NCBI GenBank assembly: GCA_964619545.1
Contig: CAZUED010000001.1
Location: 49,898-113,897 of the forward strand
Origin: an uncultured Muribaculaceae bacterium
GTDB taxonomy: Bacteria > Pseudomonadota > Alphaproteobacteria > Rs-D84
DNA length: 64,000 bases
Direction of reading: 5' to 3'
The notes under the pieces were generated by a model. That model was given only the letters and a program-made list of their open reading frames with translations. It did no database searches and had not been told where the DNA came from. Positions 1 through 64,000 of this stretch are shown piece by piece (the first letter of the stretch is position 1; each line of letters starts with the position of its first letter). The translations under genes were made by a program, and so were the position numbers.

Positions 1-2
1 AA

Positions 3-797
3 TTATCGGACATAATTTTTAATGGTCCAATGGAAGATTTAACATTAACAGCCAATGTCCAGCCCGCCATTTTCGCAGTATCTATGGCAATGTTGCGCGT
101 TGCCGAAAGTGTGGGACAAAGACCATTGGCTGCTTTTGTAGCCGGTCATTCTTTGGGTGAATATACCGCTCTTTGTGCTGCAGATTCTATCGGTGTTGCT
201 GATACAGCAAAACTTTTGCGTTTGCGTGGCGATGCTATGCAGCGTGCAGTGCCTGCTGGCAAGGGAGCAATGGCAGTAATAATGGGTAATTTGAGTATAG
301 AACAGATAACCCAAATTTGCAGCGATGCTGAAAAATCTTTGCCACCAGATTTTTTCAATGTTGCAGATGTTGCGAATGACAATGCACCAGGGCAAGTAGT
401 TATTTCTGGTGGCGAGGCAACGATTTTACGAGCAATGGAAATGGCAAAAGAAGTTGGTGCAAAACGGGCAATGCTTCTTCCATTGTCGGTTCCGCCGCAT
501 TCTCGCTTGATGGAGCCTGTTGCGACAGAAATGCGCAATGCATTAGAGCAGATAGAAATAAAAGAGCCAATTGTGCCATTGATTTCTAACCGGACTGCTG
601 CACCGATGACTGATGTGGCCCAAATCAAAGAAGCACTGGTTTATCAAATTACTCATGGTGTTCGCTGGCGTGAAACGATTCTGACATTGCCATCATTGGG
701 TGTTACAGAAACAATAGAGGTTGGACCCGGTTCAATCTTGACCGGTCTGACACCAAGAATAGTTCCTGAGTTAGGGGCAAAAAAATTAGGTGAATAA
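3..797 (+). CDS. fabD: Malonyl-CoA:ACP transacylase FabD, 5'-partial (frame open to window start)
   Basis: GHSLGEYTALCAA active-site serine motif; acyltransferase-domain length and order; ~50 aa of N-terminus lies upstream of the window. Confidence 0.85.
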   Translation, partial: LSDIIFNGPMEDLTLTANVQPAIFAVSMAMLRVAESVGQRPLAAFVAGHSLGEYTALCAADSIGVADTAKLLRLRGDAMQRAVPAGKGAMAVIMGNLSIEQITQICSDAEKSLPPDFFNVADVANDNAPGQVVISGGEATILRAMEMAKEVGAKRAMLLPLSVPPHSRLMEPVATEMRNALEQIEIKEPIVPLISNRTAAPMTDVAQIKEALVYQITHGVRWRETILTLPSLGVTETIEVGPGSILTGLTPRIVPELGAKKLGE

Positions 798-1053
798 CAT
801 GGCATATCAGCATGAAGATGATTATAGAAGAGGAAAGCTAATAAGAAAACAACGCAAATCTAAAAAATGTAAAATAGACCGGGAAAGCGAAAGTTTATTA
901 GAAGCAAAACATGTGGAAAAATTAAAAGATTCTAAAGGAGAGATTTTTAGATTTGGAAATGAAAGAGTTTCACATTTACAAAGACAAAAAGAAAGAAGAA
1001 GCACAGGAAGATATAAAGATCTGACGCGTGATTACGATACCAAAGGAAAATAA
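790..1053 (+). CDS. Very basic, Lys/Arg/Glu-rich small ORF (87 aa) in a purine-rich fabD-fabG spacer; may not be coding
   Basis: Open frame with ATG; extreme purine bias on the + strand; no recognisable domain. Confidence 0.15.
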   Translation: MNNMAYQHEDDYRRGKLIRKQRKSKKCKIDRESESLLEAKHVEKLKDSKGEIFRFGNERVSHLQRQKERRSTGRYKDLTRDYDTKGK

Positions 1054-1054
1054 T

Positions 1055-1780
1055 ATGTTGTTATTGAAAGATAAAGTTGCACTTATAACCGGTGCAACAG
1101 GCGGAATAGGCGAGGCAATCGCCAAAACTTTCAAGGATATGGGCGCAGTCGTTGTTATTACTGGTCGCAATGAAGCCAAATTGAAAGAATTGGGCGATGG
1201 ATTTATTCCAATTGCTGCCGATGTGTCAAAGCCTGGTGAAGCAGATCGCTTGGTCAAAGAAACAATCGAAAAAGCAGGTAAAATCGACATTTTAGTAAAC
1301 AATGCTGGCATAACAAAAGACACTTTGTTGATGCGCATGACCGACGAGCAGTTTGATGATGTAATAAATACAAACTTGCGCGCATGTTTTCAGCTGTGCC
1401 GTGCAGCGATTATGCCAATGATGAAAAACAAATTCGGACGAATAATCAATATGGCATCAGTCATAGGAACAATTGGTGGTCCAGGCCAGGCAAACTATGC
1501 AGCCTCCAAGGGTGGAATTATCGCAATGACAAAATCTATAGCAGCCGAGGTTGCGTCACGCAATATAACCGCAAATTGTATCGCGCCAGGATTTATAAAG
1601 ACAGCCATGACAGATGTTTTGCCAGAAGAATTAAAAGAAGCATATTTAAAGCAGATTCCAGCCGGCAGATTTGGCGAGCCTGCGGACGTTGCGAATGTTG
1701 CATTGTTCTTGGCATCTGATGCGGCATCATACATCAACGGCCAAACAATTCATGTAAATGGCGCAATGGCCAGATTTTAA
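1055..1780 (+). CDS. fabG: 3-oxoacyl-ACP reductase FabG (short-chain dehydrogenase/reductase)
   Basis: N-terminal KVALITGATGGIG Rossmann motif, NNAG, catalytic YAASKGG. Start chosen at MLLLKDK rather than the tracked ATG at 1028. Confidence 0.9.
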   Translation: MLLLKDKVALITGATGGIGEAIAKTFKDMGAVVVITGRNEAKLKELGDGFIPIAADVSKPGEADRLVKETIEKAGKIDILVNNAGITKDTLLMRMTDEQFDDVINTNLRACFQLCRAAIMPMMKNKFGRIINMASVIGTIGGPGQANYAASKGGIIAMTKSIAAEVASRNITANCIAPGFIKTAMTDVLPEELKEAYLKQIPAGRFGEPADVANVALFLASDAASYINGQTIHVNGAMARF

Positions 1781-1786
1781 AAAAAT

Positions 1787-1816
1787 AAGTGGATAAATTT
1801 TATCCACTTATTTTTT
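1787..1816. terminator. Bidirectional rho-independent terminator: an 11-bp palindrome (aagtggataaa/tttatccactt) with A-run and T-run flanks
   Basis: Perfect inverted repeat 1787-1809 followed by TTTTTT. On the reverse strand it also follows the stop of the 1815..2402 gene. Confidence 0.6.
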
Positions 1817-2402
1817 ATACCATAAAGGGCAGATTTTCTAGATTGCCTTCTTCTACACGAACATTGACATCTATCATTAAAAACACTTTTTCTTCCCCGT
1901 CTTCGGATTGTGCAGGCATGCCCCACATTTCTGGGCTGAGCAAATGGCTGGTATTTACAGAAATTTTAGTAACCAAGTGATCGTCATCCAAAAGAGTGTA
2001 GATTGGCCCGATGTTTCTGGGTGTGTTTTCGCCTATCTCGTGCTCATTCTGCGGACTGCGCAAAGCGTCCAAAAGGGTTTTCATTCTGTTATCAACGTCC
2101 GTGCGTGCCAGACCAACTATTTCAGGGTGCAGCAGCAATATATCTAATTCCGCCAGCAGTTTTAGATTCGGCGTGATTATTGGGTTCCAATCTATACCAC
2201 CAACATGTCTGGTTGAAATCGGATTTTTTGTGGGCGATGGCATCATATATTTCTGCAAGTTGTTCCATGGGCTGTTTTCGACCAGTTTTTTCAACTGGGG
2301 GTGGAACTTCATTCGTATGTTTGCAACATGTTGCGAGCGCTTTTTAGGGTTGGTTCGCAACTCTCCGAAATATAATAATTTAAACTTCATTTTGGTCTCC
2401 AT
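1815..2402 (-). CDS. Hypothetical protein (195 aa), unrecognised family
   Basis: Long ORF ending at the terminator; sits where acpP/fabF would be expected; no motif recognised. Confidence 0.4.
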   Translation of the reverse strand: METKMKFKLLYFGELRTNPKKRSQHVANIRMKFHPQLKKLVENSPWNNLQKYMMPSPTKNPISTRHVGGIDWNPIITPNLKLLAELDILLLHPEIVGLARTDVDNRMKTLLDALRSPQNEHEIGENTPRNIGPIYTLLDDDHLVTKISVNTSHLLSPEMWGMPAQSEDGEEKVFLMIDVNVRVEEGNLENLPFMV

Positions 2403-2535
2403 CTGTATATTTGCGCGAGAACGACGGCAAGGAAATTAATAAAAGAACGAGTATTTTCGCACAACAAGTATTTCAATACTTGTAAGCGGGAATACGAAGT
2501 TATTTATTTAATTTAATGCCGCCGCTTCGCGGTGA

Positions 2536-5124
<2,589 letters not shown>

Positions 5125-5126
5125 AA

Positions 5127-5420
5127 ATGATTAAACAAAGTGAAAAAGAAATTATAGCAAAATCTATTAAGGCATATAATTGCACAGTTCCACTGGTAAT
5201 TGAGGAGATGTCCGAACTTACCAAGGAACTGATAAAGCATTTTTATCGTGGCCGTCCGCGGCGCGATGAAATTATAGAAGAAATTTGCGATGTTTATATT
5301 ACTTTGGAAGAGTTGAAAATTTTTATGGAAATTTCTGACAATGAAGTAAAAAAGCAAATCGAAAAAAAGATTGATCGTCAAATTAAAAGATTGGCAGAAT
5401 GTGAAAAGCCAAAAAAATGA
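5127..5420 (+). CDS. MazG-like nucleotide pyrophosphohydrolase domain protein (97 aa)
   Basis: EEMSELTKEL ... EEICDVYITLEEL pattern typical of the small all-alpha MazG/NTP-PPase fold. Confidence 0.4.
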   Translation: MIKQSEKEIIAKSIKAYNCTVPLVIEEMSELTKELIKHFYRGRPRRDEIIEEICDVYITLEELKIFMEISDNEVKKQIEKKIDRQIKRLAECEKPKK

Positions 5421-5428
5421 TATGAAAA

Positions 5429-6097
5429 ATGTTCGCAAAGAATTGGTTTTTTGATTTAGAACGGCACTTGGTAAATTCTGGCTTGGATTCTGATTCAGAA
5501 ACTTTTGATGTGCTGAAGAAAAGATTGTCCCAACCTGTTTGTTTATCTGCTGATGATTTTGCACGTCAGGCAATTTATGTAATTTTGTCCGGCGGTTTCT
5601 CACAAAAAACAGCAAAAAAAGTACATGCGCAAATAATGGATTATTTGATTAAAAATAATAGTCCAAAATTTGATGATTTATTTGCAATTTTTCATAATAA
5701 AAACAAGATAAATGCAATTATAAAAATATGGGAAAACCGTCAAAAACACCGGGATTTTTACTATGATTTAGATTTTTTGGACAGCAAATTAGATTATTTA
5801 TCATCATTGCCACATATTGGAAAAATCACAGCAAATCATCTGGCAAGGAATCTGGGCGAAGACATTGTTAAATATGACATTTGGATCCAAAGGATCGCGG
5901 TGCGATTCAGAGAGCAAAGTGCAAACAGCAAAGAGCAATTATCAGATAAAATTAATAACCAGAAGCTAAATCCAGAAATAAAAAAAGCATGTGATGATAT
6001 GTTTGCGCACTTGGTAAATGAAACTGGTTTGCAACGTGGTTATATTGATGTTGTGTTGTGGAAGGCGGCGCAAAATCATTTGATTGATGGAATATAA
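5429..6097 (+). CDS. HhH-GPD superfamily DNA glycosylase (MagIII/3-methyladenine glycosylase-like)
   Basis: Helix-hairpin-helix LPHIGKITANHLARNLG followed by DIWIQRIAVRF (GPD-region equivalent); ~220 aa. Confidence 0.4.
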   Translation: MFAKNWFFDLERHLVNSGLDSDSETFDVLKKRLSQPVCLSADDFARQAIYVILSGGFSQKTAKKVHAQIMDYLIKNNSPKFDDLFAIFHNKNKINAIIKIWENRQKHRDFYYDLDFLDSKLDYLSSLPHIGKITANHLARNLGEDIVKYDIWIQRIAVRFREQSANSKEQLSDKINNQKLNPEIKKACDDMFAHLVNETGLQRGYIDVVLWKAAQNHLIDGI

Positions 6098-6098
6098 A

Positions 6099-6761
6099 AT
6101 GAATGTAAAAATAGAAGAATCTTGGAAGACTGCATTGGCTGATGAATTTGATAAAGATTATTTTATCAAACTGACAGATTTTGTGCGCAGAGAATATATG
6201 TCTGGCAAAAAAATCTATCCGGCTCCAACAGACATTTTTAATGCCTTTAATCTGTGTCCTGTTGACAAGGTTAGTGTGGTAATTATCGGACAAGATCCGT
6301 ATCACGAGCCAGGTCAGGCCCATGGTTTATGTTTTTCCGTTCAGAATGGGACGCAATTGCCGCCATCTTTACAAAACATTTATAAAGAAATACAAAATGA
6401 TCTGTTGCGACCCAGCGTGACGCATGGCGATTTAACCAGTTGGGCGCAGCAAGGAGTTTTGTTGTTAAATTCTACTTTGTCGGTCCAGGCGCATTTGGCC
6501 GCATCGCATGCAGGTAAGGGGTGGGAGCGTTTTACAGATGCAGTTATTCGTGCGATTTCGCATCGTAGTGGTCTGGTTTATATGCTGTGGGGCAGTTATG
6601 CTCAGAAAAAGGCAGAGTTGGTAAACGGGGCAGAAAATCTGGTATTAAAAAGCGTTCATCCATCACCATTGTCTGCACACCGTGGATTTTTTGGCAATCA
6701 TCATTTTTCGCGTGCGAATGAGTATTTGATAGCGCAGGGTAAAAAACCGATAAATTGGTAG
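6099..6761 (+). CDS. ung: Uracil-DNA glycosylase
   Basis: VVIIGQDPYHEPGQAHGLCFSV and HPSPLSAHRGFFG motifs. The alternative start at 6084 overlaps the upstream gene. Confidence 0.9.
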   Translation: MNVKIEESWKTALADEFDKDYFIKLTDFVRREYMSGKKIYPAPTDIFNAFNLCPVDKVSVVIIGQDPYHEPGQAHGLCFSVQNGTQLPPSLQNIYKEIQNDLLRPSVTHGDLTSWAQQGVLLLNSTLSVQAHLAASHAGKGWERFTDAVIRAISHRSGLVYMLWGSYAQKKAELVNGAENLVLKSVHPSPLSAHRGFFGNHHFSRANEYLIAQGKKPINW

Positions 6762-6809
6762 TTGGTTTTGCTTGATTTTCATAAATTGGCTGATATAATC
6801 AGGCCTCGT

Positions 6810-6884
6810 GGCGGGTTAGCTCAGTGGTAGAGCAGAGGAATCATAATCCTTTGGTCGGGGGTCCGAATCCCTCACCCGCTACCA
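6810..6884 (+). tRNA. tRNA-Met (anticodon CAU), elongator-type; could instead be tRNA-Ile2 if C34 is lysidinylated
   Basis: Folded by hand: acceptor ggcgggt/acccgct with a CCA end, D-arm gctc-agtggta-gagc, anticodon arm gagga-atCATaa-tcctt, T-arm ggggg-tccgaat-ccctc. The 1:72 pair is present and the anticodon stem has no three G-C pairs, so it is not an initiator. Confidence 0.8.
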
Positions 6885-7035
6885 ATTAATAAAATATCCC
6901 AAAGGGTTATTTTGTTAATTGGCGGGAAAGATTGGCATGAGGACCAGGGGTCCGCTTACGAGTAAGTGCGTGCAAATGTAATGCAGCACACACTCAACGA
7001 GTGCCAGCATGACGACCACAGGTCGGCGGAAGGAC

Positions 7036-7054
7036 ATCCCTCACCCGCTACCAA
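7036..7054 (+). repeat. 19-bp direct repeat copy of the tRNA-Met 3' end (atccctcacccgctaccaa, identical to 6867..6885); possible att-site remnant
   Basis: Exact 19/19 identity. About 33 nt of weaker similarity to the tRNA T-arm and acceptor extends upstream of the copy. Confidence 0.7.
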
Positions 7055-7071
7055 ATTTTGTATAGGGTTTT

Positions 7072-7145
7072 GCCCCAATAGTATAATGGTAGAACACGTC
7101 CTTGGTAAGGACGAGACGCAAGTCCGATTCTTGCTTGGGGCACCA
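7072..7145 (+). tRNA. tRNA-Thr (anticodon GGU)
   Basis: Acceptor gccccaa/ttggggc with discriminator A and a CCA end, anticodon arm cgtcc-ttGGTaa-ggacg, T-arm gcaag-tccgatt-cttgc. The D-stem has one A-A mismatch. Confidence 0.7.
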
Positions 7146-7225
7146 GAATAACTCACTTTGCAATTTTTTTTACTAGTTCCAGTTTTTTATACTTACATAT
7201 TCATTAAAAGATTTAGGAAAAAATC

Positions 7226-7633
7226 ATGACTAAGCAAAAAACTGATATTTCAACCATATTATCTCAAATCGATTACAAGGGTATTATTTATTGTCAAGAT
7301 TCTCACGCCGTCGTTAAAGTCAACGAGGAAGATGGAGATTATAAAATAAAGGATTTTATAACCCCAGGCGATGTTATAAATACTAATGTTTCAATGGTTG
7401 AAATAAAAGATGGCTGTTTGCAAACGTATAATGAAAATGATGTTGTTTATTATTTTATGGACACCACTTTATGCGATTTAATGCCACATAGTATTTTTTC
7501 AGGTTCTCAACCAAAAATCCTAAATATAGAGCCAGGTTCGGTATTATTTATAAAGAAAAAATCGGATCATTTAATAATAGGCTCTTTAAAAGCTATCATG
7601 ATAACATTGCCAAATAATTCATTAAAATCATAG
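7226..7633 (+). CDS. Hypothetical protein (135 aa)
   Basis: ORF with SD AGGAAA upstream; immediately downstream of the tRNA pair; no recognised domain. Confidence 0.35.
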   Translation: MTKQKTDISTILSQIDYKGIIYCQDSHAVVKVNEEDGDYKIKDFITPGDVINTNVSMVEIKDGCLQTYNENDVVYYFMDTTLCDLMPHSIFSGSQPKILNIEPGSVLFIKKKSDHLIIGSLKAIMITLPNNSLKS

Positions 7634-7641
7634 GAAATGCT

Positions 7642-7776
7642 ATGGCAAACAAAGATTCTCATAAAAATTATTGCGAAAATTACAATGGAACATTGTCTGA
7701 TTTGGCCCGCGACATTGGTGCGATGACTCATGAGGCGCGCGCAGAATTTTTTAAGTTTTTAGCCGATTATGTTTAA
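7642..7776 (+). CDS. Small ORF (44 aa, MANKDSHKNYCENYNGTLSDLARDIGAMTHEARAEFFKFLADYV). The frame continues after an in-frame TAA to 7922
   Basis: SD AGGAAA 5 nt upstream. Downstream in the same frame is a further 48-codon open stretch (KQSLADLSLGRVKYGQKLNDIADLLKQIKSLEDDAWAICKSKTKIISK); this may be one disrupted gene. Confidence 0.25.
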   Translation: MANKDSHKNYCENYNGTLSDLARDIGAMTHEARAEFFKFLADYV

Positions 7777-8098
7777 AAACAAAGTCTTGCAGATTTGTCG
7801 CTTGGCCGCGTTAAATACGGGCAAAAATTAAATGACATTGCAGATTTATTAAAACAAATTAAATCTTTGGAAGATGATGCTTGGGCTATTTGTAAATCGA
7901 AAACCAAAATCATATCTAAATAAAATCCTTGAAATGTTTTAAAATAAATATAAAATCAAAGTGTTCGTTGTGATGACCCGATTAACGACCGGCGAGCAAG
8001 AATAAAAATATAATAAGATACAAAACAGGGTGGCACCGCGCGCATTAAATCTCGCGCCCCTGCGAATTGGAAGATTCAAGAATAAAAAGGTGTCAGAT

Positions 8099-9859
8099 AT
8101 GCTTTCTCTTAAATCAAAATACCGCACTCATACTTGCGCAGAACTTGCTGATAAAAATGTTGGCCAGGCGGTTGTTTTATCCGGCTGGGTTCATCGCAAA
8201 CGCGATCACGGATCGTTATTATTTATTGATTTGCGTGATAATTATGGAATTACTCAATGCGTGTTTGACAGCATGGAAGATGCCGCAGACATTCGTCCTG
8301 AATCTGTTATTACTATTCAGGGTAAAGTCGTTGCGCGTGATAAAGATGCAATAAATAACAAAATCCCAACAGGACATATAGAAGTCAAAGTTGAAAAATA
8401 TGATGTTTTAACTGCGGCCGAGGTTTTGCCCTTCCAAGTTTTTGGCGAAGAGGATGTTGGGGAAGATTTACGCTTGAAATACCGCTATTTGGATTTGCGC
8501 CGTGAAAAAATGCACAACAAAATTTTGTTTCGCAATCGTGTTATAAAATCTATGCGCGATAAAATGTGGGATATGGGGTTTTCTGAATTTCAAACACCAA
8601 TTCTGGGTGCAACCAGTCCCGAAGGTGCGCGTGATTTTATTGTTCCATCACGATTGAACCATGGAATGGTTTATGCGTTGCCTCAATCACCACAGCAGTG
8701 GAAACAGCTGACCCAGATTTCTGGATTTGATCGGTATTTCCAAATTGCACCATGTATGCGTGATGAGGATTTACGCAGTGATCGTATGTTAGAATTTTAT
8801 CAGCTTGATTTGGAAATGTCTTTTGTAGAGCGCGAACATGTTCAAGAAGTTGCAGAAAACATAATTGTGCCATTGATCAAAGAATTTGCACCAAATGGAA
8901 AATTACATCCAGAAATTCCACAAATTCCATACGATACAGCAATGTTGAAATATGGAATTGATCGGCCAGATTTACGAAATCCAATTGAAATTTCTGATGT
9001 ATCAGAAATTTTCGCTGGCAGTGATTTTGGCATTTTTGCAGAAGCTGTAAAAAATGGTTCGGTCGTTCGCGCAATACCGGCGCCAGCGTCAGCAGATAAA
9101 CCACGTTCTTGGTTTGATAAAATGGAAGCGTTTGCCAAAGAAGAATTAAACCTTGGCGGATTGGCTTACATAGTTTTTGCGGATGAACCAAAGGGGCCTG
9201 TGTCTAAAAAATTAGATACAGACAGAATTGCAAAATTGAAAAAAATCGCTGGAAATGGTGCCACATTGTTCTTTGTTTGCGATAAAGAAAATGTTGCAGC
9301 CAAGGCTGCGGGCAAGTTGCGCACCAAATTGGGCGAAGATTTAAACCTGATAGATCCAAATGAATTCCGTTTGTGTTGGGTTGTTGATTTTCCAATGTTC
9401 GAAGAAGATGAAAATTCACCAACAGGTATTGCATTTGGACACAATCCATTTTGTGCCCCTTTAAATTCTGAAAATATAGATTTATCAAATCCATTAAAAT
9501 TAAAGGCATCGCAATACGATATAATTTTGAATGGATGGGAAATTGGTGGCGGATCGCTTCGCAACTATAACCCCGACACAATGATTAAATTATTTAATGT
9601 TGTAGGATATGGCGAAGACGTTGTTCGTGCAAAATTTGGTGGATTGCATACTGCATTTCAATATGGTGCGCCGCCGCATGGCGGGTGCGCATTGGGCGTG
9701 GAACGCATAGTATGTTTATTGCTGGGCGAACCAAACTTGCGTGAAATCACGGCTTTCCCGGCAAATCAACGTGGTCAAGATTTGATGATGGGCGCACCCA
9801 GTGCGCCAACAGAACAGCAACTTCGTGATGTTCATATTCAGTTCAGAAAAAAGAGCTGA
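8099..9859 (+). CDS. aspS: Aspartyl-tRNA synthetase
   Basis: N-terminal RTHTCAELADKNVGQAVVLSGWVHRKRDHG (OB-fold anticodon-binding domain), class II motifs FRNRV, QSPQQ, GIDRPD and the C-terminal GGGSLR. Start moved to MLSLKS (SD AGG 8 nt upstream). Confidence 0.93.
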   Translation: MLSLKSKYRTHTCAELADKNVGQAVVLSGWVHRKRDHGSLLFIDLRDNYGITQCVFDSMEDAADIRPESVITIQGKVVARDKDAINNKIPTGHIEVKVEKYDVLTAAEVLPFQVFGEEDVGEDLRLKYRYLDLRREKMHNKILFRNRVIKSMRDKMWDMGFSEFQTPILGATSPEGARDFIVPSRLNHGMVYALPQSPQQWKQLTQISGFDRYFQIAPCMRDEDLRSDRMLEFYQLDLEMSFVEREHVQEVAENIIVPLIKEFAPNGKLHPEIPQIPYDTAMLKYGIDRPDLRNPIEISDVSEIFAGSDFGIFAEAVKNGSVVRAIPAPASADKPRSWFDKMEAFAKEELNLGGLAYIVFADEPKGPVSKKLDTDRIAKLKKIAGNGATLFFVCDKENVAAKAAGKLRTKLGEDLNLIDPNEFRLCWVVDFPMFEEDENSPTGIAFGHNPFCAPLNSENIDLSNPLKLKASQYDIILNGWEIGGGSLRNYNPDTMIKLFNVVGYGEDVVRAKFGGLHTAFQYGAPPHGGCALGVERIVCLLLGEPNLREITAFPANQRGQDLMMGAPSAPTEQQLRDVHIQFRKKS

Positions 9860-9886
9860 TATAGTTGTAAGAATAGCTCCCTATTG

Positions 9887-9917
9887 CCTGTGATGTATCA
9901 CGGGCTTTATACTTTTA
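9887..9917 (+). terminator. Candidate rho-independent terminator after aspS
   Basis: Hairpin cctgtgat-gta-atcacggg followed by a T-rich tract. Confidence 0.35.
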
Positions 9918-9940
9918 CTGGGTTTATACAGAGGTTTTTT

Positions 9941-10222
9941 ATGACAAGTCGCGAACATCTGGAGCAAATTTCACGCAGTATGAATCTTACTTCATATCAG
10001 TTATATATTTTGGAAATGAACATAGATAAATATGATTTACATCGGCTTGTAAAGCATGGCGATTTTTTATATGCGCCATATAAAGTTGAATTTTCGCATA
10101 GTTTCAAAGATGCCATAAAAGAAATACTTTTTGGTCGACGTGCAGATTTAATAGGTCCAGATAGACTTTTGGTTTTTAATAAACGTGGAATAAAAATGCG
10201 TCGTGATGGAAGCTATCGCTAG
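9941..10222 (+). CDS. Hypothetical protein (93 aa)
   Basis: ORF with GAGG 5 nt upstream of the ATG. The tracked start at 9884 would overlap the terminator hairpin. Confidence 0.3.
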   Translation: MTSREHLEQISRSMNLTSYQLYILEMNIDKYDLHRLVKHGDFLYAPYKVEFSHSFKDAIKEILFGRRADLIGPDRLLVFNKRGIKMRRDGSYR

Positions 10223-12741
10223 AACTGGCTGTGCGTTCGCACAAATTCACCAAGATAAGCTGGATCAATTACTCTCATGATTTCAGATAGCGAATAATTC
10301 CGCTCGCCCGTTGCCATAATTTTTAATGATATAGGTTTTGGTTCCACCGATACCCCACGCATCAAAATATTTAGATCTGCTGATATTTTTTTGCCTTCTA
10401 ATTCAAGGTTTCCGGTAATTTCGGTATGTCTGGCTACAACCGACAATGGGGCTGTTGTTTTGAGTTTGCCGTTTTCGTATTCGCCCTTTATTTTTAAAGT
10501 TTTAATTTTTGTTTCGCCACCACTGATTGCATGTGCGATTGAGTCTTCGGCAGTAAGTGGAGTAATAGTTGCCGCGCGTGCATAAAAAGCATCAGTTCCG
10601 ACTCCATGCAGTGTTCCGCCATCAAAGCTGAGCTCTAACATACCCTTCATTTTCCGCCAAAAGTCATAGGCTATTTTTCCACCAGTTGACATATGGGCTT
10701 GGCCAGTTACGACTGAATCTGATATATTCAATACTGATGCATTATCCAGCAATTTCCCCATAAATGCGAATCTGTTTAATTTTATAAGAATTTCGTAATT
10801 ATTGCCGCGCGCCTTTAATGACACCAAAAGGCTGCCGCGTGCGTCGTCCGTTATTGAAAAGTCTTGAGTGTCTTTTCGCAGTGAGTAAACAAAATTATCA
10901 TATTTTTCACCATTCCAAATCAGTTGATCCGCGGCCAGTGACAAATTAAGACCACCGAGCTCAAACGGAGCAAGAATCGGAGCGCTGGATAAAAATTGCA
11001 TTTCTTCGTAATTGTCAAAATACTTTTTATTTGCAAACTTATCAAAATCCAAAGTATCACATTTTAATGTTATATTTGTTCCGTTAACATTTCCGTGAAA
11101 AATATGATCTGCCATGCGCAGTTCTAAATCTGTAATATAATTTCCTGAATAATTAGCGGATACTTCATATGGGAAATCATTGATAAATGGCATGTCCAAC
11201 GAAGGATAGCGAGCATTTATAAATTCCACCGTACTGGCTCCAGTCAGATAAAAGAAATTTCCTTGGGTTGTCAATTCCCATTTTTTGTTTTCTGGTGTGA
11301 AAGAAAAATCATTATCTTTCCATTGCATTGTTCCTGTTTGCATACGCATAGATTCAGGTAAAAATTGGAAATCACTTGTATTCAGCCAGTTCAGACTTTT
11401 ATTGATTACAAGGTTATAATTTATTGTCTGTTTTTTATTTTTTATATCTATTTTTCCAGCCATATTTATAAACTGAAAATCTATATTGCCATTATCGCCC
11501 AAAAATGCGAGCGCACCAGCAAAGTCAAAATTTTCCGGCATAGGCTGTTTAGAATTCATTAACGCTGTAAATCCAAATTTATCAGCCGAAAGTTTTCCAT
11601 TAGCTATCAGATTTTTCCCAGTGTATTTATACTCATCACATCTCCAATTTTCCGGCGTTCCATTAAATAAGCAATAAATTTCATCATCGCTGCGTGTCAG
11701 ATTTATCACCAGGTTTTGCGCACCATTTCCTGTGATGTTTCCGTTTATCAATCCATTGATTTTATTGTTTGCAAATTCCAAATTTTCTATTTTGATTTTA
11801 TCATTTTCTGCAACAGCATTAAGTCTAATCATATCATAACTGGTATTTGCAAATTTTAAGTTTCCACGTAAATCTAAATCCAAATTTACATTTTTCAATA
11901 ATGTTTTTTGCGTCAGCAAAAATGATAAATCAAAGTTAATTTTGTCAGATTTTATTTGTATTTTTCGTATACTGCTATCTGCAGGTAATTCAATAGAACC
12001 TGTAAAATCATCTCCACCGACTTTTCCGCGAATTTCTAAAAACTTAAATCCATATCCACCATCCCAATCAACAGACATAGTCAGCTTTACATGGTCTTGA
12101 ATTTCAGGCTCGAAAAAATCAAACCAAGAATTTATATCGTCCGTATCTATAGCAAGCGATGCATTTGCACCACCGCCATTTTGCCATTTTCCTATAATAG
12201 ACAGGCCTTCGCTTTTATTAGTTACAGAAAATTCATCCGTATTACTTTTGATAAAGTATTTGTGTTGTTCGGTTCTGATCCAACCATCAAAATTTCCATT
12301 TTGTAAAGTTGCCTGGACAATGTCATATTTTTTGCCCATAAATTTTACATCAGAATTTGATAGCAGAATTTCTGTTGCAATTTTTGGAGCCTCTAAACTT
12401 TGTAAGTCAAGCCTGGCTCCATCCACATAGATTGTGCCAGAAAGTTTTGCGTCCGATATATTAAATATTTCGGAAAGCCGAATTGTAAACATTACCGAAT
12501 CAATTTTGCCATTTGGCACAATTACATCGTGCGCCACAATATGCGCACGCCCCAACAGGCTGATGTTAATTCTGCCATTGATTTTTGCCGTCGTTCCAGT
12601 TTGAGTTTGCAATGCGCTTTCAAATCCTGGACGCATGCTTTTCAGATTAAACATAGGCGGGATAATAATTGCGGCCAGAATCAGTGCCAAAAACACGGAT
12701 AAAATGCTGAAAAAAACTATGCGACGATGCCGTGCTTTCAT
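10219..12741 (-). CDS. AsmA-family protein (N-terminal membrane anchor, large periplasmic beta-rich domain)
   Basis: N-terminal RRIVFFSILSVFLALILAAIII transmembrane segment followed by ~800 aa; size and architecture typical of AsmA/TamB-like proteins. Confidence 0.5.
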   Translation of the reverse strand: MKARHRRIVFFSILSVFLALILAAIIIPPMFNLKSMRPGFESALQTQTGTTAKINGRINISLLGRAHIVAHDVIVPNGKIDSVMFTIRLSEIFNISDAKLSGTIYVDGARLDLQSLEAPKIATEILLSNSDVKFMGKKYDIVQATLQNGNFDGWIRTEQHKYFIKSNTDEFSVTNKSEGLSIIGKWQNGGGANASLAIDTDDINSWFDFFEPEIQDHVKLTMSVDWDGGYGFKFLEIRGKVGGDDFTGSIELPADSSIRKIQIKSDKINFDLSFLLTQKTLLKNVNLDLDLRGNLKFANTSYDMIRLNAVAENDKIKIENLEFANNKINGLINGNITGNGAQNLVINLTRSDDEIYCLFNGTPENWRCDEYKYTGKNLIANGKLSADKFGFTALMNSKQPMPENFDFAGALAFLGDNGNIDFQFINMAGKIDIKNKKQTINYNLVINKSLNWLNTSDFQFLPESMRMQTGTMQWKDNDFSFTPENKKWELTTQGNFFYLTGASTVEFINARYPSLDMPFINDFPYEVSANYSGNYITDLELRMADHIFHGNVNGTNITLKCDTLDFDKFANKKYFDNYEEMQFLSSAPILAPFELGGLNLSLAADQLIWNGEKYDNFVYSLRKDTQDFSITDDARGSLLVSLKARGNNYEILIKLNRFAFMGKLLDNASVLNISDSVVTGQAHMSTGGKIAYDFWRKMKGMLELSFDGGTLHGVGTDAFYARAATITPLTAEDSIAHAISGGETKIKTLKIKGEYENGKLKTTAPLSVVARHTEITGNLELEGKKISADLNILMRGVSVEPKPISLKIMATGERNYSLSEIMRVIDPAYLGEFVRTHSQF

Positions 12742-12792
12742 ATTCTACTCCCTTGTCCTATCCCTTGTATTTTCATTATAATGAATTATATT

Positions 12793-14790
12793 ATGGCGGT
12801 GAATAAGAAAATTTTTTCTTTACAAAGTGACTATAAACCTTCGGGCGACCAGCCCCAGGCTATTGTAGAATTGGTCCAAGGATTGCGTGAAAATCGCCGC
12901 AGCCAGGTTTTACTGGGTGCAACCGGTACTGGTAAGACTTTTACTATGGCAAATATAATTGCCCAAATGAATCGCCCAGCTATGATTATGGCGCCTAATA
13001 AGATTTTGGCCGCCCAGCTTTATACCGAAATGAAATCTTTTTTTCCAAATAATCATGTTGAGTATTTTGTTTCATATTATGATTATTATCAGCCCGAAGC
13101 CTATATGCCAACGACAGATACTTACATAGATAAAGACGCATCTATCAACAGCCAGCTGGATCGTATGCGGCACTCGGCCACACGCGCTATGCTGGAAGAG
13201 AAAGATGTTATCGTTGTGTCATCCGTATCCAGTATTTATGGTATGGGCAGTCCCGAGCAGTATTCAGGTATGAAACTGACACTGAGCAGCGGCGATAAAA
13301 TTAGTAGCAAAGAAGTTATGCGTGCGCTGGTTGATATACAATACAAACGAAATGACATAGCATTTGATCGTGGCGATTTTCGCAGCAAAGGTGATACTTT
13401 GGACATTTTTCCATCGCACTCGACAGATCGTGGGTGGAAATTGTCTTTCTTTGGCGATGAAATAGAACAAATTTGGGAATTTGACACCCTGACAGGTGAA
13501 AAGCTGCGAAAACTGGATTATATTGCGATATATCCAAATACTCACTATGCGACCCTACAACCAACCATTTTGCAGGCAATAAATGAAATCAAAAAAGATT
13601 TAGAGCCCAGATTAAATTACTTTCACGAGAATATGAAATATGTCGAGGAACAACGCCTGCGCGAGCGGACTAACTTTGATATAGAAATGATGGAGGCAAC
13701 TGGTATTTGTCGCGGTATTGAAAATTACTCGCGCTATTTGTCTGGCCGAAAACCTGGCGAGCCGCCACCAACTTTGTTCGAGTATTTACCGAAAGATGCA
13801 ATTTTATTTGTTGATGAATCTCATGTTTCCGTTCCGCAAATCGGCGCAATGGGCAAGGGCGATGCTGCCCGTAAACGCAGTCTGTATGAATATGGATTTC
13901 GTCTGCCTTCGTGTGCGGACAATCGTCCGTTAAAGTTCGATGAATGGGATGCTATGCGTCCTCAGACAATTTTTGTGTCGGCAACACCAGCCGATTGGGA
14001 AATGAGGCAAGTTGGCGGAATAGTTGCCGAGCAAGTTATTCGCCCAACAGGTTTGTTGGATCCAGTGATAGACGTTCGTCCAACAAAAAATCAAGTTGAC
14101 GATTTGCTGTACCAAGTGAAGCAAGTCAAAGGTCGCGTTTTAATTACGACTTTGACCAAGAAAATGGCCGAGCAGTTAACAGACTATTTGACCGAGCATG
14201 GCGTCCGCGCGCGCTATCTGCACAGCGACATTGAAACGTTAGAGCGTATAGAATTGTTGCGCGAATTACGTATGGGGAAATTTGATGTCTTGGTTGGAAT
14301 CAATTTGTTGCGCGAAGGATTGGATGTGCCAGAGTGCGAATTGGTTGCAATTATGGATGCGGATAAAGAGGGATTTTTACGCAGCGCGCGCTCTTTGATT
14401 CAAACGATTGGTCGTGCGGCTCGTAATGCGGAAGGTTGTGTTATTTTATATGCAGACAAAATTACGGACAGCATGAACATTGCAATAACTGAAACTGCGC
14501 GTCGTCGCGAAAAACAAATAGCGTATAATACCAAACATGGAATTACTCCACAGACAATTATAAAATCAGTATTTTCCGAAGTTGGCGACCACGATGACAA
14601 GACTGATAAAAAGCGTCAATTTGTTTACAGCAAAAATGGTGGAGTTCAAGATCGCGCAGGGTTAGAAAAAGAAATAACCGCGCTGCGCAAAAAAATGATA
14701 AAACATGCTGAAAACCTGGAATTTGAGGAAGCCGGCGCTATCCGTGATGTATTACGCAAAATGGAAGATGATTTATTGTTATTGGAGTAA
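12793..14790 (+). CDS. uvrB: Excinuclease ABC subunit B
   Basis: YKPSGDQPQAI, Walker A GATGTGKT, DESH box, and the C-terminal UVR domain EFEEAGAIRD. Start placed at MAVNKK. Confidence 0.95.
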   Translation: MAVNKKIFSLQSDYKPSGDQPQAIVELVQGLRENRRSQVLLGATGTGKTFTMANIIAQMNRPAMIMAPNKILAAQLYTEMKSFFPNNHVEYFVSYYDYYQPEAYMPTTDTYIDKDASINSQLDRMRHSATRAMLEEKDVIVVSSVSSIYGMGSPEQYSGMKLTLSSGDKISSKEVMRALVDIQYKRNDIAFDRGDFRSKGDTLDIFPSHSTDRGWKLSFFGDEIEQIWEFDTLTGEKLRKLDYIAIYPNTHYATLQPTILQAINEIKKDLEPRLNYFHENMKYVEEQRLRERTNFDIEMMEATGICRGIENYSRYLSGRKPGEPPPTLFEYLPKDAILFVDESHVSVPQIGAMGKGDAARKRSLYEYGFRLPSCADNRPLKFDEWDAMRPQTIFVSATPADWEMRQVGGIVAEQVIRPTGLLDPVIDVRPTKNQVDDLLYQVKQVKGRVLITTLTKKMAEQLTDYLTEHGVRARYLHSDIETLERIELLRELRMGKFDVLVGINLLREGLDVPECELVAIMDADKEGFLRSARSLIQTIGRAARNAEGCVILYADKITDSMNIAITETARRREKQIAYNTKHGITPQTIIKSVFSEVGDHDDKTDKKRQFVYSKNGGVQDRAGLEKEITALRKKMIKHAENLEFEEAGAIRDVLRKMEDDLLLLE

Positions 14791-14794
14791 GGCA

Positions 14795-15187
14795 ATGGAA
14801 GTAATTCTGAAAAACATTGATGAAACAAAAAATTGGGCGGCGGAGTTTGCACAAACTTTGCATGCACCAATCGTTGTTGCTTTGCATGGCGATTTGGGAA
14901 TGGGAAAATCTGAAATTGCGCGCAGTATTATTCAGACTTTGCGTGGCGCAGACATGGTTGTTCCCAGTCCAACATTTACACTGGTGCAAAATTATGATGG
15001 GATTTCTCATTTTGATTTATACAGAATTTCTGATGTTTCAGAACTGGAAGAAATAGGACTTCGCCACGCAATCGAAAACGACATTACTTTGATAGAGTGG
15101 CCAGAAATAGCGAAAGATTTTCTGCCGAAAAATACTATTCACGTTTATTTGCAAGAATATGAAAATGGCCGCAAGTTAAAGATATAA
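14795..15187 (+). CDS. tsaE: tRNA threonylcarbamoyladenosine biosynthesis ATPase TsaE (YjeE)
   Basis: P-loop ALHGDLGMGKSEIARSII typical of TsaE; ~130 aa; GGAG SD overlaps the uvrB stop. Confidence 0.75.
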   Translation: MEVILKNIDETKNWAAEFAQTLHAPIVVALHGDLGMGKSEIARSIIQTLRGADMVVPSPTFTLVQNYDGISHFDLYRISDVSELEEIGLRHAIENDITLIEWPEIAKDFLPKNTIHVYLQEYENGRKLKI

Positions 15188-15943
15188 AGCCAATCCGCAA
15201 TGGTCGGTTGGTTTTTCATCCATACGTGGGCATAAATCAATCTCGCAATTTTTTACCAACTTTTGTGCAGTTTTGTTTGCCAGCCAGTAATCTAAACGCA
15301 GACCTTGATTTTTTTGTAATCCTGCGCCGCGGTATCCAATCCAAGTCCAGGCATTTTCTGTATCCGGATTAAACCGGCGATAACAATCTTGCCAACCCGC
15401 GTCCAGCCATTTTTGCATAATTTCACGAGCAGCAGGCGCAGAAATACTGGAACCTTCGTATTGTTTTGGATTCCATACATCGCGATCTTGAATTGCTATA
15501 TTAAAATCGCCCCCGATTAAAACAGGCTCTTCGCTTTCCAGCATTGTGGCAATGTGCCTGGTAAAATGATGCATCCATTCAATTTTATATGGGAATTTTG
15601 GGCTGTCCACGCTTTCCCCATTTGGCATATAAACATTGATAAGTCGAATTCGCCCGTCTATCACGCATTCTATCATTCTGGCATTGGCCTCTGGATAGCC
15701 CGGCAGTCCGCGAGTGATGTCCTCTATAGAGTATTTAGAAAAAACCGCAACACCATTCCAAGATTTTTGACCAAAAACCTTTATGTTATAGCCCAAATGC
15801 TCGAAAACTATATGCGGAAAAAGCTGGTCTTCGACCTTTAACTCTTGGACCAAAATAGTATCATAATCGCCATTTTGGGCGATTTTCATAAAGCTGTCCA
15901 TGTGCGCTCGTATAGAATTAATGTTCAGAGTTAAAAGTTTCAT
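15176..15943 (-). CDS. xthA: Exodeoxyribonuclease III (AP endonuclease)
   Basis: MKLLTLNINSIRA, QELK, and the overall EEP-fold pattern including WTWIGYRG and the C-terminal histidine. Confidence 0.9.
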   Translation of the reverse strand: MKLLTLNINSIRAHMDSFMKIAQNGDYDTILVQELKVEDQLFPHIVFEHLGYNIKVFGQKSWNGVAVFSKYSIEDITRGLPGYPEANARMIECVIDGRIRLINVYMPNGESVDSPKFPYKIEWMHHFTRHIATMLESEEPVLIGGDFNIAIQDRDVWNPKQYEGSSISAPAAREIMQKWLDAGWQDCYRRFNPDTENAWTWIGYRGAGLQKNQGLRLDYWLANKTAQKLVKNCEIDLCPRMDEKPTDHCGLALYL

Positions 15944-16037
15944 TTAGCAACCTTTTTCCTTAAAAACCTTGCCATTTGTGTTTTTCTTTCATATAATAAC
16001 TGCCGTCCAATGTAAAAACAATAGGGAATTTACAAAA

Positions 16038-17618
16038 ATGAACATGTATCAGTTTCTGGAAACAGTTGTATCGGAAGTGCCGAACGACTTGTTCCTTACA
16101 CGCGAAAATGTAACATATGGGGCATTTCGTGATTTAGTAAAAAAACGCGCTGCAACCCTTGCAGGGATGGGCGTTAAAAAGGGTGATGTTGTCGGAATTT
16201 TGGCCCATAACATACCGGAATTTCCATTGTCGCTTTTTGCGATTTGGTATTTGGGTGGGCAAGTTTTGATGTTGGACACCAATTTGACGCCATTCGAGTA
16301 TGACAATATGACAAAGCTTGCAGGTTGCAAGTTGGTATTGGCAGAAAAAAGCTTTTTCTATAAATCCGCGAACTTCAAGTTCTATGACATTACAGAAAAA
16401 GATAAAAACATTGATCCAGATTTAAAGCCAGCGCCAGTTCAATCCGAAGACATTGCGACTTTGTCATTTACATCTGGTTCCACAGGTACGCCAAAAATCG
16501 TTCCGCTTACACACTACAATTTGGTAGAATGTTCAGAATCATTGGAAGATATGGGTGCATGGTTGAAAAAGGGCGATACTCTTTATGGCTTTTTACCAAT
16601 GTATCATGTTTTTGGTTTTGCAGTAGAAATACTGGCGACCATCCATTATCGTGGCAATGTTTTGTTGCAATCAACAATAAACCCAAAAGACATATTGGAG
16701 GATTTCAGGGTTTATCGTCCACAAATTATTCCGGCCGTGCCTCGTTTATGGGAAGTTTTCCGTAATAAAATTATAGATGGTATGAAACAAAAGAAAGTTT
16801 GGTGGTTGGCATCATTTGTTCTGAAATATGGACCATTGCTTAAAAAGTTGGGTCTGGGATTTTTGGTACGAAAAATACAAGAGCCTGTGTTGGCCGTATT
16901 CGGCGGACGTGCGCGTTTGCTGGTTGCGGGTGGTGCGGCAGTAAAGCCAGAAGTTGAAACTTTCTATGAACGTTTGGGATTAACTTTTATTCAAGGCTAT
17001 GGGCTGACAGAAACGGTTGGACCAGTTTGTATCTCGAAACCTGTGAAGCATCGTGAACCATTCGCTTTTGGTGGACCGATAACCAATAATGAGGTCGAAA
17101 TCCGTGGCAAAAATGCCGAAGGAATCGGAGTCTTGTGGGTGCGCGGACATCAAGTTTTCAGCGGCTATTTGAACAATCCAGAGGCAAATGCCGAAGCATT
17201 TGATGAAAATGGCTTTTTCAATACTGGCGATTTGGTTTCAATGGATAAAAACGGAGAACTGCATTTCCATGGACGTCAAAAACAAGTGATTGTTTTGGAT
17301 TCTGGTAAAAATGTCTATCCGGCCGAGCTGGAAGCATTGTTTATGGAAATTCCGGGCGTCAAAAATGTTGCGGTCTTTGAACACAAGGTCAAAGACAAGA
17401 CGGTTGCCTATGGCGTTTTCCAGGTTGAAGATGGTGTAAGCTTTGATAAATTGCAAAAAGCTGTTGTAAATGCGAATAAAAAGATTGCCAGCTATAAGTG
17501 GGTTACGCATTTTGCAATGACTACCAAAGATTTGCCACTTACCAGTACTCAAAAAATAAAGCATCATGTAGTGCGTCAAAATTTGATTGCAGGTGAGTAT
17601 CCGCAAAGTCGCGATTAA
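16038..17618 (+). CDS. AMP-dependent acyl-CoA/acyl-ACP synthetase (long-chain fatty-acid ligase-like)
   Basis: AMP-binding motif I TSGSTGTPK, motif II GYGLTE, and later GD..........G....GR.K. Confidence 0.8.
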   Translation: MNMYQFLETVVSEVPNDLFLTRENVTYGAFRDLVKKRAATLAGMGVKKGDVVGILAHNIPEFPLSLFAIWYLGGQVLMLDTNLTPFEYDNMTKLAGCKLVLAEKSFFYKSANFKFYDITEKDKNIDPDLKPAPVQSEDIATLSFTSGSTGTPKIVPLTHYNLVECSESLEDMGAWLKKGDTLYGFLPMYHVFGFAVEILATIHYRGNVLLQSTINPKDILEDFRVYRPQIIPAVPRLWEVFRNKIIDGMKQKKVWWLASFVLKYGPLLKKLGLGFLVRKIQEPVLAVFGGRARLLVAGGAAVKPEVETFYERLGLTFIQGYGLTETVGPVCISKPVKHREPFAFGGPITNNEVEIRGKNAEGIGVLWVRGHQVFSGYLNNPEANAEAFDENGFFNTGDLVSMDKNGELHFHGRQKQVIVLDSGKNVYPAELEALFMEIPGVKNVAVFEHKVKDKTVAYGVFQVEDGVSFDKLQKAVVNANKKIASYKWVTHFAMTTKDLPLTSTQKIKHHVVRQNLIAGEYPQSRD

Positions 17619-17622
17619 AAAA

Positions 17623-17647
17623 ACGCCCCTTTGGGGGCGTTTTTATT
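17623..17647 (+). terminator. Rho-independent terminator (acgcccc-tttg-ggggcgt followed by TTTTATT)
   Basis: 7-bp GC-rich stem with a tetraloop and a T-run, immediately after the ligase stop. Confidence 0.7.
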
Positions 17648-17804
17648 CATATTTAATTTTGCTGTATTTGGTAAATAAAACTTGTAGTCTTTTATCAGAA
17701 CTTGGTGGGATGAGGGCTTTTAAATAAAGGTAGAATAAATGGCAAAGAACTCAATGATTGAGCAAATAAACGAAAAATCTAAATAGACTTAAAAATATAA
17801 AAAA

Positions 17805-17830
17805 ATCCGGCAAACGCCGGATTTTTTATT
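17805..17830. terminator. Bidirectional terminator (atccggc-aaac-gccggat flanked by A- and T-runs) at the secB 3' end
   Basis: Inverted repeat with poly-T on both strands. Confidence 0.6.
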
Positions 17831-18251
17831 TCTTATTCTTTTCTTCATACAGCTTTTGGAAATCTATCGGCTGCATTGCGAATGCTGGAAATCCACTTTC
17901 GCTGGTCATGCGCAATATAATTGCCCGAACGCTGGGGAATAACATTGTTGGGACCTCTATCAACAAAGTTTTCTTTAAATCATCTTCGTTTTCAGATTTT
18001 TCAATCTGAACCAGTCCGGAATAATTTGATTCAATCATGAAAATAGATTTATCGCCTTGCTCCAATTTGCTGTGCAGTTTAACCAGCAAATCTACCATAT
18101 AGATGTTATTTTCAGTGCCTTTGATTTGGATGTCCAGATTAATGTCCATTTTTGCCTGGCCGTTTTCCTGCTTGAAGAAAAGCTCTGGTACGTTCGGAGA
18201 CTCGAAAGAAAAGTCTTTTAAGAATTGGGATATAAGTTGAAATTTTGCCAT
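17826..18251 (-). CDS. secB: Protein-export chaperone SecB
   Basis: MAKFQLISQFLKDFSFESPNVPELF resembles the SecB N-terminus; ~141 aa. Confidence 0.85.
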   Translation of the reverse strand: MAKFQLISQFLKDFSFESPNVPELFFKQENGQAKMDINLDIQIKGTENNIYMVDLLVKLHSKLEQGDKSIFMIESNYSGLVQIEKSENEDDLKKTLLIEVPTMLFPSVRAIILRMTSESGFPAFAMQPIDFQKLYEEKNKK

Positions 18252-18331
18252 TTCGATTGCTCCTTTTTTCGGCGGCTGTTTTATGATAATATAACACTGA
18301 AATTTTATTTTTCAAGCGGTAAGGAAAAACT

Positions 18332-19402
18332 ATGAGAAAATACTTTTTATTATGTGCAGTTGGTTGTGGTTTGTTGGCTGGTTGTGGTGATTTAACTACT
18401 CCTCGGCAGCCGTATAGTGGACCAAACCATGCAGTTATTCCGTCTAACTTGAAAAAGGTTTCTTTTTCGTCTGTCCCTGGATGGGAAAATGATGATCTGC
18501 GTTATGCTTTGCAGGCTTTCCGTAATACTTGCAGGGCCAAAATTCAATATAACGGGCAAGTAATTCCAGATAGAAAGTTGCTGGAAGAAAAATGTCAGAT
18601 TTTGCCAAAAGAATCTGCCAGTCAATCGGTTGCGCGTGCCTGGTTCGAAAACAACTTTCAACCATACAAAGTTCACGATGCATCTGGTAAGGCAACAGGA
18701 ACATATACAGGATACTATTCGCCAGTAATACCAGCATGTAAATCACAAACCGCCCAGTGTAACGAGCCTTTGATGGGTGTACCCACAAATGGACAGAATT
18801 TCAAGGGGGTTGCAAAAAAGACTATTGTTAATAATAAAATCGGTCGGGTTCTTTATTGGGCAAACATTGTTGATGTTCAGAACATTCAGATTCAAGGCAG
18901 CGGTATGTTGAAACTGGAAGACGGAACTCAGGTAAAATTGAATTTTGCCGGCGTTAATGATATGCCATTTAAGTCTATTGGTGACCAGTTAAAACAACGT
19001 GGAATCAGGCCTGATGGCGGCTATTCATCGGATGCTGTTTGGAGTTATTTGAAAAAAAATCCATCGCTGGCGCGTGAGGTTATTTACAACAATCCGCGGT
19101 ATGTGTATTTCCAATCCGCAACCGCTCATGATGTAATTGGAAAACTTGGCACACCTTTATCAAAAATCCGCAGCATCGCAATGGATGACACAATTTATAC
19201 TTTGGGATTACCAGTATTTATAAATACCAACTTGTCAATGGACGGACGCAAATTCCAAAGGCTGTTAATCGCACAGGATACTGGTGGCGCAATAAGGGGA
19301 TGGATACGCGGCGATATATTCTTTGGTTCCGGGGACGAGGCTTACAAATATGCACATGGTCAGCATTCCCAAGGGGAAATGTTTATCTTGATGCCGAAAT
19401 AA
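18332..19402 (+). CDS. mltA: Membrane-bound lytic murein transglycosylase A (lipoprotein)
   Basis: Lipobox LLAGCG, MltA-domain GWENDDLRYALQAFRNTC, and the 3D-domain C-terminus. Confidence 0.8.
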   Translation: MRKYFLLCAVGCGLLAGCGDLTTPRQPYSGPNHAVIPSNLKKVSFSSVPGWENDDLRYALQAFRNTCRAKIQYNGQVIPDRKLLEEKCQILPKESASQSVARAWFENNFQPYKVHDASGKATGTYTGYYSPVIPACKSQTAQCNEPLMGVPTNGQNFKGVAKKTIVNNKIGRVLYWANIVDVQNIQIQGSGMLKLEDGTQVKLNFAGVNDMPFKSIGDQLKQRGIRPDGGYSSDAVWSYLKKNPSLAREVIYNNPRYVYFQSATAHDVIGKLGTPLSKIRSIAMDDTIYTLGLPVFINTNLSMDGRKFQRLLIAQDTGGAIRGWIRGDIFFGSGDEAYKYAHGQHSQGEMFILMPK

Positions 19403-19728
19403 TGAATAAAGGTCCAAATCTTTTAGCCAGAACATCCAGACCGCAAAGCCTGGGCGGTGCGTTTGGTGGGCTGATGCGGGTTTTTGGGGCGCGAGCATCA
19501 GATGCAGATTTAGCGGTGCGTTGGGATGAAATTATTGGCGCAGACTTATCTCGCGTTGGAAAATTGTATGGCATTCGCGCAATTAAAAACAAGCAATTTA
19601 ATATAACATTAAAAGCGCCAGTTCCTGCAATGGCAATGGAATTGTCTTATAGAAAAGAAGAATTCCGCGAAAAAATAAATAAGTATTTTGGATACGAAGC
19701 AGTTGGAAAAATCATCGTCAAAGCATAA
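19402..19728 (+). CDS. DUF721-family protein
   Basis: LLARTSRPQSLGGAFGGLMRV ... AMAMELSYRKEEF pattern typical of DUF721; the start overlaps the mltA stop (TAATG). Confidence 0.45.
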   Translation: MNKGPNLLARTSRPQSLGGAFGGLMRVFGARASDADLAVRWDEIIGADLSRVGKLYGIRAIKNKQFNITLKAPVPAMAMELSYRKEEFREKINKYFGYEAVGKIIVKA

Positions 19729-20211
19729 TTATGTTTTGTAATAATTTGTATTGCTGTGTGCCAACGCAATTGCAATTGCGTCGGCTTCATCCGCGGTTTT
19801 TGGTTTTGAATTGGGTAGCAAAATTTTCACCATAGATGTAATTTGTGTTTTGTCTGCATGACCAGAGCCTGTAATTGCCTTTTTAATAACATTTGGTTGA
19901 ATTTCGAATACAGGAATTTCACGAGTTCCAACCGCGACAATGGCCGCGGCGCGCGCATGTCCCAGTAATAAAGTGCTGGTTGGATTATTGTTTACAAAGG
20001 TTATTTCTATTGCGCATTCATCAGGATTAAAAGTTTCGCAAAGTTTAAGAACTTCATTAAAAATCTTTGCCAAACGCAGGGCTAAATCATCTTTGGGTTT
20101 GGGCAAAATCACACCACTGGCGATATATTTGCGCACCTGCCCAGCGGATTCAATAACCGCCCAACCAGTATGTAAAAGGCCTGGGTCAATCCCCAGAATT
20201 ATTTTAGACAT
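19729..20211 (-). CDS. ruvC: Holliday-junction resolvase RuvC
   Basis: MSKIILGIDPGLLHTGWAVIE and the catalytic acidic residues; 160 aa. Confidence 0.9.
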   Translation of the reverse strand: MSKIILGIDPGLLHTGWAVIESAGQVRKYIASGVILPKPKDDLALRLAKIFNEVLKLCETFNPDECAIEITFVNNNPTSTLLLGHARAAAIVAVGTREIPVFEIQPNVIKKAITGSGHADKTQITSMVKILLPNSKPKTADEADAIAIALAHSNTNYYKT

Positions 20212-20212
20212 T

Positions 20213-20929
20213 TTAGTCCGCTGCGGTGATTACTTTCTGAACATCGTCGTTTGCATCCAGTGCATCAACCAGTTTTTCAAGTTTAGCATACGATTCATCG
20301 TCTAAGTCCATTGGCGTGTTTGGCAACCAAGTCAGCTCGGCCTTTTCAGGTTCGCCCAATTTGTCATTCAGCGCCTTTTGGACTTGGATAAAATCATCTG
20401 GCTTGGTTTTGATAATGTATCCTTCCTCACTGGTTTCTAAATCGTCCGCCCCGGCTTCCATAATTGCTTCGGTCATCGCGTCTTCGTTTGACGCCGCTGA
20501 CAATGGATAATAAATTACCCCAGCACGCGTGAATAAGAATGCAACTGATCCTTCTTCGCCCATATTTCCGCCATTCTTGGCAAAGATGCTGCGAACCTCG
20601 GGTACGGTTCTGCGCGGATTGTCAGTCATGGCTTCTACAATAACTGGAACACTTCCTGGGCCATAACCTTCGTATCGGACCATAGTGTAATTTTCAGCGC
20701 CCGCGCCTTGGGATTTTTCAATAGCGCGTTTAATGTTTTCATTCGGCATAGAGTTTTTACGTGCATTAAAAACAGCCAAGCGCAGACGGGGATTGTTATC
20801 CGGATTTGGATCGCCAAGTTTGGCCGCCATGGTAATTTCACGCGCCAGTTTAGTAAAAAGTCCGCTACGCGCCGCATCTGCTGCGCCTTTCTTATGCATA
20901 ATGTTATGCCATTTGCTGTGTCCGCTCAT
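20213..20929 (-). CDS. yebC: YebC/PmpR-family DNA-binding regulator
   Basis: MSGHSKWHNIMHKKGAADAARSGLFTKLAREI N-terminus. Start trimmed from the tracked 20989. Confidence 0.9.
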   Translation of the reverse strand: MSGHSKWHNIMHKKGAADAARSGLFTKLAREITMAAKLGDPNPDNNPRLRLAVFNARKNSMPNENIKRAIEKSQGAGAENYTMVRYEGYGPGSVPVIVEAMTDNPRRTVPEVRSIFAKNGGNMGEEGSVAFLFTRAGVIYYPLSAASNEDAMTEAIMEAGADDLETSEEGYIIKTKPDDFIQVQKALNDKLGEPEKAELTWLPNTPMDLDDESYAKLEKLVDALDANDDVQKVITAAD

Positions 20930-20978
20930 ATTTGACCTTTTGATTATTTGTTTTATAATAACGCAAAAAGGATAACAA

Positions 20979-21542
20979 ATGATCGGCAAATTGCAAGGGA
21001 TTGTTGATTATATCGGCGATGACTTCGTTATAATCATGACGGGCGGTTTGGGTTATAAAGTATTTACCCCAGCACGTCTTTGTGTTGGTCAACCAGCAAC
21101 GTTTTGGGTTGAAACTATTGTGCGTGAAGATTCTTTCCGTTTGTTTGGTTTTCAAAGTTTGGCCGAACAAGATTTATTTAATAAACTGATTTGTGTCAGT
21201 GGTGTGGGGCCCAAAGTTGCAATAAACATTATTGGTGTGCTGCGACCAGAAGTATTAATGACGGCAATTCAATGTGGAGATGCGAAAACAATAACCGCTG
21301 CACCAGGGGTTGGCAAGAAGGTTGCTGAAAAGATTATTCTAGAATTAAAAGGTAAATGTGCTGACTTTAACATTCAGGGCCAATCTGTAAATAACACGCT
21401 CGGTGATTTGCTGGCTGCGCTGGAATCTTTGGGGTATCGGCGTGTTGATGTGGCAGAATTAACACAACGCTTGGTCCGTGAAAATCCTGGCAGTGATACA
21501 GGGGATTTGGTCAGATTGGCATTAAAAGAGATTACAAAATAA
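20979..21542 (+). CDS. ruvA: Holliday-junction DNA helicase subunit RuvA
   Basis: MIGKLQGIVDYIGDDFVIIMTGGLGYKV and HhH repeats VSGVGPKVAINI / APGVGKKVAEKII. Confidence 0.9.
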   Translation: MIGKLQGIVDYIGDDFVIIMTGGLGYKVFTPARLCVGQPATFWVETIVREDSFRLFGFQSLAEQDLFNKLICVSGVGPKVAINIIGVLRPEVLMTAIQCGDAKTITAAPGVGKKVAEKIILELKGKCADFNIQGQSVNNTLGDLLAALESLGYRRVDVAELTQRLVRENPGSDTGDLVRLALKEITK

Positions 21543-22850
21543 ATGGCCGAAACAATTTTTGCATTATCTTCGGGGCAAGGAAAAGCAGGCGTTGCTGTTG
21601 TGCGCGTCAGTGGTTCTGATTTATCTGAATTATTTAATAAAATCAGAAATCGTGATTATCAAATAAAAAATCGTTATGCATATCTGGCAGATTTAGTGGA
21701 TAAAAATGGTGACTTGATAGATAAAGCAATTGCGATTTATTTTTCTGCGCCAAATTCTTTTACTGGCGAAGATGTTGTTGAATTTCATGTTCATGGCGCG
21801 CAGCCGGTTATAGAAAAACTTTTTTCAACACTTACCGAATATGGCGCGCGCATGGCGCAGCCTGGTGAATTTTCCAGACGCGCTTTTGATAATAATAAAA
21901 TGGATTTGGTCGAGGCTGATGGTTTGTGCTCTCTTTTAGATGCTCGCACAGATCGTCAGCGCATTGCAGCATTAAAATCTATGGCCGGCAGCGACAGCGC
22001 GGTTTATGAAAATTGGCGTGCCCAGATGGTTGAAATTTCTGCCTATGCTGCTGCTATTTTAGATTATCCAGCAGATGAATTACCCAATAACATTGCTGAA
22101 AAATTATTAAATCAGACAATTAAATTACATCAAGAAATCTCTGCCGCTTTATCCAAGAATGCGGCTGTTCGCGCGCTGCGCAGTGGTTTTAACATTGCGA
22201 TAGTTGGACCGGTGAATGCTGGAAAGTCTTCGCTTTTTAATCGTATTTTGGGTCAATCGCGTGCTATTGTAAGTGATGTGCCGGGTACAACTCGAGACGT
22301 TGTTTCTGCAGAACTGGATATAGACGGATACTTTGTTCGCATTGCAGATACTGCGGGCTTGCGTGAAACCAAAGACGCAATTGAGAAAATAGGAATTGCG
22401 CGCGCGAACGATGAAATACAAAATGCAGACTTGGTTTTAAGAGTGCAAAGTGCAGAGTGCGAAGTTCAAAACCTGGATAAAAATAACGAAATAATAATTA
22501 TAAATAAATCGGATTTACTTCAGCTTTCAAACTTAAAACCCCATCAGTCAATTGTTTATGTTTCTGCTTTGACGGGGCAGGGAATAGATGATTTATTAAA
22601 TTTAGTAAAAGAAAAAATACATAAAATGTTGGATGGTGCTGAATCTGACATCGCTGTGAACGAACGCGCCAAAGGCCATTTAATCGCAGCCCAGCAAGAA
22701 TTAGCAATTGCAATAAAAAAAATAGAAAACATCGATTTATTTGCCGAACATATTCGCCGCAGCGCAGATGAAATTGGTCAAATACTTGGTGTAATCAATG
22801 CATCTGAAATTTCAGATGCTGTGTTTGGTCGTCTGTGTTTGGGCAAATAA
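21543..22850 (+). CDS. mnmE: tRNA modification GTPase MnmE
   Basis: TIFALSSGQGKAGVAVVRVSG, G-domain GPVNAGKSSLFN, DTAGLRE, NKSD, and the C-terminal CLGK. Confidence 0.93.
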   Translation: MAETIFALSSGQGKAGVAVVRVSGSDLSELFNKIRNRDYQIKNRYAYLADLVDKNGDLIDKAIAIYFSAPNSFTGEDVVEFHVHGAQPVIEKLFSTLTEYGARMAQPGEFSRRAFDNNKMDLVEADGLCSLLDARTDRQRIAALKSMAGSDSAVYENWRAQMVEISAYAAAILDYPADELPNNIAEKLLNQTIKLHQEISAALSKNAAVRALRSGFNIAIVGPVNAGKSSLFNRILGQSRAIVSDVPGTTRDVVSAELDIDGYFVRIADTAGLRETKDAIEKIGIARANDEIQNADLVLRVQSAECEVQNLDKNNEIIIINKSDLLQLSNLKPHQSIVYVSALTGQGIDDLLNLVKEKIHKMLDGAESDIAVNERAKGHLIAAQQELAIAIKKIENIDLFAEHIRRSADEIGQILGVINASEISDAVFGRLCLGK

Positions 22851-22858
22851 AACCCGTA

Positions 22859-23107
22859 TTATATTTTATTTTTTGCTTTCCATTTAATACGCGCATGCAC
22901 GCCATTGCAAAATGGTTTGTTACCACTGGCTCCGCATCGGCACAATGCCACCGGGTCACTTTTTATTTCAAAGCTTTTACCATTGCCGTATTTTACGCTG
23001 ATGCCGTTTTCATCAGTCAGAATGATTTTTTCGCTGATTTTATTTGCTCCAAAAAGTAGATAAGGGCCATTCTTGGTTATCTTTATGTATGGAATCATTT
23101 TCGTCAC
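22859..23107 (-). CDS. CDGSH-type iron-sulfur domain protein
   Basis: CRCGASGNKPFCNGVH matches the C-x-C-x2-S-x3-P-x-C-D-G-x-H signature. Confidence 0.7.
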   Translation of the reverse strand: MTKMIPYIKITKNGPYLLFGANKISEKIILTDENGISVKYGNGKSFEIKSDPVALCRCGASGNKPFCNGVHARIKWKAKNKI

Positions 23108-23158
23108 CCATTTTTTATTATTTTATGATAAAATTGTAGGTAAAGGAATAGGAAAAAT

Positions 23159-24373
23159 ATGGCATCGGAAAAATACATATCCATGAAGGAATCGCTGACA
23201 GGATTTTCGTTTGCGAACCTCGGTCTTTTTTATGGGTTTGGTAACTCGGTTATAGGGGCTGTTTACGCGTTGGTTTTAATGGACATTTTCCATAACAGCT
23301 CTATTGTTGGTGTTTATACATCCTTGTCTTATGGTCTGGTTATGCTGCTGACACTTACAACCAGTGAATTTTTCCGCCGATTTACAAAAACAAGAATTTT
23401 TTATTCTTCAATGTTGGTGGCTGGGGTATTTTCGTTTATGATGGCATTTTCAGTCAAACCATTAACTTTTATTGTTCTGGACCAAGTTTCTTGGCTGCCA
23501 TGGTTACTTATTGGTGCATCTATACCATTATTTTTATCTGATTTTTCCAAGGGGCCTGGTATGGACAGACTAAGCAGTCGTTATTATACTTGGTTGAACA
23601 TAGGTTCGGCTATTGCCCCAATAATTGCAATGTTTGTTGCAGAAAGATATGGAAACAGGTCAGCTTATTTTATAGCAAGCGCGGTAATGTTTGCGGGATT
23701 GTTATATTTCAGCAGTTACAGGTTGGTATCACAAGACAAGCCTATTAAAAAATTGATACCACGCAGAACTTTGCGCAGTATTTTAAATAACATTCGCATA
23801 TATTTTAGAAATGCTGGTTTGCGTAAGGCATATTTGATAAATTGCGGTTACTATGCTTTATCAATCATATCCAACATTTATATGCCAATCATAATAGTTG
23901 AAGAAAATGGATTTTCAAAAGAAACGTTAGGATTTGTTTTGGCAGCATGCACGGTGCCATATATTCTGATGGCAACATTAATGCCTATAATTGCGAAAAA
24001 ATTCGGCAAGAAAATTTGTATATCCGCCGGATTTCTCATATTTGCGGCGCTTGCAATAATGGGCTTTTTTGCAAAAGGTTACGCGTTGCTGATTATATTT
24101 GTAGCATGGAATTTTGCAGTTGCAATGATAGAGCCATTACGAGATCTGTTATTTTTTGATTCCGTAAATAAATCACAAGCTTCACGATTTATCGGAATTT
24201 TCAATACTGGCGATAATGTTCCCCGATTCATATTCCCAATGATATGTGCAGCCGTTATTGCCTTGACTGGGGTAACCAGTTTTGTTTTGTTGGTTTCGGC
24301 CAGTGTTGCAATCTTGGCCGCTTTGGTAATGATGGCTCCGAACGAGCGTGATAAAAACTCTATATCAAAATAG
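23159..24373 (+). CDS. MFS-type transporter
   Basis: ~12 predicted hydrophobic helices with a short loop between TM2 and TM3; 404 aa. Confidence 0.6.
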   Translation: MASEKYISMKESLTGFSFANLGLFYGFGNSVIGAVYALVLMDIFHNSSIVGVYTSLSYGLVMLLTLTTSEFFRRFTKTRIFYSSMLVAGVFSFMMAFSVKPLTFIVLDQVSWLPWLLIGASIPLFLSDFSKGPGMDRLSSRYYTWLNIGSAIAPIIAMFVAERYGNRSAYFIASAVMFAGLLYFSSYRLVSQDKPIKKLIPRRTLRSILNNIRIYFRNAGLRKAYLINCGYYALSIISNIYMPIIIVEENGFSKETLGFVLAACTVPYILMATLMPIIAKKFGKKICISAGFLIFAALAIMGFFAKGYALLIIFVAWNFAVAMIEPLRDLLFFDSVNKSQASRFIGIFNTGDNVPRFIFPMICAAVIALTGVTSFVLLVSASVAILAALVMMAPNERDKNSISK

Positions 24374-24431
24374 CTGTTGATAAAATTTGTTAAAATTGCT
24401 AGCCTGAGGCCATGAAATAAAGGAGATTTTT

Positions 24432-25499
24432 ATGGCAAAAAAGGAAGCCGTGAAAGAGGTATCAAAACCCGTTAAAAACCCCGCGCTGGATGCGGCATTG
24501 GCCCAGATACAAAAGCAGTTCGGCAAAGAAGCGATTATGAAAATGGGCGATGGTTCCCAGCAAAATATAGAAGCTATTTCATCTGGCAGTCTGGGGTTGG
24601 ACATTGCGCTGGGTATTGGCGGCTATCCCAAGGGACGTATAGTTGAAATTTATGGTCCAGAAAGCTCTGGCAAAACAACATTGGCATTGCATGCGGTTGC
24701 CGAGGCGCAAAAGAAAGGTGGTACTTGCGCATATATTGATGCTGAAAATGCGCTGGACCCCAGCTATGCAAGAAAGTTAGGTGTGGATGTTGCAAACCTG
24801 ATTATTTCCCAACCAGATTCTGGCGAACAAGCATTGGAAATTGCCGATACTTTGATTAAATCTGGGGCGGTTGATGTTGTGGTTGTCGATTCTGTTGCGG
24901 CATTGGTGACCAAGGCAGAATTAGAAGGCAATATGGGCGACAGCTATGTTGGAACAACTGCGCGTTTGATGTCGCAATCATTAAAAAAATTATCCGGAAG
25001 CGTTTCCCGCAGCAATACATTGATGATTTTTATCAATCAGATTCGTATGAAGATTGGTGTTATGTTTGGTAATCCTGAAACTACATCTGGTGGTAATGCA
25101 TTAAAGTTCTATGCATCTGTCCGCTTGGACATTCGCCGCACTGGTGCGATTAAGGATAAAGAGGATGTAGTTGGAAATGAAACCAGGGTCAAGGTTGTTA
25201 AAAACAAAGTTGCGCCACCTTTCCGCACGGTTGATTTCAAGATTATGTATGGCGAAGGAATTTCGCGCGTCTCAGAAATCTTGGATATGGGCGTAAAGAT
25301 GAATCTGATTGAAAAAGCTGGTTCTTTCTATTCTTATAATTCTGAACGCATTGGTCAGGGCGAGGCTAATGCGCGCCAATGGTTAAAAGATAATGTGGAT
25401 GTTCAAAAAGAATTGCTGGATAAAATTATGGCAAAGTCTGCAGGCATAGCCGAAGAAATGACAACCGGTCCAGAACCCGAGGACGACATTGCGGAATAG
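24432..25499 (+). CDS. recA: Recombinase A
   Basis: [31 protein letters not shown], the L2 loop, and the acidic C-terminus. Confidence 0.97.
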
Positions 25500-25501
25500 T
25501 C

Positions 25502-26146
25502 ATGAAAATTAAAAATATATTCTGGGATGTAGATGGAGTTTTGGCAGATCTGAACTTTGCGTATTTTAATTTCTTGAAAAATCATCCAAACTATCGGGAA
25601 ATTTTCAAGGATTTACAATACAAGGATTTGCCAAAGGCTTTACCGGTTTTGCCGAAATATGGCGCTATGGAATTAAAGACTCATCCGACACTGGGCAACC
25701 AGATGGATTATGATTTTTGCCATAGTTCCCAGTTCTTTAATAACCGACCCCTTTACACAGATGTAATTGATACTTTGCAGGAATTAAATCGTCGCGGAAT
25801 ACGGCAAATTACAGCCAGTGCGACCTTTGATGTTTCTGCAAAAACAAAATTGTTAAAGCAGTTGTTTCAAGACGCACCTTTTTTGGATATAGAATGTGTG
25901 CAGCATGGAAAATTTATGTCTGACACTGCAAAAGAGGATTTATTAAAATTCTGCTGTGAAAAATATAAATTAAATCCATCGGAATCGGTCTTGGTAGATG
26001 ACAGAATTTATAATCTGCCCGCAGCATTAAACATTGGAATGCATGCGATTCGTATGCGCAGTGAATTTACAACTGATTCTCCGGCCGAATTTGCAAACAT
26101 TCCAGAGATAAAAACAACATCAGAAATTTTGGAGATTATAGAATGA
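25502..26146 (+). CDS. HAD-superfamily hydrolase, 5'(3')-deoxyribonucleotidase (NT5C)-like
   Basis: Motif I FWDVDGVLAD at the N-terminus, and a later VLVDDR (motif IV-like). Confidence 0.45.
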   Translation: MKIKNIFWDVDGVLADLNFAYFNFLKNHPNYREIFKDLQYKDLPKALPVLPKYGAMELKTHPTLGNQMDYDFCHSSQFFNNRPLYTDVIDTLQELNRRGIRQITASATFDVSAKTKLLKQLFQDAPFLDIECVQHGKFMSDTAKEDLLKFCCEKYKLNPSESVLVDDRIYNLPAALNIGMHAIRMRSEFTTDSPAEFANIPEIKTTSEILEIIE

Positions 26147-26898
26147 AAACTTGCGTAATAATTCCATGCCGCGCTGGATCCGAAAGGTTGGCAAAAAAAC
26201 ACCTGGCCGACATCAATGGAAAATCTTTGATGCGCCGCGTTTATGAGGTGGTTGCGGCCCAGTTTAATCCGACTGATATTTTTATTGCAGTTGATAATGA
26301 TGAATATTTTGACCATGCGCGCAGCTTTGGCGCAAACGCTGTTATGACAGATGTAAATTGTCCATCTGGCACAGACCGCATAGCACAGGCATTGGATACG
26401 ATTGATCCGCTGGGCGACAAATATGATTTTGTTATAAATTTCCAAGGCGATGACGTAAACGTAAATCCAAAGATAAGTCAGAATTTAGCGCAAATTTTGG
26501 AAAAAACAGGTGCAGATTTAGCAACCGTCGTTCAACCAATTTCGGATGAAAATATGATTATGAATCCATCAGTTGTAAAGACCGCGATAGTTCAATCAAC
26601 TGGACGTTGCTTGTATTTTTCACGCAGTCCGATTCCTTTCAATCGCGCGGTGGGATGCATCGACAAAGCTTTTTGGCATATTGGAATGTATGCGTATAAC
26701 CTGAAATCTTTGCGAAAATTTGTTTCATTACCGGTTGGTGAATTAGAACAAACCGAAAAACTGGAACAACTGAGATTCCTGGAAAACGGAATGAGTATTT
26801 TTGCCGAAATTTTAGATGATACTCGTATTGATGCGCGCGCACCAGCAGATGTAAACACACCAGAAGACCTGGAAGAAATAAGGAAGTTTATAAAATGA
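26143..26898 (+). CDS. kdsB: 3-deoxy-manno-octulosonate cytidylyltransferase (CMP-Kdo synthetase)
   Basis: VIIPCRAGSERLAKKHLADINGKSLMRRV and a later GDD/QGDD motif. Confidence 0.85.
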   Translation: MKTCVIIPCRAGSERLAKKHLADINGKSLMRRVYEVVAAQFNPTDIFIAVDNDEYFDHARSFGANAVMTDVNCPSGTDRIAQALDTIDPLGDKYDFVINFQGDDVNVNPKISQNLAQILEKTGADLATVVQPISDENMIMNPSVVKTAIVQSTGRCLYFSRSPIPFNRAVGCIDKAFWHIGMYAYNLKSLRKFVSLPVGELEQTEKLEQLRFLENGMSIFAEILDDTRIDARAPADVNTPEDLEEIRKFIK

Positions 26899-27731
26899 AA
26901 CACGTAAAAATTTCAGATAAAATTATTTTTGGAAATGATTTGCCATTTGTTTTAATTGCAGGACCTTGTGCAATGGAATCGCGCGACCATGCAATGTTTA
27001 TGGCAGAAAGCCTGATTAAAATTACCGATAAATTGGGAATACCATTTGTATTCAAAACCAGTTTTGATAAAGCAAACAGAACATCATTATCATCGGGACG
27101 TGGCGCAGGATTGGATTATGCTATGTCGGTATTTGATGAAATTCATGAAAAACTGGGATGTGCTTGTATAACAGACATTCATTTGCCGGCTCAGGCAGAC
27201 ATTGTTGCACCGCACGTTGATATGTTGCAAATTCCAGCTTTCTTGGCGCGCCAGACAGATTTGCTGGTTGCCGCTGCAAAAACTGGGAAACCGGTTAATG
27301 TTAAAAAACCTCAATGGTCTGCGCCAGCCGACATGAAGTCTACATTGGGCAAAATGTATGATTCTGGAAATCAAAACATTTTGCTGTGTGAACGCGGCAC
27401 CAGTTTTGGCTATAACAATTTTGTTGTTGATATGCGCAGCATTCCATGGATGTCTGCATTGGACGCGCCAGTCGTAATTGATGCAACGCACGGAATACAA
27501 CAGCCTGCATCCAGTGGATGCACCAGTGGTGGTGACAGACGCCTTGCCCCGGTTATTGCACGCGCAGCATTGGCAATTGGAGTTGCGGGTGTATTTACCG
27601 AAGTGCATGATAATCCAGAAATTGCGCCTTGTGATGGACCAAATATGATTAATCTTTCAGATATGGAAAATCAATTGCGTGTTTGGAAAGAACTTGATGC
27701 AATCGCAAAAGAAAATCTTATAAAGTTATAA
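26895..27731 (+). CDS. kdsA: 2-dehydro-3-deoxyphosphooctonate aldolase (Kdo8P synthase)
   Basis: FVLIAGPCAMES, KTSFDKANRTS, and C-terminal DATHG / FTEVHDNP. Confidence 0.9.
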   Translation: MKHVKISDKIIFGNDLPFVLIAGPCAMESRDHAMFMAESLIKITDKLGIPFVFKTSFDKANRTSLSSGRGAGLDYAMSVFDEIHEKLGCACITDIHLPAQADIVAPHVDMLQIPAFLARQTDLLVAAAKTGKPVNVKKPQWSAPADMKSTLGKMYDSGNQNILLCERGTSFGYNNFVVDMRSIPWMSALDAPVVIDATHGIQQPASSGCTSGGDRRLAPVIARAALAIGVAGVFTEVHDNPEIAPCDGPNMINLSDMENQLRVWKELDAIAKENLIKL

Positions 27732-27734
27732 AAA

Positions 27735-27762
27735 ATGCCGATATAAATTATCGGCATTTTTT
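27735..27762. terminator. Bidirectional terminator between kdsA (+) and typA (-)
   Basis: atgccgataa / ttatcggcat inverted repeat followed by TTTTT; A-run on the other side. Confidence 0.6.
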
Positions 27763-27766
27763 CTTT

Positions 27767-29596
27767 TTAGTTCTTTCTTGTTTTCTTACGCAAAGTTGAA
27801 TCTAACTCTTTCTTGCGCAATCTGATTGTTTGAGGCGTAACCTCTACCAATTCATCGTCTTGGATATAAGACAAGGCTTCTTCCAATGAAATACGACGCG
27901 GTGGGGCCAAGAATAATTTTTCATCAGCAGTAACACTGCGCATGTTTGTCAGTTCTTTACCCTTTATTGGATTAACCTCTAAATCATTTTCTTTGCTGTG
28001 TTCACCAATAATCATTCCGCTGTAGACCAGGGTCTGGGGCTCGATAAACAAAGTTCCACGTGGCTGCAAATTAAACAAAGCATAGGTTGCGGCTGCGCCA
28101 TTTTCCATAGAAACCAAGACCCCTGGCCGATATGCTTCTATATCGCCGCGATAAAAATCATATTTATCAAATATACGATTCATAATTCCTGTTCCACGAG
28201 TATCGGTTCTGAACTCGGATAAATAACCAATCAATCCACGAGATGGAGCAGAAAAAGTGATACGAGTTTTCCCAACACCAGATGGTTTCATTTCGGTAAT
28301 CATACCTTTGCGCTTGGTCATTTTTTCAATAACAATGCCGGAAAATTCATCATCAACATCAATAACAACATCCTCGATTGGTTCCAGATCATTGTCATTT
28401 TCATCTTTATGAAATACAACACGGGGGCGGGATACAGAAAGCTCAAAACCCTCGCGACGCATTGTTTCAATCAAAATTCCCAATTGTAATTCACCACGAC
28501 CAGATACTTCGAAAGATTCATTGTTTGCGCTTTGCACAACGCGCAATGCGATGTTTGTTTCTGCTTCTTTAAATAATCTTTCGCCAATCATACGGCTGGT
28601 CAATTTTTTACCGCCGCTGCGCCCGGCCAACGGGCTGGTATTCACAAAGAATGTCATGGTCAACGTTGGTGGATCTATTGGTAATGCATCAATAGGCTCA
28701 GTTACTGATGGATCGCAAAGTGTATCAGCAACGGTTGCCTTACTAAACCCGGCAATAACAACGATGTCACCAGCGCTGGCGGTTTCCAGTGATACTTTTT
28801 CTATACCGCGATGTTCAATAATTTTTGTTATTTTGGCGTTTTCAATAAATTCACCCTTCATATTTATTGCTTTGACTGCTTGCCCCACGCGCACCGTGCC
28901 GGATTCAATTTTTCCAGTCAAAATTCTGCCTACATACGGGTCAGCTTCCAGTGTTGTTGCCAGCATACGGAAAGGCGCATTGATTTCGCACTTGCCAGAT
29001 GTTCCGCAATCAGGCGCAGGCACATGGTCAATAATAAGTTGGAACAAAGGTGTTAAATCTTTATGTTCATCGGTCATTTCGCGGACTGCCCAACCATCGC
29101 GTCCCACAGCATACAAGTATGGAAAATCTAATTGTGCATCTGTCGCACCAAGTTTATCAAAAAGATCGAAAGTTTCGCTTAAAACTTCATCAGCGCGGGC
29201 ATCCTGTCTATCAACTTTGTTAATGCAAACAATAGGACGCAGACCCAATTTTAATGCCTTGGACAAAACAAATTTAGTCTGGGGCAGGGGGCCTTCGGAT
29301 GAATCGACCAGCAATACCACACCATCAACCATACTTAAAATACGTTCAACTTCGCCGCCAAAGTCAGCGTGCCCGGGCGTGTCCACGATGTTGATTTTAT
29401 AGTCTTTCCACAGAACACTGGTTGGTTTTGCAGAAATAGTAATTCCGCGTTCGCGCTCTATGTCGCCGCTGTCCATTACACGTTCGGCCACACGCTCGTT
29501 CTCGCGGAAGGTTCCCGCCTGTTTCAGCATATTATCAACCAGGGTGGTTTTTCCGTGATCAACGTGTGCGATAATTGCTATATTTCTGATTTTCAT
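27767..29596 (-). CDS. typA: Ribosome-associated translational GTPase TypA/BipA
   Basis: IRNIAIIAHVDHGKTTLVD ... ERVMDSGDIERERGITI; 609 aa (LepA has a different N-terminus). Confidence 0.9.
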   Translation of the reverse strand: MKIRNIAIIAHVDHGKTTLVDNMLKQAGTFRENERVAERVMDSGDIERERGITISAKPTSVLWKDYKINIVDTPGHADFGGEVERILSMVDGVVLLVDSSEGPLPQTKFVLSKALKLGLRPIVCINKVDRQDARADEVLSETFDLFDKLGATDAQLDFPYLYAVGRDGWAVREMTDEHKDLTPLFQLIIDHVPAPDCGTSGKCEINAPFRMLATTLEADPYVGRILTGKIESGTVRVGQAVKAINMKGEFIENAKITKIIEHRGIEKVSLETASAGDIVVIAGFSKATVADTLCDPSVTEPIDALPIDPPTLTMTFFVNTSPLAGRSGGKKLTSRMIGERLFKEAETNIALRVVQSANNESFEVSGRGELQLGILIETMRREGFELSVSRPRVVFHKDENDNDLEPIEDVVIDVDDEFSGIVIEKMTKRKGMITEMKPSGVGKTRITFSAPSRGLIGYLSEFRTDTRGTGIMNRIFDKYDFYRGDIEAYRPGVLVSMENGAAATYALFNLQPRGTLFIEPQTLVYSGMIIGEHSKENDLEVNPIKGKELTNMRSVTADEKLFLAPPRRISLEEALSYIQDDELVEVTPQTIRLRKKELDSTLRKKTRKN

Positions 29597-29673
29597 TTTG
29601 GCTTTCTTATGGTTGTAAATTCTTGTGCGCCGCGCATGTTACAGCAAAAAATATGAGTTTTCAAGCAGATATA

Positions 29674-29705
29674 CAAAAAAATCCGGCATCGCCGGATTTG
29701 TTTTT
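29674..29705 (-). terminator. Rho-independent terminator downstream of serS (atccggc-atc-gccggat with T-run on the reverse strand)
   Basis: Inverted repeat flanked by an A-run (T-run on the minus strand). Confidence 0.55.
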
Positions 29706-29717
29706 GTTTCGCGCCTT

Positions 29718-31001
29718 TTATCCGCCTATCTTTTTACGTCCACCCATAAGCGGTTGCAAAGCCCGTGGTATGTTTACACTGCCGTCTGCATTTTGATGGT
29801 TTTCAATAACTGGAACGATTGCACGGGGTAGTGCGATACCTGTGTTGTTCAAGGTTGCGCAAAATTTGACTTCGTTTGTGCCATTTTCGCGATAGCGGGT
29901 GTTCGTTCTGCGTGCTTGAAATCCGCCAATGGACGAGCAGCTGCCAAGTTCGCGATAACGACCTTCGCTGGGGACCCATGCCTCGACATCATTCATTTTA
30001 ACCTTGTTAAATCCCATGTCGCCAGTGCAGCATTCCAGAACGCGATAAGGCAATTCCAAATCAGTCATGATTTCGCACAGGTTATTTAACAAAAGTTCAT
30101 GCATTTCCTCGGATTGTTCAGGTGTACAATAAACATATTGTTCAACCTTGTGGAATTGATGAATTCGCATAATTCCGCGAGTATCACGACCGGCCGCGCC
30201 AGCTTCTTTGCGAAAGCATTCGCTGAATCCAGCATATTTAATTGGCAACTCTTTTTCTGCCAAAATTTCATTGCTGTGCAATGAATTCAGAACAATTTCC
30301 GCAGTTCCACCCAAGCATCTATCAAAACCAGCCAGGCCAAAAACATCATTTTCCATAACAGATGGATTGCTGCCCATAAAGTGTCCGGCATCAAAAATTG
30401 GTTTTGTTTTTACGATTGCTGGAACATGGATAAATTTGAATCCTTTGGCAATCAGTTTTTGTATAACAAAGGTTTGTATCGCCAAATCCAATTCGGCCGC
30501 TTCGCCAATCAAAGCATAAGTTCTGGTGCCGCAAATTTCAGAAATTTTTTCCGGCATCCACCAACCATTTATATCCAACAATTCCCATTGAGGACGCGGT
30601 GTAAATCCAGAAAATTCACGCGCGTTACCAACGCGTTTAACTTCTGTATTGGCGCTTTCGTCAATACCTTGTGGTACATTGTCGCTGGGAATTTGTGGAA
30701 CAGACAAAAGTAATTCATTCAGATTGGATTCTGCTGTCGCCAATTCTTGTAATTCATCTGCAATTTGTTCGCTGATTTTCTTTGACTGGGCAACCAAGTC
30801 ACCGCGAGTGTCAGCACTGGCACTTGCAATTTGTGCAGTGATTTTATTTTTTTCAGCGGTTTGTGCCTGGGTGTTGGTTTTTAATGTACGAACACGTGTG
30901 TCCAGTTCCAAAATAGTATCGGTATTATCTTCAAACCCTTTGACCCGGCAGGCCCATTTTACTTTTTCAGGATTTTCGCGAATAAATTTTATGTCCAGCA
31001 T
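29718..31001 (-). CDS. serS: Seryl-tRNA synthetase
   Basis: MLDIKFIRENPEKV N-terminal coiled-coil arm and class II motifs (RE.GAAGRDTRGIMRIHQF, GSGLA-like). Confidence 0.95.
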   Translation of the reverse strand: MLDIKFIRENPEKVKWACRVKGFEDNTDTILELDTRVRTLKTNTQAQTAEKNKITAQIASASADTRGDLVAQSKKISEQIADELQELATAESNLNELLLSVPQIPSDNVPQGIDESANTEVKRVGNAREFSGFTPRPQWELLDINGWWMPEKISEICGTRTYALIGEAAELDLAIQTFVIQKLIAKGFKFIHVPAIVKTKPIFDAGHFMGSNPSVMENDVFGLAGFDRCLGGTAEIVLNSLHSNEILAEKELPIKYAGFSECFRKEAGAAGRDTRGIMRIHQFHKVEQYVYCTPEQSEEMHELLLNNLCEIMTDLELPYRVLECCTGDMGFNKVKMNDVEAWVPSEGRYRELGSCSSIGGFQARRTNTRYRENGTNEVKFCATLNNTGIALPRAIVPVIENHQNADGSVNIPRALQPLMGGRKKIGG

Positions 31002-31010
31002 AAAGCCCCC

Positions 31011-31304
31011 CTATAATTGTGAAATGAAATCAGGAAATCCGTTATCGTCGTCATCCATTTTTTCTTCGGTTTCTGGTGCAATTGCACTTTTATCTCGAGG
31101 ATCACGACTGGTATCTATTTTGCATTGTTCTTCATTTACAATACGGCCATAATGCTCGGCCATTTGAAGAATACGCTCGCGTTCGACCGCATCTGGAGTT
31201 TGACGTGCCTGATCCATGTATTGTTTGCGTCTTTGACGCCAACGATGGCAACGCTGAATCATAAGTCCAACGGACATTTGTTTTTTATTAGTATTGTTTT
31301 GCAT
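31011..31304 (-). CDS. DUF4167-like small basic protein
   Basis: Starts MQNNTNKKQ with an R/K-rich stretch and ERERILQMAEHYGR, resembling the alphaproteobacterial DUF4167 family. The tracked ORF extends upstream to 31511 but the SD and start are unclear. Confidence 0.35.
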   Translation of the reverse strand: MQNNTNKKQMSVGLMIQRCHRWRQRRKQYMDQARQTPDAVERERILQMAEHYGRIVNEEQCKIDTSRDPRDKSAIAPETEEKMDDDDNGFPDFISQL

Positions 31305-31444
31305 TTTGTTTCTTTTTATAAAGGTGGAAATAACCGCAAGAAATCTATTAAATGCCTTGCTCTGGTGACATTTTACACTGCATGAAAACCGATTGCAATA
31401 ATTTTTTTTTCTGATTATTATACCCCGTGTAGGAGGGATGTTTT

Positions 31445-32881
31445 TTGCACAGCAATATGCGCGGAAATTTTTTGCTGCAAGCTTTGCTGGCAATCGCCTT
31501 GGTGATGTCATTTATGTCTTTTATGGCGCCAAAATTAGCCGCGCGAAAAAGTGATGCCACCATGGCTGCAATTGCACGCCAGACAGAAACTGCTGCCCGC
31601 GCAGCTCGGCAATTTGTCCGTGCCAACAAGTCAAGCATTGTTTATGGTCCACGCACCATTTCAGGTGATGGATTTTCCGATTTGCTAGAACCTTTTGGTC
31701 TGCCATTGGGTTTTATTCCATTAACCACAGCACAACAAAAAATTTCGCTTTTGACATCAAAAAATGATTCTGGTGTTATTGCCTTGATAGTTTTGCAGGG
31801 TGGTAAAATTTCAGATGTAAAGCGTCATGAATTAATGTCTCGAATCGGGCCCGAGGCTGCAATTGCGGATGATGATGGATTGTTACATGGAATTGGGGGA
31901 TGGGAAAAATCCCTTAAAGATTTTGGTATAAAACCAGATACATCAGCCGTTTATATGCTGGTTCCTGCAGATGATGATTTTTCAGAATTGATCAGACGTA
32001 ATGCTAATGATTTATCAAGAAATAAATTTCATATTGACCTTTCTATGGCAGGTATGTCTATAAAAAACATCACATCACTTTCTGCAAGGAATGCAGAACT
32101 GGGCACCGCAAACTTTGGAACTTTATCCATAACTGGTTCCAGCGACGAGAGAAAGTTTAAGAACAAGATAGATTTAGTATCCGCCACGCGCGCAGTATTT
32201 CAGACACGCGATGGTGCAAATGCTTTGAACATTTCCAGGGGTGATTTAAATGCAAAATCATTATCCGCGCAAACTCTTTTCAGATATGGAATTCCAGGCT
32301 CGGTTGATGCTGGGTCAACTTCAATCAATTCATTATCAATGGCTGTCGGTCGATCAGGATTTATAGGAATGTATGATTGGGATGTTCACAGCGATGTAAT
32401 TTTAAATAATGTTTCTATAGATACTGAACATCTTGAAATAAATGGATTTGTGAATGCTTCGCGTGGTCAGGATGTATTTATTGATAAAGATGAATTAACA
32501 TATTCAACAAAAAGTGGGGTCGAGACAAGAAAACTTACTACCGCATCAATAACTTTACGGGACCAGGTTTCCAGCGCATTGCTTTCTGGATCTGATGGCT
32601 CTGTAATTCTTGACATTCGTCCAGCAGGTGTTTCTGTTTTAACAGATGTTTTATCCGACAGCATAAATAACGACGCATTTGAGATACTTAAAAACCCAAC
32701 CGCCGATGATGGTGCATTAATTGGTTGCAGAAATGTAATTTCTGCTTTGCCATCGGCACCTGCATACAATTCCAAATCCGCTGCGCAAAACATAGTATGC
32801 CAATTTGTTTTCTGGCAACGTCTTGAGCGTCGTATAAACATAAAGCAGTGTATGCTAGACGGGGGCAGCAATTGCGGATGA
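31445..32881 (+). CDS. Large prepilin-like protein A (478 aa): short leader MHSNMRG, then a hydrophobic NFLLQALLAIALVMSFMSFMAP segment
   Basis: TTG start with a strong SD AGGAGGG 7 nt upstream. Has a class-III signal-like N-terminus and a beta-rich remainder; paralogous to the next two genes. Confidence 0.5.
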   Translation: MHSNMRGNFLLQALLAIALVMSFMSFMAPKLAARKSDATMAAIARQTETAARAARQFVRANKSSIVYGPRTISGDGFSDLLEPFGLPLGFIPLTTAQQKISLLTSKNDSGVIALIVLQGGKISDVKRHELMSRIGPEAAIADDDGLLHGIGGWEKSLKDFGIKPDTSAVYMLVPADDDFSELIRRNANDLSRNKFHIDLSMAGMSIKNITSLSARNAELGTANFGTLSITGSSDERKFKNKIDLVSATRAVFQTRDGANALNISRGDLNAKSLSAQTLFRYGIPGSVDAGSTSINSLSMAVGRSGFIGMYDWDVHSDVILNNVSIDTEHLEINGFVNASRGQDVFIDKDELTYSTKSGVETRKLTTASITLRDQVSSALLSGSDGSVILDIRPAGVSVLTDVLSDSINNDAFEILKNPTADDGALIGCRNVISALPSAPAYNSKSAAQNIVCQFVFWQRLERRINIKQCMLDGGSNCG

Positions 32882-34176
32882 TGAATAAATTAAAGTTTTT
32901 TTATAATAAATATATTATGGGTGAAAAAAATTCATCCCATGTAATTCATTATTCATTAACTTGTCAGCGGGGTGCTGGATTGTTAGAAACTTTGCTGGCA
33001 ATCGCAGTTGTTGGTGCAGTTCTACCCTTTGCTTATACCAGTGCTATAGATATGAGTCACAGTATTGCAGATACTGCCGAGGCTAATCGGGTTCTGGCAT
33101 GGCATGATCCTGTGATGGCATATGTTCGTAAGAATCAGTCAGATTGGCCGCAAACGGCACAAATAGAATTTGACGAAGAGGAAGTTGTTATTATGGGGAC
33201 TGGAGACAACAGATTATTGTATCCATATGCCGGGTTTATTGAAAAGCGTCAGGGTTCCGGCGGTTCGGTTATAAATGCATATTTAGCATTTCGCCCAGTT
33301 GGTATAAATGAAATCCGCGTTGCAAACATTGCAAAAAATCTGGGTTCTGATGCTGCTGTTGCCAGCAATGGTGGGAATGCATCCAGCTCTGCTGGATGGA
33401 GCATTTATTCCGAGCTATTTACAGATGGTGATTTGATTTTTAGAATTTCTGACATTTTGGGTGATGATGATGCATACAAGTATTTGCACAGAACTTATTT
33501 GGACGATCCAGAATTAAACACAATGCGTCGTGATTTGGATATGGCAAAAAATAGCATTTTTGACATTGGGAAAATAACAGCGCAAACATTGAATGCTACA
33601 AACTCGAAACTTTGGTTTATTGAAACTCCACATATTCAGACGTCCGAAATTTATTTTCCCGAAGGATCGTCAATTGATGCGTCTAAAGCTGTCTTTGGTT
33701 CGGTTAATGTGAACGGAGACGTTAATGGACTGCGAAAAATTACGGCTGGAAAATTAAAAGGCGCTGCCGTACTTGCTGGTTCGCAGTGGTCTTCACGTGG
33801 CGATGTTGTAGTAGATTCAGTAAATGTAAATGGGCCTGTTAATGTTCAGCGAGACATGGTGGTGCGCGCAGAAAGTGCGCGCAGTATAAGTGGTTTCGCC
33901 GGTGTGCGTGCAAATTCCGTTGCAACGCCATATATTTTTGCAGATCAGATGTTTTTTGCCAGTGGTTATGGGATAACAATTTCAAGTGAGTTGTTATATT
34001 CTTCTACTGGTGTACCAATAAAATTAGGAAATTGGAGCTTTCCATCAACAAGCAGTCCAAAGTTTTCCACGCTGACATTGTATAAATCCAATGGAAAGGA
34101 ATTAGGCCAAGTATTGGGTGTTCCAAATACCAAAGATGTTGCGTCGATAATGAGAAGTGGATGGAAAAATCTGTGA
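32878..34176 (+). CDS. Large prepilin-like protein B (433 aa): 32-aa leader MMNKLKFFYNKYIMGEK...CQRG, then AGLLETLLAIAVVGAVLPF
   Basis: ATGA overlap with gene A. Has RG followed by x4-E and a ~20-aa hydrophobic stretch; the C-terminal GSVNVNGDVNG...VNVNGPVNV repeats suggest a beta-helix. Confidence 0.5.
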   Translation: MMNKLKFFYNKYIMGEKNSSHVIHYSLTCQRGAGLLETLLAIAVVGAVLPFAYTSAIDMSHSIADTAEANRVLAWHDPVMAYVRKNQSDWPQTAQIEFDEEEVVIMGTGDNRLLYPYAGFIEKRQGSGGSVINAYLAFRPVGINEIRVANIAKNLGSDAAVASNGGNASSSAGWSIYSELFTDGDLIFRISDILGDDDAYKYLHRTYLDDPELNTMRRDLDMAKNSIFDIGKITAQTLNATNSKLWFIETPHIQTSEIYFPEGSSIDASKAVFGSVNVNGDVNGLRKITAGKLKGAAVLAGSQWSSRGDVVVDSVNVNGPVNVQRDMVVRAESARSISGFAGVRANSVATPYIFADQMFFASGYGITISSELLYSSTGVPIKLGNWSFPSTSSPKFSTLTLYKSNGKELGQVLGVPNTKDVASIMRSGWKNL

Positions 34177-35537
34177 ATCATAAATTAAGGAATTTTTATA
34201 ATAAATATATTATTGGTGAGAAAATTTCACCAGATGTAACACACCATTCACGTGGCGGGATGATGTTGGAAATACTTTTGTCTTTGGCTATTGCTGCGGC
34301 CGCATTGCCTTTTGTTCTGCGGCAATTAGATAATCGTACGCACCGCGCTGAAAATGTAAGCATAGCGCGCGACATTGCTATGACTCGTGATGCTTTAGAA
34401 CGTTATATGGATGCGCGGAAACGCGAATTATTGGCGCCAACCGGATCATTCGTTACGCGTGTTAAAATGCGCGATCTGATTGAATACGGAAACATTCCAA
34501 AAAATTATGACAAGTTCCAAGCCCGTATAATAAAATCCAGGGATGCAAACGGCCATGCTGTTTTATCAGGTATGGTTATATTTGACTCTGCGGATATATC
34601 ACCAGTGCGAACACGGGAAATTGCAGAACTTGGTGGACAGGGTGCTGGATTTGTAGAACGAAACGAAGCATACAGCGCATTCGGAACATGGCGTAGTAAG
34701 ACAAGTATTTTTGATGCGCAATTTGGCAAGGATTCGGTAGTAGAAAGCACAGACACAATTTTGTCTGGTGGTGACTTTCTTTGGAGATTGCCTTCGAATG
34801 AGCCACTAGACGGATCAATGGCCAGCGATTTTTCTATGGGTGGTAATAATATAAATGACGCAAAGCAAATAGATGCGTATAGCGCAGATTTTAGTGAGAT
34901 TTTGCATGCGGATTTAATTTCCGCCAGAAAAGTTCAGATTACACCTCGTGCAAATTTTGAATCGGCATTAGTTGTATCGGGCGAAGCCCTGGTAATGGGC
35001 GCAATGACATCTGATTCAAGAAATGCGACAATAGGCTCGGAAGTTTTTTTAACTGGCCAGGCGCGTATATCCAGACTGGACACAGGCGAGCTTTGGGTCG
35101 GCGATCTGAATCTGAATGGGCTTTCTATTGGTGGAAGCGAGAAACCTGGAATTTTGAAAGTTGGTCAGACCATAGACATTACTCGCGGCCGTATAACGGC
35201 GCGTACGGCAACTATTGGATATAGCGGTTCAGTTGCACCAAAAATTTCAGTGACCGAACGTATAGAAGATTCAGGCAATCAAGCATATTATTGGGACTTG
35301 AAATCTGGGGATGCCAAGTTTTTTGATGTTTCTGCAGGGCAGCTTAATCAAATGATGAAAAATGCAATTCGCGCCGAATCAAAAAGTCCAAAAACAACTA
35401 CAGAAACAATAATTAATCAAGTTGCCGCAAATAATAATGCGACCATTTCAGATTACGCACGTGCATTGGGCGAAATACAAAGCAAGGTTATGATGAAATA
35501 TAACCGCTTGAAATTAGAGCAAGCCGGTGTAAAATAA
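34161..35537 (+). CDS. Large prepilin-like protein C (458 aa): leader MEKSVNHKLRNFYNKYIIGEK...HSRG, then GMMLEILLSLAIAAAALPF
   Basis: Overlaps the gene B stop. The leader motif KL+xFYNKYI(I/M)GEK is shared with gene B. An alternative GTG start at 34173 gives MNHKLRNFYNKY. Confidence 0.5.
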   Translation: MEKSVNHKLRNFYNKYIIGEKISPDVTHHSRGGMMLEILLSLAIAAAALPFVLRQLDNRTHRAENVSIARDIAMTRDALERYMDARKRELLAPTGSFVTRVKMRDLIEYGNIPKNYDKFQARIIKSRDANGHAVLSGMVIFDSADISPVRTREIAELGGQGAGFVERNEAYSAFGTWRSKTSIFDAQFGKDSVVESTDTILSGGDFLWRLPSNEPLDGSMASDFSMGGNNINDAKQIDAYSADFSEILHADLISARKVQITPRANFESALVVSGEALVMGAMTSDSRNATIGSEVFLTGQARISRLDTGELWVGDLNLNGLSIGGSEKPGILKVGQTIDITRGRITARTATIGYSGSVAPKISVTERIEDSGNQAYYWDLKSGDAKFFDVSAGQLNQMMKNAIRAESKSPKTTTETIINQVAANNNATISDYARALGEIQSKVMMKYNRLKLEQAGVK

Positions 35538-35542
35538 AATAT

Positions 35543-36028
35543 ATGAAAGTTGCTTGTCCTTTTTGTAAAGTAGAGTATTGTGTGCGAAATCAAAATTGCC
35601 GGTTGTTTCAATGCGCAGTTTGTGGTTGCACATGGCGTGCACCATCGCGTGAGAAAAATTCGCGAATATGGATTTTTCTTTTGTCGTGTTTTGTTTTATT
35701 GTTAGCAGTTTTTTCTTTAGTTGCTTTATTGCTTTGGATACCGCACACTAACGAGGCATTGTCAGTCCGGATGGATTCGGCCGTGCGCGCTGATGAATTT
35801 TTGATAGTGTCAGGCGTTGTTTCTAACAAATCGGAAAAATTATATGGCGTTCCAGATTTGATTGTATCAATGAAAGATAATCGGGGCGTGGAAATTTCAT
35901 CTCAAAAATTCTCGCCACCTACACCATTATTAGATTCAGGTGAAGAAGCGGACTTTTCAGTCCAGGTTCGAAATGTGCCGGTAGGGGTAGATAAAATTTC
36001 GGTGAAATTTAATAATACAGGAAATTAA
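35543..36028 (+). CDS. MJ0042-type zinc-ribbon / DUF3426-like membrane protein
   Basis: CPFCKVEYCV...CAVCGCTW zinc ribbon, then a TM helix, then a ~90-aa C-terminal domain. Confidence 0.45.
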   Translation: MKVACPFCKVEYCVRNQNCRLFQCAVCGCTWRAPSREKNSRIWIFLLSCFVLLLAVFSLVALLLWIPHTNEALSVRMDSAVRADEFLIVSGVVSNKSEKLYGVPDLIVSMKDNRGVEISSQKFSPPTPLLDSGEEADFSVQVRNVPVGVDKISVKFNNTGN

Positions 36029-36030
36029 CA

Positions 36031-36501
36031 ATGATTAAAATACTCAACAAATTCTTAGTTGCATTTATCCTTTTTAATTTTGCCGCGCATGCTGATAATG
36101 TTGTGTTACAAAGACCAAGTATATTTTCCACCAGCACAGATTGGGAAAGCATTACAGGTTTGCGATACGGCCAATTTGATTTGTCTTTTATCAGGGATAA
36201 ATCAATCGGGAATAATGGGATAGAGTTATATTTTCTAGATGGTTTTCCGTGTATAGGTCAGGCGCAAACTGCGCGTGCATGGATTTCGCCCAGCAAAATT
36301 TCAGGCGCAGATGAATATGTAAAAATGTATATCAGCTGTGTGCAGCGTCCGACAGAATTACGTTTTGCATGGCGCGAAGCTGCACGTCAAGATTATCAAA
36401 GTCGGACCACAGGAATTATGACTTGTAATATAACAGGACAAGGCCGTTTAATTCCTATTACATTGAACGATTGTGTTAAGGGGAAAAACTGGGATGAGTG
36501 A
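36031..36501 (+). CDS. Secreted hypothetical protein (signal peptide, 4 Cys)
   Basis: N-terminal LVAFILFNFAAHA signal; no recognised domain. Confidence 0.35.
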   Translation: MIKILNKFLVAFILFNFAAHADNVVLQRPSIFSTSTDWESITGLRYGQFDLSFIRDKSIGNNGIELYFLDGFPCIGQAQTARAWISPSKISGADEYVKMYISCVQRPTELRFAWREAARQDYQSRTTGIMTCNITGQGRLIPITLNDCVKGKNWDE

Positions 36502-37456
36502 TATAAGAACATTTATTGCAAAAGAATCTGATGTTAGTTTGCGTCTGGATAAGTTTTTGGTATATCTTATGCCAGAATTTTCGCGCAGCGAAATACAAAA
36601 ATTTTCTGTTAAAAGATTGCCAGATACTGGCGAGATAAAATTTTCAGATAAAATTAAATTTGGTGATAAAATCCAAGTAATTATTCCAGAAAAACAGCAA
36701 AATAAATTACCAACTATAAATAAAAAAAACCAATTTATATTAGATGTTTTATTTGAAGACGACGATGTTATTGTGGTGAATAAGCCACGCGGTGTTGCGA
36801 TGTATCCTGGTGCTGGACGTGAAACCGATACTTTGGTGCAGCGTGTTTTATCGCATACAAATCTGGCATCGTCTGGCGGAGAAATGCGACCAGGCGTTGT
36901 CCATCGTCTAGATAAAGATACAAGTGGGATAGTGATTTTTGCTAAATCGGATGCTGCGCACAAATCTTTAACAAAGACATTTGCTTGGCACGATTTAACC
37001 AGAAAGTATATCGCATTTATTTGGGGCGTTCCAAATTGGACCCAGGCCGACATAAGTGGAAACATAGGGCGTAGTGCACGCAATCGTCAAAAAATGACAA
37101 TGTTAAAGATTGGCGGAAAATTCGCGCAAACCCAGGCCGAAGTAATTGACGCATGGTCAGCAGATGGAATTTCTAAACTACGTTGCACTTTGCTGACTGG
37201 GCGGACACATCAAATTCGTGTGCATCTTTCAGCACATGGCTTTCCTGTTGTTTGTGACCCGCTTTATGGGCGCGGTGCGATGCGACTGGGCAGTGTAAAA
37301 AAAACAGAACTGTATGAATTCTTGAAAACTCACCATGGACAAATGCTACATGCTGAGGTTTTAGAATTAAAACATCCAATAACTGGTCGTCTAATGAAAT
37401 TTAAGTCAAAGATGCCAACTGACATGAAACAATTACAAGACATTTTAGAAAGCTGA
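36494..37456 (+). CDS. rluD: 23S rRNA pseudouridine synthase RluD (RluA family, S4 domain)
   Basis: S4-like N-terminus LRLDKFLV and the catalytic HRLDKDTSGIVIFAKS. Confidence 0.85.
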   Translation: MSDIRTFIAKESDVSLRLDKFLVYLMPEFSRSEIQKFSVKRLPDTGEIKFSDKIKFGDKIQVIIPEKQQNKLPTINKKNQFILDVLFEDDDVIVVNKPRGVAMYPGAGRETDTLVQRVLSHTNLASSGGEMRPGVVHRLDKDTSGIVIFAKSDAAHKSLTKTFAWHDLTRKYIAFIWGVPNWTQADISGNIGRSARNRQKMTMLKIGGKFAQTQAEVIDAWSADGISKLRCTLLTGRTHQIRVHLSAHGFPVVCDPLYGRGAMRLGSVKKTELYEFLKTHHGQMLHAEVLELKHPITGRLMKFKSKMPTDMKQLQDILES

Positions 37457-37461
37457 TTAAA

Positions 37462-39015
37462 TTATCTTACTTTAACTTCATTTACCAAAGTTCTGCTGAC
37501 CGAATCCAGTTCCATTGGTTGAAAATCCGGATCAGTTAAAACCGGAGCCGAGCTGTCTTCGGGTAAAACAATGATTTCTTCACTTTGTGTTTCTGGTTGT
37601 ACTATTTCTTCTTTGTTTTGCCGATAAGTTTTTGCTTTATACTGACCACGCAAGCTATCAGGAATTCGTAAGTAATCCATTGGATTTATTCCCGCCGAAA
37701 TTTTTATTTCTGTGCGCCGTGCGTTGTTTTGTCCACTGGTTTGATACAATGGTTTTATAAAATTAGTTGCGGCCATTTCGGAAACTTTTGGTATACCACT
37801 GCCATCCAGAGTCATAATCTGCAATGCTCTTTGGGACATTCCATCTGGTTGCAGACGAATCAGACCATCTAATCCACGAAATCCTGACGGATCAACCAAG
37901 AATTCGGATGCACTGCGCTGTGCATGCAATGCCCGTACAGCAAGCATTGCTGCATCATATCCCATTGGACTGATTCTTTCAGGTTCTTTTTCAGAAACAG
38001 ATCGGTATGCGTTTGCAAATTCTGGTGAAATCGCTGGCAAGGCTGCAAAGCTGGCGCCACTCATCGTCATATCGCGAAACATAACATCGTTGTCCCACAT
38101 TGCAGTTCCAAAGAATTTTACCTTTTTATTGGATGCATCAAAATAACGCATAAATGAACCAAGTGCCTTGGAGTCAGCAGCATTACCAAGGAATAACACT
38201 GCGTCAAATGGAACATCGCCAATAGTGTCTGATTTATTGCGATCTTCCAGCTGATTTGCAACGATAGCTTTATCTTCTGCAGAAACATTTTGTTTTAACA
38301 GAATGTCTGAAAGAATTTCTTTGGCCCGTGTATTTGCATCGCCACGTGCATTAAACATTGTTGCATTTTCAGCCGTACGCTTCATGCTTTCCATATCGCC
38401 AGATTTGTAATAATAAAATCCAGAGACGCGTAATCCATAAACTCGTGCAGAATCCAGTGCGGCATTGCCCATAATATAACCTGACGCATTATCTGGGGCC
38501 AGAATCATTATTTCCTTTTTGCCTTCATCAGATATGCGACGCACAATTGTTTCAACGCTTTGCGCCGGCATCAGCGACATAGTCATAATTCCGTTTCCTA
38601 ATGCGCTTGCATCAGAAGTAAAAGACAATACCGCAGTATTTGATGGCTTTAATTCGCGTAGCAAATCAACATCTTCGGCAAAAATCGGACCAATGATTAA
38701 ATCGGGCCGTGAGCTTAATGCTGCATCAATTTGCATTTCTTTGGTTTCGCGTGAACCAGATAAATCCATGAAACGTACATTTATATCATCGGCACGTCTT
38801 TGCAATAATGCCATTTGTATACTGGTTTTTACAGAATTTCCCATTTCTGATTCGGGCAGCAGCACCGCAATTGTTTTTGGGCCATTCATGCCAGTGCTTG
38901 GCGAATCCAGGTCTATCGCATCGCCAACTTCAATAGGGGTGGTGCTGACGCAGCCAGCCAGCCAAGCAGCAGGCAGCAGATAAAGAAAAACAGGTATGAT
39001 TTTTTTGATAAACAT
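37462..39015 (-). CDS. LpoA-like lipoprotein (periplasmic-binding-protein type I fold; penicillin-binding-protein activator family)
   Basis: Lipobox WLAGC and a PBP1-like domain. It is divergent from rsmI, as yraM/lpoA is from yraL in enterobacteria. Confidence 0.5.
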   Translation of the reverse strand: MFIKKIIPVFLYLLPAAWLAGCVSTTPIEVGDAIDLDSPSTGMNGPKTIAVLLPESEMGNSVKTSIQMALLQRRADDINVRFMDLSGSRETKEMQIDAALSSRPDLIIGPIFAEDVDLLRELKPSNTAVLSFTSDASALGNGIMTMSLMPAQSVETIVRRISDEGKKEIMILAPDNASGYIMGNAALDSARVYGLRVSGFYYYKSGDMESMKRTAENATMFNARGDANTRAKEILSDILLKQNVSAEDKAIVANQLEDRNKSDTIGDVPFDAVLFLGNAADSKALGSFMRYFDASNKKVKFFGTAMWDNDVMFRDMTMSGASFAALPAISPEFANAYRSVSEKEPERISPMGYDAAMLAVRALHAQRSASEFLVDPSGFRGLDGLIRLQPDGMSQRALQIMTLDGSGIPKVSEMAATNFIKPLYQTSGQNNARRTEIKISAGINPMDYLRIPDSLRGQYKAKTYRQNKEEIVQPETQSEEIIVLPEDSSAPVLTDPDFQPMELDSVSRTLVNEVKVR

Positions 39016-39061
39016 TGAAAATTCCTAAATCTAGTGCAATAATAAAACAAAAGGAGCCGAA

Positions 39062-39895
39062 ATGCAATCAGGTCTTTACATTGTCGGAACCCCCATAGGC
39101 AATCTGGGTGATATGACTGCGCGAGCAATCGAGACTTTACAAAGCGTCGATTTAGTTGCCGCAGAAGATACCAGGGTTTTTGGCAAATTAGCATCTCATT
39201 TTGATATTAAAACACGCCGAATTGCGATTCATGATCATAACGAGCGCGAAATGGCTGAAAAAATCGCAGACATTATTGCTGGACGACGTGCGACGGATGG
39301 CTCGCAAGTTTTAGAGGGGACTATACCAGGCGCTTCGGTCGCATTGGTGTCGGATGCTGGAATGCCGACTATCAGTGATCCAGGTTTTCGCCTGGTACGT
39401 TTGTGTCGCGAGCAGGGTTTGCCGGTGTTTGTTGTCCCGGGTCCGGTTGCGGCGGTCAGTGCGCTGGCACTTTCTGGATTTCCAACTGACAGATTTACTT
39501 TCTGTGGGTTTTTCAAGGATGAAAAACATCTGCATGAAGACAATAAAATTCGCCACACTTTGATTTATTACGAAAGCCCGAACAGAGTTCAAGATACTCT
39601 ATCAATTTTTGCGCGAGTAATGCCCGAGCGGCGCATAGCGGTTGTGCGCGAAATCACAAAAATTCACGAAGAAACCATTATTGGCTATCCATCTGATTTG
39701 GTGATGCGCGACGATTGGCGCGGAGAAATCGTAATGGTTGTTGAACCATCGCCAGAGGTTAAAATGAGTGATGACGAAATTTCAGAAATAGTTCGTGATG
39801 TTGCGGCAAATTCGACCAAGGATGCGGCGGCTCAAATCGCTGCACTTACCGGTTTGTCAAAGAAAGAAGCATATAAAATGGCGATGAAAAAATGA
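39062..39895 (+). CDS. rsmI: 16S rRNA (cytidine1402-2'-O)-methyltransferase RsmI
   Basis: LYIVGTPIGNLGDMTARAIETLQSVDLVAAEDTR tetrapyrrole-methylase-like N-terminus. Confidence 0.88.
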   Translation: MQSGLYIVGTPIGNLGDMTARAIETLQSVDLVAAEDTRVFGKLASHFDIKTRRIAIHDHNEREMAEKIADIIAGRRATDGSQVLEGTIPGASVALVSDAGMPTISDPGFRLVRLCREQGLPVFVVPGPVAAVSALALSGFPTDRFTFCGFFKDEKHLHEDNKIRHTLIYYESPNRVQDTLSIFARVMPERRIAVVREITKIHEETIIGYPSDLVMRDDWRGEIVMVVEPSPEVKMSDDEISEIVRDVAANSTKDAAAQIAALTGLSKKEAYKMAMKK

Positions 39896-40455
39896 TAAAA
39901 TTTATTGGAAGTTTTGAATCAGTTAAATCTTTGCCACGGACTCATTTTGTTGAGTATGCCTTTATCGGGCGCAGTAATGTGGGCAAGTCTTCTTTGATAA
40001 ATTCCGTCGCAGGCAGTGTGATTGCGCGTACATCAAAAACGCCTGGGCGTACGCAATCATTAAATCTTTTTAATTTTGATGACAGGTTGGCAATTATGGA
40101 TTTGCCTGGATACGGATATGCAAAAATATCCAAAGACCAGGCCGCAATGTGGCTGGCGCGATTGGAAGAATACCTTTTGACCCGGGGTCAGTTAAAATTA
40201 TTGTTTGTTTTAATAGATGCACGGCACGAGGTTAAAAAATCTGATTTAGAAATCTTGGATTTTTGCGACGTGAATGCAATTCGCTATCAAATTGTTTTAA
40301 CCAAAGTAGATAAATCCAGCAAAGTTAAAATTACACAAATTAAATCTGAAATCTTGGCAAAGCCACGCCCAGCTGCATCCACAGAGTTTTTAGAAACTTC
40401 GGCAGAAAAAAACTTTGGCATAAAAAACATCAGGCAAGTCATTGGTCTTAAATAA
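39892..40455 (+). CDS. engB: Ribosome-biogenesis GTPase EngB (YihA/YsxC)
   Basis: AFIGRSNVGKSSLINSV, DLPGYG, and TKVDK G-motifs. Confidence 0.88.
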   Translation: MIKFIGSFESVKSLPRTHFVEYAFIGRSNVGKSSLINSVAGSVIARTSKTPGRTQSLNLFNFDDRLAIMDLPGYGYAKISKDQAAMWLARLEEYLLTRGQLKLLFVLIDARHEVKKSDLEILDFCDVNAIRYQIVLTKVDKSSKVKITQIKSEILAKPRPAASTEFLETSAEKNFGIKNIRQVIGLK

Positions 40456-42862
40456 AAATTTATTCTGCGTATCAAATCCAGCAAAGCTTTGTGAAGCCTT
40501 GTGGTCTTTTTTGGTTGGTCGTGATTTTACTAATGATGTAATCTTTTTACCCAGCAGACGAGCCATTCGCGTTGTTGAAAAATTTATAGCCGTGCGCTGC
40601 GGCGGCGGTGTTCTTTTGCCAAAGCTGGTTGCACTGGGCCAAAGCGATGACGAAGACGATACCCCAATTTCAGGCGATGATGTTATTTCCAATCAAGAAC
40701 GAGTTTTGGTTCTGGCAAAATTATTATCTGTTGCCGAAGGTCGTGGTTTTTCCTCGGTTTTACCAGTTGCTAAAAACTTGATCCAAATGCAGGATTATAT
40801 TGAAAACGAGCGGACAACAAACAGCGAAAAAATAAATTGGAACGAATTAGTTGATGAAAAGTTTGCCAGTCATTTTCAGAAAAAGGCAGAATTTCTTTCA
40901 TTGGCAGATAATGTTTTACCCGCAATTTTTCCAGGAAAAATAACCAGTGCGCAAAAACGAAATGCTGACATTCGCGCATGGATTCATCATAATTATACCG
41001 GCAAAGTAATTGTTTGCGGCAGCACTGCGTCTGTTCCTGCAACGGCAGATTTGATGGCAAGCGTTGCGTCAATGTCAAATGGAATAATTATTCTGCCAGG
41101 TAAGATAGTCGAAGATAGTGATATAGGTATTTGTAATCCTTATTATTCAGAAAATAAGTTTTTACAAAGCATTGGTTTGACACCATCAGACGTTTCAGAA
41201 ATTGATGTTGGCAAATCAGATATAGACTTTTTTAATTCTGCTTTTTCCAATGAAACAAATAAAAAACAAATTCAAGTTTTGTATCATGCTGTTCGTATAG
41301 ATTGCGCGCGAGAATCCCAAGAGGCTGAAGTTGCCGCCGAAATTGCAATGCGCGCAGAATTGGACGGAAAATCGGTTTTGGTTATAACGCCTGATGCGGC
41401 TGGAAATCAGCGCCTGCGTGAATCATTTGCGCGTTGCGGATTGAACGCGGATTTTTCAGGTGGGGTAAGCGGTTCAATGACTTTATTGGGTCGCACTATC
41501 TTGAATAAGTTTGATGAAGCATCTGATTTACGTCGCGGAGAAATCAAAAACCTTTTTGAGTTTATCAATAATTTTAATTTGGAATTTTCTGAATCTGATT
41601 TGCCGATAATTGAAAAGTTAAAAGAAGTTTCTGACATTTTTGTTCGTCATGGCATTGCGCCAAATTTTGTCGATGCGCGCGCAGTTGTTTTGGATGCCTT
41701 GTCATCCGTCCAGATTCGCCCAATTATGATCGAGGATGCATCTGTGCGCGTTCTGGGGACTATTGAATCCAGGATGCAATCTGCGGACGTTATTATCCTT
41801 ACTGGTTTGAACGAGGGTATGTTTCCAGCGCTGGGTTATGAAAATCCATGGTTGCCAAGGCCGGTTGCTCAACAAATTGGACTTCCCCCGCCACAGCGCA
41901 AAGTATCGCTGATGGCATTGGATTTTATAAATCTTTCCTGTGGGCAAAATGTTTATTGGTTGCGCTCTAAAACCGCAGGTGGCGCGCAGACAACTGAATC
42001 GCGCTTTCTTTCCAGAATCAGCGTTTTAGAAAAATTAAAAACTGAAAAATCAAATGATGGCGAAGAAATTTTGCAATCTGTTCGTGCGCGTGACAATTTA
42101 TCCCTGATACCACTTGATTTATCTGCGCCAATGCCGCCCGCAGACCGATCAGCGGTTTATGTAACGGAATTGGAATTATTGATACACAATCCCTATGCTT
42201 TTTATGCGCGGCATATTTTGCGATTAAAGCCCCAAGATGATTGGTGGGTTGGTCCAGGTCCAAAAGAGTTCGGCACCCTTGTTCATTCTGTAATTGAAAA
42301 TTACAAAATCAGCGCAGAAAAAAACAATCAGCAAATGATTTCTGAAATCATTGCCAATCTTGATTGTGCGGCGCGTAAAATTTTACCAAATGGCAGTGTA
42401 GTATTTTATTTCTGGCATAAACGCTTTGTCGAAATTGCGCCTGCAATTTTGCAAATGCTGGGCGCTTCAATTGGCGGAGAATCTGAAATTAAATTAGAAA
42501 CCAAAATTGCTGGTCGTGTTGTTCGCGCCATTGCTGATCGGGTTTGGGACGGCGTGGTTCTGGACATTAAAACAGGGGCTGCGCCAAATAAGTCTCAATT
42601 GGAGCAGGGCAATATGCCACAGCTGCCGTTAGAGGCATTTATGCGCGGTGCGCAAGTTATGCAATTTCTGCAATTGCAAAACAATAATGTAAAGCTGATT
42701 GAGTATTCTGGCGACCAAGCGCAAAACATGATAAATTCTTCTGTGCAAAAAGTATCCGAATTATTTGGACGTTATTCCAAAGATGCCGAGCCTTACGAGT
42801 ATTATGAAACCAGCGATCCAAAATACAAAGCGTATGACGACCTTGCGCGTGCAAATGATTAA
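40442..42862 (+). CDS. AddB-like PD-(D/E)XK nuclease superfamily protein (806 aa); no addA partner follows
   Basis: N-terminal LFCVSNPAKLCEALWSFLV...VIFLPSRRA resembles alphaproteobacterial AddB. The C-terminal GRVVRAIADRVWDGVVLDIKTG is a PD-(D/E)XK nuclease motif. Confidence 0.5.
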   Translation: MVLNKNLFCVSNPAKLCEALWSFLVGRDFTNDVIFLPSRRAIRVVEKFIAVRCGGGVLLPKLVALGQSDDEDDTPISGDDVISNQERVLVLAKLLSVAEGRGFSSVLPVAKNLIQMQDYIENERTTNSEKINWNELVDEKFASHFQKKAEFLSLADNVLPAIFPGKITSAQKRNADIRAWIHHNYTGKVIVCGSTASVPATADLMASVASMSNGIIILPGKIVEDSDIGICNPYYSENKFLQSIGLTPSDVSEIDVGKSDIDFFNSAFSNETNKKQIQVLYHAVRIDCARESQEAEVAAEIAMRAELDGKSVLVITPDAAGNQRLRESFARCGLNADFSGGVSGSMTLLGRTILNKFDEASDLRRGEIKNLFEFINNFNLEFSESDLPIIEKLKEVSDIFVRHGIAPNFVDARAVVLDALSSVQIRPIMIEDASVRVLGTIESRMQSADVIILTGLNEGMFPALGYENPWLPRPVAQQIGLPPPQRKVSLMALDFINLSCGQNVYWLRSKTAGGAQTTESRFLSRISVLEKLKTEKSNDGEEILQSVRARDNLSLIPLDLSAPMPPADRSAVYVTELELLIHNPYAFYARHILRLKPQDDWWVGPGPKEFGTLVHSVIENYKISAEKNNQQMISEIIANLDCAARKILPNGSVVFYFWHKRFVEIAPAILQMLGASIGGESEIKLETKIAGRVVRAIADRVWDGVVLDIKTGAAPNKSQLEQGNMPQLPLEAFMRGAQVMQFLQLQNNNVKLIEYSGDQAQNMINSSVQKVSELFGRYSKDAEPYEYYETSDPKYKAYDDLARAND

Positions 42863-42871
42863 GCTTGTGCG

Positions 42872-43585
42872 CTAGCTGACAATTCCATCTTTGATAGTAA
42901 TAATCCTATCGGCCCGTTTGGCCAGGTTCATATCATGAGTTACAAACAACATTGACATATGTGTCTGCTTGGTCAGAGAAAGAAGTAAATCAAAAACATT
43001 TGCGGAATGGGTGGGATCAAGGCTGCCAGTAGGCTCGTCCGCTAGCAGGATTTCAGGATCATTTGCCAGTGCGCGTGCGACCGCAGTACGTTGCTGTTCG
43101 CCACCAGACATTTCGGCTGGTCTGTGATCAGCGCGATGTAAAACATTTGCAGCCTTTAACAGCTTTCGTGCACGTGCGCAAGCGAGGTCCTCATCAATTC
43201 CATTTGCCAGCATGGGCAACATTACATTTTCAAGTGCGGTAAAATCTTCCAGCAAATTATGTCGTTGATAAACAAAGCCGAGTTTTGTGCGTCGCATTGC
43301 TGTGCGTTGATCTTCGGTCATTTTGTTTGTTGGAATCCCGGCAATTACAATTTGCCCGCCGCTGGGTTTTTCCAGCAATCCAACGCATTGCAGTAAAGTT
43401 GATTTACCACATCCAGATGGGCCAACCAGTGCGATAATCTCGCCACGCAGTAAATCAAATCCGCCGCCACGTAGAATGTGCAAAGGTTGTCCGCCTTCGA
43501 TAAAAGATTTTCTTATTCCAGCAACCGACAAGACCGAGGCGCGCTTTTTCACAGATGATAAAGATTTTAGTATTGATGCTGCCAT
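42872..43585 (-). CDS. lolD: Lipoprotein-releasing system ATP-binding protein LolD
   Basis: Walker A GPSGCGKST, signature SGGEQQRTAVARAL, Walker B LLADEPTGSLD. Confidence 0.85.
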   Translation of the reverse strand: MAASILKSLSSVKKRASVLSVAGIRKSFIEGGQPLHILRGGGFDLLRGEIIALVGPSGCGKSTLLQCVGLLEKPSGGQIVIAGIPTNKMTEDQRTAMRRTKLGFVYQRHNLLEDFTALENVMLPMLANGIDEDLACARARKLLKAANVLHRADHRPAEMSGGEQQRTAVARALANDPEILLADEPTGSLDPTHSANVFDLLLSLTKQTHMSMLFVTHDMNLAKRADRIITIKDGIVS

Positions 43586-43586
43586 T

Positions 43587-44840
43587 TTATTCGTTCCTTA
43601 AAACTTCCACTGGATCTGTTTTTGCTGCCTTCCATGCAGGGTAAAGCGTTGCCAAAAATGCCAATGCAATCGCAACAAATGCAATTCCTGCAACATTCCA
43701 GAATTCTATTTTTGATGGCAGCTCGGACAGAAAATACAAATCAGCCGGGAATAAATCGCGCCCAGTTGCCCATTGGAAAAACTGCCGGATTGGTTCAATA
43801 TATTTTGCAACCAGAACTCCAAGGATTGTTCCGAAAGCTGCGCCGATTATTCCGATACTGCTGCCGCACAAGATAAAGATTTTCATCATGCTGCGACGGG
43901 ACACGCCAAATGTGCGCAATACAGCAATGTCACGCGACTTGTCTTTTACCAGCATTACAAGAGATGACACAATGTTAAATGCTGCGACAATCACAATTAA
44001 AAGCAAAATTAAAAACATAACATTTGATTCAACCTGCAGGGCACCGACAAATCCACGATTTAAATCACGCCAATCACGTACAATAAATCCCGTAGGAAGA
44101 CTTGCGGCCAATGCATCTCGTACCTGAGTTGTTTTATTTGGGTCGGTTAAAAATAAATCTATGTGCGAAACTCCATCAGATGAGTCCAAAAATTTTTGTG
44201 CAGTTTCAAGCGGCATGAAAATATATCCGGAATCATATTCATACATTCCAGCAAAAAAAGTAGTAGCCACAGGATAAGACTGAATCCGTGGTATTGTTCC
44301 AAATGCAGTTGCTGTGCCGCCGTTCGCGCTGATAAGCGTTGCCGGATCATTTCTGGTTAATCTTAAATTTCTGGACAAGGCCGCGCCCATTACAAGTTGT
44401 CCATCTTTTACATTGGATATAGGTGCGCCGTAAATTTTTGTGCCAGTTTGAAATTTATGCTCTAAATCGCCCATTCTGATTCCGCGTACCATGGCGCCAG
44501 AGTTATTGCCATTTGCAGAAACCATTACTTGGCCTTCCAAAACAGGAACAATGTCAGTCGTTGATGCTGCAACGACTTTATTACTTTTCATCTTTTCAAT
44601 CAGATAATCAAAGTCTTTGATTGCGCCGTCTTGATGATAAACAACAACATGGCCATTCATACCAACGATACGTGAAAGTAAAGTGTCGTGAAATCCGCCC
44701 ATAACAGACATAACAACAATAAGCGTTGCAACGCCCAGGGCAATTCCCAATAAAGATACCCAAGAAACTACACTGCCAAAACCGCGCCCCCGGGCGCGTA
44801 GATACCTGAATGCAATTTTCTTTTCAAGACTACTAAACAT
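43587..44840 (-). CDS. lolC: Lipoprotein-releasing system permease LolC/LolE (FtsX-like)
   Basis: N-terminal FRYLRARGRGFGSVVSWVSLLGIALGVATLIVVMSVMGGF and a C-terminal FtsX-domain four-helix bundle. Confidence 0.85.
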   Translation of the reverse strand: MFSSLEKKIAFRYLRARGRGFGSVVSWVSLLGIALGVATLIVVMSVMGGFHDTLLSRIVGMNGHVVVYHQDGAIKDFDYLIEKMKSNKVVAASTTDIVPVLEGQVMVSANGNNSGAMVRGIRMGDLEHKFQTGTKIYGAPISNVKDGQLVMGAALSRNLRLTRNDPATLISANGGTATAFGTIPRIQSYPVATTFFAGMYEYDSGYIFMPLETAQKFLDSSDGVSHIDLFLTDPNKTTQVRDALAASLPTGFIVRDWRDLNRGFVGALQVESNVMFLILLLIVIVAAFNIVSSLVMLVKDKSRDIAVLRTFGVSRRSMMKIFILCGSSIGIIGAAFGTILGVLVAKYIEPIRQFFQWATGRDLFPADLYFLSELPSKIEFWNVAGIAFVAIALAFLATLYPAWKAAKTDPVEVLRNE

Positions 44841-44842
44841 TT

Positions 44843-46204
44843 TTATTCCTCTAAATACTCGCGCAGTTTATCACCAGAAATTTTTGGTGTTCTTGTTGCT
44901 TCGCCGGGCTCTACTATTGAAACAACTCGTGGGCTCATAAACACAACCAACTCTGCAAATGGATTTATCAATGTTTCGGGTTCGGTCACAAAGCTGTGTG
45001 TTGGAATTCCAATTATCACATAGTTATCACCCAGGCTGGATGGAACATTAAAGTTTGCCAATTCCCCATCGCTGGTGCGAAGTGTTATTTTAGCATCAAG
45101 TTTTACCATGTCTGCATACTGACCATACTTTCCAGTCGCGCCAACAATCAAGTCCGTTTCCAATCTGTCCTCGCGGGAACACTGACCAATGTCAAATCTG
45201 CTTTGCCAGCCATTTGGTATTACAAATGTTCCTTGGGAAATTAAAACTACATTAGCTTGTTGTGATAAGAATGATTGTAATGTTTTTGTGTTTATCTCTG
45301 GGGACACCACCAGTAATCTGCCAACTACGCCAGGTATCGACATTTTTACATTGTCATCACCGAATGCTGGCAACATATTCATCCATACTATCGGATTATC
45401 AGTGCGTGGATATACGCGATATACATCCATGTCCCATGCAACTAGGAATTTTTTGTTGCCGACATCTGCAACAATTGCGCGAACTTCGCGTTCGGTTTGA
45501 TAATTTCCCTCGAATACCAGGGTTTTATCCTGCCAGTTAGTAAGCAGATTTCGCAATTCAGCACCACGCATTGCATCGATCAACGCCATTATCATATGCT
45601 GGTCTTTTGGCATTTTCATCAGCCATTTTCCGCGTGATGAAATCCGAATTTCCTTGGCATCGTCATCATAAGAGTAATAAACTTTTCCCAATTTGCAGAT
45701 AAGCTCTACAGCGTCTTCCAATGTTCCGGATTTAATTTCTCCGCTAATCAGATCTGGCATATTGTCGGATACAACTACTTTTATCTTGGTTCCTTTTAAA
45801 AGGTTTTCTAAAACATCTGGGACATTCTTTTTCTTGAATGCAAAATCTTCGACGTCAAAATCAGGCAGATTATCGCCCTTGTTCAATCGCACGATTTCAA
45901 CAGGTTGTGCCGGGATAACAGACATTATATTTTGGTTATCCCAATCAACTTTACATCTTTTTGGAAGGTCTATGGCAAAACGCCGTGCGGTATCAGTTGT
46001 CAATCCAGCTTTGCGTGGAAATATAGGAACTGAGTATTCATCTACAATTGTGTTTTCAACAACCTCTATCGTATCGTATTGGACCTGATTTTGCTGACGC
46101 ATTTGTGTGCATCCAGCAAGTACAAGGCACAGAATACATGTCACAGGTAATATTTTTATATATTTTATATTCATTGTTGGTTCCTTGTTTCTATGCTTTG
46201 CCAT
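44843..46204 (-). CDS. Secretin-like outer-membrane lipoprotein (Secretin_N-like plus C-terminal secretin motif), co-operonic with lolCD
   Basis: Lipobox LVLAGC; N-domain-like NVPDVLENLLKGTKIKVVVSDNMPDLISGEIKSGTLEDAVELICKLGKVYY; C-terminal ETLINPFAELVVFMSPRVV resembles the secretin ELVIFVTPRIV signature. The likely true start is MNIKYIKIL at 46174. Confidence 0.5.
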   Translation of the reverse strand: MAKHRNKEPTMNIKYIKILPVTCILCLVLAGCTQMRQQNQVQYDTIEVVENTIVDEYSVPIFPRKAGLTTDTARRFAIDLPKRCKVDWDNQNIMSVIPAQPVEIVRLNKGDNLPDFDVEDFAFKKKNVPDVLENLLKGTKIKVVVSDNMPDLISGEIKSGTLEDAVELICKLGKVYYSYDDDAKEIRISSRGKWLMKMPKDQHMIMALIDAMRGAELRNLLTNWQDKTLVFEGNYQTEREVRAIVADVGNKKFLVAWDMDVYRVYPRTDNPIVWMNMLPAFGDDNVKMSIPGVVGRLLVVSPEINTKTLQSFLSQQANVVLISQGTFVIPNGWQSRFDIGQCSREDRLETDLIVGATGKYGQYADMVKLDAKITLRTSDGELANFNVPSSLGDNYVIIGIPTHSFVTEPETLINPFAELVVFMSPRVVSIVEPGEATRTPKISGDKLREYLEE

Positions 46205-46212
46205 TATGCATT

Positions 46213-46520
46213 TCAGATGTTCATAACCTTTTCGAATTCTTCCAAAGTCATTTCATAGATTGGTTTGTTACTGGGGGTTGTTAAATTTTTCATACCTTGA
46301 AATTCTGTGTTATATTTTTTTACCAAAGCTTTTAATTTAGCGTCACCAGTATTTAATTTTTCCCCGTATGCGTTCAGCATTTCCAATATATCTGCTGCAA
46401 AAAATCTTCCTACGTAATTCTCGGGTGCTATACCGCCTTTTTGGGTGCGAACAGCCGCCGACAAAGTTTTTAATGCCTCATAAAAACCTGCTATTCTGAT
46501 GTATCTTTCTTCGGCGGTCA
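46213..46520 (-). CDS. Hypothetical acidic protein (~102 aa), first gene of the secretin-like/lolCD operon
   Basis: ORF starting at MTAEERYIRIAG; the upstream extension overlaps a neighbouring gene. Confidence 0.3.
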
Positions 46521-46669
46521 TCTGCTTCTCCTTCCTGGACTGCATTATAAACTTAAAACATTTGCTTTCGCAAGTCCAAAAGGATGACGGATTGATAATA
46601 AAAGGCAATGGACAAAGCGCAGATAAATTTAGATTGCCAAGAATTGTATTTTTAGTTTATAATTTGATT

Positions 46670-47056
46670 GTGAAAAAAATATGTGCCTTATGCCTTGTTC
46701 TGTATGCATTGTCAGGTTGCTCGTCTGCCAATCGTGGTTCCATTGACGATGCGACGGTTTTAAATTGGGAAAATGATGCCGTAACCACCGAGCAATTTGT
46801 CCGTGATCATAAAAGTTGCCTGGGGGTGACGCGTCCGGCCCATATGCCACGTTCTAGACTTGCAAAACTTATCAGCCCGAACCAGTCCGGATTGATGCCC
46901 GATTGGGATGGTTTATGGGTTACATTTCAATCAAATGAAAGTCCTGATACGGGCCAGCGCTCGCTGATGTCTGTGCCGCCAAATACCAGCGCTCGGTCGG
47001 TCGGGTCATATCGTAGATGCATGATGAGACGTGGTTATTTATTAAGAGCTTATTAG
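46670..47056 (+). CDS. Small lipoprotein (GTG start; VKKICALCLVLYALSGCSS lipobox)
   Basis: Classic lipoprotein signal peptide. The tracked ATG at 46499 would overlap the divergent gene. Confidence 0.4.
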   Translation: MKKICALCLVLYALSGCSSANRGSIDDATVLNWENDAVTTEQFVRDHKSCLGVTRPAHMPRSRLAKLISPNQSGLMPDWDGLWVTFQSNESPDTGQRSLMSVPPNTSARSVGSYRRCMMRRGYLLRAY

Positions 47057-47134
47057 CAAGTATAGCAGGGTGTTATAATTTTATGCTCATCCACTTATAC
47101 ACTTAACCGGTTTTTTGTGTTATAATCATCACCG

Positions 47135-47821
47135 ATGAAAAACAAATTCCTGTTTTGGCTGTCGTTAGCCGTAGCGGTGTTGCTGGCGGTTTATCTTGGT
47201 GTGCGCATCAGCATGGTTCTGATGGGTGTGGGTGGGTCGCTGTCATCGGTAAAGAAAATTTCTGTACATTCCAGTAATGGTGAGGTTGCCGGTCTTATTT
47301 CGCGCCTGGGTATTGAACCTGGGGTTCGGCATGTTGATTTGGATCAGGCTTTGACGCGTATCGCGGCCGATCCAGATGTGGCAAGTGCCGGGGTGCGTCG
47401 AATGCCTAATGGCGAAATAAAAGTTCGTGCAAAAATGAGGGTTGTTATAGCCAGTTGGACAGATGGGGAACATTATTATCCTTTGGATGATACGGGTGCG
47501 CCGATAAATCGGCCATTGCCGGAAAGACCGGCAAATACTTTGATTTTTTCTGGTCAAGTCCCAAGCGACATTTCATCAGCTATAGCAGCATTAAAGCAGG
47601 CACCAGGGCTGTTTTATAGAATAGACAGAGTGGAGTTTGTAGAAGGCAGGCGTTGGGACATTTTTTTGCTGAATGGAATTCGTATTATGCTGCCCGAGGA
47701 AAATTTTGCCAGCGCTGCCGAAAAAATAGAAAAGCTGAATAAACAAAATATGATATTGGACAGACAAATAACACTTTTGGATTTGCGTGATCCAGCGCGC
47801 GTACTTGTAAAATTAAAATGA
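47135..47821 (+). CDS. ftsQ: Cell-division protein FtsQ (short POTRA-domain form)
   Basis: N-terminal TM helix, then VRHVDLDQALTRIAADPDVASAGVRRMPNGEIKVRAKMRVVIASW, a POTRA/FtsQ pattern; immediately upstream of ftsA. Confidence 0.7.
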   Translation: MKNKFLFWLSLAVAVLLAVYLGVRISMVLMGVGGSLSSVKKISVHSSNGEVAGLISRLGIEPGVRHVDLDQALTRIAADPDVASAGVRRMPNGEIKVRAKMRVVIASWTDGEHYYPLDDTGAPINRPLPERPANTLIFSGQVPSDISSAIAALKQAPGLFYRIDRVEFVEGRRWDIFLLNGIRIMLPEENFASAAEKIEKLNKQNMILDRQITLLDLRDPARVLVKLK

Positions 47822-49587
47822 ATCTGACAGATGGTGCATTTTTATGTTTAGACATTGGATCGTCCGGCGTTCATGCAGTTGCCGTACGTGTCAGTTTTGG
47901 TCGTATCAAAGCATCTGCAAATGCGTTTGTTGAATCAAAGGACGCAGTTTGGGCATTAAAATCATCGGTGGATAGCCTGGAAGAGCAAATTGGCGCGCGC
48001 TTTGACTCTGCATTTGTTACCGGAAATTTTGGTGCAATAAAGTCAGAAATTTTTTCGCGAAAAACATCATGGGCGTCTGAGCATAAAATTACCCCGCAAG
48101 ATGTTTTAGAGCAGGTGTCAGATGCAACCGAAGATGGATTTTCAATCTTACATATAATTCCGCTACGCTATGATCTAATCGGATTTCACAACATTGCAAA
48201 TGTGGTTGGACAAACTGATTGTGCCTTGCTTTCTGTGTTTCATTCAATTTCTTATTCTGATCAAGGATTGCTGCGGGCAAAATCTGCTTTGCATGGCGCT
48301 CATTTAGAGTCAGATGGATTTTTTGATCCATCATTTATTTTGGCGGCCAGTATACGTGAGTCTGCTGAATCATCCGTTTTTATAGATTTTGGTGCCCAGT
48401 TCACCAGTGTTTCACTTTGGACGCCCCGCGGACCAATGCTGATGGCAAAAGTGCCTTTGGGTGGTGCGCGTATTACAAAAGAAATTGCTAAAGCTTTTGG
48501 CGTGCCAGTTGCCGAGGCCGAACGACTGAAAATTTCCGGTATGACATTGATGCGTACGGATATGGATAGATTCACACCCAGCGATGCAAAGCATGACATT
48601 ACCAGATTTGAATTAAACGAGGTGACTGGTTCGGTATTTTCAGAAATCTTGGGTCAAGTGCATGATGTGTTGGACGCGGGAATACAAAAATACAATCCGG
48701 TAAAACTTTATATCAGCGGCGGCGGCGCACAAATTTCCGGACTAGACACAGTATTGGAAAAAGAATTTTCCATGCCAGTAAAAAACCTGGGCGCCTTTGG
48801 AATTGCCAGCGCATTGGCTGAATTTGTCTGGAACAATGAATCTTCGCGCGTTTCTGTTTATCTGGCGCGCAGAAAAAAATGGGATAAGGTTTTCGGATTC
48901 TTGTTCGCACCTTTGCGCTGGCGGTTAAAAACTGGGCGCAAGCGCTTGGTGCCAATTATGCCCAGCACTCTTGTGTGGGATATGCGTAATGGTACTACCT
49001 ATGCAAAATTTGCATCGGCGAATATTAGTATGATTCACGTTGATGTAATGGACGGATTTTATGTTGAAAAAATTGCTAGCGGAATTGACGAGCTTCGATT
49101 TATTCGTGCACACACAAAATCACATTTGCATGTTCATCTTATGACTGAAAATCCGGTCAGTTGGGCCGCGGAAGTAATTGAAGCCGGCGCAGATACAATA
49201 ATTGTTTCATCTGGAACTAATGGGGTGGTGCGGGCATTGCGTGAAATCCGGACCTCAGGTCGGCGTGCAGGAATAGCATTACATCCAAATACCCCATTGG
49301 AAGTAATTGCACCAGTGTTACGCGAAATTGACGAAGTTATGGTTATGTCTGTTGTTCCTGGGGCATCAGGACAATGTTTTATTGAATCTTCACTTTCTAG
49401 AATTGCGTCGCTTTATAATACCAGACGTCGTCATGGTTTGCATTTCAAGATCTCAGTTGATGGCGGAATAAATCCTGAGACAGCAAAAAAATGCTGGGCC
49501 GCAGGTGCAGATTTGTTGGTCGCGGGAAGCTTTCTGGCATCTGCCCCCGACTTTGCTGGCGCAGTTCAAGAACTGATCAGGAAATAA
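47818..49587 (+). CDS. ftsA: FtsA (actin-like cell-division protein) fused in frame to ribulose-phosphate 3-epimerase (Rpe); 589 aa
   Basis: N-terminal FLCLDIGSSGVHAVAV, ISGGGAQISGL and an amphipathic WDKVFGFLFAPLRW helix (FtsA membrane-targeting helix). This runs without a stop into IMPSTLVWD...IHVDVMDGFYV...VDGGINPETA (Rpe TIM barrel). Confidence 0.7.
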   Translation: MNLTDGAFLCLDIGSSGVHAVAVRVSFGRIKASANAFVESKDAVWALKSSVDSLEEQIGARFDSAFVTGNFGAIKSEIFSRKTSWASEHKITPQDVLEQVSDATEDGFSILHIIPLRYDLIGFHNIANVVGQTDCALLSVFHSISYSDQGLLRAKSALHGAHLESDGFFDPSFILAASIRESAESSVFIDFGAQFTSVSLWTPRGPMLMAKVPLGGARITKEIAKAFGVPVAEAERLKISGMTLMRTDMDRFTPSDAKHDITRFELNEVTGSVFSEILGQVHDVLDAGIQKYNPVKLYISGGGAQISGLDTVLEKEFSMPVKNLGAFGIASALAEFVWNNESSRVSVYLARRKKWDKVFGFLFAPLRWRLKTGRKRLVPIMPSTLVWDMRNGTTYAKFASANISMIHVDVMDGFYVEKIASGIDELRFIRAHTKSHLHVHLMTENPVSWAAEVIEAGADTIIVSSGTNGVVRALREIRTSGRRAGIALHPNTPLEVIAPVLREIDEVMVMSVVPGASGQCFIESSLSRIASLYNTRRRHGLHFKISVDGGINPETAKKCWAAGADLLVAGSFLASAPDFAGAVQELIRK

Positions 49588-49710
49588 AGGGTTGAAAAAT
49601 TAGTCGTTAAGTGGATTTTTAATTTTCTACTTTATATCTACTATTTTCTACTTTTTTATTTGTTATGTTTTTTCTTTTATGATAAAATGAAAGCATAAAA
49701 TGGTGGGAAT

Positions 49711-52449
49711 ATGAGAATAAAAAAAGCAATAATCGTTGGTTTGATGCTGCCTTTAGTATCTGAAATTTGCGCGATACCGGCGGGTGCTGTCAGCTATGTG
49801 AATACGCCGACCGCGCGCCCCAGCACTACGGCGCGTATGCCGACATTGTTGACAGGTTCAGTTGCCAGTACGGCTTATTCTACTGCGACTAATGCTGGAT
49901 TGGCTGCGACGTGTGCAAATCCATTACCGGAAAGGCTGACCTCTAACAGATGCATTGACAGATACGATTCGTGCCTGCGCCAAGAAAATGTCTGCGGCGA
50001 ACATTTTGAGCTGTGCTATAACTTAAAACAATTTAACAAGTCCCGCATAATGTGTCAGGATTATTTGGCACAATGTCCCGCCGAAGCAATCAAAGCCATC
50101 TTTGGAAATTCTGTTACAACATCGGATGATTTTTCCGCGGCGAACCGGGCGATGTGTGATGGCGAATCCGTTTTGATAAAAAGATCTTTTTCTCCATCAC
50201 TTGGTGACATTGCGGTCGCCGGTGATAGCAGAATAGACATCGCTATAAAAGAGGGTAGAAACTGGGCTGCTGCAAATAGCGTTAAAACTTGTAACAAAGC
50301 TGCTGATGTTTGTATTCAGAATGCTTGCCAAGGTTCTCCACAGAAATGTATTTCTTTGAATGGATTTTCAGATATAGACACGGCCGAGATGGTTAATATA
50401 GCAACAGCTGGCGAAACCACTTTGCGCTTGAATGCAAAAATGTTGGAAACTTGGATTTTCAATATGGGCTGGGATGACAGCAATGTAAAAAATTATCTGA
50501 AAGAGCAATGCCGTGAAACTATTGGTGCAAACGAATGGTGCTTTATGGTGACAAATGGCAAGCCAGCCAAGGAAGCAGACCTGGTTGATAATTTTAACAT
50601 CCAGGAAGTTTTCACAGACATTATGTATAATGGTGTTGGTGCCCGTTGGAAAATGTCACAATCCAAGATAAAAGAATGGGCGGCAGCTGCAACCAAAAAT
50701 TCTGTAGCGCAATGCCAGGCTGCATTGACCGATTGTGCAATTAATGCATGCGGTGAAGGATCGCGCGCACGGTGCTATGGATTGGCAAAAGATGGCAATT
50801 CGGTCAGTATAAAGAATAAAGCAGGTTCTGACATCGAAGGCCAATGCAAGAATTTGATAGAAAACAATCAATACTGCAAGGATGTTTTCCGTAACAAAGA
50901 AAATGGTTTGGATGGGGATGTCTGGACCCAGGTTTGGACAAATGATGTTATGGGGACCATAGTTGGTCTGGATTCCGATTTGCAAAAAATGTTTAACGAA
51001 GAGGCTGTGGCAGAAATGCGCCGTAGCTGTCAGGCTCAGGCTGAAAAATGTGTTATGGACGAATGCGGAAGCGATTTCTCGCGCTGCTTTATAACCAGCA
51101 GTGATGCTAAAAAGGCAGGCCAGGTTGCTTTTGCATCTGGCAAGGTAACCAGCAGTTTGTTTGCCGGCGGATTTGATGAAGCCTTGGCTCGTGACCTGTG
51201 CATACTGAAAGTAAAACAAGTCACAGATTGTAATGACTATTTTGATGTTCAATATGCAAAACAATCAAGTGGCAAAAGTGCTGATGCGTGGGCCACATCC
51301 AGCACGGCTCGTAATGCTTGGCTGGGCGCTGCGAACAGCACGACAGAAGACAATGTATGCCGAGTGACCGAAACCTATCTGGATAAATATGATGTTTCGG
51401 GCAATGCGATTGACCCAACGGTTAAGTTGGCGTCCAAGGTAAAGGTTTGCGCAGCCCAAGAACGCGGTATATTTGATGGATTGTTAGGCGATATAAACAA
51501 GCGCGCGAATTCGGTTCTAGAACGCGAAGCAAATGACATTAAAAACGCTTGTGAAAACAGCAATGTCAAGGGCTCGACCGCAAAAGATTATATCTGGGCG
51601 GCATTTGACGGGTTGGGCGGATCTGACGAATATAGTGGATTCAGTGAAGTTCGCGAAACAAGTAATCCGTTTGATGGATTCTGTGCAGTTCGTGTAACAA
51701 TTCGTTCTAATAATTCCAAAGTTGTCAGCGCACTTGGTGGTAATAAAACTATGTATTATGCAAAAGGCACAACTATGCCTTGCCTGGGCTTGACCGCGGA
51801 CGAGCTGGAAAAAGTCGAGCGCGCAGTTGCATCTGATGTAAGGTTCTGTGGTTCTGATGAAACAAATGCAACTCATGGCTGTGTAGAGAGAATGACAGGA
51901 TTGCAAAAAACCCTGAGTATAGGTGGCGCGACCTTGGGGGGCCTAGTTGTTGGTGGCTTGGGCGGGGTCATGGCTGGTAATGCGATACAGAATAAAATAA
52001 CCAGCTCGGGCAACAATCTCAGCGAGGCTGAACGGACTATATTAAACAATTGCAATTCTTGTTTGTCATCCCAAGGTGTTGGATTCAGCAGCAAAAACGC
52101 ATGCAGTTCTGCCAGTATGGGTGACAACGATGATGGCAAAAGCAATGTTGTTGCAAAAAATCTTTGCCAAGCAAAGGCGAACGAGCTGAATGCCAAGGCG
52201 AAAAAACAAACAAACAATCTGATGAACTTTGCCAGCACTGGCGGAATTACTGGGGCAAGTGTTGGTGCTGGATTGTTAGGTTTGACCGGCGGACTTTTGG
52301 CTGGTAATGCGATTGATCAAAATGAAAAGGATAAATTAGCAGAAGCCCGTCAGGCAGCCATAGATGATTTTAACGCTAAGACAGATATAAATTGTTATAT
52401 CGGCGGTAAAAAAGTTGCCGCGTATGGTTCAGATATGGTTATAAAATAA
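49711..52449 (+). CDS. Giant secreted cysteine-rich repeat protein (912 aa, 39 Cys) with two C-terminal glycine-zipper segments
   Basis: Signal peptide; three tandem super-repeats each carrying C-x6-C-x4-C-x6/7-C followed by C-x9/10-C; C-terminal LSIGGATLGGLVVGGLGGVMAGNAI and GGITGASVGAGLLGLTGGLLAGNAI. Confidence 0.55.
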   Translation: MRIKKAIIVGLMLPLVSEICAIPAGAVSYVNTPTARPSTTARMPTLLTGSVASTAYSTATNAGLAATCANPLPERLTSNRCIDRYDSCLRQENVCGEHFELCYNLKQFNKSRIMCQDYLAQCPAEAIKAIFGNSVTTSDDFSAANRAMCDGESVLIKRSFSPSLGDIAVAGDSRIDIAIKEGRNWAAANSVKTCNKAADVCIQNACQGSPQKCISLNGFSDIDTAEMVNIATAGETTLRLNAKMLETWIFNMGWDDSNVKNYLKEQCRETIGANEWCFMVTNGKPAKEADLVDNFNIQEVFTDIMYNGVGARWKMSQSKIKEWAAAATKNSVAQCQAALTDCAINACGEGSRARCYGLAKDGNSVSIKNKAGSDIEGQCKNLIENNQYCKDVFRNKENGLDGDVWTQVWTNDVMGTIVGLDSDLQKMFNEEAVAEMRRSCQAQAEKCVMDECGSDFSRCFITSSDAKKAGQVAFASGKVTSSLFAGGFDEALARDLCILKVKQVTDCNDYFDVQYAKQSSGKSADAWATSSTARNAWLGAANSTTEDNVCRVTETYLDKYDVSGNAIDPTVKLASKVKVCAAQERGIFDGLLGDINKRANSVLEREANDIKNACENSNVKGSTAKDYIWAAFDGLGGSDEYSGFSEVRETSNPFDGFCAVRVTIRSNNSKVVSALGGNKTMYYAKGTTMPCLGLTADELEKVERAVASDVRFCGSDETNATHGCVERMTGLQKTLSIGGATLGGLVVGGLGGVMAGNAIQNKITSSGNNLSEAERTILNNCNSCLSSQGVGFSSKNACSSASMGDNDDGKSNVVAKNLCQAKANELNAKAKKQTNNLMNFASTGGITGASVGAGLLGLTGGLLAGNAIDQNEKDKLAEARQAAIDDFNAKTDINCYIGGKKVAAYGSDMVIK

Positions 52450-52467
52450 GAAACCAGTTGTAAAAAA

Positions 52468-52496
52468 ATCCGCGCCTTTGACGCGGATTTTTTATT
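52468..52496. terminator. Bidirectional terminator (atccgcg-cctttga-cgcggat followed by TTTTTATT)
   Basis: Inverted repeat with a T-run, between convergent genes. Confidence 0.6.
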
Positions 52497-52523
52497 ATAA
52501 ATTTGTTATAATTTATAATTAGA

Positions 52524-53057
52524 TTATTTTTCAAACCACTTTTTTAATTCTCCGTATGCTGCGGCCAAATTTGTAAATTCTGTCGCGGCGGACTTTTTAT
52601 TTTTCGCCGTGTCGGGATGGTATTTTTTTGCAAGCAATCTATATTTTGCCGAAATTTCACGCCAGTTGGCAGTAGGCGGCAATTCTAAAACTTTCAGCGC
52701 GGATGAAACTGATGCAGGCCTACTGGGACGTGTAGGGGACGCGACTTTATCAAATATGCTGCGCCCGTTTATAAAATCTTTCAGGAAATTTACATACTCG
52801 GCATTAGCCTCGTCCGCCGCTGCGCGGTCTTTATCAGAAATTCCAAATGTTTCACGTTCCCAGTCTTGTTCAATTTCTTCCGAGCTCATACCCGCGTAAT
52901 AATTCCAGTTTTTATTGTATTCAGCAGCATGCTCTTTGCAGAACCAATGGTATTCAGACAGGTCGCGCGACTTTGGCGCGCGGCAAATACCTGCTTTTGT
53001 GCAGCCAGGAAAATCACATTTTGTTATCATTTTTTGTCGCCATTGGATGGTGTTCAA
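52524..53057 (-). CDS. J-domain (DnaJ-like) protein with an N-terminal Cys4 zinc-finger
   Basis: C-terminal ISAKYRLLAKKYHPDTAKNK...AAYGELKK (HPD motif); N-terminal CDFPGC...C...C. The start may be at MITKC (53030). Confidence 0.6.
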   Translation of the reverse strand: MNTIQWRQKMITKCDFPGCTKAGICRAPKSRDLSEYHWFCKEHAAEYNKNWNYYAGMSSEEIEQDWERETFGISDKDRAAADEANAEYVNFLKDFINGRSIFDKVASPTRPSRPASVSSALKVLELPPTANWREISAKYRLLAKKYHPDTAKNKKSAATEFTNLAAAYGELKKWFEK

Positions 53058-53880
53058 ATACCGCTTCTTTTAATTTTTCCGGCATTACGTGAGTATAGAT
53101 TTGTGTGGTTGCAATGTCTTCGTGGCCCAGCATCATTTGTATTGCTCGCAAGTTTGCACCGCCCGCCAACAAATGTGACGCGAACGAATGCCGCAGCACA
53201 TGAGGGCTGACCCGCGCGGGCGAAATTCCAGACAAAACCGCGCATTTTTTTATAATCTTGAAAAATCCATCGCGCGTCAGATGTCCGGTTTTACTGGTAG
53301 ATGGAAACACGTATTTAGAATTTGTATCCCCCCCTCGAAGTTCTAACCATTTTGCCAATGCTTCTTGAGCGCCAGTATGCATTGGAACCATACGTTCTTT
53401 TGCGCCTTTGCCATGAATTAACAATTTTTCGCCAAGTATTCCAGTCATTGGTAATTCGCATAATTCAGAAACTCGCAATCCTGACGCATACAGCAATTCA
53501 ATCATAGCCCTCAGACGCGTTGCATTCCGTGTGTCGCCCGCGTTAGAAATTAAAAGTTCTATTTCTTCGGGGCTTAAAAATTTTGGTAATTTTTTTTGTT
53601 TCTTTGGCAGCTCTAATCCAGCTGCTGGATTTTCCGAGATTATTTTTTCTGTTGCAAGAAATTTGAAAAATTGACGTAATGCGCTGGTCTTTCTGGCAAT
53701 AGAAGCCGGCGCTTCATGCAGTCCGGCCAGATACTTTTCCAACTGCGTTGACGTTGCGATTGATAGATTTCCAATCACGTCCGCAGCCATGCGTAAATCG
53801 CGACCATAGGCCTCTAAGGTTTTCACGCTGCGTCCTTTTTCAGCCGCCAGCATTTCCAAAAAAATTTCTATATGATTCAT
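53014..53880 (-). CDS. xerD: Tyrosine site-specific recombinase XerD
   Basis: N-terminal IEIFLEMLAAEKGRSVKTLEAYGRDL, ENPA..L..PK..KKLPKFLS, RLRAMIELLYASGLRVSEL, HVLRHSFASHLL, LGHEDIATTQIYTHV. Start trimmed to MNHIEIF. Confidence 0.85.
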   Translation of the reverse strand: MNHIEIFLEMLAAEKGRSVKTLEAYGRDLRMAADVIGNLSIATSTQLEKYLAGLHEAPASIARKTSALRQFFKFLATEKIISENPAAGLELPKKQKKLPKFLSPEEIELLISNAGDTRNATRLRAMIELLYASGLRVSELCELPMTGILGEKLLIHGKGAKERMVPMHTGAQEALAKWLELRGGDTNSKYVFPSTSKTGHLTRDGFFKIIKKCAVLSGISPARVSPHVLRHSFASHLLAGGANLRAIQMMLGHEDIATTQIYTHVMPEKLKEAVFEHHPMATKNDNKM

Positions 53881-54003
53881 TGTAATACGATTTCCGTCAT
53901 ATGCTGAGCATGCGGAAATGAAATCAACATCAAAGCCAGCAAAGCCACAGCCAGAAGTATCCACAACCATTTAAGAAAATTATTTTTTTTATATTTTTTC
54001 ATA

Positions 54004-55071
54004 TTAAATTGCCTCGAAAGATACTATCCACATTGCCGCAAAGGATGTGATTATCAGTGGGGGCAGACCAGCTGCCAAAATCGTTGGCAGTGCGCCGCTG
54101 GTGCCCAGTGCGCCAAACACATTCATTACGAAATACAACCCAAAACAAACCATAATTCCAGTGCCGAATTTTACGCCGAATGAAAAGTTTCTGCGTTCGC
54201 GTGTTTGTGAGAAAGCTGTTCCCAAAGTTGTCATTGCAATCAATGTCAAAGGCAAAAATAGCAGGGTCCAGAACTGCGTTAGATGACCCCGAACTGGCAA
54301 TCCCATTTGTCGCATATTTTTTATCATTTTGGGCAGGTGCCAGAACGAAACCTGATCAGGCTTTAGATGTTTTTCTAGAAAATTCGCAGGTGTTGCCTGG
54401 GATTTACGCGACCAGTTTTTAATCTGCACTGGCGTGCCATCTGCACCATAAGCGCGGGCAGATTTTACCAATAATTCACCATTAGTCATTGTTAGTTTAT
54501 CTGTTTCAATTCTTTGCCGGAAACCAGAATTACTATCCTGAACAAAGGCGGATACATCAGAAAATACCAGTTCACCAGTTTTTTTCTGTTTGACGCCCTC
54601 GGCACGCATTATGAATGATCCATTTTCATTAGTTTCACGCAACCATATCGCATCATCAGACAAGTCAAAGCTTGCAATGTCTATATTTTCAGCGCTTTTA
54701 CTGACAGCATATGGATTGATCACACATGTTGTAAACACGCCTATTAAAAATGCCGTTATTATAAAAGGTTTTATTTTTTGCCATGGGGATAATCCTGCAC
54801 CTGAAATAATTACCGATTCGGACGAAGTGGTTAAATTATAAGCTGTCAATAAAGTTCCCATAAATACCGCCAGTGGCAGAAAAATCGGAATATATTCCAA
54901 TAGGCTGCTAAAAGAAACACTTGCTGCAATCAAGGCAGAGCTTTCACGAGGCAGCTTTTCAACAAAGGTTATCGCAAAAATTATTCCTGAAATAATCAAA
55001 AGCACCAACCCCACTCCGGATAAAAACCGGCGGGCCAGAAAAATGCTTAAAATTTTTGGCTTTATTCTCAT
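54004..55071 (-). CDS. LPS export permease LptF/LptG family (YjgP/YjgQ)
   Basis: FLARRFLSGVGLVLLIISGIIFAITFV N-terminus, six TM segments with a large periplasmic loop. Confidence 0.65.
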   Translation of the reverse strand: MRIKPKILSIFLARRFLSGVGLVLLIISGIIFAITFVEKLPRESSALIAASVSFSSLLEYIPIFLPLAVFMGTLLTAYNLTTSSESVIISGAGLSPWQKIKPFIITAFLIGVFTTCVINPYAVSKSAENIDIASFDLSDDAIWLRETNENGSFIMRAEGVKQKKTGELVFSDVSAFVQDSNSGFRQRIETDKLTMTNGELLVKSARAYGADGTPVQIKNWSRKSQATPANFLEKHLKPDQVSFWHLPKMIKNMRQMGLPVRGHLTQFWTLLFLPLTLIAMTTLGTAFSQTRERRNFSFGVKFGTGIMVCFGLYFVMNVFGALGTSGALPTILAAGLPPLIITSFAAMWIVSFEAI

Positions 55072-55108
55072 AATTTTTCAATTATAATCCGCAACAAAGG
55101 GAAAATCT

Positions 55109-55576
55109 ATGGAAAAAAAGCCCATATCAAAACAAGGATTCGAAGCACTTAATGCAGAACTGAAAAATCTGCGTGAAATTGAAAGACCAGCAATCATAAA
55201 AGTTGTGCAGTGGGCGCGCAGTTTGGGCGATTTGTCCGAAAATGCCGACTATTCAGCTGCAAAAGAAAAACAGCGGATTATTGATGGAAGAATCAGGTTT
55301 TTGGAAGATTATATCAAGGATGCAATGGTGATTGACACAGATTCATTGTCTGGAAATCGCGTAACATTCGGCGCATTTGTTATTGCTGAAGATTCTGATG
55401 GCAACCCAATGAAATGCCGAATTTTATCAGATGTAGAAGCAGACGGGAAAATGGTTATCGCATGCACCAGCCCGGTTGGCCGTGCTTTTATCGGAAAGTG
55501 CGCAGGAGATACTTGTATTGTTCGCACACCAGGTGGCGAGCGAGAATATGAAATCTTGGAAGTGAAGTTCAAATAA
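55109..55576 (+). CDS. greA: Transcription elongation factor GreA
   Basis: PISKQGFEALNAELKNLREIERPAIIKVVQWARSLGDLSENADYSAAKEKQ. Confidence 0.93.
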   Translation: MEKKPISKQGFEALNAELKNLREIERPAIIKVVQWARSLGDLSENADYSAAKEKQRIIDGRIRFLEDYIKDAMVIDTDSLSGNRVTFGAFVIAEDSDGNPMKCRILSDVEADGKMVIACTSPVGRAFIGKCAGDTCIVRTPGGEREYEILEVKFK

Positions 55577-55578
55577 TT

Positions 55579-57258
55579 ATGCCAGTTCGCATATTGCCAG
55601 ATTTTTTAATAAACCAAATCGCCGCAGGCGAGGTGGTTGAACGTCCCGCCAGTGTGGTGAAAGAGTTGGTCGAAAATTCTTTGGATTCCGGGGCCGATCA
55701 GGTTGTGATAGACGTAATAGATGGTGGCCGAACATTGATTTCTGTTATAGATAATGGCAAGGGTATGAGCCCGGAAGATTTGGCAAACAGTATAAAGCGA
55801 CATGCCACCAGCAAACTTCCATCTGATGATTTATTGAATATAAACTTTATGGGATTTCGTGGCGAGGCATTGCCATCTATTGCCAGTGTCAGTGATATGA
55901 CAATTGACTCTGTTGGGCTGAATTTGGATTGTACAACTTTTGAAATAAAGCCTTCTGCATGGGAATCTGGCACGCGTGTTCGTGCCCAGAATTTATTTGC
56001 AAAAACGCCCGCCCGGCTGAAATTTCTACGGGGCGATCGCGCGGAAATGATGTCCGTGGTCGAGGTTGTAAAAAGACTGGTCATGGCACGATCCGATGTT
56101 GGATTTACCCTGAATAACAAATGGCGGTTCCCGAAAAATCAGCCACTGATTGATCGTATTGTTGCAGTCATGGGCGATGATTGCATAAATCACATGATTA
56201 AAATTGAAAATGAAAATAACGGATTGCGGTTATCTGGTTTTGTGTCTGTGCCAACTTTGCGCCGTGCTTCATCTATCGATCAGTATTTATTTGTTAATGG
56301 TCGTCCGGTCAAGGACAAGGTTTTAATCGGCGCACTGCGCGCGGCATACATGGATGTTATGCATGCGCGCGAATTTCCGCTTTGTGCGCTGTATTTGGAA
56401 TTACCTGCGGACCAGGTTGATGTTAATGTATCGCCCGCCAAGACCGAGGTGCATTTTTTAGAACCAGCCCGAATTCGTGGCTTTATAATAAAAACAATTC
56501 GTAATGCGCTGGCCCAGCCAATGGCCGGCTTTGTCTCCAAAGGTGAAATACCAAAACCAAATCTAAATTTAAATCAACAGAATATATTTAATAATAGTAA
56601 TGATTTTTTTCTTGTGCGCGAGCAGGTAAAAAATGTTATCCAGCAAAACAGGAATACCGACAACTTTGCTGATTCTGCAAATCAATCTGTACCTTTTCCG
56701 CTGGGTCGGGTCATTGGTCAGATTGGAAATAAATACATTTTGGCAGAAAGCCAGCAAGGTCTGGTCATAGTTGATCAGCATGCTGCCCATGAAAGAATTA
56801 CCTATGAGCGTCTGCGAGGACATGAAATTAAAGTGCAAAAGTTATTGGTTCCAATGGTAATAACATTAAAGCCGGAAGAGGTCTGGGCAATTTTAGAAAT
56901 CGCGGACGAGCTGGCTGAATGTGGTCTGCAACTGGTACAATTCGGTGAAAACTCTGTTGCAATAAGTGAAAAGCCAGCGGACTGGGATTTGGATTGGACA
57001 GCGCTTTTACGCGATGTGGCGGTGGAGGTTTTGGAAAACGGACATTCATCCCAGTTAAGTGAAAAATTGCATTTAAAACTGGCAAACTATGCCTGTCATC
57101 ATTCGGTTCGGGCAGGTCAGTGTTTAACGACCCAGGCCATGGATGCGCTGCTGCGCGACATTGAAAAAACCGAGCGTGGTGGCGAATGCAATCATGGTCG
57201 TCCAGTTTATAAAATAATCCCAGTTTCCCAGTTGGATGGTTGGTTCGAGCGAAGCTAG
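55579..57258 (+). CDS. mutL: DNA mismatch repair protein MutL
   Basis: ILPDFLINQIAAGEVVERPASVVKELVENSLDSGA GHKL N-terminus; C-terminal dimerisation domain. Confidence 0.93.
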   Translation: MPVRILPDFLINQIAAGEVVERPASVVKELVENSLDSGADQVVIDVIDGGRTLISVIDNGKGMSPEDLANSIKRHATSKLPSDDLLNINFMGFRGEALPSIASVSDMTIDSVGLNLDCTTFEIKPSAWESGTRVRAQNLFAKTPARLKFLRGDRAEMMSVVEVVKRLVMARSDVGFTLNNKWRFPKNQPLIDRIVAVMGDDCINHMIKIENENNGLRLSGFVSVPTLRRASSIDQYLFVNGRPVKDKVLIGALRAAYMDVMHAREFPLCALYLELPADQVDVNVSPAKTEVHFLEPARIRGFIIKTIRNALAQPMAGFVSKGEIPKPNLNLNQQNIFNNSNDFFLVREQVKNVIQQNRNTDNFADSANQSVPFPLGRVIGQIGNKYILAESQQGLVIVDQHAAHERITYERLRGHEIKVQKLLVPMVITLKPEEVWAILEIADELAECGLQLVQFGENSVAISEKPADWDLDWTALLRDVAVEVLENGHSSQLSEKLHLKLANYACHHSVRAGQCLTTQAMDALLRDIEKTERGGECNHGRPVYKIIPVSQLDGWFERS

Positions 57259-57446
57259 AATACAAATTGTTCAACACAATAAATTAATTTCACTTGATTT
57301 TTTATAATTATTGAATTTCTTGTTTGCCCGAATCGCAATTATTTGCTATGAATCCTTTTAAAAGGAAGGAGACGGATTGATACAAAGTCCGCAAAGTTGC
57401 AAAAATATGCACGAACGCAGGCACTTTTGTGTGTGCAGGTTTTTGT

Positions 57447-58508
57447 ATGCGGATGATTATTTGTAGTTTTCTGTTTCTGATTTTTATTTCGTTACCGGCA
57501 TATTCGGCCATGACAACCAAAACATATATGGAGCGCAAAACCAATGTTGCAGGCGCGGGTATGGCCACAGCCGGTCAGATAGCAAAGTATGTTGCAGATG
57601 GTGCGACCGGCGAAATGAAACTGGTTGGTGCGGCTGCCTCGGATATTTCTGGTGTACTTGGCGCAATGAGTGTCAGAGACATTTTAACTGGTACCGACAC
57701 AGAAAACAAATTGGCAAGTGCACAAACAATAAACGCTGCAATGGGTGGATACGCAACGACAGCTGGAACAAGTACCGCCTATACTGCAACTATTCCGGGG
57801 TTCGTATTGCAAGATGGCGCAAAAGTAAGATTAAAAATACACACTACTAATAGTGCTTCTGCGACATTGAATGTAAGTGGGACAGGTGCGAAAAATATGA
57901 CATTGTATACGGGTGTAAATATACCATATGCTTATTTTTATAGCAATATGGTAGCGGACTTTGTATATGATAATACTAGCGGCAAGTGGATGATTGTGAG
58001 CGCAGTAATTCAAGGGGCTTCTGATGGTATTCGACAAGGGAATGCTGTTAATTTTTATAGATATAGTGGTTCTGGTTTAAAATCTGCGATTCTTAATTAT
58101 GGTGGCGCGGCGATTACGACTGCCGGGACAGCTGCAGCTTATACAATAACAGATACAACAAATTATACCAGTACAGCCGCCTATCTGGATGCGGGGACCA
58201 AGGTTGTTGTAAAGATGCATTTGGCGAATGCCGCAAGCGCAACCCTGAATCTGAATGCGCTTGGCGCAAAGGCTATCTTTTTCAATGGCGCCGCCATTGC
58301 TGCTGGAATGCTGCAATTAAATGGGACATACACTTTTGTTTATGATGGAACAAACTGGAATGTTGTTCAGGCCCCAGGTGTAATTCCGCTTACTCCGGCC
58401 GAGTGTCTGGATACGGCCAATAGATGCTTGCTGGCCTATGGCGACACCGATTTGGTTACTGCCGGAATCCAGGGGCCAGGTTATATTTGGGAAGTAGTGG
58501 ACAGATAA
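57447..58508 (+). CDS. Secreted protein with two ~110-aa tandem repeats
   Basis: Signal peptide MRMIICSFLFLIFISLPAYSA; internal repeats TAGTSTAYTATIPG...SASATLNVSGTGAKNM...FVYDNTSGKWMIVSAV and TAGTAAAYTITDTT...AASATLNLNALGAKAI...FVYDGTNWNVVQAP. Confidence 0.5.
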   Translation: MRMIICSFLFLIFISLPAYSAMTTKTYMERKTNVAGAGMATAGQIAKYVADGATGEMKLVGAAASDISGVLGAMSVRDILTGTDTENKLASAQTINAAMGGYATTAGTSTAYTATIPGFVLQDGAKVRLKIHTTNSASATLNVSGTGAKNMTLYTGVNIPYAYFYSNMVADFVYDNTSGKWMIVSAVIQGASDGIRQGNAVNFYRYSGSGLKSAILNYGGAAITTAGTAAAYTITDTTNYTSTAAYLDAGTKVVVKMHLANAASATLNLNALGAKAIFFNGAAIAAGMLQLNGTYTFVYDGTNWNVVQAPGVIPLTPAECLDTANRCLLAYGDTDLVTAGIQGPGYIWEVVDR

Positions 58509-58595
58509 AAATTTTGGTTTGCCAAATACTTAAAAAAACACTGGCGTCGCCAGTGTTTTTTTACTATCTTTCGACAAGTAAAAAGGAGAAAATAC

Positions 58596-58898
58596 ATGAA
58601 TACTGATGTTGCAAATACAATTATGCCCGCTGCGGCAGCGCCAAAAAATGATGTTTGGGGTTTGGTTATTTATTGCGCGATAATTTTCGCGATAATTTAT
58701 TTCTTTATGATTATGCCAAACAAGCGCAGAATGAAAGAATACCAGAAGATGTTGGATGGATTAAAAGTCGGAAATCGCGTATTGGCCGCCGGAATTTATG
58801 GGACTATTAAAAAAATAGGCGAAAAAACGATTGATTTGGAAATTGCAAAAGGTGTTGTTATCGAGGTTTCTAAAAACTCTATTGCAAACGTAGAATAA
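58596..58898 (+). CDS. yajC: Preprotein translocase subunit YajC
   Basis: Single TM helix, then PNKRRMKEYQKMLDGLKVGNRVLAAGIYGTI. Confidence 0.85.
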   Translation: MNTDVANTIMPAAAAPKNDVWGLVIYCAIIFAIIYFFMIMPNKRRMKEYQKMLDGLKVGNRVLAAGIYGTIKKIGEKTIDLEIAKGVVIEVSKNSIANVE

Positions 58899-58919
58899 TT
58901 AAAATCTAAGGTCTTTGGA

Positions 58920-60485
58920 ATGTTCAAAAAAATCGCAATAATACTTGTTGCTGTCTTCGGAGTTTTGCTGGCTGTGCCGACCATTTTTCCGGCCACGACA
59001 AAGCACTTTCCATCATGGGTTCATCCGATTTCATTGGGATTGGATTTGAAGGGTGGTGCCCAGTTGTTGTTAGAGGTTGATACCCAAACTATGCTGCGCG
59101 AAAAGTCTATTCAGCTTTATGACGGCGCACGTTCGTCATTAATTAACCGCGATAAAGGTGTTATCAGATTTTCAGATTTGCGTAATGTCGATGGCAAAGT
59201 TTCCTTGAATGTGCGTGATTCTGCCGATGTTTCCAAGGCTCGCGGCCGTCTGCGGTCCGAGCTGGGCGATGGTGTAGATATAGATGTTAATGGTAATCAG
59301 ATTGTTCTTTCATACTCGGAAAAGCAGCGCGAACAAATGGTAAATGATGCGCTGGCTCGCAGTATTGAAATTGTTCGCCGTCGTATTGATGCGCTGGGAA
59401 CAAAAGAGCCATCTATTCAATCCCAAGGTGGAAAATATATTTTGGTCCAACTGCCAGGTGTGGATAATCCAGAGCGTATAAAAGAGATGATTGGGCAAAC
59501 GGCCAAGATGACATTTCATCTTGTAAACGAAAGTGTTTCTGCCGAGGCAATCGCCAGTGGTCGCGCCCCATCTGGAACCGAATTTTTGCCTTTGATGGGA
59601 TCGCCAAATCAAGTCGTTCCTGTTTATTCTCGCGTTGAAGTTTCTGGTGAATCATTGACTGATTCTCAGGCTGACTTTGACCAAAACAATATGCCGGTTG
59701 TAACGACTGTTTTTGATACGACTGGTGCACGCCGATTTGCGAGATTGACAACCGAGCATGTTGGAGAACGTTTCGCAATCGTATTGGATGGCAAGGTTCT
59801 TTCTGCGCCGACCATACGCGAGCCAATCCCGGGTGGCCGTGGTCAGATTTCCGGTGGGTTTTCACTGCAAGGCGCAAAAGATTTGGCGGTTTTGCTGCGT
59901 AGCGGCGCGCTACCTGCACCGCTTCGCGTAATTGAAGAACGTTCGGTTGGTGCTGGTCTGGGGGCAGATACTATTGATTCTGGTAAGATGGGTTCGCTTA
60001 TTGGTGTTATATTCGTCATGCTTTTCATGTTATTAGTTTATCGTGAATTTGGTTTGATTGCAGATGTGTCGCTTTTGGTAAATCTGGGTATGATTGTTGG
60101 AATTTCAGCGTTGCTGGGAGCGACACTAACATTACCTGGAATTGCTGGAATTGCATTAACTTTGGGCATGGCGGTTGACGCAAATGTTCTGCCGTTCGAG
60201 AGAATACGCGATGAAATGCGTGCTGGCAGCAGTCCTGTGCGTGCGATAGATGCGGGATTCGATCGTGCATTTAAAACCGTTTTGGATGCGAATATAACCA
60301 CACTTATTTGCGCATTGGTTCTGTTCCAATTTGGTGCAGGCCCAATACGCGGTTTTGCTGTAACTTTATCCATAGGCGTTATTACAACATTGTTCACTTG
60401 TATATCTTTGTCACGCATGATGATTGAAATGTATATGGGTGGGAAAAACAAGCGCATAAGCTTTATCAGTGGCAAAAACAAATAA
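58920..60485 (+). CDS. secD: Protein translocase subunit SecD
   Basis: Large periplasmic domain plus a C-terminal six-TM bundle; LGLDLKGG motif. Confidence 0.93.
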   Translation: MFKKIAIILVAVFGVLLAVPTIFPATTKHFPSWVHPISLGLDLKGGAQLLLEVDTQTMLREKSIQLYDGARSSLINRDKGVIRFSDLRNVDGKVSLNVRDSADVSKARGRLRSELGDGVDIDVNGNQIVLSYSEKQREQMVNDALARSIEIVRRRIDALGTKEPSIQSQGGKYILVQLPGVDNPERIKEMIGQTAKMTFHLVNESVSAEAIASGRAPSGTEFLPLMGSPNQVVPVYSRVEVSGESLTDSQADFDQNNMPVVTTVFDTTGARRFARLTTEHVGERFAIVLDGKVLSAPTIREPIPGGRGQISGGFSLQGAKDLAVLLRSGALPAPLRVIEERSVGAGLGADTIDSGKMGSLIGVIFVMLFMLLVYREFGLIADVSLLVNLGMIVGISALLGATLTLPGIAGIALTLGMAVDANVLPFERIRDEMRAGSSPVRAIDAGFDRAFKTVLDANITTLICALVLFQFGAGPIRGFAVTLSIGVITTLFTCISLSRMMIEMYMGGKNKRISFISGKNK

Positions 60486-60496
60486 AGGAAAAATAA

Positions 60497-61357
60497 ATGA
60501 CTTTGCATTTTATGAAATACAGAAAATTGTCGTATTGGATTTCTGGCGCGCTGGTTATTCTTTCCATAGTAGCCCTTGCTACCAAGGGTCTGAATTATGG
60601 AATTGATTTCGCAGGCGGTATTTCAATGGAGGTCAGACCCGTAGCGGCAGATTATACATTGGACAAGATGCGTAACGATTTGGCCGCATTTAATCCTGAG
60701 TTGCAAAACGATTCAGCTGGAAATGTTATGGTTCGTATAGGACTGGAAAAGGACGCGACCGAAGATCAGCAGAACAAGGCTGTGTCCGACATCAAAAACA
60801 TTTTTGGTGATCGCGTTACATATAACCAGGTTCAAATTGTCGGACCAAAAATCGGTGGAGAATTGATTCAAGGCGGAATCTTGGCCATTTTCTTTTCATT
60901 TATTTTGATGAGTCTTTATATCTGGATTCGGTACAAGGGCGGGTATGCAATAGGATCATTGGTATCTTTGGTGCTGGACTTTGTTTTGATGTTCGGTTTT
61001 TTCAGTATTGCGGGCCTTGAATTTAATCAGACTGCAATCGCCGTAATCTTGACAGGTATAGGTTATTCCGTCAACGACAAGGTTGTTAACTATGACCGAA
61101 TAGAGGAAAACGCAAAGCGTTATCACAAAATGCCCCAGGCAGAATTAATAGATCTTTCGGTAAATGAAATGTTGCAGCGCACAATTTTGACCGGAATAAC
61201 AGTTTTGTTGTCCATGACTGCGCTGTATTTCTTTGCTGGTGAGGTTTTGCGTGAATTCGCATTAGCAATGATTTTCTGCGTAATTATGGGAACTTTGACA
61301 TCAGTTTATATTTCTAATGTTGTTCTTTATCATTTTAATTTAAGAAGTGATAACTAG
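60497..61357 (+). CDS. secF: Protein translocase subunit SecF
   Basis: GIDFAGG motif, the SecF TM bundle, adjacent to secD. Confidence 0.93.
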   Translation: MTLHFMKYRKLSYWISGALVILSIVALATKGLNYGIDFAGGISMEVRPVAADYTLDKMRNDLAAFNPELQNDSAGNVMVRIGLEKDATEDQQNKAVSDIKNIFGDRVTYNQVQIVGPKIGGELIQGGILAIFFSFILMSLYIWIRYKGGYAIGSLVSLVLDFVLMFGFFSIAGLEFNQTAIAVILTGIGYSVNDKVVNYDRIEENAKRYHKMPQAELIDLSVNEMLQRTILTGITVLLSMTALYFFAGEVLREFALAMIFCVIMGTLTSVYISNVVLYHFNLRSDN

Positions 61358-61384
61358 ATGACAGAGTACAAAAAGGAATAAAAA

Positions 61385-62890
61385 ATGAAAAAATTATTTT
61401 TAATTTTCGCTTTTTGTATTATGCCTTTTGCTGTGCCAGCGGCCCAGTTATTTGAACAAGAAACCGATGTTGTTGGTGAAATTCAGGTGCATCAGGCTTC
61501 TGTATTTTTTGCAGAAGTTTTCCAAAAATTATCAGCTGTAAATTTCGCCGGTAAAGATATGCGGGTTGCACTGGAATCTTTGGAAACTTTATCGCCAAAG
61601 GTTAAAATTGCTTTGACCGATTATCGAGTGATAATTATTCGCGATGATGAAATTATCGGAAATTGGCCACGTCCTGTTGATGGTGATTGGCAAGGATATG
61701 GTGAAATAGCAACTGCTTTGCTGTTGAAAATTCGTGAATCCGATCAAGGGTTCGCAAATCAACCACAGGGTATTATTTATTCTATGGCTGTCGCGGCAAT
61801 AACCCATAGCTTGGACGCAAATGGACACTATGTGGCAACAATCGCCGATGATGGTAAAGTTCTGACCAGTGCCGGATTGGACGGCAAGCGCGACAGCAAG
61901 GGAAATTGGCGCGTTACTGGGGTCATCAAAGGATCCCAGGCCGACATTGCCGGAATAAATGATGGCGACCTGATTATTGGAATCAATGGCGAAGAAGTAA
62001 AAAAACTTTCTGATTCCGAATTGGCCGCGGCATTTGCAGGGTTTAATTCTGGTACATTGAAATTAAAAGTTGCAACCCCGACTGGCACAAACAATGTAGT
62101 TTTGAGACGTGCCAGTGTTGTTCTGACGGATGCGGATATAGTTTTTCGTGGAAAAAATGAACAGAATAAAGACATCAGTATTCTGGAAATTATAATTTAC
62201 AATATTTCTGAAAACTCGGTCGCAATAGTTAATCAGGCTCTTGCAAAATATGCAGATGCAAATGGAATAATTTTGGATTTGCGGAACGCACGTGGCGGGG
62301 ACGAACGCGCAGCAACTAAAATGGCTGGGCTTTTCCTGGGTGGTGTACCTGTTATGAGAATAGATGACGGAACTGGTGAAGAGATGGAAGTTATTCCAGG
62401 TGGCAGCGCCGTGACTGATGCACCAGTGGTCATTCTGGTATCAAATCAGACACAGGGTACAGCCGAGGCAGTTGCATTGGCGTTTAATGAAAACGCACGC
62501 GGTGCGTTGGTTGGTATGCCAACATCTGGTAAAGCGCGATTGGTTACAAGAATAGATTTAACTGGTGGTGGAATTATCGAGCTGGGCAACCGACGCATAA
62601 AAAGCGGTCGCGGCATGGAGATAGATGGTCGCGGAGTCTTTCCACTGGTTTGTCTTTCCAACATTCGCAATGGCGTACAACAAGATGCCTTTCTGACCAA
62701 TGTAATAAATGGTGATTTTAAAGCAAAAGATTTTAATTCAGATTCTTCTGTTGGTTCAGATGCAATTCGCAGGGGTTGTCCAGCCATAAAATCAGGCGCA
62801 GATGAAGATGCCGTAGCAGCAGCCATAGCAATGAAGATTCTGACAGACAATCCAACTTATCAAAAGTTGATGGAAAATGTTTCTGAATAA
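61385..62890 (+). CDS. ctpA: Carboxy-terminal processing protease (S41 peptidase with PDZ domain)
   Basis: Signal peptide, PDZ GDLIIGINGEEV, S41 catalytic region ILDLRNARGGDE...K. Confidence 0.75.
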   Translation: MKKLFLIFAFCIMPFAVPAAQLFEQETDVVGEIQVHQASVFFAEVFQKLSAVNFAGKDMRVALESLETLSPKVKIALTDYRVIIIRDDEIIGNWPRPVDGDWQGYGEIATALLLKIRESDQGFANQPQGIIYSMAVAAITHSLDANGHYVATIADDGKVLTSAGLDGKRDSKGNWRVTGVIKGSQADIAGINDGDLIIGINGEEVKKLSDSELAAAFAGFNSGTLKLKVATPTGTNNVVLRRASVVLTDADIVFRGKNEQNKDISILEIIIYNISENSVAIVNQALAKYADANGIILDLRNARGGDERAATKMAGLFLGGVPVMRIDDGTGEEMEVIPGGSAVTDAPVVILVSNQTQGTAEAVALAFNENARGALVGMPTSGKARLVTRIDLTGGGIIELGNRRIKSGRGMEIDGRGVFPLVCLSNIRNGVQQDAFLTNVINGDFKAKDFNSDSSVGSDAIRRGCPAIKSGADEDAVAAAIAMKILTDNPTYQKLMENVSE

Positions 62891-63524
62891 AGACAACACT
62901 TTTCGTTGGAAATGGTTTTTTATTGCCGCGGCGTTTGTGGCGGCGTTGTGCATCATTGGTGTGCTTTGGTTGGATGTACCGCTTTTCTTTTTCTTGCGGC
63001 GCTTTAACGGCACCTTGCCACAGGTTATGGATTTGGTTTTTGCTTTCAAGTCATGGGTTGTTGCAACTGGTGCAGCATTAGCGGCTGTTTTAATAATCAA
63101 ATTTATAAAGACCAAAGCATACAGCATAGATAAAGTAAAAAAATTATTAAAAACCCCAATAGTTTTTAATTTAATTCGGGTTCTTTCTGCCGTTGTTATG
63201 GCGGGCGTAATTGGTGGGGCGCTGAAATTTGCCATTGGTCGGATGAGGCCGGTATTTTTAGAAACCCTGGGGCAGACTGGATTTTATCCGTTCACAAATG
63301 AATGGGCGTTTAATTCTATGCCGTCTGGGCATGCGATGGCGTCATTCGCAGGCTTGGTCATGATTGGTTTATTGAATCCGAAATGGAAATGGCTGACCTG
63401 GACTTTTGCCATTGTTATTGGTGTTTCAAGAATTGCTATTGGTGACCATTTCCCAAGTGATGTTTTGTTTGGCGCTTTTATCGGAATGGTATGCGCGGAC
63501 TTTGTCCGCAGCCGGTTGCGTTGA
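62877..63524 (+). CDS. PAP2-family phosphatase (PgpB/undecaprenyl-diphosphatase-like)
   Basis: KFAIGRMRP, PSGHA, SRIAIGDHFPSDV (the three PAP2 motifs). Confidence 0.8.
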   Translation: MFLNKDNTFRWKWFFIAAAFVAALCIIGVLWLDVPLFFFLRRFNGTLPQVMDLVFAFKSWVVATGAALAAVLIIKFIKTKAYSIDKVKKLLKTPIVFNLIRVLSAVVMAGVIGGALKFAIGRMRPVFLETLGQTGFYPFTNEWAFNSMPSGHAMASFAGLVMIGLLNPKWKWLTWTFAIVIGVSRIAIGDHFPSDVLFGAFIGMVCADFVRSRLR

Positions 63525-63587
63525 TGGCTAGGGACTTGCCACTGATGGCTGTTTGTGATATAATTCCGGTAGATTTAAGGATTAAAT

Positions 63588-64000
63588 ATGAAACAGCTTT
63601 ATTTCGTTTTCGCTGCAACCGCAGGGGTTGCTTTGGTCGCCGGTGCTGCCGGTGCTGCGACAAATTATTCCAATATATCTAAACGACATGAGCTTTATCA
63701 AAGCTATACCGGATGTAATTACTCGGGGTGCAGGGCCACGCCAGCTGTGATTAAAACGCAAGAGGTCACACGCAAACAAACGATTCGCAGGGCCAGCGCA
63801 CCAAACCAGCTGACACTGGCAGATCCTTTTTTTCAACCGGCCGCCGGTCATGTTGGCAGTTTGACGGATATAGGCTATGCACAAAGCGCATATGATTTCC
63901 AAGTTATTGCAGGAACTGGTCGTTTGGGTGGTGTTGCAGGCGACTGGGAAGCAAGTGAATTTTTTGCCAAGGAAGATTTAAGCGTCGGAATCACAGACGA
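63588..64000 (+). CDS. Outer-membrane / secreted protein, 3'-partial (runs off the window)
   Basis: ATG with signal peptide MKQLYFVFAATAGVALVAGAAGAA; open frame to the window end; porin/beta-barrel-like composition. Not in the ORF track because no stop falls within the window. Confidence 0.4.
   Translation, partial: MKQLYFVFAATAGVALVAGAAGAATNYSNISKRHELYQSYTGCNYSGCRATPAVIKTQEVTRKQTIRRASAPNQLTLADPFFQPAAGHVGSLTDIGYAQSAYDFQVIAGTGRLGGVAGDWEASEFFAKEDLSVGITD

Follow-up and report, generated by a model that had tools for sequence, protein, structure and literature searches.

We asked what kind of protein is encoded by a large, cysteine-rich open reading frame that follows ftsQ and an FtsA-like gene in the window (the whole 64,000-nucleotide stretch of DNA analysed here), and whether its position beside cell-division genes says anything about its function. 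A sequence-only reading had described a 912-aa secreted protein with 39 cysteines, a signal peptide and two C-terminal glycine zippers, and had suggested an envelope-architecture or host-interaction protein. The description holds, coordinates included: the ORF occupies positions 49711-52449 of the forward strand (912 aa plus stop; Table 1), and it is a genuine gene for a large exported protein. Independent assemblies, a circular long-read MAG among them, show the same architecture, which rules out an assembly artefact.

Table 1. Features of the cysteine-rich gene and its flanks (positions in the window; aa, residues of the precursor)
Feature	Position	Strand	Details
A/T-rich tract, ~10-bp period, 3.5 copies of ATTTTCTACT	49622..49657	+	immediately 5' of the -35 hexamer
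Promoter-like site TTGTTA, 17 nt, TAAAAT, upstream TG (extended -10)	49660..49688	+	
Ribosome-binding region GGTGGGAA	49702..49709	+	directly 5' of the ATG at 49711
Signal peptide, aa 1-26	49711..49788	+	predicted SPase I cleavage after A-G-A
Mature N-terminal linear motif T-A-R-P-S...R-M-P-T-L, aa 33-47	49807..49851	+	
Thr/Ser/Ala-rich low-complexity linker, aa 48-67	49852..49911	+	pLDDT ~31
N-terminal region, aa 68-150	49912..50160	+	C68; six-Cys module C81, C88, C95, C102, C115, C122; C149
Six-Cys helical module R1, aa 186-325	50266..50685	+	C194, C201, C206, C213, C267, C277
Six-Cys helical module R2, aa 326-432	50686..51006	+	C335, C342, C347, C355, C379, C389
Six-Cys helical module R3, aa 433-545	51007..51345	+	C440, C447, C452, C459, C497, C507
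Long helix and alpha/beta domain, aa 546-730	51346..51900	+	C550, C580, C614, C658, C691, C713, C724
Glycine-zipper segment 1, aa 735-760, LSIGGATLGGLVVGGLGGVMAGNAI	51913..51990	+	
Inter-zipper helical hairpin loop, aa 761-842	51991..52236	+	C781, C784, C798, C819
Glycine-zipper segment 2, aa 843-868, TGGITGASVGAGLLGLTGGLLAGNAI	52237..52314	+	
C-terminal helix and small beta-sheet domain, aa 869-912	52315..52446	+	near-invariant single C895
Bidirectional intrinsic terminator hairpin (A-run, ATCCGCG...CGCGGAT, T-run)	52463..52493	no strand	

A stand-alone gene for an exported protein

To judge from its conserved promoter-like site and its terminator, the cysteine-rich gene is a stand-alone transcription unit. 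In a comparison of ten relatives, the conserved part of the intergenic region is the TTTGTTAT...TGATAAAAT block, and GTGGGAAT-ATG is also kept in relatives. Downstream, the terminator hairpin (-15.1 kcal/mol, z = -4.4) sits between the cysteine-rich gene and a convergent DnaJ-domain gene. A direct repeat of TTTTCTACTT had also been pointed out upstream; its two copies are indeed there (49623-49632 and 49644-49653, inside the A/T-rich tract, with 0.14 matches expected by chance in the whole window), but the gap between them is 11 bp rather than 16. The repeat tract is absent from locus L006, whose protein is 94% identical, and from the other relatives compared. Because the repeat is not conserved, the A/T-rich tract is probably incidental or strain-specific, and we dropped the repeat as a candidate operator.

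The window protein has an AxA site in a Sec-type signal peptide, and both the signal peptide and its cleavage site are kept family-wide (consensus P-A-A-[FY]-A / x-T-A-R-P-S), in agreement with the earlier call of a secreted protein. The 39th cysteine, C20, lies within the signal peptide; it is unconserved and occurs in only ~5% of members. No lipobox was found, and the family consensus has no cysteine at +1. The string SEIC was considered as a lipoprotein signal and rejected, since it is not a lipobox and its cysteine is unconserved. The linear motif that follows (aa 33-47) is the best-conserved segment family-wide, with 55% identity overall and 96%, 98% and 94% conservation of R36, R42 and P44, and it is disordered in the AlphaFold model. 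As a candidate shared sorting signal it had no counterpart among the other ORFs encoded by the window and by the relatives' loci L001-L089.

A conserved family in tiny-genome gut Alphaproteobacteria

Approximately 190 full-length homologues share the architecture of the window protein and range from 900 to 1200 aa. The homologue tally comprised 14 close homologues, 889 homologous clusters and 109 representatives at 50% identity, and 129 matching loci were found among species-representative genomes. The 80 loci that we examined each came from a different assembly of Enterousia/Rs-D84-type gut Alphaproteobacteria, giving one copy per genome and a conservation that is order-wide. Going by this distribution of sequences, the cysteine-rich family is a conserved hallmark of these uncultured, tiny-genome bacteria. 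A phage origin was rejected, as a search of 2.9 M viral contigs yielded a single weak locus and PHROGs gave no match.

Bacteria of the Rs-D84/Enterousia type occur widely in the guts of humans, ruminants, birds and termites, and have genomes under about 1 Mb that lack respiration, most biosynthesis and standard transporters; a partner-dependent lifestyle, with metabolite uptake from other cells, has been proposed for them (PMC12306168). The earlier description of an intracellular bacterium is unproven, as only partner dependence has been proposed for this gut lineage (PMC12306168). The window also encodes KdsA, KdsB, LptG, AsmA and LolCDE, which indicates a diderm envelope with LPS, and MltA, which indicates that peptidoglycan-associated functions persist in the lineage; MreB, RodA and PBP2 have been reported for it (PMC12306168).

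Neither Pfam, NCBIfam nor PHROGs scans of the whole protein, four sub-segments and two distant homologues returned anything significant. In Pfam, no family matched the full protein at E <= 0.01, and the sub-threshold matches were unrelated; a PDB profile search with an 88-sequence alignment gave noise (best E 0.015, to a designed binder). Foldseek found no fold likeness to known pore-formers (ClyA at E about 3, with a TM-score below 0.1). The family, PDB-profile and structure searches thus agree with the impression that the cysteine module is not part of any characterised family. The protein has no detectable relative with known function or structure, and its gene stands as the founding member of a family that had not been characterised before.

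Gene order and the division question

The gene had been described as following ftsQ-ftsA and as placed where ftsZ would be expected. We considered whether it might encode a division protein that replaces FtsZ or works with it, as its adjacency to ftsQ and to an FtsA-like gene is conserved within the window clade. The gene does follow ftsQ, but the supposed ftsA encodes a fusion of ribulose-phosphate 3-epimerase with a divergent FtsA-like domain (ftsA-rpe), and the adjacency is confined to this clade. In the larger Enterousia clade (>50 loci) the gene comes after rluD and a pseudopilin-like cluster, without ftsQ or ftsA, and in the remaining clades the neighbours differ again, being unrelated or phage-like genes. 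No functional partner conserved across the family was found in the neighbourhood. The supposed ftsZ position carries no functional weight, given lineage-specific neighbours and a promoter and terminator of the gene's own, and, as far as comparison of loci can tell, it is apparently by accident that gene order has placed it beside genes for cell division. In other reduced Alphaproteobacteria, Rickettsia among them, ftsZ is unlinked from ftsQ-ftsA. The protein is moreover exported and cysteine-rich, and does not match FtsZ/tubulin domains (Tubulin, FtsZ_C); the tubulin signature GGGTG[ST]G was absent from the 1.63 Mb searched, that is, the window and loci L001-L089, which cover few genomic regions. 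A role in division is hardly credible on this evidence.

Cysteine modules and probable disulfide pairing

We next considered the cysteines, of which the mature window protein has 38, the modal count of the family. About 30 cysteine columns are invariant (in 88 to 194 homologues) at an identity to the window protein of just 24-28%, a pattern far above chance expectation. The initial unit C81-x6-C88-x6-C95-x6-C102 was found as claimed, and, since it runs on to C115 and C122, it is itself a fourth six-cysteine module. The three units that follow it, spanning C194..C277, C335..C389 and C440..C507, do each combine C-x6-C-x4-C-x6/7-C with a cysteine pair, but all of the pairs are C-x9-C, not x9/10. 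The same three modules had been called repeats of ~140 aa; their spacing is in fact 141 and 105 aa. Within the coding region there is no tandem repeat at the DNA level, and in profile-profile comparisons (E 3e-4 for R1/R3, 6e-5 for R2/R3 and 7e-3 for R1/R2) the similarity among the repeats comes out as real but weak.

AlphaFold2 gave pLDDT values of 80-93 over aa 70-460 and of ~90 over aa 575-725, 770-835 and 870-912. R1 is predicted to be helical (pLDDT 78-92), and the alpha/beta domain reached ~90 in a sub-model. The chain is accordingly modelled as mostly alpha-helical, with a predicted four six-cysteine modules in the window protein and five in other clades. The domain order is six-cysteine modules, alpha/beta domain, zipper 1, hypervariable helical hairpin, zipper 2 and small C-terminal domain.

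If the cysteines are paired in disulfides, they should be gained and lost together, and this is what we see across the family. C713 and C724 are co-gained (r = 0.95). C149 is confined to members without the extra N-terminal module seen in other clades (r about -0.9); because loss of that six-cysteine module would leave C68 unpaired, C149 is its likely partner, to go by co-occurrence. The parity extends to individual segments: the inter-zipper loop has an even number of cysteines in 190 of the 194 members, the C-terminal tail exactly one in 188, and in 183 the loop is even while the N-terminal domain plus the single tail cysteine is even as well. Operationally, we class as disulfide-bonded exported proteins those with even, conserved cysteines that show paired gain and loss, and the window protein has all of these. 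Parity and paired gain and loss lead us to expect disulfides rather than metal clusters, and the protein is probably held by about 19 disulfide bonds.

A competing use of so many cysteines would be thiolate metal binding or storage, in which heptad-spaced residues line helical bundles and, as in Csp proteins, bind Cu(I) or other soft metals with no disulfides formed. In its favour, the C-x6-C spacing does put cysteines on one helix face, and the bacteria live in an anaerobic, reducing habitat. Against it stand the strictly even parity of the cysteines, their compensatory gain and loss in pairs, and the scarcity of His and Met (2 His), and we regard metal binding as very unlikely. The window protein further differs from the Csp copper-storage four-helix bundles in lacking sequence similarity and in being a multi-domain protein with membrane segments.

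Glycine zippers and membrane topology

The two Gly-rich segments with AGNAI ends (aa 735-759 and 844-868) are present as described, and the window protein has a repeated GxxxG/GxxxA helix motif. The zipper glycines (G744, G748, G751, G752 and G756 in zipper 1; G852, G857, G860 and G861 in zipper 2) are conserved at 53-93%, with G748, G751 and G752 at 80-93%. The loop between the zippers is the most variable region of the protein (9% identity family-wide), and inter-zipper length ranges from 32 to 334 aa (median 124). On a summed biological-hydrophobicity score, which is crude (no position weighting), zipper 1 scored +3.4 and zipper 2 +3.0 kcal/mol (family medians +4.5 and +3.4), whereas bona fide transmembrane helices in the same window (FtsQ, LptG, LolCE, SecF and others) scored -4.8 to +1.7 kcal/mol. 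The zippers are thus far less hydrophobic than genuine inner-membrane helices of the same genome.

These values bear on which membrane, if any, the zippers occupy. One possibility is an inner-membrane hairpin, with the zippers acting as stop-transfer and re-insertion helices, the cysteine-rich domain and the C-terminal tail in the periplasm and the loop in the cytoplasm, so that the protein would be a tethered scaffold or sensor. Two hydrophobic segments downstream of a cleaved signal peptide are what this topology calls for, and the parity data fit it, as the N-terminal domain plus tail and the loop are separately even. Cooperative insertion is also possible for pairs of marginally hydrophobic helices. 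However, at +3 to +4.5 kcal/mol the zippers exceed by a wide margin the scores of all real transmembrane helices tested from the same genome, the loop side shows no positive-inside bias, and a cytoplasmic loop that is hypervariable, varies tenfold in length and carries 2-8 cysteines in even numbers would be unusual. We consider this topology unlikely. The charges around the zippers do not discriminate between topologies, and no lipid anchor or beta-signal that would indicate the outer membrane was found.

Alternatively, the protein could be an effector, displayed or released, whose zippers enter another cell's membrane, whether partner or prey, and open a pore or conduit there, either to kill or to acquire metabolites. 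In Caulobacter, surface-associated, contact-dependent bacteriocins have glycine zippers as their active element (PMC5380434), and so do membrane-targeting T6SS and T7SS effectors (PMC10240207, PMC12955049). An auxotrophic lineage that is proposed to take metabolites from other cells could put such a protein to use (PMC12306168), and weak hydrophobicity is compatible with Sec passage without retention. On the other side, there is no conserved adjacent immunity gene, T1SS or other dedicated secretion gene, the single-copy, order-wide conservation is unlike that of polymorphic toxins, and the fold resembles no known pore-former. We think it improbable that the protein is an effector of this kind.

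Comparison with known systems

Likeness to the SlyB/17-kDa-antigen family had been proposed for the zippers. SlyB, YfgH, PCP and the Rickettsia 17-kDa antigen are, like the window protein, exported in diderms and do contain weakly hydrophobic, Gly/Ala-rich helices of the GxxxG type, and the SlyB and YfgH helices have been reported to span the outer membrane (bioRxiv 10.64898/2025.12.22.696046). For the SlyB group and the window protein alike, it is plausible that helical hairpins are embedded in the membrane and that the proteins oligomerise. Family membership was nonetheless not borne out, with no significant HMM match and no lipobox. The window protein falls in none of PF05433, PF13488 and PF13441 (glycine zipper 2TM/Gly-zipper_Omp): PF13488 gave E 1.9 against aa 724-912 (8.9 bits, cut-off 25), and PF05433 gave E 9.4 for homologue P0064 and no match for the window protein. 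Unlike the SlyB group, the window protein is not a lipoprotein; the zippers of that group form one unit of about 45 aa, whereas those of the window family stand 32-334 aa apart, and the roughly 700-aa disulfide-rich domain is absent from the small SlyB-type proteins.

Chlamydial OmcB and OmcA offer an analogy of another sort, as large, exported, cysteine-rich envelope proteins of a reduced-genome, host-dependent bacterium in which disulfides stabilise envelope architecture. There is no sequence or domain similarity, and the Pfam models that we take to correspond to them (Chlam_OMP6, DUF11 repeats) gave no match at E <= 0.01; OmcB is beta-rich, whereas the window protein is predicted to be alpha-helical. 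A further difference is that peptidoglycan-associated functions are still encoded in the window lineage. The Sel1-like Hcp family of Helicobacter is also secreted and has helical repeats stapled by regularly spaced disulfides. Its repeats are about 36 aa long with one disulfide each, unlike the six-cysteine modules of about 105-140 aa in the window protein, for which Pfam scans found no Sel1 or TPR-type HMM match. The apicomplexan 6-Cys (s48/45) HMM did not match either, the window modules being predicted alpha-helical and not a beta-sandwich.

Caulobacter CdzC/CdzD share with the window protein an alphaproteobacterial origin, a surface association that is putative for the window protein, and an extended glycine-zipper motif able to insert in membranes. 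CdzC/CdzD and the T6SS/T7SS glycine-zipper toxins are either small or C-terminal toxin domains; they are polymorphic and have T1SS, T6SS or T7SS export and cognate immunity genes, whereas the window protein is Sec-dependent, single-copy and order-wide. It has neither a bacteriocin-like size nor adjacent T1SS and immunity genes, its neighbours being housekeeping or variable.

Proposed role

We tentatively favour, at somewhat less than even confidence, an exported, disulfide-stapled helical protein that serves as an envelope scaffold or contact protein and has a glycine-zipper hairpin as its anchor, probably lodged in the outer membrane; it would not be an enzyme and would have no part in division. 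The role in the envelope or in interaction that was first suggested remains the most reasonable reading. The whole chain would cross into the periplasm, where its oxidation would yield about 19 disulfides, and the C-terminal domain would fold back to form a disulfide with the N-terminal domain. The two weakly hydrophobic zippers would be embedded in a membrane as a hairpin, and by analogy with the SlyB/YfgH lipoproteins that membrane is most likely the outer one; the hairpin would display the hypervariable loop at the opposite face and promote oligomerisation. The disordered N-terminal motif, carried on its Thr/Ser linker, may dock onto another envelope component. Together, the oxidised chain, the zipper hairpin and the docking motif would make the protein a rigid, disulfide-stapled scaffold or contact protein of the envelope.

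A bolder version, which we also hold to be improbable, makes the family the principal protein of a partner-contact organelle in an uncultured order of gut Alphaproteobacteria that would depend obligately on partners. The cysteine-rich part would be a rigid, helical, disulfide-stapled stalk, the unlipidated zippers would span the outer membrane or else enter the partner's membrane as a metabolite conduit, and the loop would set partner specificity.

Single-copy conservation, size, a conserved promoter of its own and ~19 putative disulfides make the protein a prime candidate for a structure of key importance in the envelope or in contact, and its gene occupies about 0.3% of a genome of this kind. 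The protein may represent a new fold and a new use of glycine zippers to anchor a large protein; if the zippers do span the outer membrane unlipidated, they would constitute a new class of alpha-helical outer-membrane anchor. The protein also raises the question of how 38 cysteines are oxidised in an anaerobe without a respiratory chain; no obvious Dsb protein is encoded in the 64-kb window or in ~20-kb windows from relatives. The segmental parity of the cysteines translates into a concrete, testable topology and disulfide map.

The cysteine-rich protein and its modules

The ORF encodes an exported protein with 39 cysteines (4.3%). The sequence-only reading was accurate here apart from small corrections: the cysteines, the C-x6-C series and the two Gly-rich segments ending in AGNAI all lie in the 912-aa product where it had placed them. 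Its three repeats of about 140 aa are roughly right, although the intervals between successive modules R1, R2 and R3 are 141 and 105 aa, and its initial C-x6-C unit (C81-C102) is present but runs on to C115 and C122, which makes it a six-Cys module itself. Beyond R3, the remaining cysteines are scattered. In profile-profile comparisons the modules show weak yet non-random likeness (R1/R3, E 3e-4; R2/R3, 6e-5; R1/R2, 7e-3; N-terminal unit/R3, 3e-3), and no DNA-level repeat was found within the gene, so that the module duplication is ancient.

Features of the cysteine-rich protein, its gene and other loci of the window
Feature	Position	Strand	Description
Cysteine-rich ORF	49711-52449	+	912 aa on translation; first in-frame start 49711, stop 52449
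T-A-R-P-S...R-M-P-T motif	49807-49851 (aa 33-47)		R36, R42, P44 at 94-98%
N-terminal unit	C81-C122		C81-x6-C88-x6-C95-x6-C102-x12-C115-x6-C122; six Cys
Module R1	C194/201/206/213/267/277		C-x6-C-x4-C-x6/7-C, then C-x9-C
Module R2	C335/342/347/355/379/389		C-x6-C-x4-C-x6/7-C, then C-x9-C
Module R3	C440/447/452/459/497/507		C-x6-C-x4-C-x6/7-C, then C-x9-C
Zippers 1 and 2	aa 735-760, aa 843-868		Gly-rich, hydrophobic; AGNAI at end of each
Promoter-like site			TTGTTA-17-TAAAAT with TG extension; directly 3' of the TTTTCTACTT tract, 5' of the ORF
Hairpin	52463-52493		Between A-run and T-run; -15.1 kcal/mol, z -4.4; separates the ORF from a convergent DnaJ-domain gene
FtsA-like/epimerase fusion	47818-49587	+	589 aa
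Five-gene cluster	31445-36501	+	
Lipoprotein	44843-46204	-	453 aa; lipobox LAGC; adjoins lolCE-lolD
Unannotated ORF	46499-47056	+	185 aa, 7 Cys; just upstream of ftsQ

The protein fits no known family or fold. Neither the whole protein nor its segments nor distant homologues matched anything in Pfam, NCBIfam or PHROGs, and nothing was found among PDB sequences with an 88-sequence profile, which bears out the earlier claim that the cysteine module is novel. In the literature we found no paper describing the family, and database entries list hypothetical proteins only. AlphaFold2 with the 88-sequence alignment predicts a mostly helical structure (mean pLDDT 71; 80-93 over aa 70-460). A separate model of aa 546-912 (mean pLDDT 74) gave low confidence to the zippers themselves and a pLDDT of ~90 to a long helix with an alpha/beta domain, an inter-zipper helical hairpin, and a C-terminal helix with a beta-sheet.

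Distribution of the family

A word-indexed search recovered 14 relatives (24-94% identity), all "hypothetical" in alphaproteobacterial or "Rickettsiales" MAGs. When seeded with the most distant of these, a search matched 889 clusters, and an exhaustive search of 1.84 billion representatives yielded 109 clusters (50% identity level), almost all with proteins of 900-1200 aa. When one genome of each species was scanned, 129 loci matched; 80 of these, each from a different assembly, were taken for study. Many come from genomes named Candidatus Enterousia, one being a circular 958-kb long-read MAG, and homologues in so many separate assemblies rule out that the ORF is an assembly artefact, as had been entertained. 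The family is conserved across the order, with one copy per genome. Several carriers (L006, L007, L010, L060, L063 and the protein record P0015) bear titles that name Muribaculaceae, Bacteroides fragilis or Lachnospiraceae despite clearly alphaproteobacterial gene content, and are probably mislabelled or mis-binned.

Enterousia is a member of the GTDB order Rs-D84. Genomes of this order are mostly <1 Mb, lack respiration and the TCA cycle and encode few transporters, and an obligate partner-dependent lifestyle has been proposed (PMC12306168). The label "intracellular bacterium" given earlier to the source organism is not supported. Genes for LPS and outer-membrane functions (KdsA, KdsB, LptG, AsmA, LolCDE) are present in the window, and the organism is therefore a true diderm.

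Cysteine parity and topology

Some 30 Cys columns do not vary among homologues that are only 24-28% identical to the window protein. The modal count in the family is 38; the 39th cysteine of the window protein is a non-conserved one inside the signal peptide. Most members carry an extra N-terminal six-Cys module. Members that lack it, among them the window's clade, keep one of its cysteines (C68) and have a new one, C149 (r about -0.9). C713 and C724 are gained together (r = 0.95).

We split the Cys counts of 194 members by segment. The loop between the zippers has 0, 2, 4, 6 or 8 cysteines in 190, and the C-terminal tail exactly one in 188. In the N-terminal domain the number is odd, giving an even sum with the tail in 187, and 183 satisfy both rules. 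This parity, like the paired gain and loss, is conserved in the family. An even-number bias is an established mark of disulfide-bonded exported proteins, and the segmental pattern is what obligatory pairing should leave. On this pattern C895 is predicted to form an inter-domain disulfide with the N-terminal domain, and the loop to be self-contained and disulfide-stapled. We infer about 19 disulfides and a hairpin topology whose N-terminal domain and C-terminal tail would share one compartment and be disulfide-linked. That the cysteines instead bind metal as thiolates seems highly improbable against this pairing.

On a biological hydrophobicity scale, summed without position weighting over the best 19-residue windows, zippers 1 and 2 score +3.4 and +3.0 kcal/mol (family medians +4.5 and +3.4), versus -4.8 to +1.7 for genuine transmembrane helices of the window (FtsQ, LptG, LolCE, SecF and a Zn-ribbon membrane protein). 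The zippers thus look unlike ordinary stop-transfer helices and closer to the glycine-zipper helices of SlyB and YfgH, which are outer-membrane lipoproteins. The family link to SlyB suggested earlier found no support, the glycine-zipper model matches being noise (PF13488, E 1.9, 8.9 bits against a cut-off of 25; PF05433, E 9.4). We favour a protein that the two zippers would embed in a membrane, most likely the outer one. A hairpin in the inner membrane, its loop cytoplasmic, is unlikely given the zipper scores. The charges that flank the zippers do not favour one topology over another. The zippers can also be likened to those of membrane-inserting toxins; that the protein is such an effector or a pore we regard as less probable still.

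No part of the protein varies more than the loop (identity 9% over the family and 29% in the clade; length 32-334 aa), which in the favoured outer-membrane arrangement would be exposed. Conservation is highest in a disordered T-A-R-P-S...R-M-P-T motif that comes right behind the signal peptide and precedes a Thr/Ser-rich linker; the motif is absent from every other ORF of the window and of the relatives' loci L001-L089. The protein may have a structural or partner-contact role; the earlier idea of an envelope or interaction role stays plausible.

Transcription unit and gene neighbourhood

The 123-bp spacer 5' of the gene contains TTTTCTACTT twice, at 49623 and 49644 (chance expectation in the window, 0.14 matches), within a 3.5-copy tract of ~10-bp period. 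The sequence-only reading had noted both copies but gave their 11-bp gap as 16. The repeat is not conserved in an alignment with ten relatives, even where the protein is 94% identical, and so finds no support as a meaningful feature, whereas the promoter block and ribosome-binding region are conserved there. The gene thus has its own promoter and terminator, is monocistronic and does not belong to an ftsQ-ftsA operon.

The window's clade has a conserved gene order: ftsQ, ftsA-rpe, cysteine-rich gene, DnaJ-domain gene, xerD. In about 50 loci of the Enterousia clade the homologue instead directly follows rluD and the five-gene cluster, which in the window lies 12 kb upstream; other clades have still different neighbours. 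The position "where ftsZ would be" therefore looks like a lineage-specific accident of gene order, and the protein lacks a tubulin signature. The ftsZ argument is not supported, and a division role, for all the proximity to ftsQ and ftsA, is very unlikely.

In one clade T7-like phage genes lie on both sides. A distant member, P0222 (L086, 1-19012; gene at 10001-12706), sits amid terminase, portal/head-tail connector, capsid and lysozyme genes and adjoins dnaB. The gene seems to lie in a prophage neighbourhood and not to be of phage origin itself, because viral contigs are all but devoid of the family (one weak match in 2.9 M IMG/VR contigs).

Within the clade the protein diverges somewhat faster than most neighbours: it is 50% identical in L003 (neighbours 61-88%) and 70% in L007 (CAZHPG010000003.1; neighbours 83-95%), the latter suggesting locus-specific acceleration or allele replacement.

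Other loci of the window

The ftsA-rpe gene encodes a fusion with a divergent FtsA/actin-like domain as its N-half (PF14450, E 2.6e-13; TIGR01174, 75 bits, under its 176 cut-off) and a complete ribulose-phosphate 3-epimerase as its C-half (PF00834, E 6.5e-46), kept at 590 and 587 aa in L001-L004. FtsA normally bears a membrane-targeting helix at its C-terminal end, the place that the epimerase takes here.

No protein of the five-gene cluster has a Pfam match. Three, of ~450 aa each, have type-IV-pilin-like N-termini (e.g. RG|GMMLEILLSLAIAAA; family consensus G-x-M-L-V-E-L-L-M-S-V-A-L-A); the others are a Zn-ribbon and TM protein and a small secreted protein. Type IV pili have been reported only for UBA9783, another lineage, not for Rs-D84 (PMC12306168). 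The lipoprotein is highly conserved (74-94%) and has no family match; its C-terminal end, ...ELVVFMSPRVVS, recalls the motif at the C-terminus of secretins, and the EscC/YscC secretin N-domain matches it below threshold (E 0.043). The lipoprotein may thus be a divergent secretin going with the pseudopilin-like genes. The 185-aa ORF, also without a family match, contains an LSGC that resembles a lipobox; this lies near residue 73 of the ORF as called, and the true start is therefore probably downstream.

Follow-up and report, generated by a model that had tools for sequence, protein, structure and literature searches.

A probable stand-alone exported fibre protein with phage tail-fibre beads and a frameshifted original start in an uncultured alphaproteobacterium

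Introduction

Very few systems are known in which bacteria re-use the receptor-binding hardware of phages as surface fibres, and the mosaic adhesive trimer (MAT) fibres of Bdellovibrio bacteriovorus are the clearest of them. MATs are chromosomally encoded by many paralogues, carry signal peptides and resemble phage fibres (PMC10769870). Right after the signal peptide comes an invariant, beta-rich N-terminal domain of about 130 aa, proposed to attach the fibre to the cell; the shafts are beta-helical and the C-terminal tip, of the S74 or NS74 kind, is the variable part, 13 of 21 MATs ending in an S74 domain (PMC10769870).

On the phage side, the tail fibre gp47 of the Pseudomonas phage Pa193 (Pbunavirus; PDB 9B45; PHROG 4900) is a protein of 962 aa without a signal peptide, encoded in the phage tail module, in which a baseplate-binding bead comes first and a long distal fibre follows. 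Its residues 1-340 form three trimeric ‘beads-on-a-string', each composed of three four-stranded sheets (PMC11456595). Trimeric autotransporter adhesins and type V proteins with extended signal peptides, as well as leader peptides and translationally coupled upstream ORFs, are further systems with which the locus described here invites comparison.

This locus lies in a stretch of 64,000 nucleotides, analysed as a whole and referred to below as the window. It encodes a protein with beads homologous to shaft beads II/III of gp47. The protein differs from gp47 in having two beads only, a predicted Sec signal, an N-terminal module of its own, a Cys-containing cap and a lone chromosomal gene. We consider it reasonably probable that this is a stand-alone exported fibre protein with phage tail-fibre beads, and that a mini-ORF overlapping its start is the original start of the gene, displaced by a frameshift of 2 nt. 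What would be new here is another host-encoded secreted protein built from phage-fibre modules.

Results

A lone gene between mutL and yajC-secDF

The ORF listing of the window gives a plus-strand ORF at 57429..58508 with a GTG start and 359 aa, whereas public gene calls start at ATG 57447 and yield a product of 353 aa (P0001). A protein identical to P0001 was also found in three independent Logan assemblies. Immediately upstream lies mutL (55579..57258); yajC (58596..58898) follows downstream and then secD and secF, with lptF/G and greA as further neighbours. The remainder of the window is housekeeping in content (gyrB, aspS, uvrB, mltA, mnmE, recA, typA, serS, ftsA and others). The RecA encoded in it shares 88-93% identity with proteins that bear the label ‘MAG: Alphaproteobacteria bacterium' or ‘Rickettsiales bacterium', which identifies the host as an uncultured alphaproteobacterium. 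A tblastn search of the 64-kb window detected no second copy of the gene, and a scan of the whole window with Rfam at gathering thresholds returned two tRNAs and nothing else.

The GC content of the gene (0.42-0.45) is the same as that of its flanks, a native composition, and the gene is its own transcription unit, with its own terminator. Phage remnants, raised in the initial annotation as possible company for the gene, are absent beside it. Standing alone between mutL and yajC-secDF, with native composition and its own terminator, the gene is not a phage remnant. The coordinates of its features are collected in Table 1.

Table 1. Features of the locus, in window coordinates
Feature	Position	Strand	Remarks
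Shine-Dalgarno (SD) sequence GGAAGGAGA of the ancestral start	57364..57372	+	5 nt upstream of TTG 57377
Long imperfect mRNA hairpin	57368..57478	+	Spans the SD, the upstream ORF and ATG 57447
Upstream ORF, 29 codons, TTG start	57377..57466	+	MIQSPQSCKNMHERRHFCVCRFLYADDYL; TAG 57464-57466, 20 nt inside the main ORF
Frameshift site, (TG)4 tract then CAGG	57428..57439	+	2-nt gap versus L008
Main ORF, present form	57447..58508	+	353 aa plus stop; GCAGG 7 nt 5' of ATG
Signal-peptide core, residues 1-20 or 1-21	57447..57509	+	Predicted signal peptidase I cleavage AYS/A; inspection and family alignment
Conserved N-terminal module, residues 22-100	57510..57746	+	TTKTYMERKT..MATAGQIAKYVADGATGEMKL..ILTGTDTENKLASAQ; 88% identical to ortholog; low pLDDT
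Bead domain 1, residues 101-195, hypervariable cassette	57747..58031	+	pLDDT above 90; matches Pa193 gp47 residues 215-335
Inter-bead linker, residues 196-222	58032..58112	+	Divergent too
Bead domain 2, residues 223-310	58113..58376	+	pLDDT about 90; phrog_27282 E 1e-5; 84% identical to ortholog
C-terminal cap, residues 311-353	58377..58505	+	Invariant C320 and C327; ends WEVVDR; family signature
Intrinsic-terminator-like hairpin and T run	58531..58563	+	Kept in ortholog L008

Two tail-fibre beads behind a predicted signal peptide

Two tandem repeats of ~110 aa had been proposed for this protein. Both repeat strings quoted in that proposal are present in the translation (residues 105-187 and 225-310), and the repetition itself is confirmed by an identity of 41% over 66 aa between the two halves (BLASTP, E 7e-11 for that single comparison) and by AlphaFold2. 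The size needs correction, the core being ~85-90 aa and the period ~120 aa. The AlphaFold2 model, computed from a 35-sequence alignment, reaches a pLDDT above 90 in two equivalent beta domains (residues ~100-190 and ~220-310). The N-terminal ~100 residues and the last ~45 are poorly modelled, with pLDDT below 50 in the N-terminal module and the cap.

The guess of a tail-fibre-like fold, also made from the initial reading, proved correct at the level of the domain. PHROG 4900 (‘tail protein') matches residues 68-189 with E 6e-11 and phrog_27282 matches the second repeat (Table 1); the PHROG matches are restricted to profile positions about 212-353. When a profile of the family was compared with solved structures, the one match was the gp47 tail fibre in PDB 9b45 (residues 215-335, E 5e-8), and Foldseek retrieved the same chain with E 3e-5. 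The BFVD set of predicted viral structures gave 79 matches at E<=1e-3, of which the named top ones are mainly tail fibres or tail proteins. An exhaustive profile search found the bead domain in 9111 representative proteins at E<=1e-3, many of them with 5-28 matched stretches. Together, these PHROG, 9b45, BFVD and profile matches establish the bead as a very common tail-fibre module, and one that is uncurated: Pfam, NCBIfam and PADLOC provided no usable model for the protein and its relatives, the sole Pfam line being StcE_b-sandwich at E 8.9. A tblastn search of 50,697 GenBank phage records gave no match at E<=1e-3, and the likeness to phages is detectable only at the level of profile and fold. 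The baseplate bead at the N-terminus and the long distal fibre of the gp47 type (~960 aa) have no equivalent in the 353-aa protein; nor does the gene lie in a phage or prophage tail module, the window and the other loci being housekeeping in content.

The N-terminus of the protein, MRMIICSFLFLIFISLPAYS/A (the slash marking the predicted cleavage site), has by inspection a basic n-region, a hydrophobic core and a small-x-small cleavage motif. An AxA- or AxS-type motif occupies the same column in nine aligned sequences, and across the family this single column reads AYS/A, ANA/A, AHA/A or ADA/A. Inspection and alignment thus agree on the features of a Sec-secreted protein (n-region, h-region and small-x-small site), as the signal peptide of the initial annotation had implied. 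A lipoprotein signal was considered and rejected, Cys residues preceding the hydrophobic core without a lipobox; the two invariant Cys of the cap are both in the mature part of the protein. From these features we predict Sec export, with cleavage after AYS.

As regards an outer-membrane route, no beta-barrel domain was found in the protein and no secretion genes adjoin its gene. Members of the family share with trimeric autotransporter adhesins and type V proteins that have extended signal peptides a long basic extension before the signal core, and their architecture is probably fibrous and trimeric too. Pfam scans of the protein and its relatives detected no YadA-like beta-barrel anchor, passenger repeats or ESPR motif, and there was no NCBIfam match.

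A small family with a conserved head and cap

The distribution of the architecture was surveyed in the 149 top-ranking bead-domain proteins with an initial Met. A hydrophobic N-terminal signal segment is present in about 10 of these 149 top proteins and the terminal motif C..C.L.YG...[FY]xWEx[IV]xR in 12; of the ten with a signal segment, seven also belong to the 12 with this cap motif. These proteins range in length from 353 to 2175 aa. The whole architecture is common to only about a dozen representatives. Judged from these sequences, members of the family share a conserved head, in which xTSKxYVxxK/R follows the signal peptide, and a conserved Cys cap, with beads in varying number between the two.

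Close relatives were found in three metagenome-assembled genomes (MAGs), all species-representative genomes. Two are labelled ‘Muribaculaceae', namely CAYJAG01 (L005, L006 and L008; at least four copies, L006 holding two) and CAZHPG01 (L004 and L007); a termite-gut MAG labelled ‘Rickettsiales' contributes L009. The window gene has its positional ortholog in L008, which is likewise flanked by mutL, yajC and secDF. The Muribaculaceae label of these MAGs appears doubtful, because L008 is ~85-90% identical in the conserved segments and syntenic with the alphaproteobacterial window. The other copies adjoin ftsH/tilS/xerC-like genes, priA/miaA/gap or uvrA/rodZ. At L006 two copies stand in tandem after gap, and in the second of them (P0006) ~170 aa are inserted directly ahead of the terminal WExVxR strand; this tip insertion matched nothing in PDB or Pfam and nothing specific in PHROG. 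The family thus described is small and uncurated, and appears to consist of stand-alone chromosomal fibre proteins of uncultured gut or insect-gut Alphaproteobacteria.

Bead domains of this kind are typical of tail fibres, and alphaproteobacterial gene transfer agents (GTAs) have fibre genes located away from their main cluster. The protein might belong, as a structural fibre, to a particle of phage origin whose genes lie elsewhere in the genome, be it a prophage remnant, a tailocin or a GTA. We regard this as the least probable of the explanations considered, and a very remote one. The surroundings of the six family loci examined are free of phage genes, the match to gp47 spans shaft beads only and lacks the baseplate-attachment domain, and a cleavable signal peptide appears to be kept family-wide, whereas proteins of particles assembled in the cytoplasm have none.

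For an exported fibre encoded on the chromosome, the MATs offer a parallel. Both families have multiple chromosomal paralogs with a signal peptide and, right after it, an invariant module, with a variable module elsewhere, and both have been proposed, here and in the earlier work, as surface recognition fibres. The parallel in signal peptide, invariant N-terminal module and chromosomal paralogs is one of analogy: no homology to MATs was detected, the solved tip 8on4 giving only E 3 in Foldseek, with no match to Peptidase_S74 or any other Pfam model. The variable part also differs in position, since in the window family it is an internal bead that varies, and conservation is strongest in the C-terminal cap.

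Constrained ends and a variable middle

Purifying selection is evident at both ends of the protein in comparison with L008. The N-terminal segment (57498-57722, residues 18-92) has an omega of 0.073 at dS 0.69, and bead 2 plus cap an omega of 0.093 at dS about 0.69. For bead 2 alone dN is 0.098 and dS 0.73, and in the cap 43 of 43 residues are identical (dN 0, dS 0.58).

Bead 1 behaves differently, with 51% identity to L008, dN 0.48 and dS 1.44 against a flank dS of about 0.6-0.7. Paralogs at other loci resemble it more closely (62-65%) than the ortholog does, and nucleotide identity to L008 drops to 33-62% across 57798-58140. Because dS and dN are both raised and the similarities are discordant, bead 1 and the linker are probably a fast-diverging cassette that was exchanged by recombination among paralogs, rather than the product of simple drift. 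The pattern of constant ends and a variable middle would suit an exposed role in recognition or adhesion.

The mini-ORF as the severed start of the gene

A short ORF of 29 codons with a strong SD, overlapping the main start, had been noted in the initial annotation and read as a possible regulatory leader peptide. The ORF is indeed there (Table 1), both in the ORF listing and in the sequence. In the ortholog, however, the frame that begins at this SD and TTG (>20 nt of identical sequence) continues without a break into the protein, MILGPQSCKNLNKCKHFCACAGFCVQMGICGFFFLIFISLPAYSA/MTTKTY, and this extended product has been called independently as P0064. The upstream ORF is 60% identical over 25 aa to the in-frame N-terminus of L008 (MILGPQSCKNLNKCKHFCACAGFC...) and aligns with the first 20 residues of its extension; the main frame of the window, CAGFCMRMIICSF, aligns with the L008 continuation CAGFCVQMGICGF. 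A MAFFT alignment with L008 places the difference at 57437/57438, where the window lacks 2 nt right after the TGTGTGTG tract, and adding 2 nt at the tract in silico fuses the upstream ORF with the main ORF. The frameshifted allele is identical in L001-L003, which makes four assemblies including the window, and is therefore not a single-assembly error.

The paralogs have the continuous arrangement as well. Five of them (L025/P0002, L026/P0003, both copies of L006, and L007) carry an in-frame basic extension of 22-33 residues behind a GGAAGG(A/G)G SD, a motif that also precedes the start codon of L008, and the upstream ORF matches the extensions of P0002 and P0003 in position. A comparable in-frame extension is present in L009/P0008, from the Rickettsiales MAG, without the GGAAGG(A/G)G SD. 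The counterpart of the short ORF is accordingly in frame with the main ORF in L008 and L028 (a separate assembly), L025, L026, the two copies of L006, and L007. An exact-pattern scan of JGI metagenomes with the conserved SD/start 20-mer gave 0 matches, and the family scan of the same metagenomes found only four loci. The short ORF is not kept as a separate ORF in the ortholog or the five paralogs, and the idea of a regulatory leader fails on this point. The comparison with L008 and the paralogs, together with the 2-nt gap, therefore indicates that the mini-ORF is the severed original start of the gene, a basic n-region extension of the signal peptide, and not a conserved leader.

Translational coupling is the only form in which the leader idea survives. 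Here the 29 codons would be translated in this allele, melting a hairpin that buries ATG 57447; ribosomes would terminate 20 nt downstream and initiate the main ORF. As in described leader peptides and coupled uORFs, a short ORF with a strong SD overlaps the main start with its stop, and a stable hairpin extends across both. The fold of 57355-57480 has an MFE of -44.3 kcal/mol (z -5.6, with 0 of 200 shuffles as stable), and the hairpin at 57368-57478 holds ATG 57447 in its 3' arm. Of its 42 pairs, 35 can form in L008, with one compensatory change, although pair retention is weak evidence between two sequences that are 78% identical. The arrangement occurs only in this allele, however, the ORF being continuous with the protein in the ortholog and five paralogs. 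It differs in this from known leaders, since in all the relatives examined the short ORF forms part of the protein itself, as its in-frame N-terminus. The paralogs, moreover, have no comparable hairpin (z +1.0 to -2.4), and Rfam at gathering thresholds recognized none. We judge such coupling improbable. A template-switch origin of the deletion at a quasi-palindrome was also rejected: restoring TG increases the stability of the hairpin, which therefore did not arise from the deletion.

The indel is exactly 2 nt long, at the end of TGTGTGTG, and one added TG restores the frame. The tract could thus be a slipped-strand switch that turns the full-length form, with its extended signal peptide, on and off by phase variation. 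Such switching would be in keeping with a surface fibre whose cassette varies, and another paralog, L006, has a TG-rich run at this position. Yet a tract of four units is short for slippage to be efficient, the tract has the same length in all four assemblies, the ortholog has no repeat tract here (TGTGCATGCGCTGG), and the second lesion known at the locus, in L008, is not in a repeat; phase variation is accordingly very unlikely. Another reading taken into consideration is a possible programmed +1 frameshift at the T5 run.

The lesion in L008 is a 1-nt deletion in the middle of the gene, which splits it into ORFs of 118 and 240 aa; L028 shows the same lesion. Because both known alleles of the mutL-yajC locus carry a frameshift, the window allele at its 5' end and L008/L028 in mid-gene, the locus may be decaying. 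The main rival to a functional fibre gene is pseudogenization: the efficient start would have been lost, little or no protein would be made, and the intact frame of 353 codons would reflect no more than a recent lesion. The window allele has indeed lost the frame between the strong SD with its TTG start and the gene body, the only other allele known at the locus has its own deletion, found independently in L008 and L028, and redundant paralogs exist in related genomes. Against this, the segments on either side of the L008 lesion have omega values of 0.07-0.09, cap dN is 0 at a dS of about 0.6, no further stop or indel has accumulated in 1059 nt, and the same allele occurs in four assemblies. 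ATG 57447 also keeps GCAGG at a spacing of 7 nt, with a complete signal-peptide core after it. We consider a decaying pseudogene unlikely on balance, though less so than coupling or phase variation.

If the gene is expressed in its present form, the remaining ORF, in which the signal-peptide core is complete, would depend on the internal ATG 57447 with its weak GCAGG SD. Ribosomes that terminate at the overlapping upstream stop may help initiation at this codon.

Discussion

The most likely function of the protein is that of a trimeric surface fibre or adhesin. After predicted Sec export, a short homotrimeric fibre of two beads would probably be assembled, by analogy with the beads of Pa193 gp47. 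Its parts would follow in the order of the conserved N-terminal module, the two beads and the strictly conserved, disulfide-containing C-terminal cap. The N-terminal module may attach the fibre to the cell, as has been proposed for the invariant N-domain of MATs (PMC10769870), and the disulfide-stabilized cap may serve folding or the binding of a partner. Variable specificity would be provided by bead 1 or, in some paralogs, by the tip insertions.

More tentatively, and with distinctly less confidence than we place in the exported fibre itself, the family as a whole may be an undescribed group of domesticated tail-fibre proteins, exported as variable surface fibres by uncultured gut Alphaproteobacteria. 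The anchor module and the Cys cap would be fixed, while beads and tip insertions would be swapped among scattered and tandem paralogs, and frameshifts in the region of the extended signal peptide would silence individual copies or reduce their expression. Such a family would be a counterpart of the Bdellovibrio MATs for the recognition of cells or host surfaces. It would extend the bacterial re-use of phage fibres to uncultured Alphaproteobacteria of the gut and the termite gut, about whose surface biology almost nothing is known, and the window protein would offer a compact two-bead model in which constant and variable parts are clearly separated.

Two observations bear on annotation. The bead domain, present in more than 9000 representative proteins, can be flagged as a module without a Pfam or NCBIfam model. 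An apparent upstream ORF with a strong SD, in turn, can be the frameshifted start of a gene, as the evidence indicates for this locus, where it took the comparison with an ortholog to bring this to light.

Frame disruption at the mutL-yajC locus

The syntenic ortholog in MAG CAYJAG01 (L008) has a 1-nt deletion of its own, which splits the gene into ORFs of 118 aa and 240 aa, and the same deletion is present in a separate assembly from the Logan collection (L028). Since the L008/L028 allele carries this lesion, both known mutL-yajC alleles, this one and that of the window, are frame-disrupted, at different sites.

Features of the locus, of a relative's locus (L006) and of the surrounding window
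Feature	Sequence	Position	Strand
mRNA hairpin at gene start	window	57355-57480	
1-nt deletion in ortholog	L008	about 540-550 (window about 57724)	
C-terminal 43 codons	window	58377-58505	
First tandem family copy	L006	5277-6434	
Second tandem family copy	L006	about 6516 to contig end	
Successive ORFs of 478, 442 and 458 aa	window	31445-35537	+
912-aa ORF	window	49711-52449	
453-aa ORF	window	44843-46204	-

The start of the gene can fold into an mRNA hairpin of unusual stability (MFE −44.3 kcal/mol, z −5.6, equalled by none of 200 shuffled sequences) that covers the Shine-Dalgarno sequence, the severed 5' ORF and the ATG at 57447. In L008, 35 of the 42 pairs are still possible; no comparable structure was found in paralogs.

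At the other end, comparison of the C-terminal 43 codons with L008 revealed no amino-acid changes, with synonymous differences of about 40% (dS 0.58). No other segment of the protein is under stronger constraint.

Bead domains in long fibres and tandem copies

A profile search revealed giant proteins of 1700-2500 aa (for example, P0042, P0054 and P0108) with 13-28 matches each to parts of the family profile. Elsewhere, very long fibres are thus built from the bead together with the 'ILTGTDTxNKLxSAQ' hinge motif, yet none of the proteins scanned was matched by a Pfam or NCBIfam model.

Two family copies lie in tandem downstream of the gap gene in L006. The second, like the family protein P0006, contains an insertion of ~170 aa (including GYTALEYIQSSGTQYIDTG) immediately ahead of the terminal WExVxR strand. 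Nothing in Pfam or the PDB matches this insertion, nor does any specific PHROG.

Other ORFs of the window also lack a Pfam match: the three successive ORFs (at E≤1e-5), the 912-aa ORF, which is flanked by ftsA and a DnaJ-domain gene and is likewise without annotation in the precomputed table of L001, an assembly sharing the window allele, and the 453-aa ORF immediately upstream of a MacB/FtsX-type permease gene.

Taxonomic label of the related MAGs

CAYJAG01 and CAZHPG01, the source of loci L004-L008, bear the record title 'uncultured Muribaculaceae'. The window and contig L008 are syntenic, and their conserved segments are about 85-90% identical. For the window RecA, the closest relatives come from MAGs of Alphaproteobacteria and Rickettsiales. 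CAYJAG01 and CAZHPG01 look either taxonomically mislabelled or wrongly binned.
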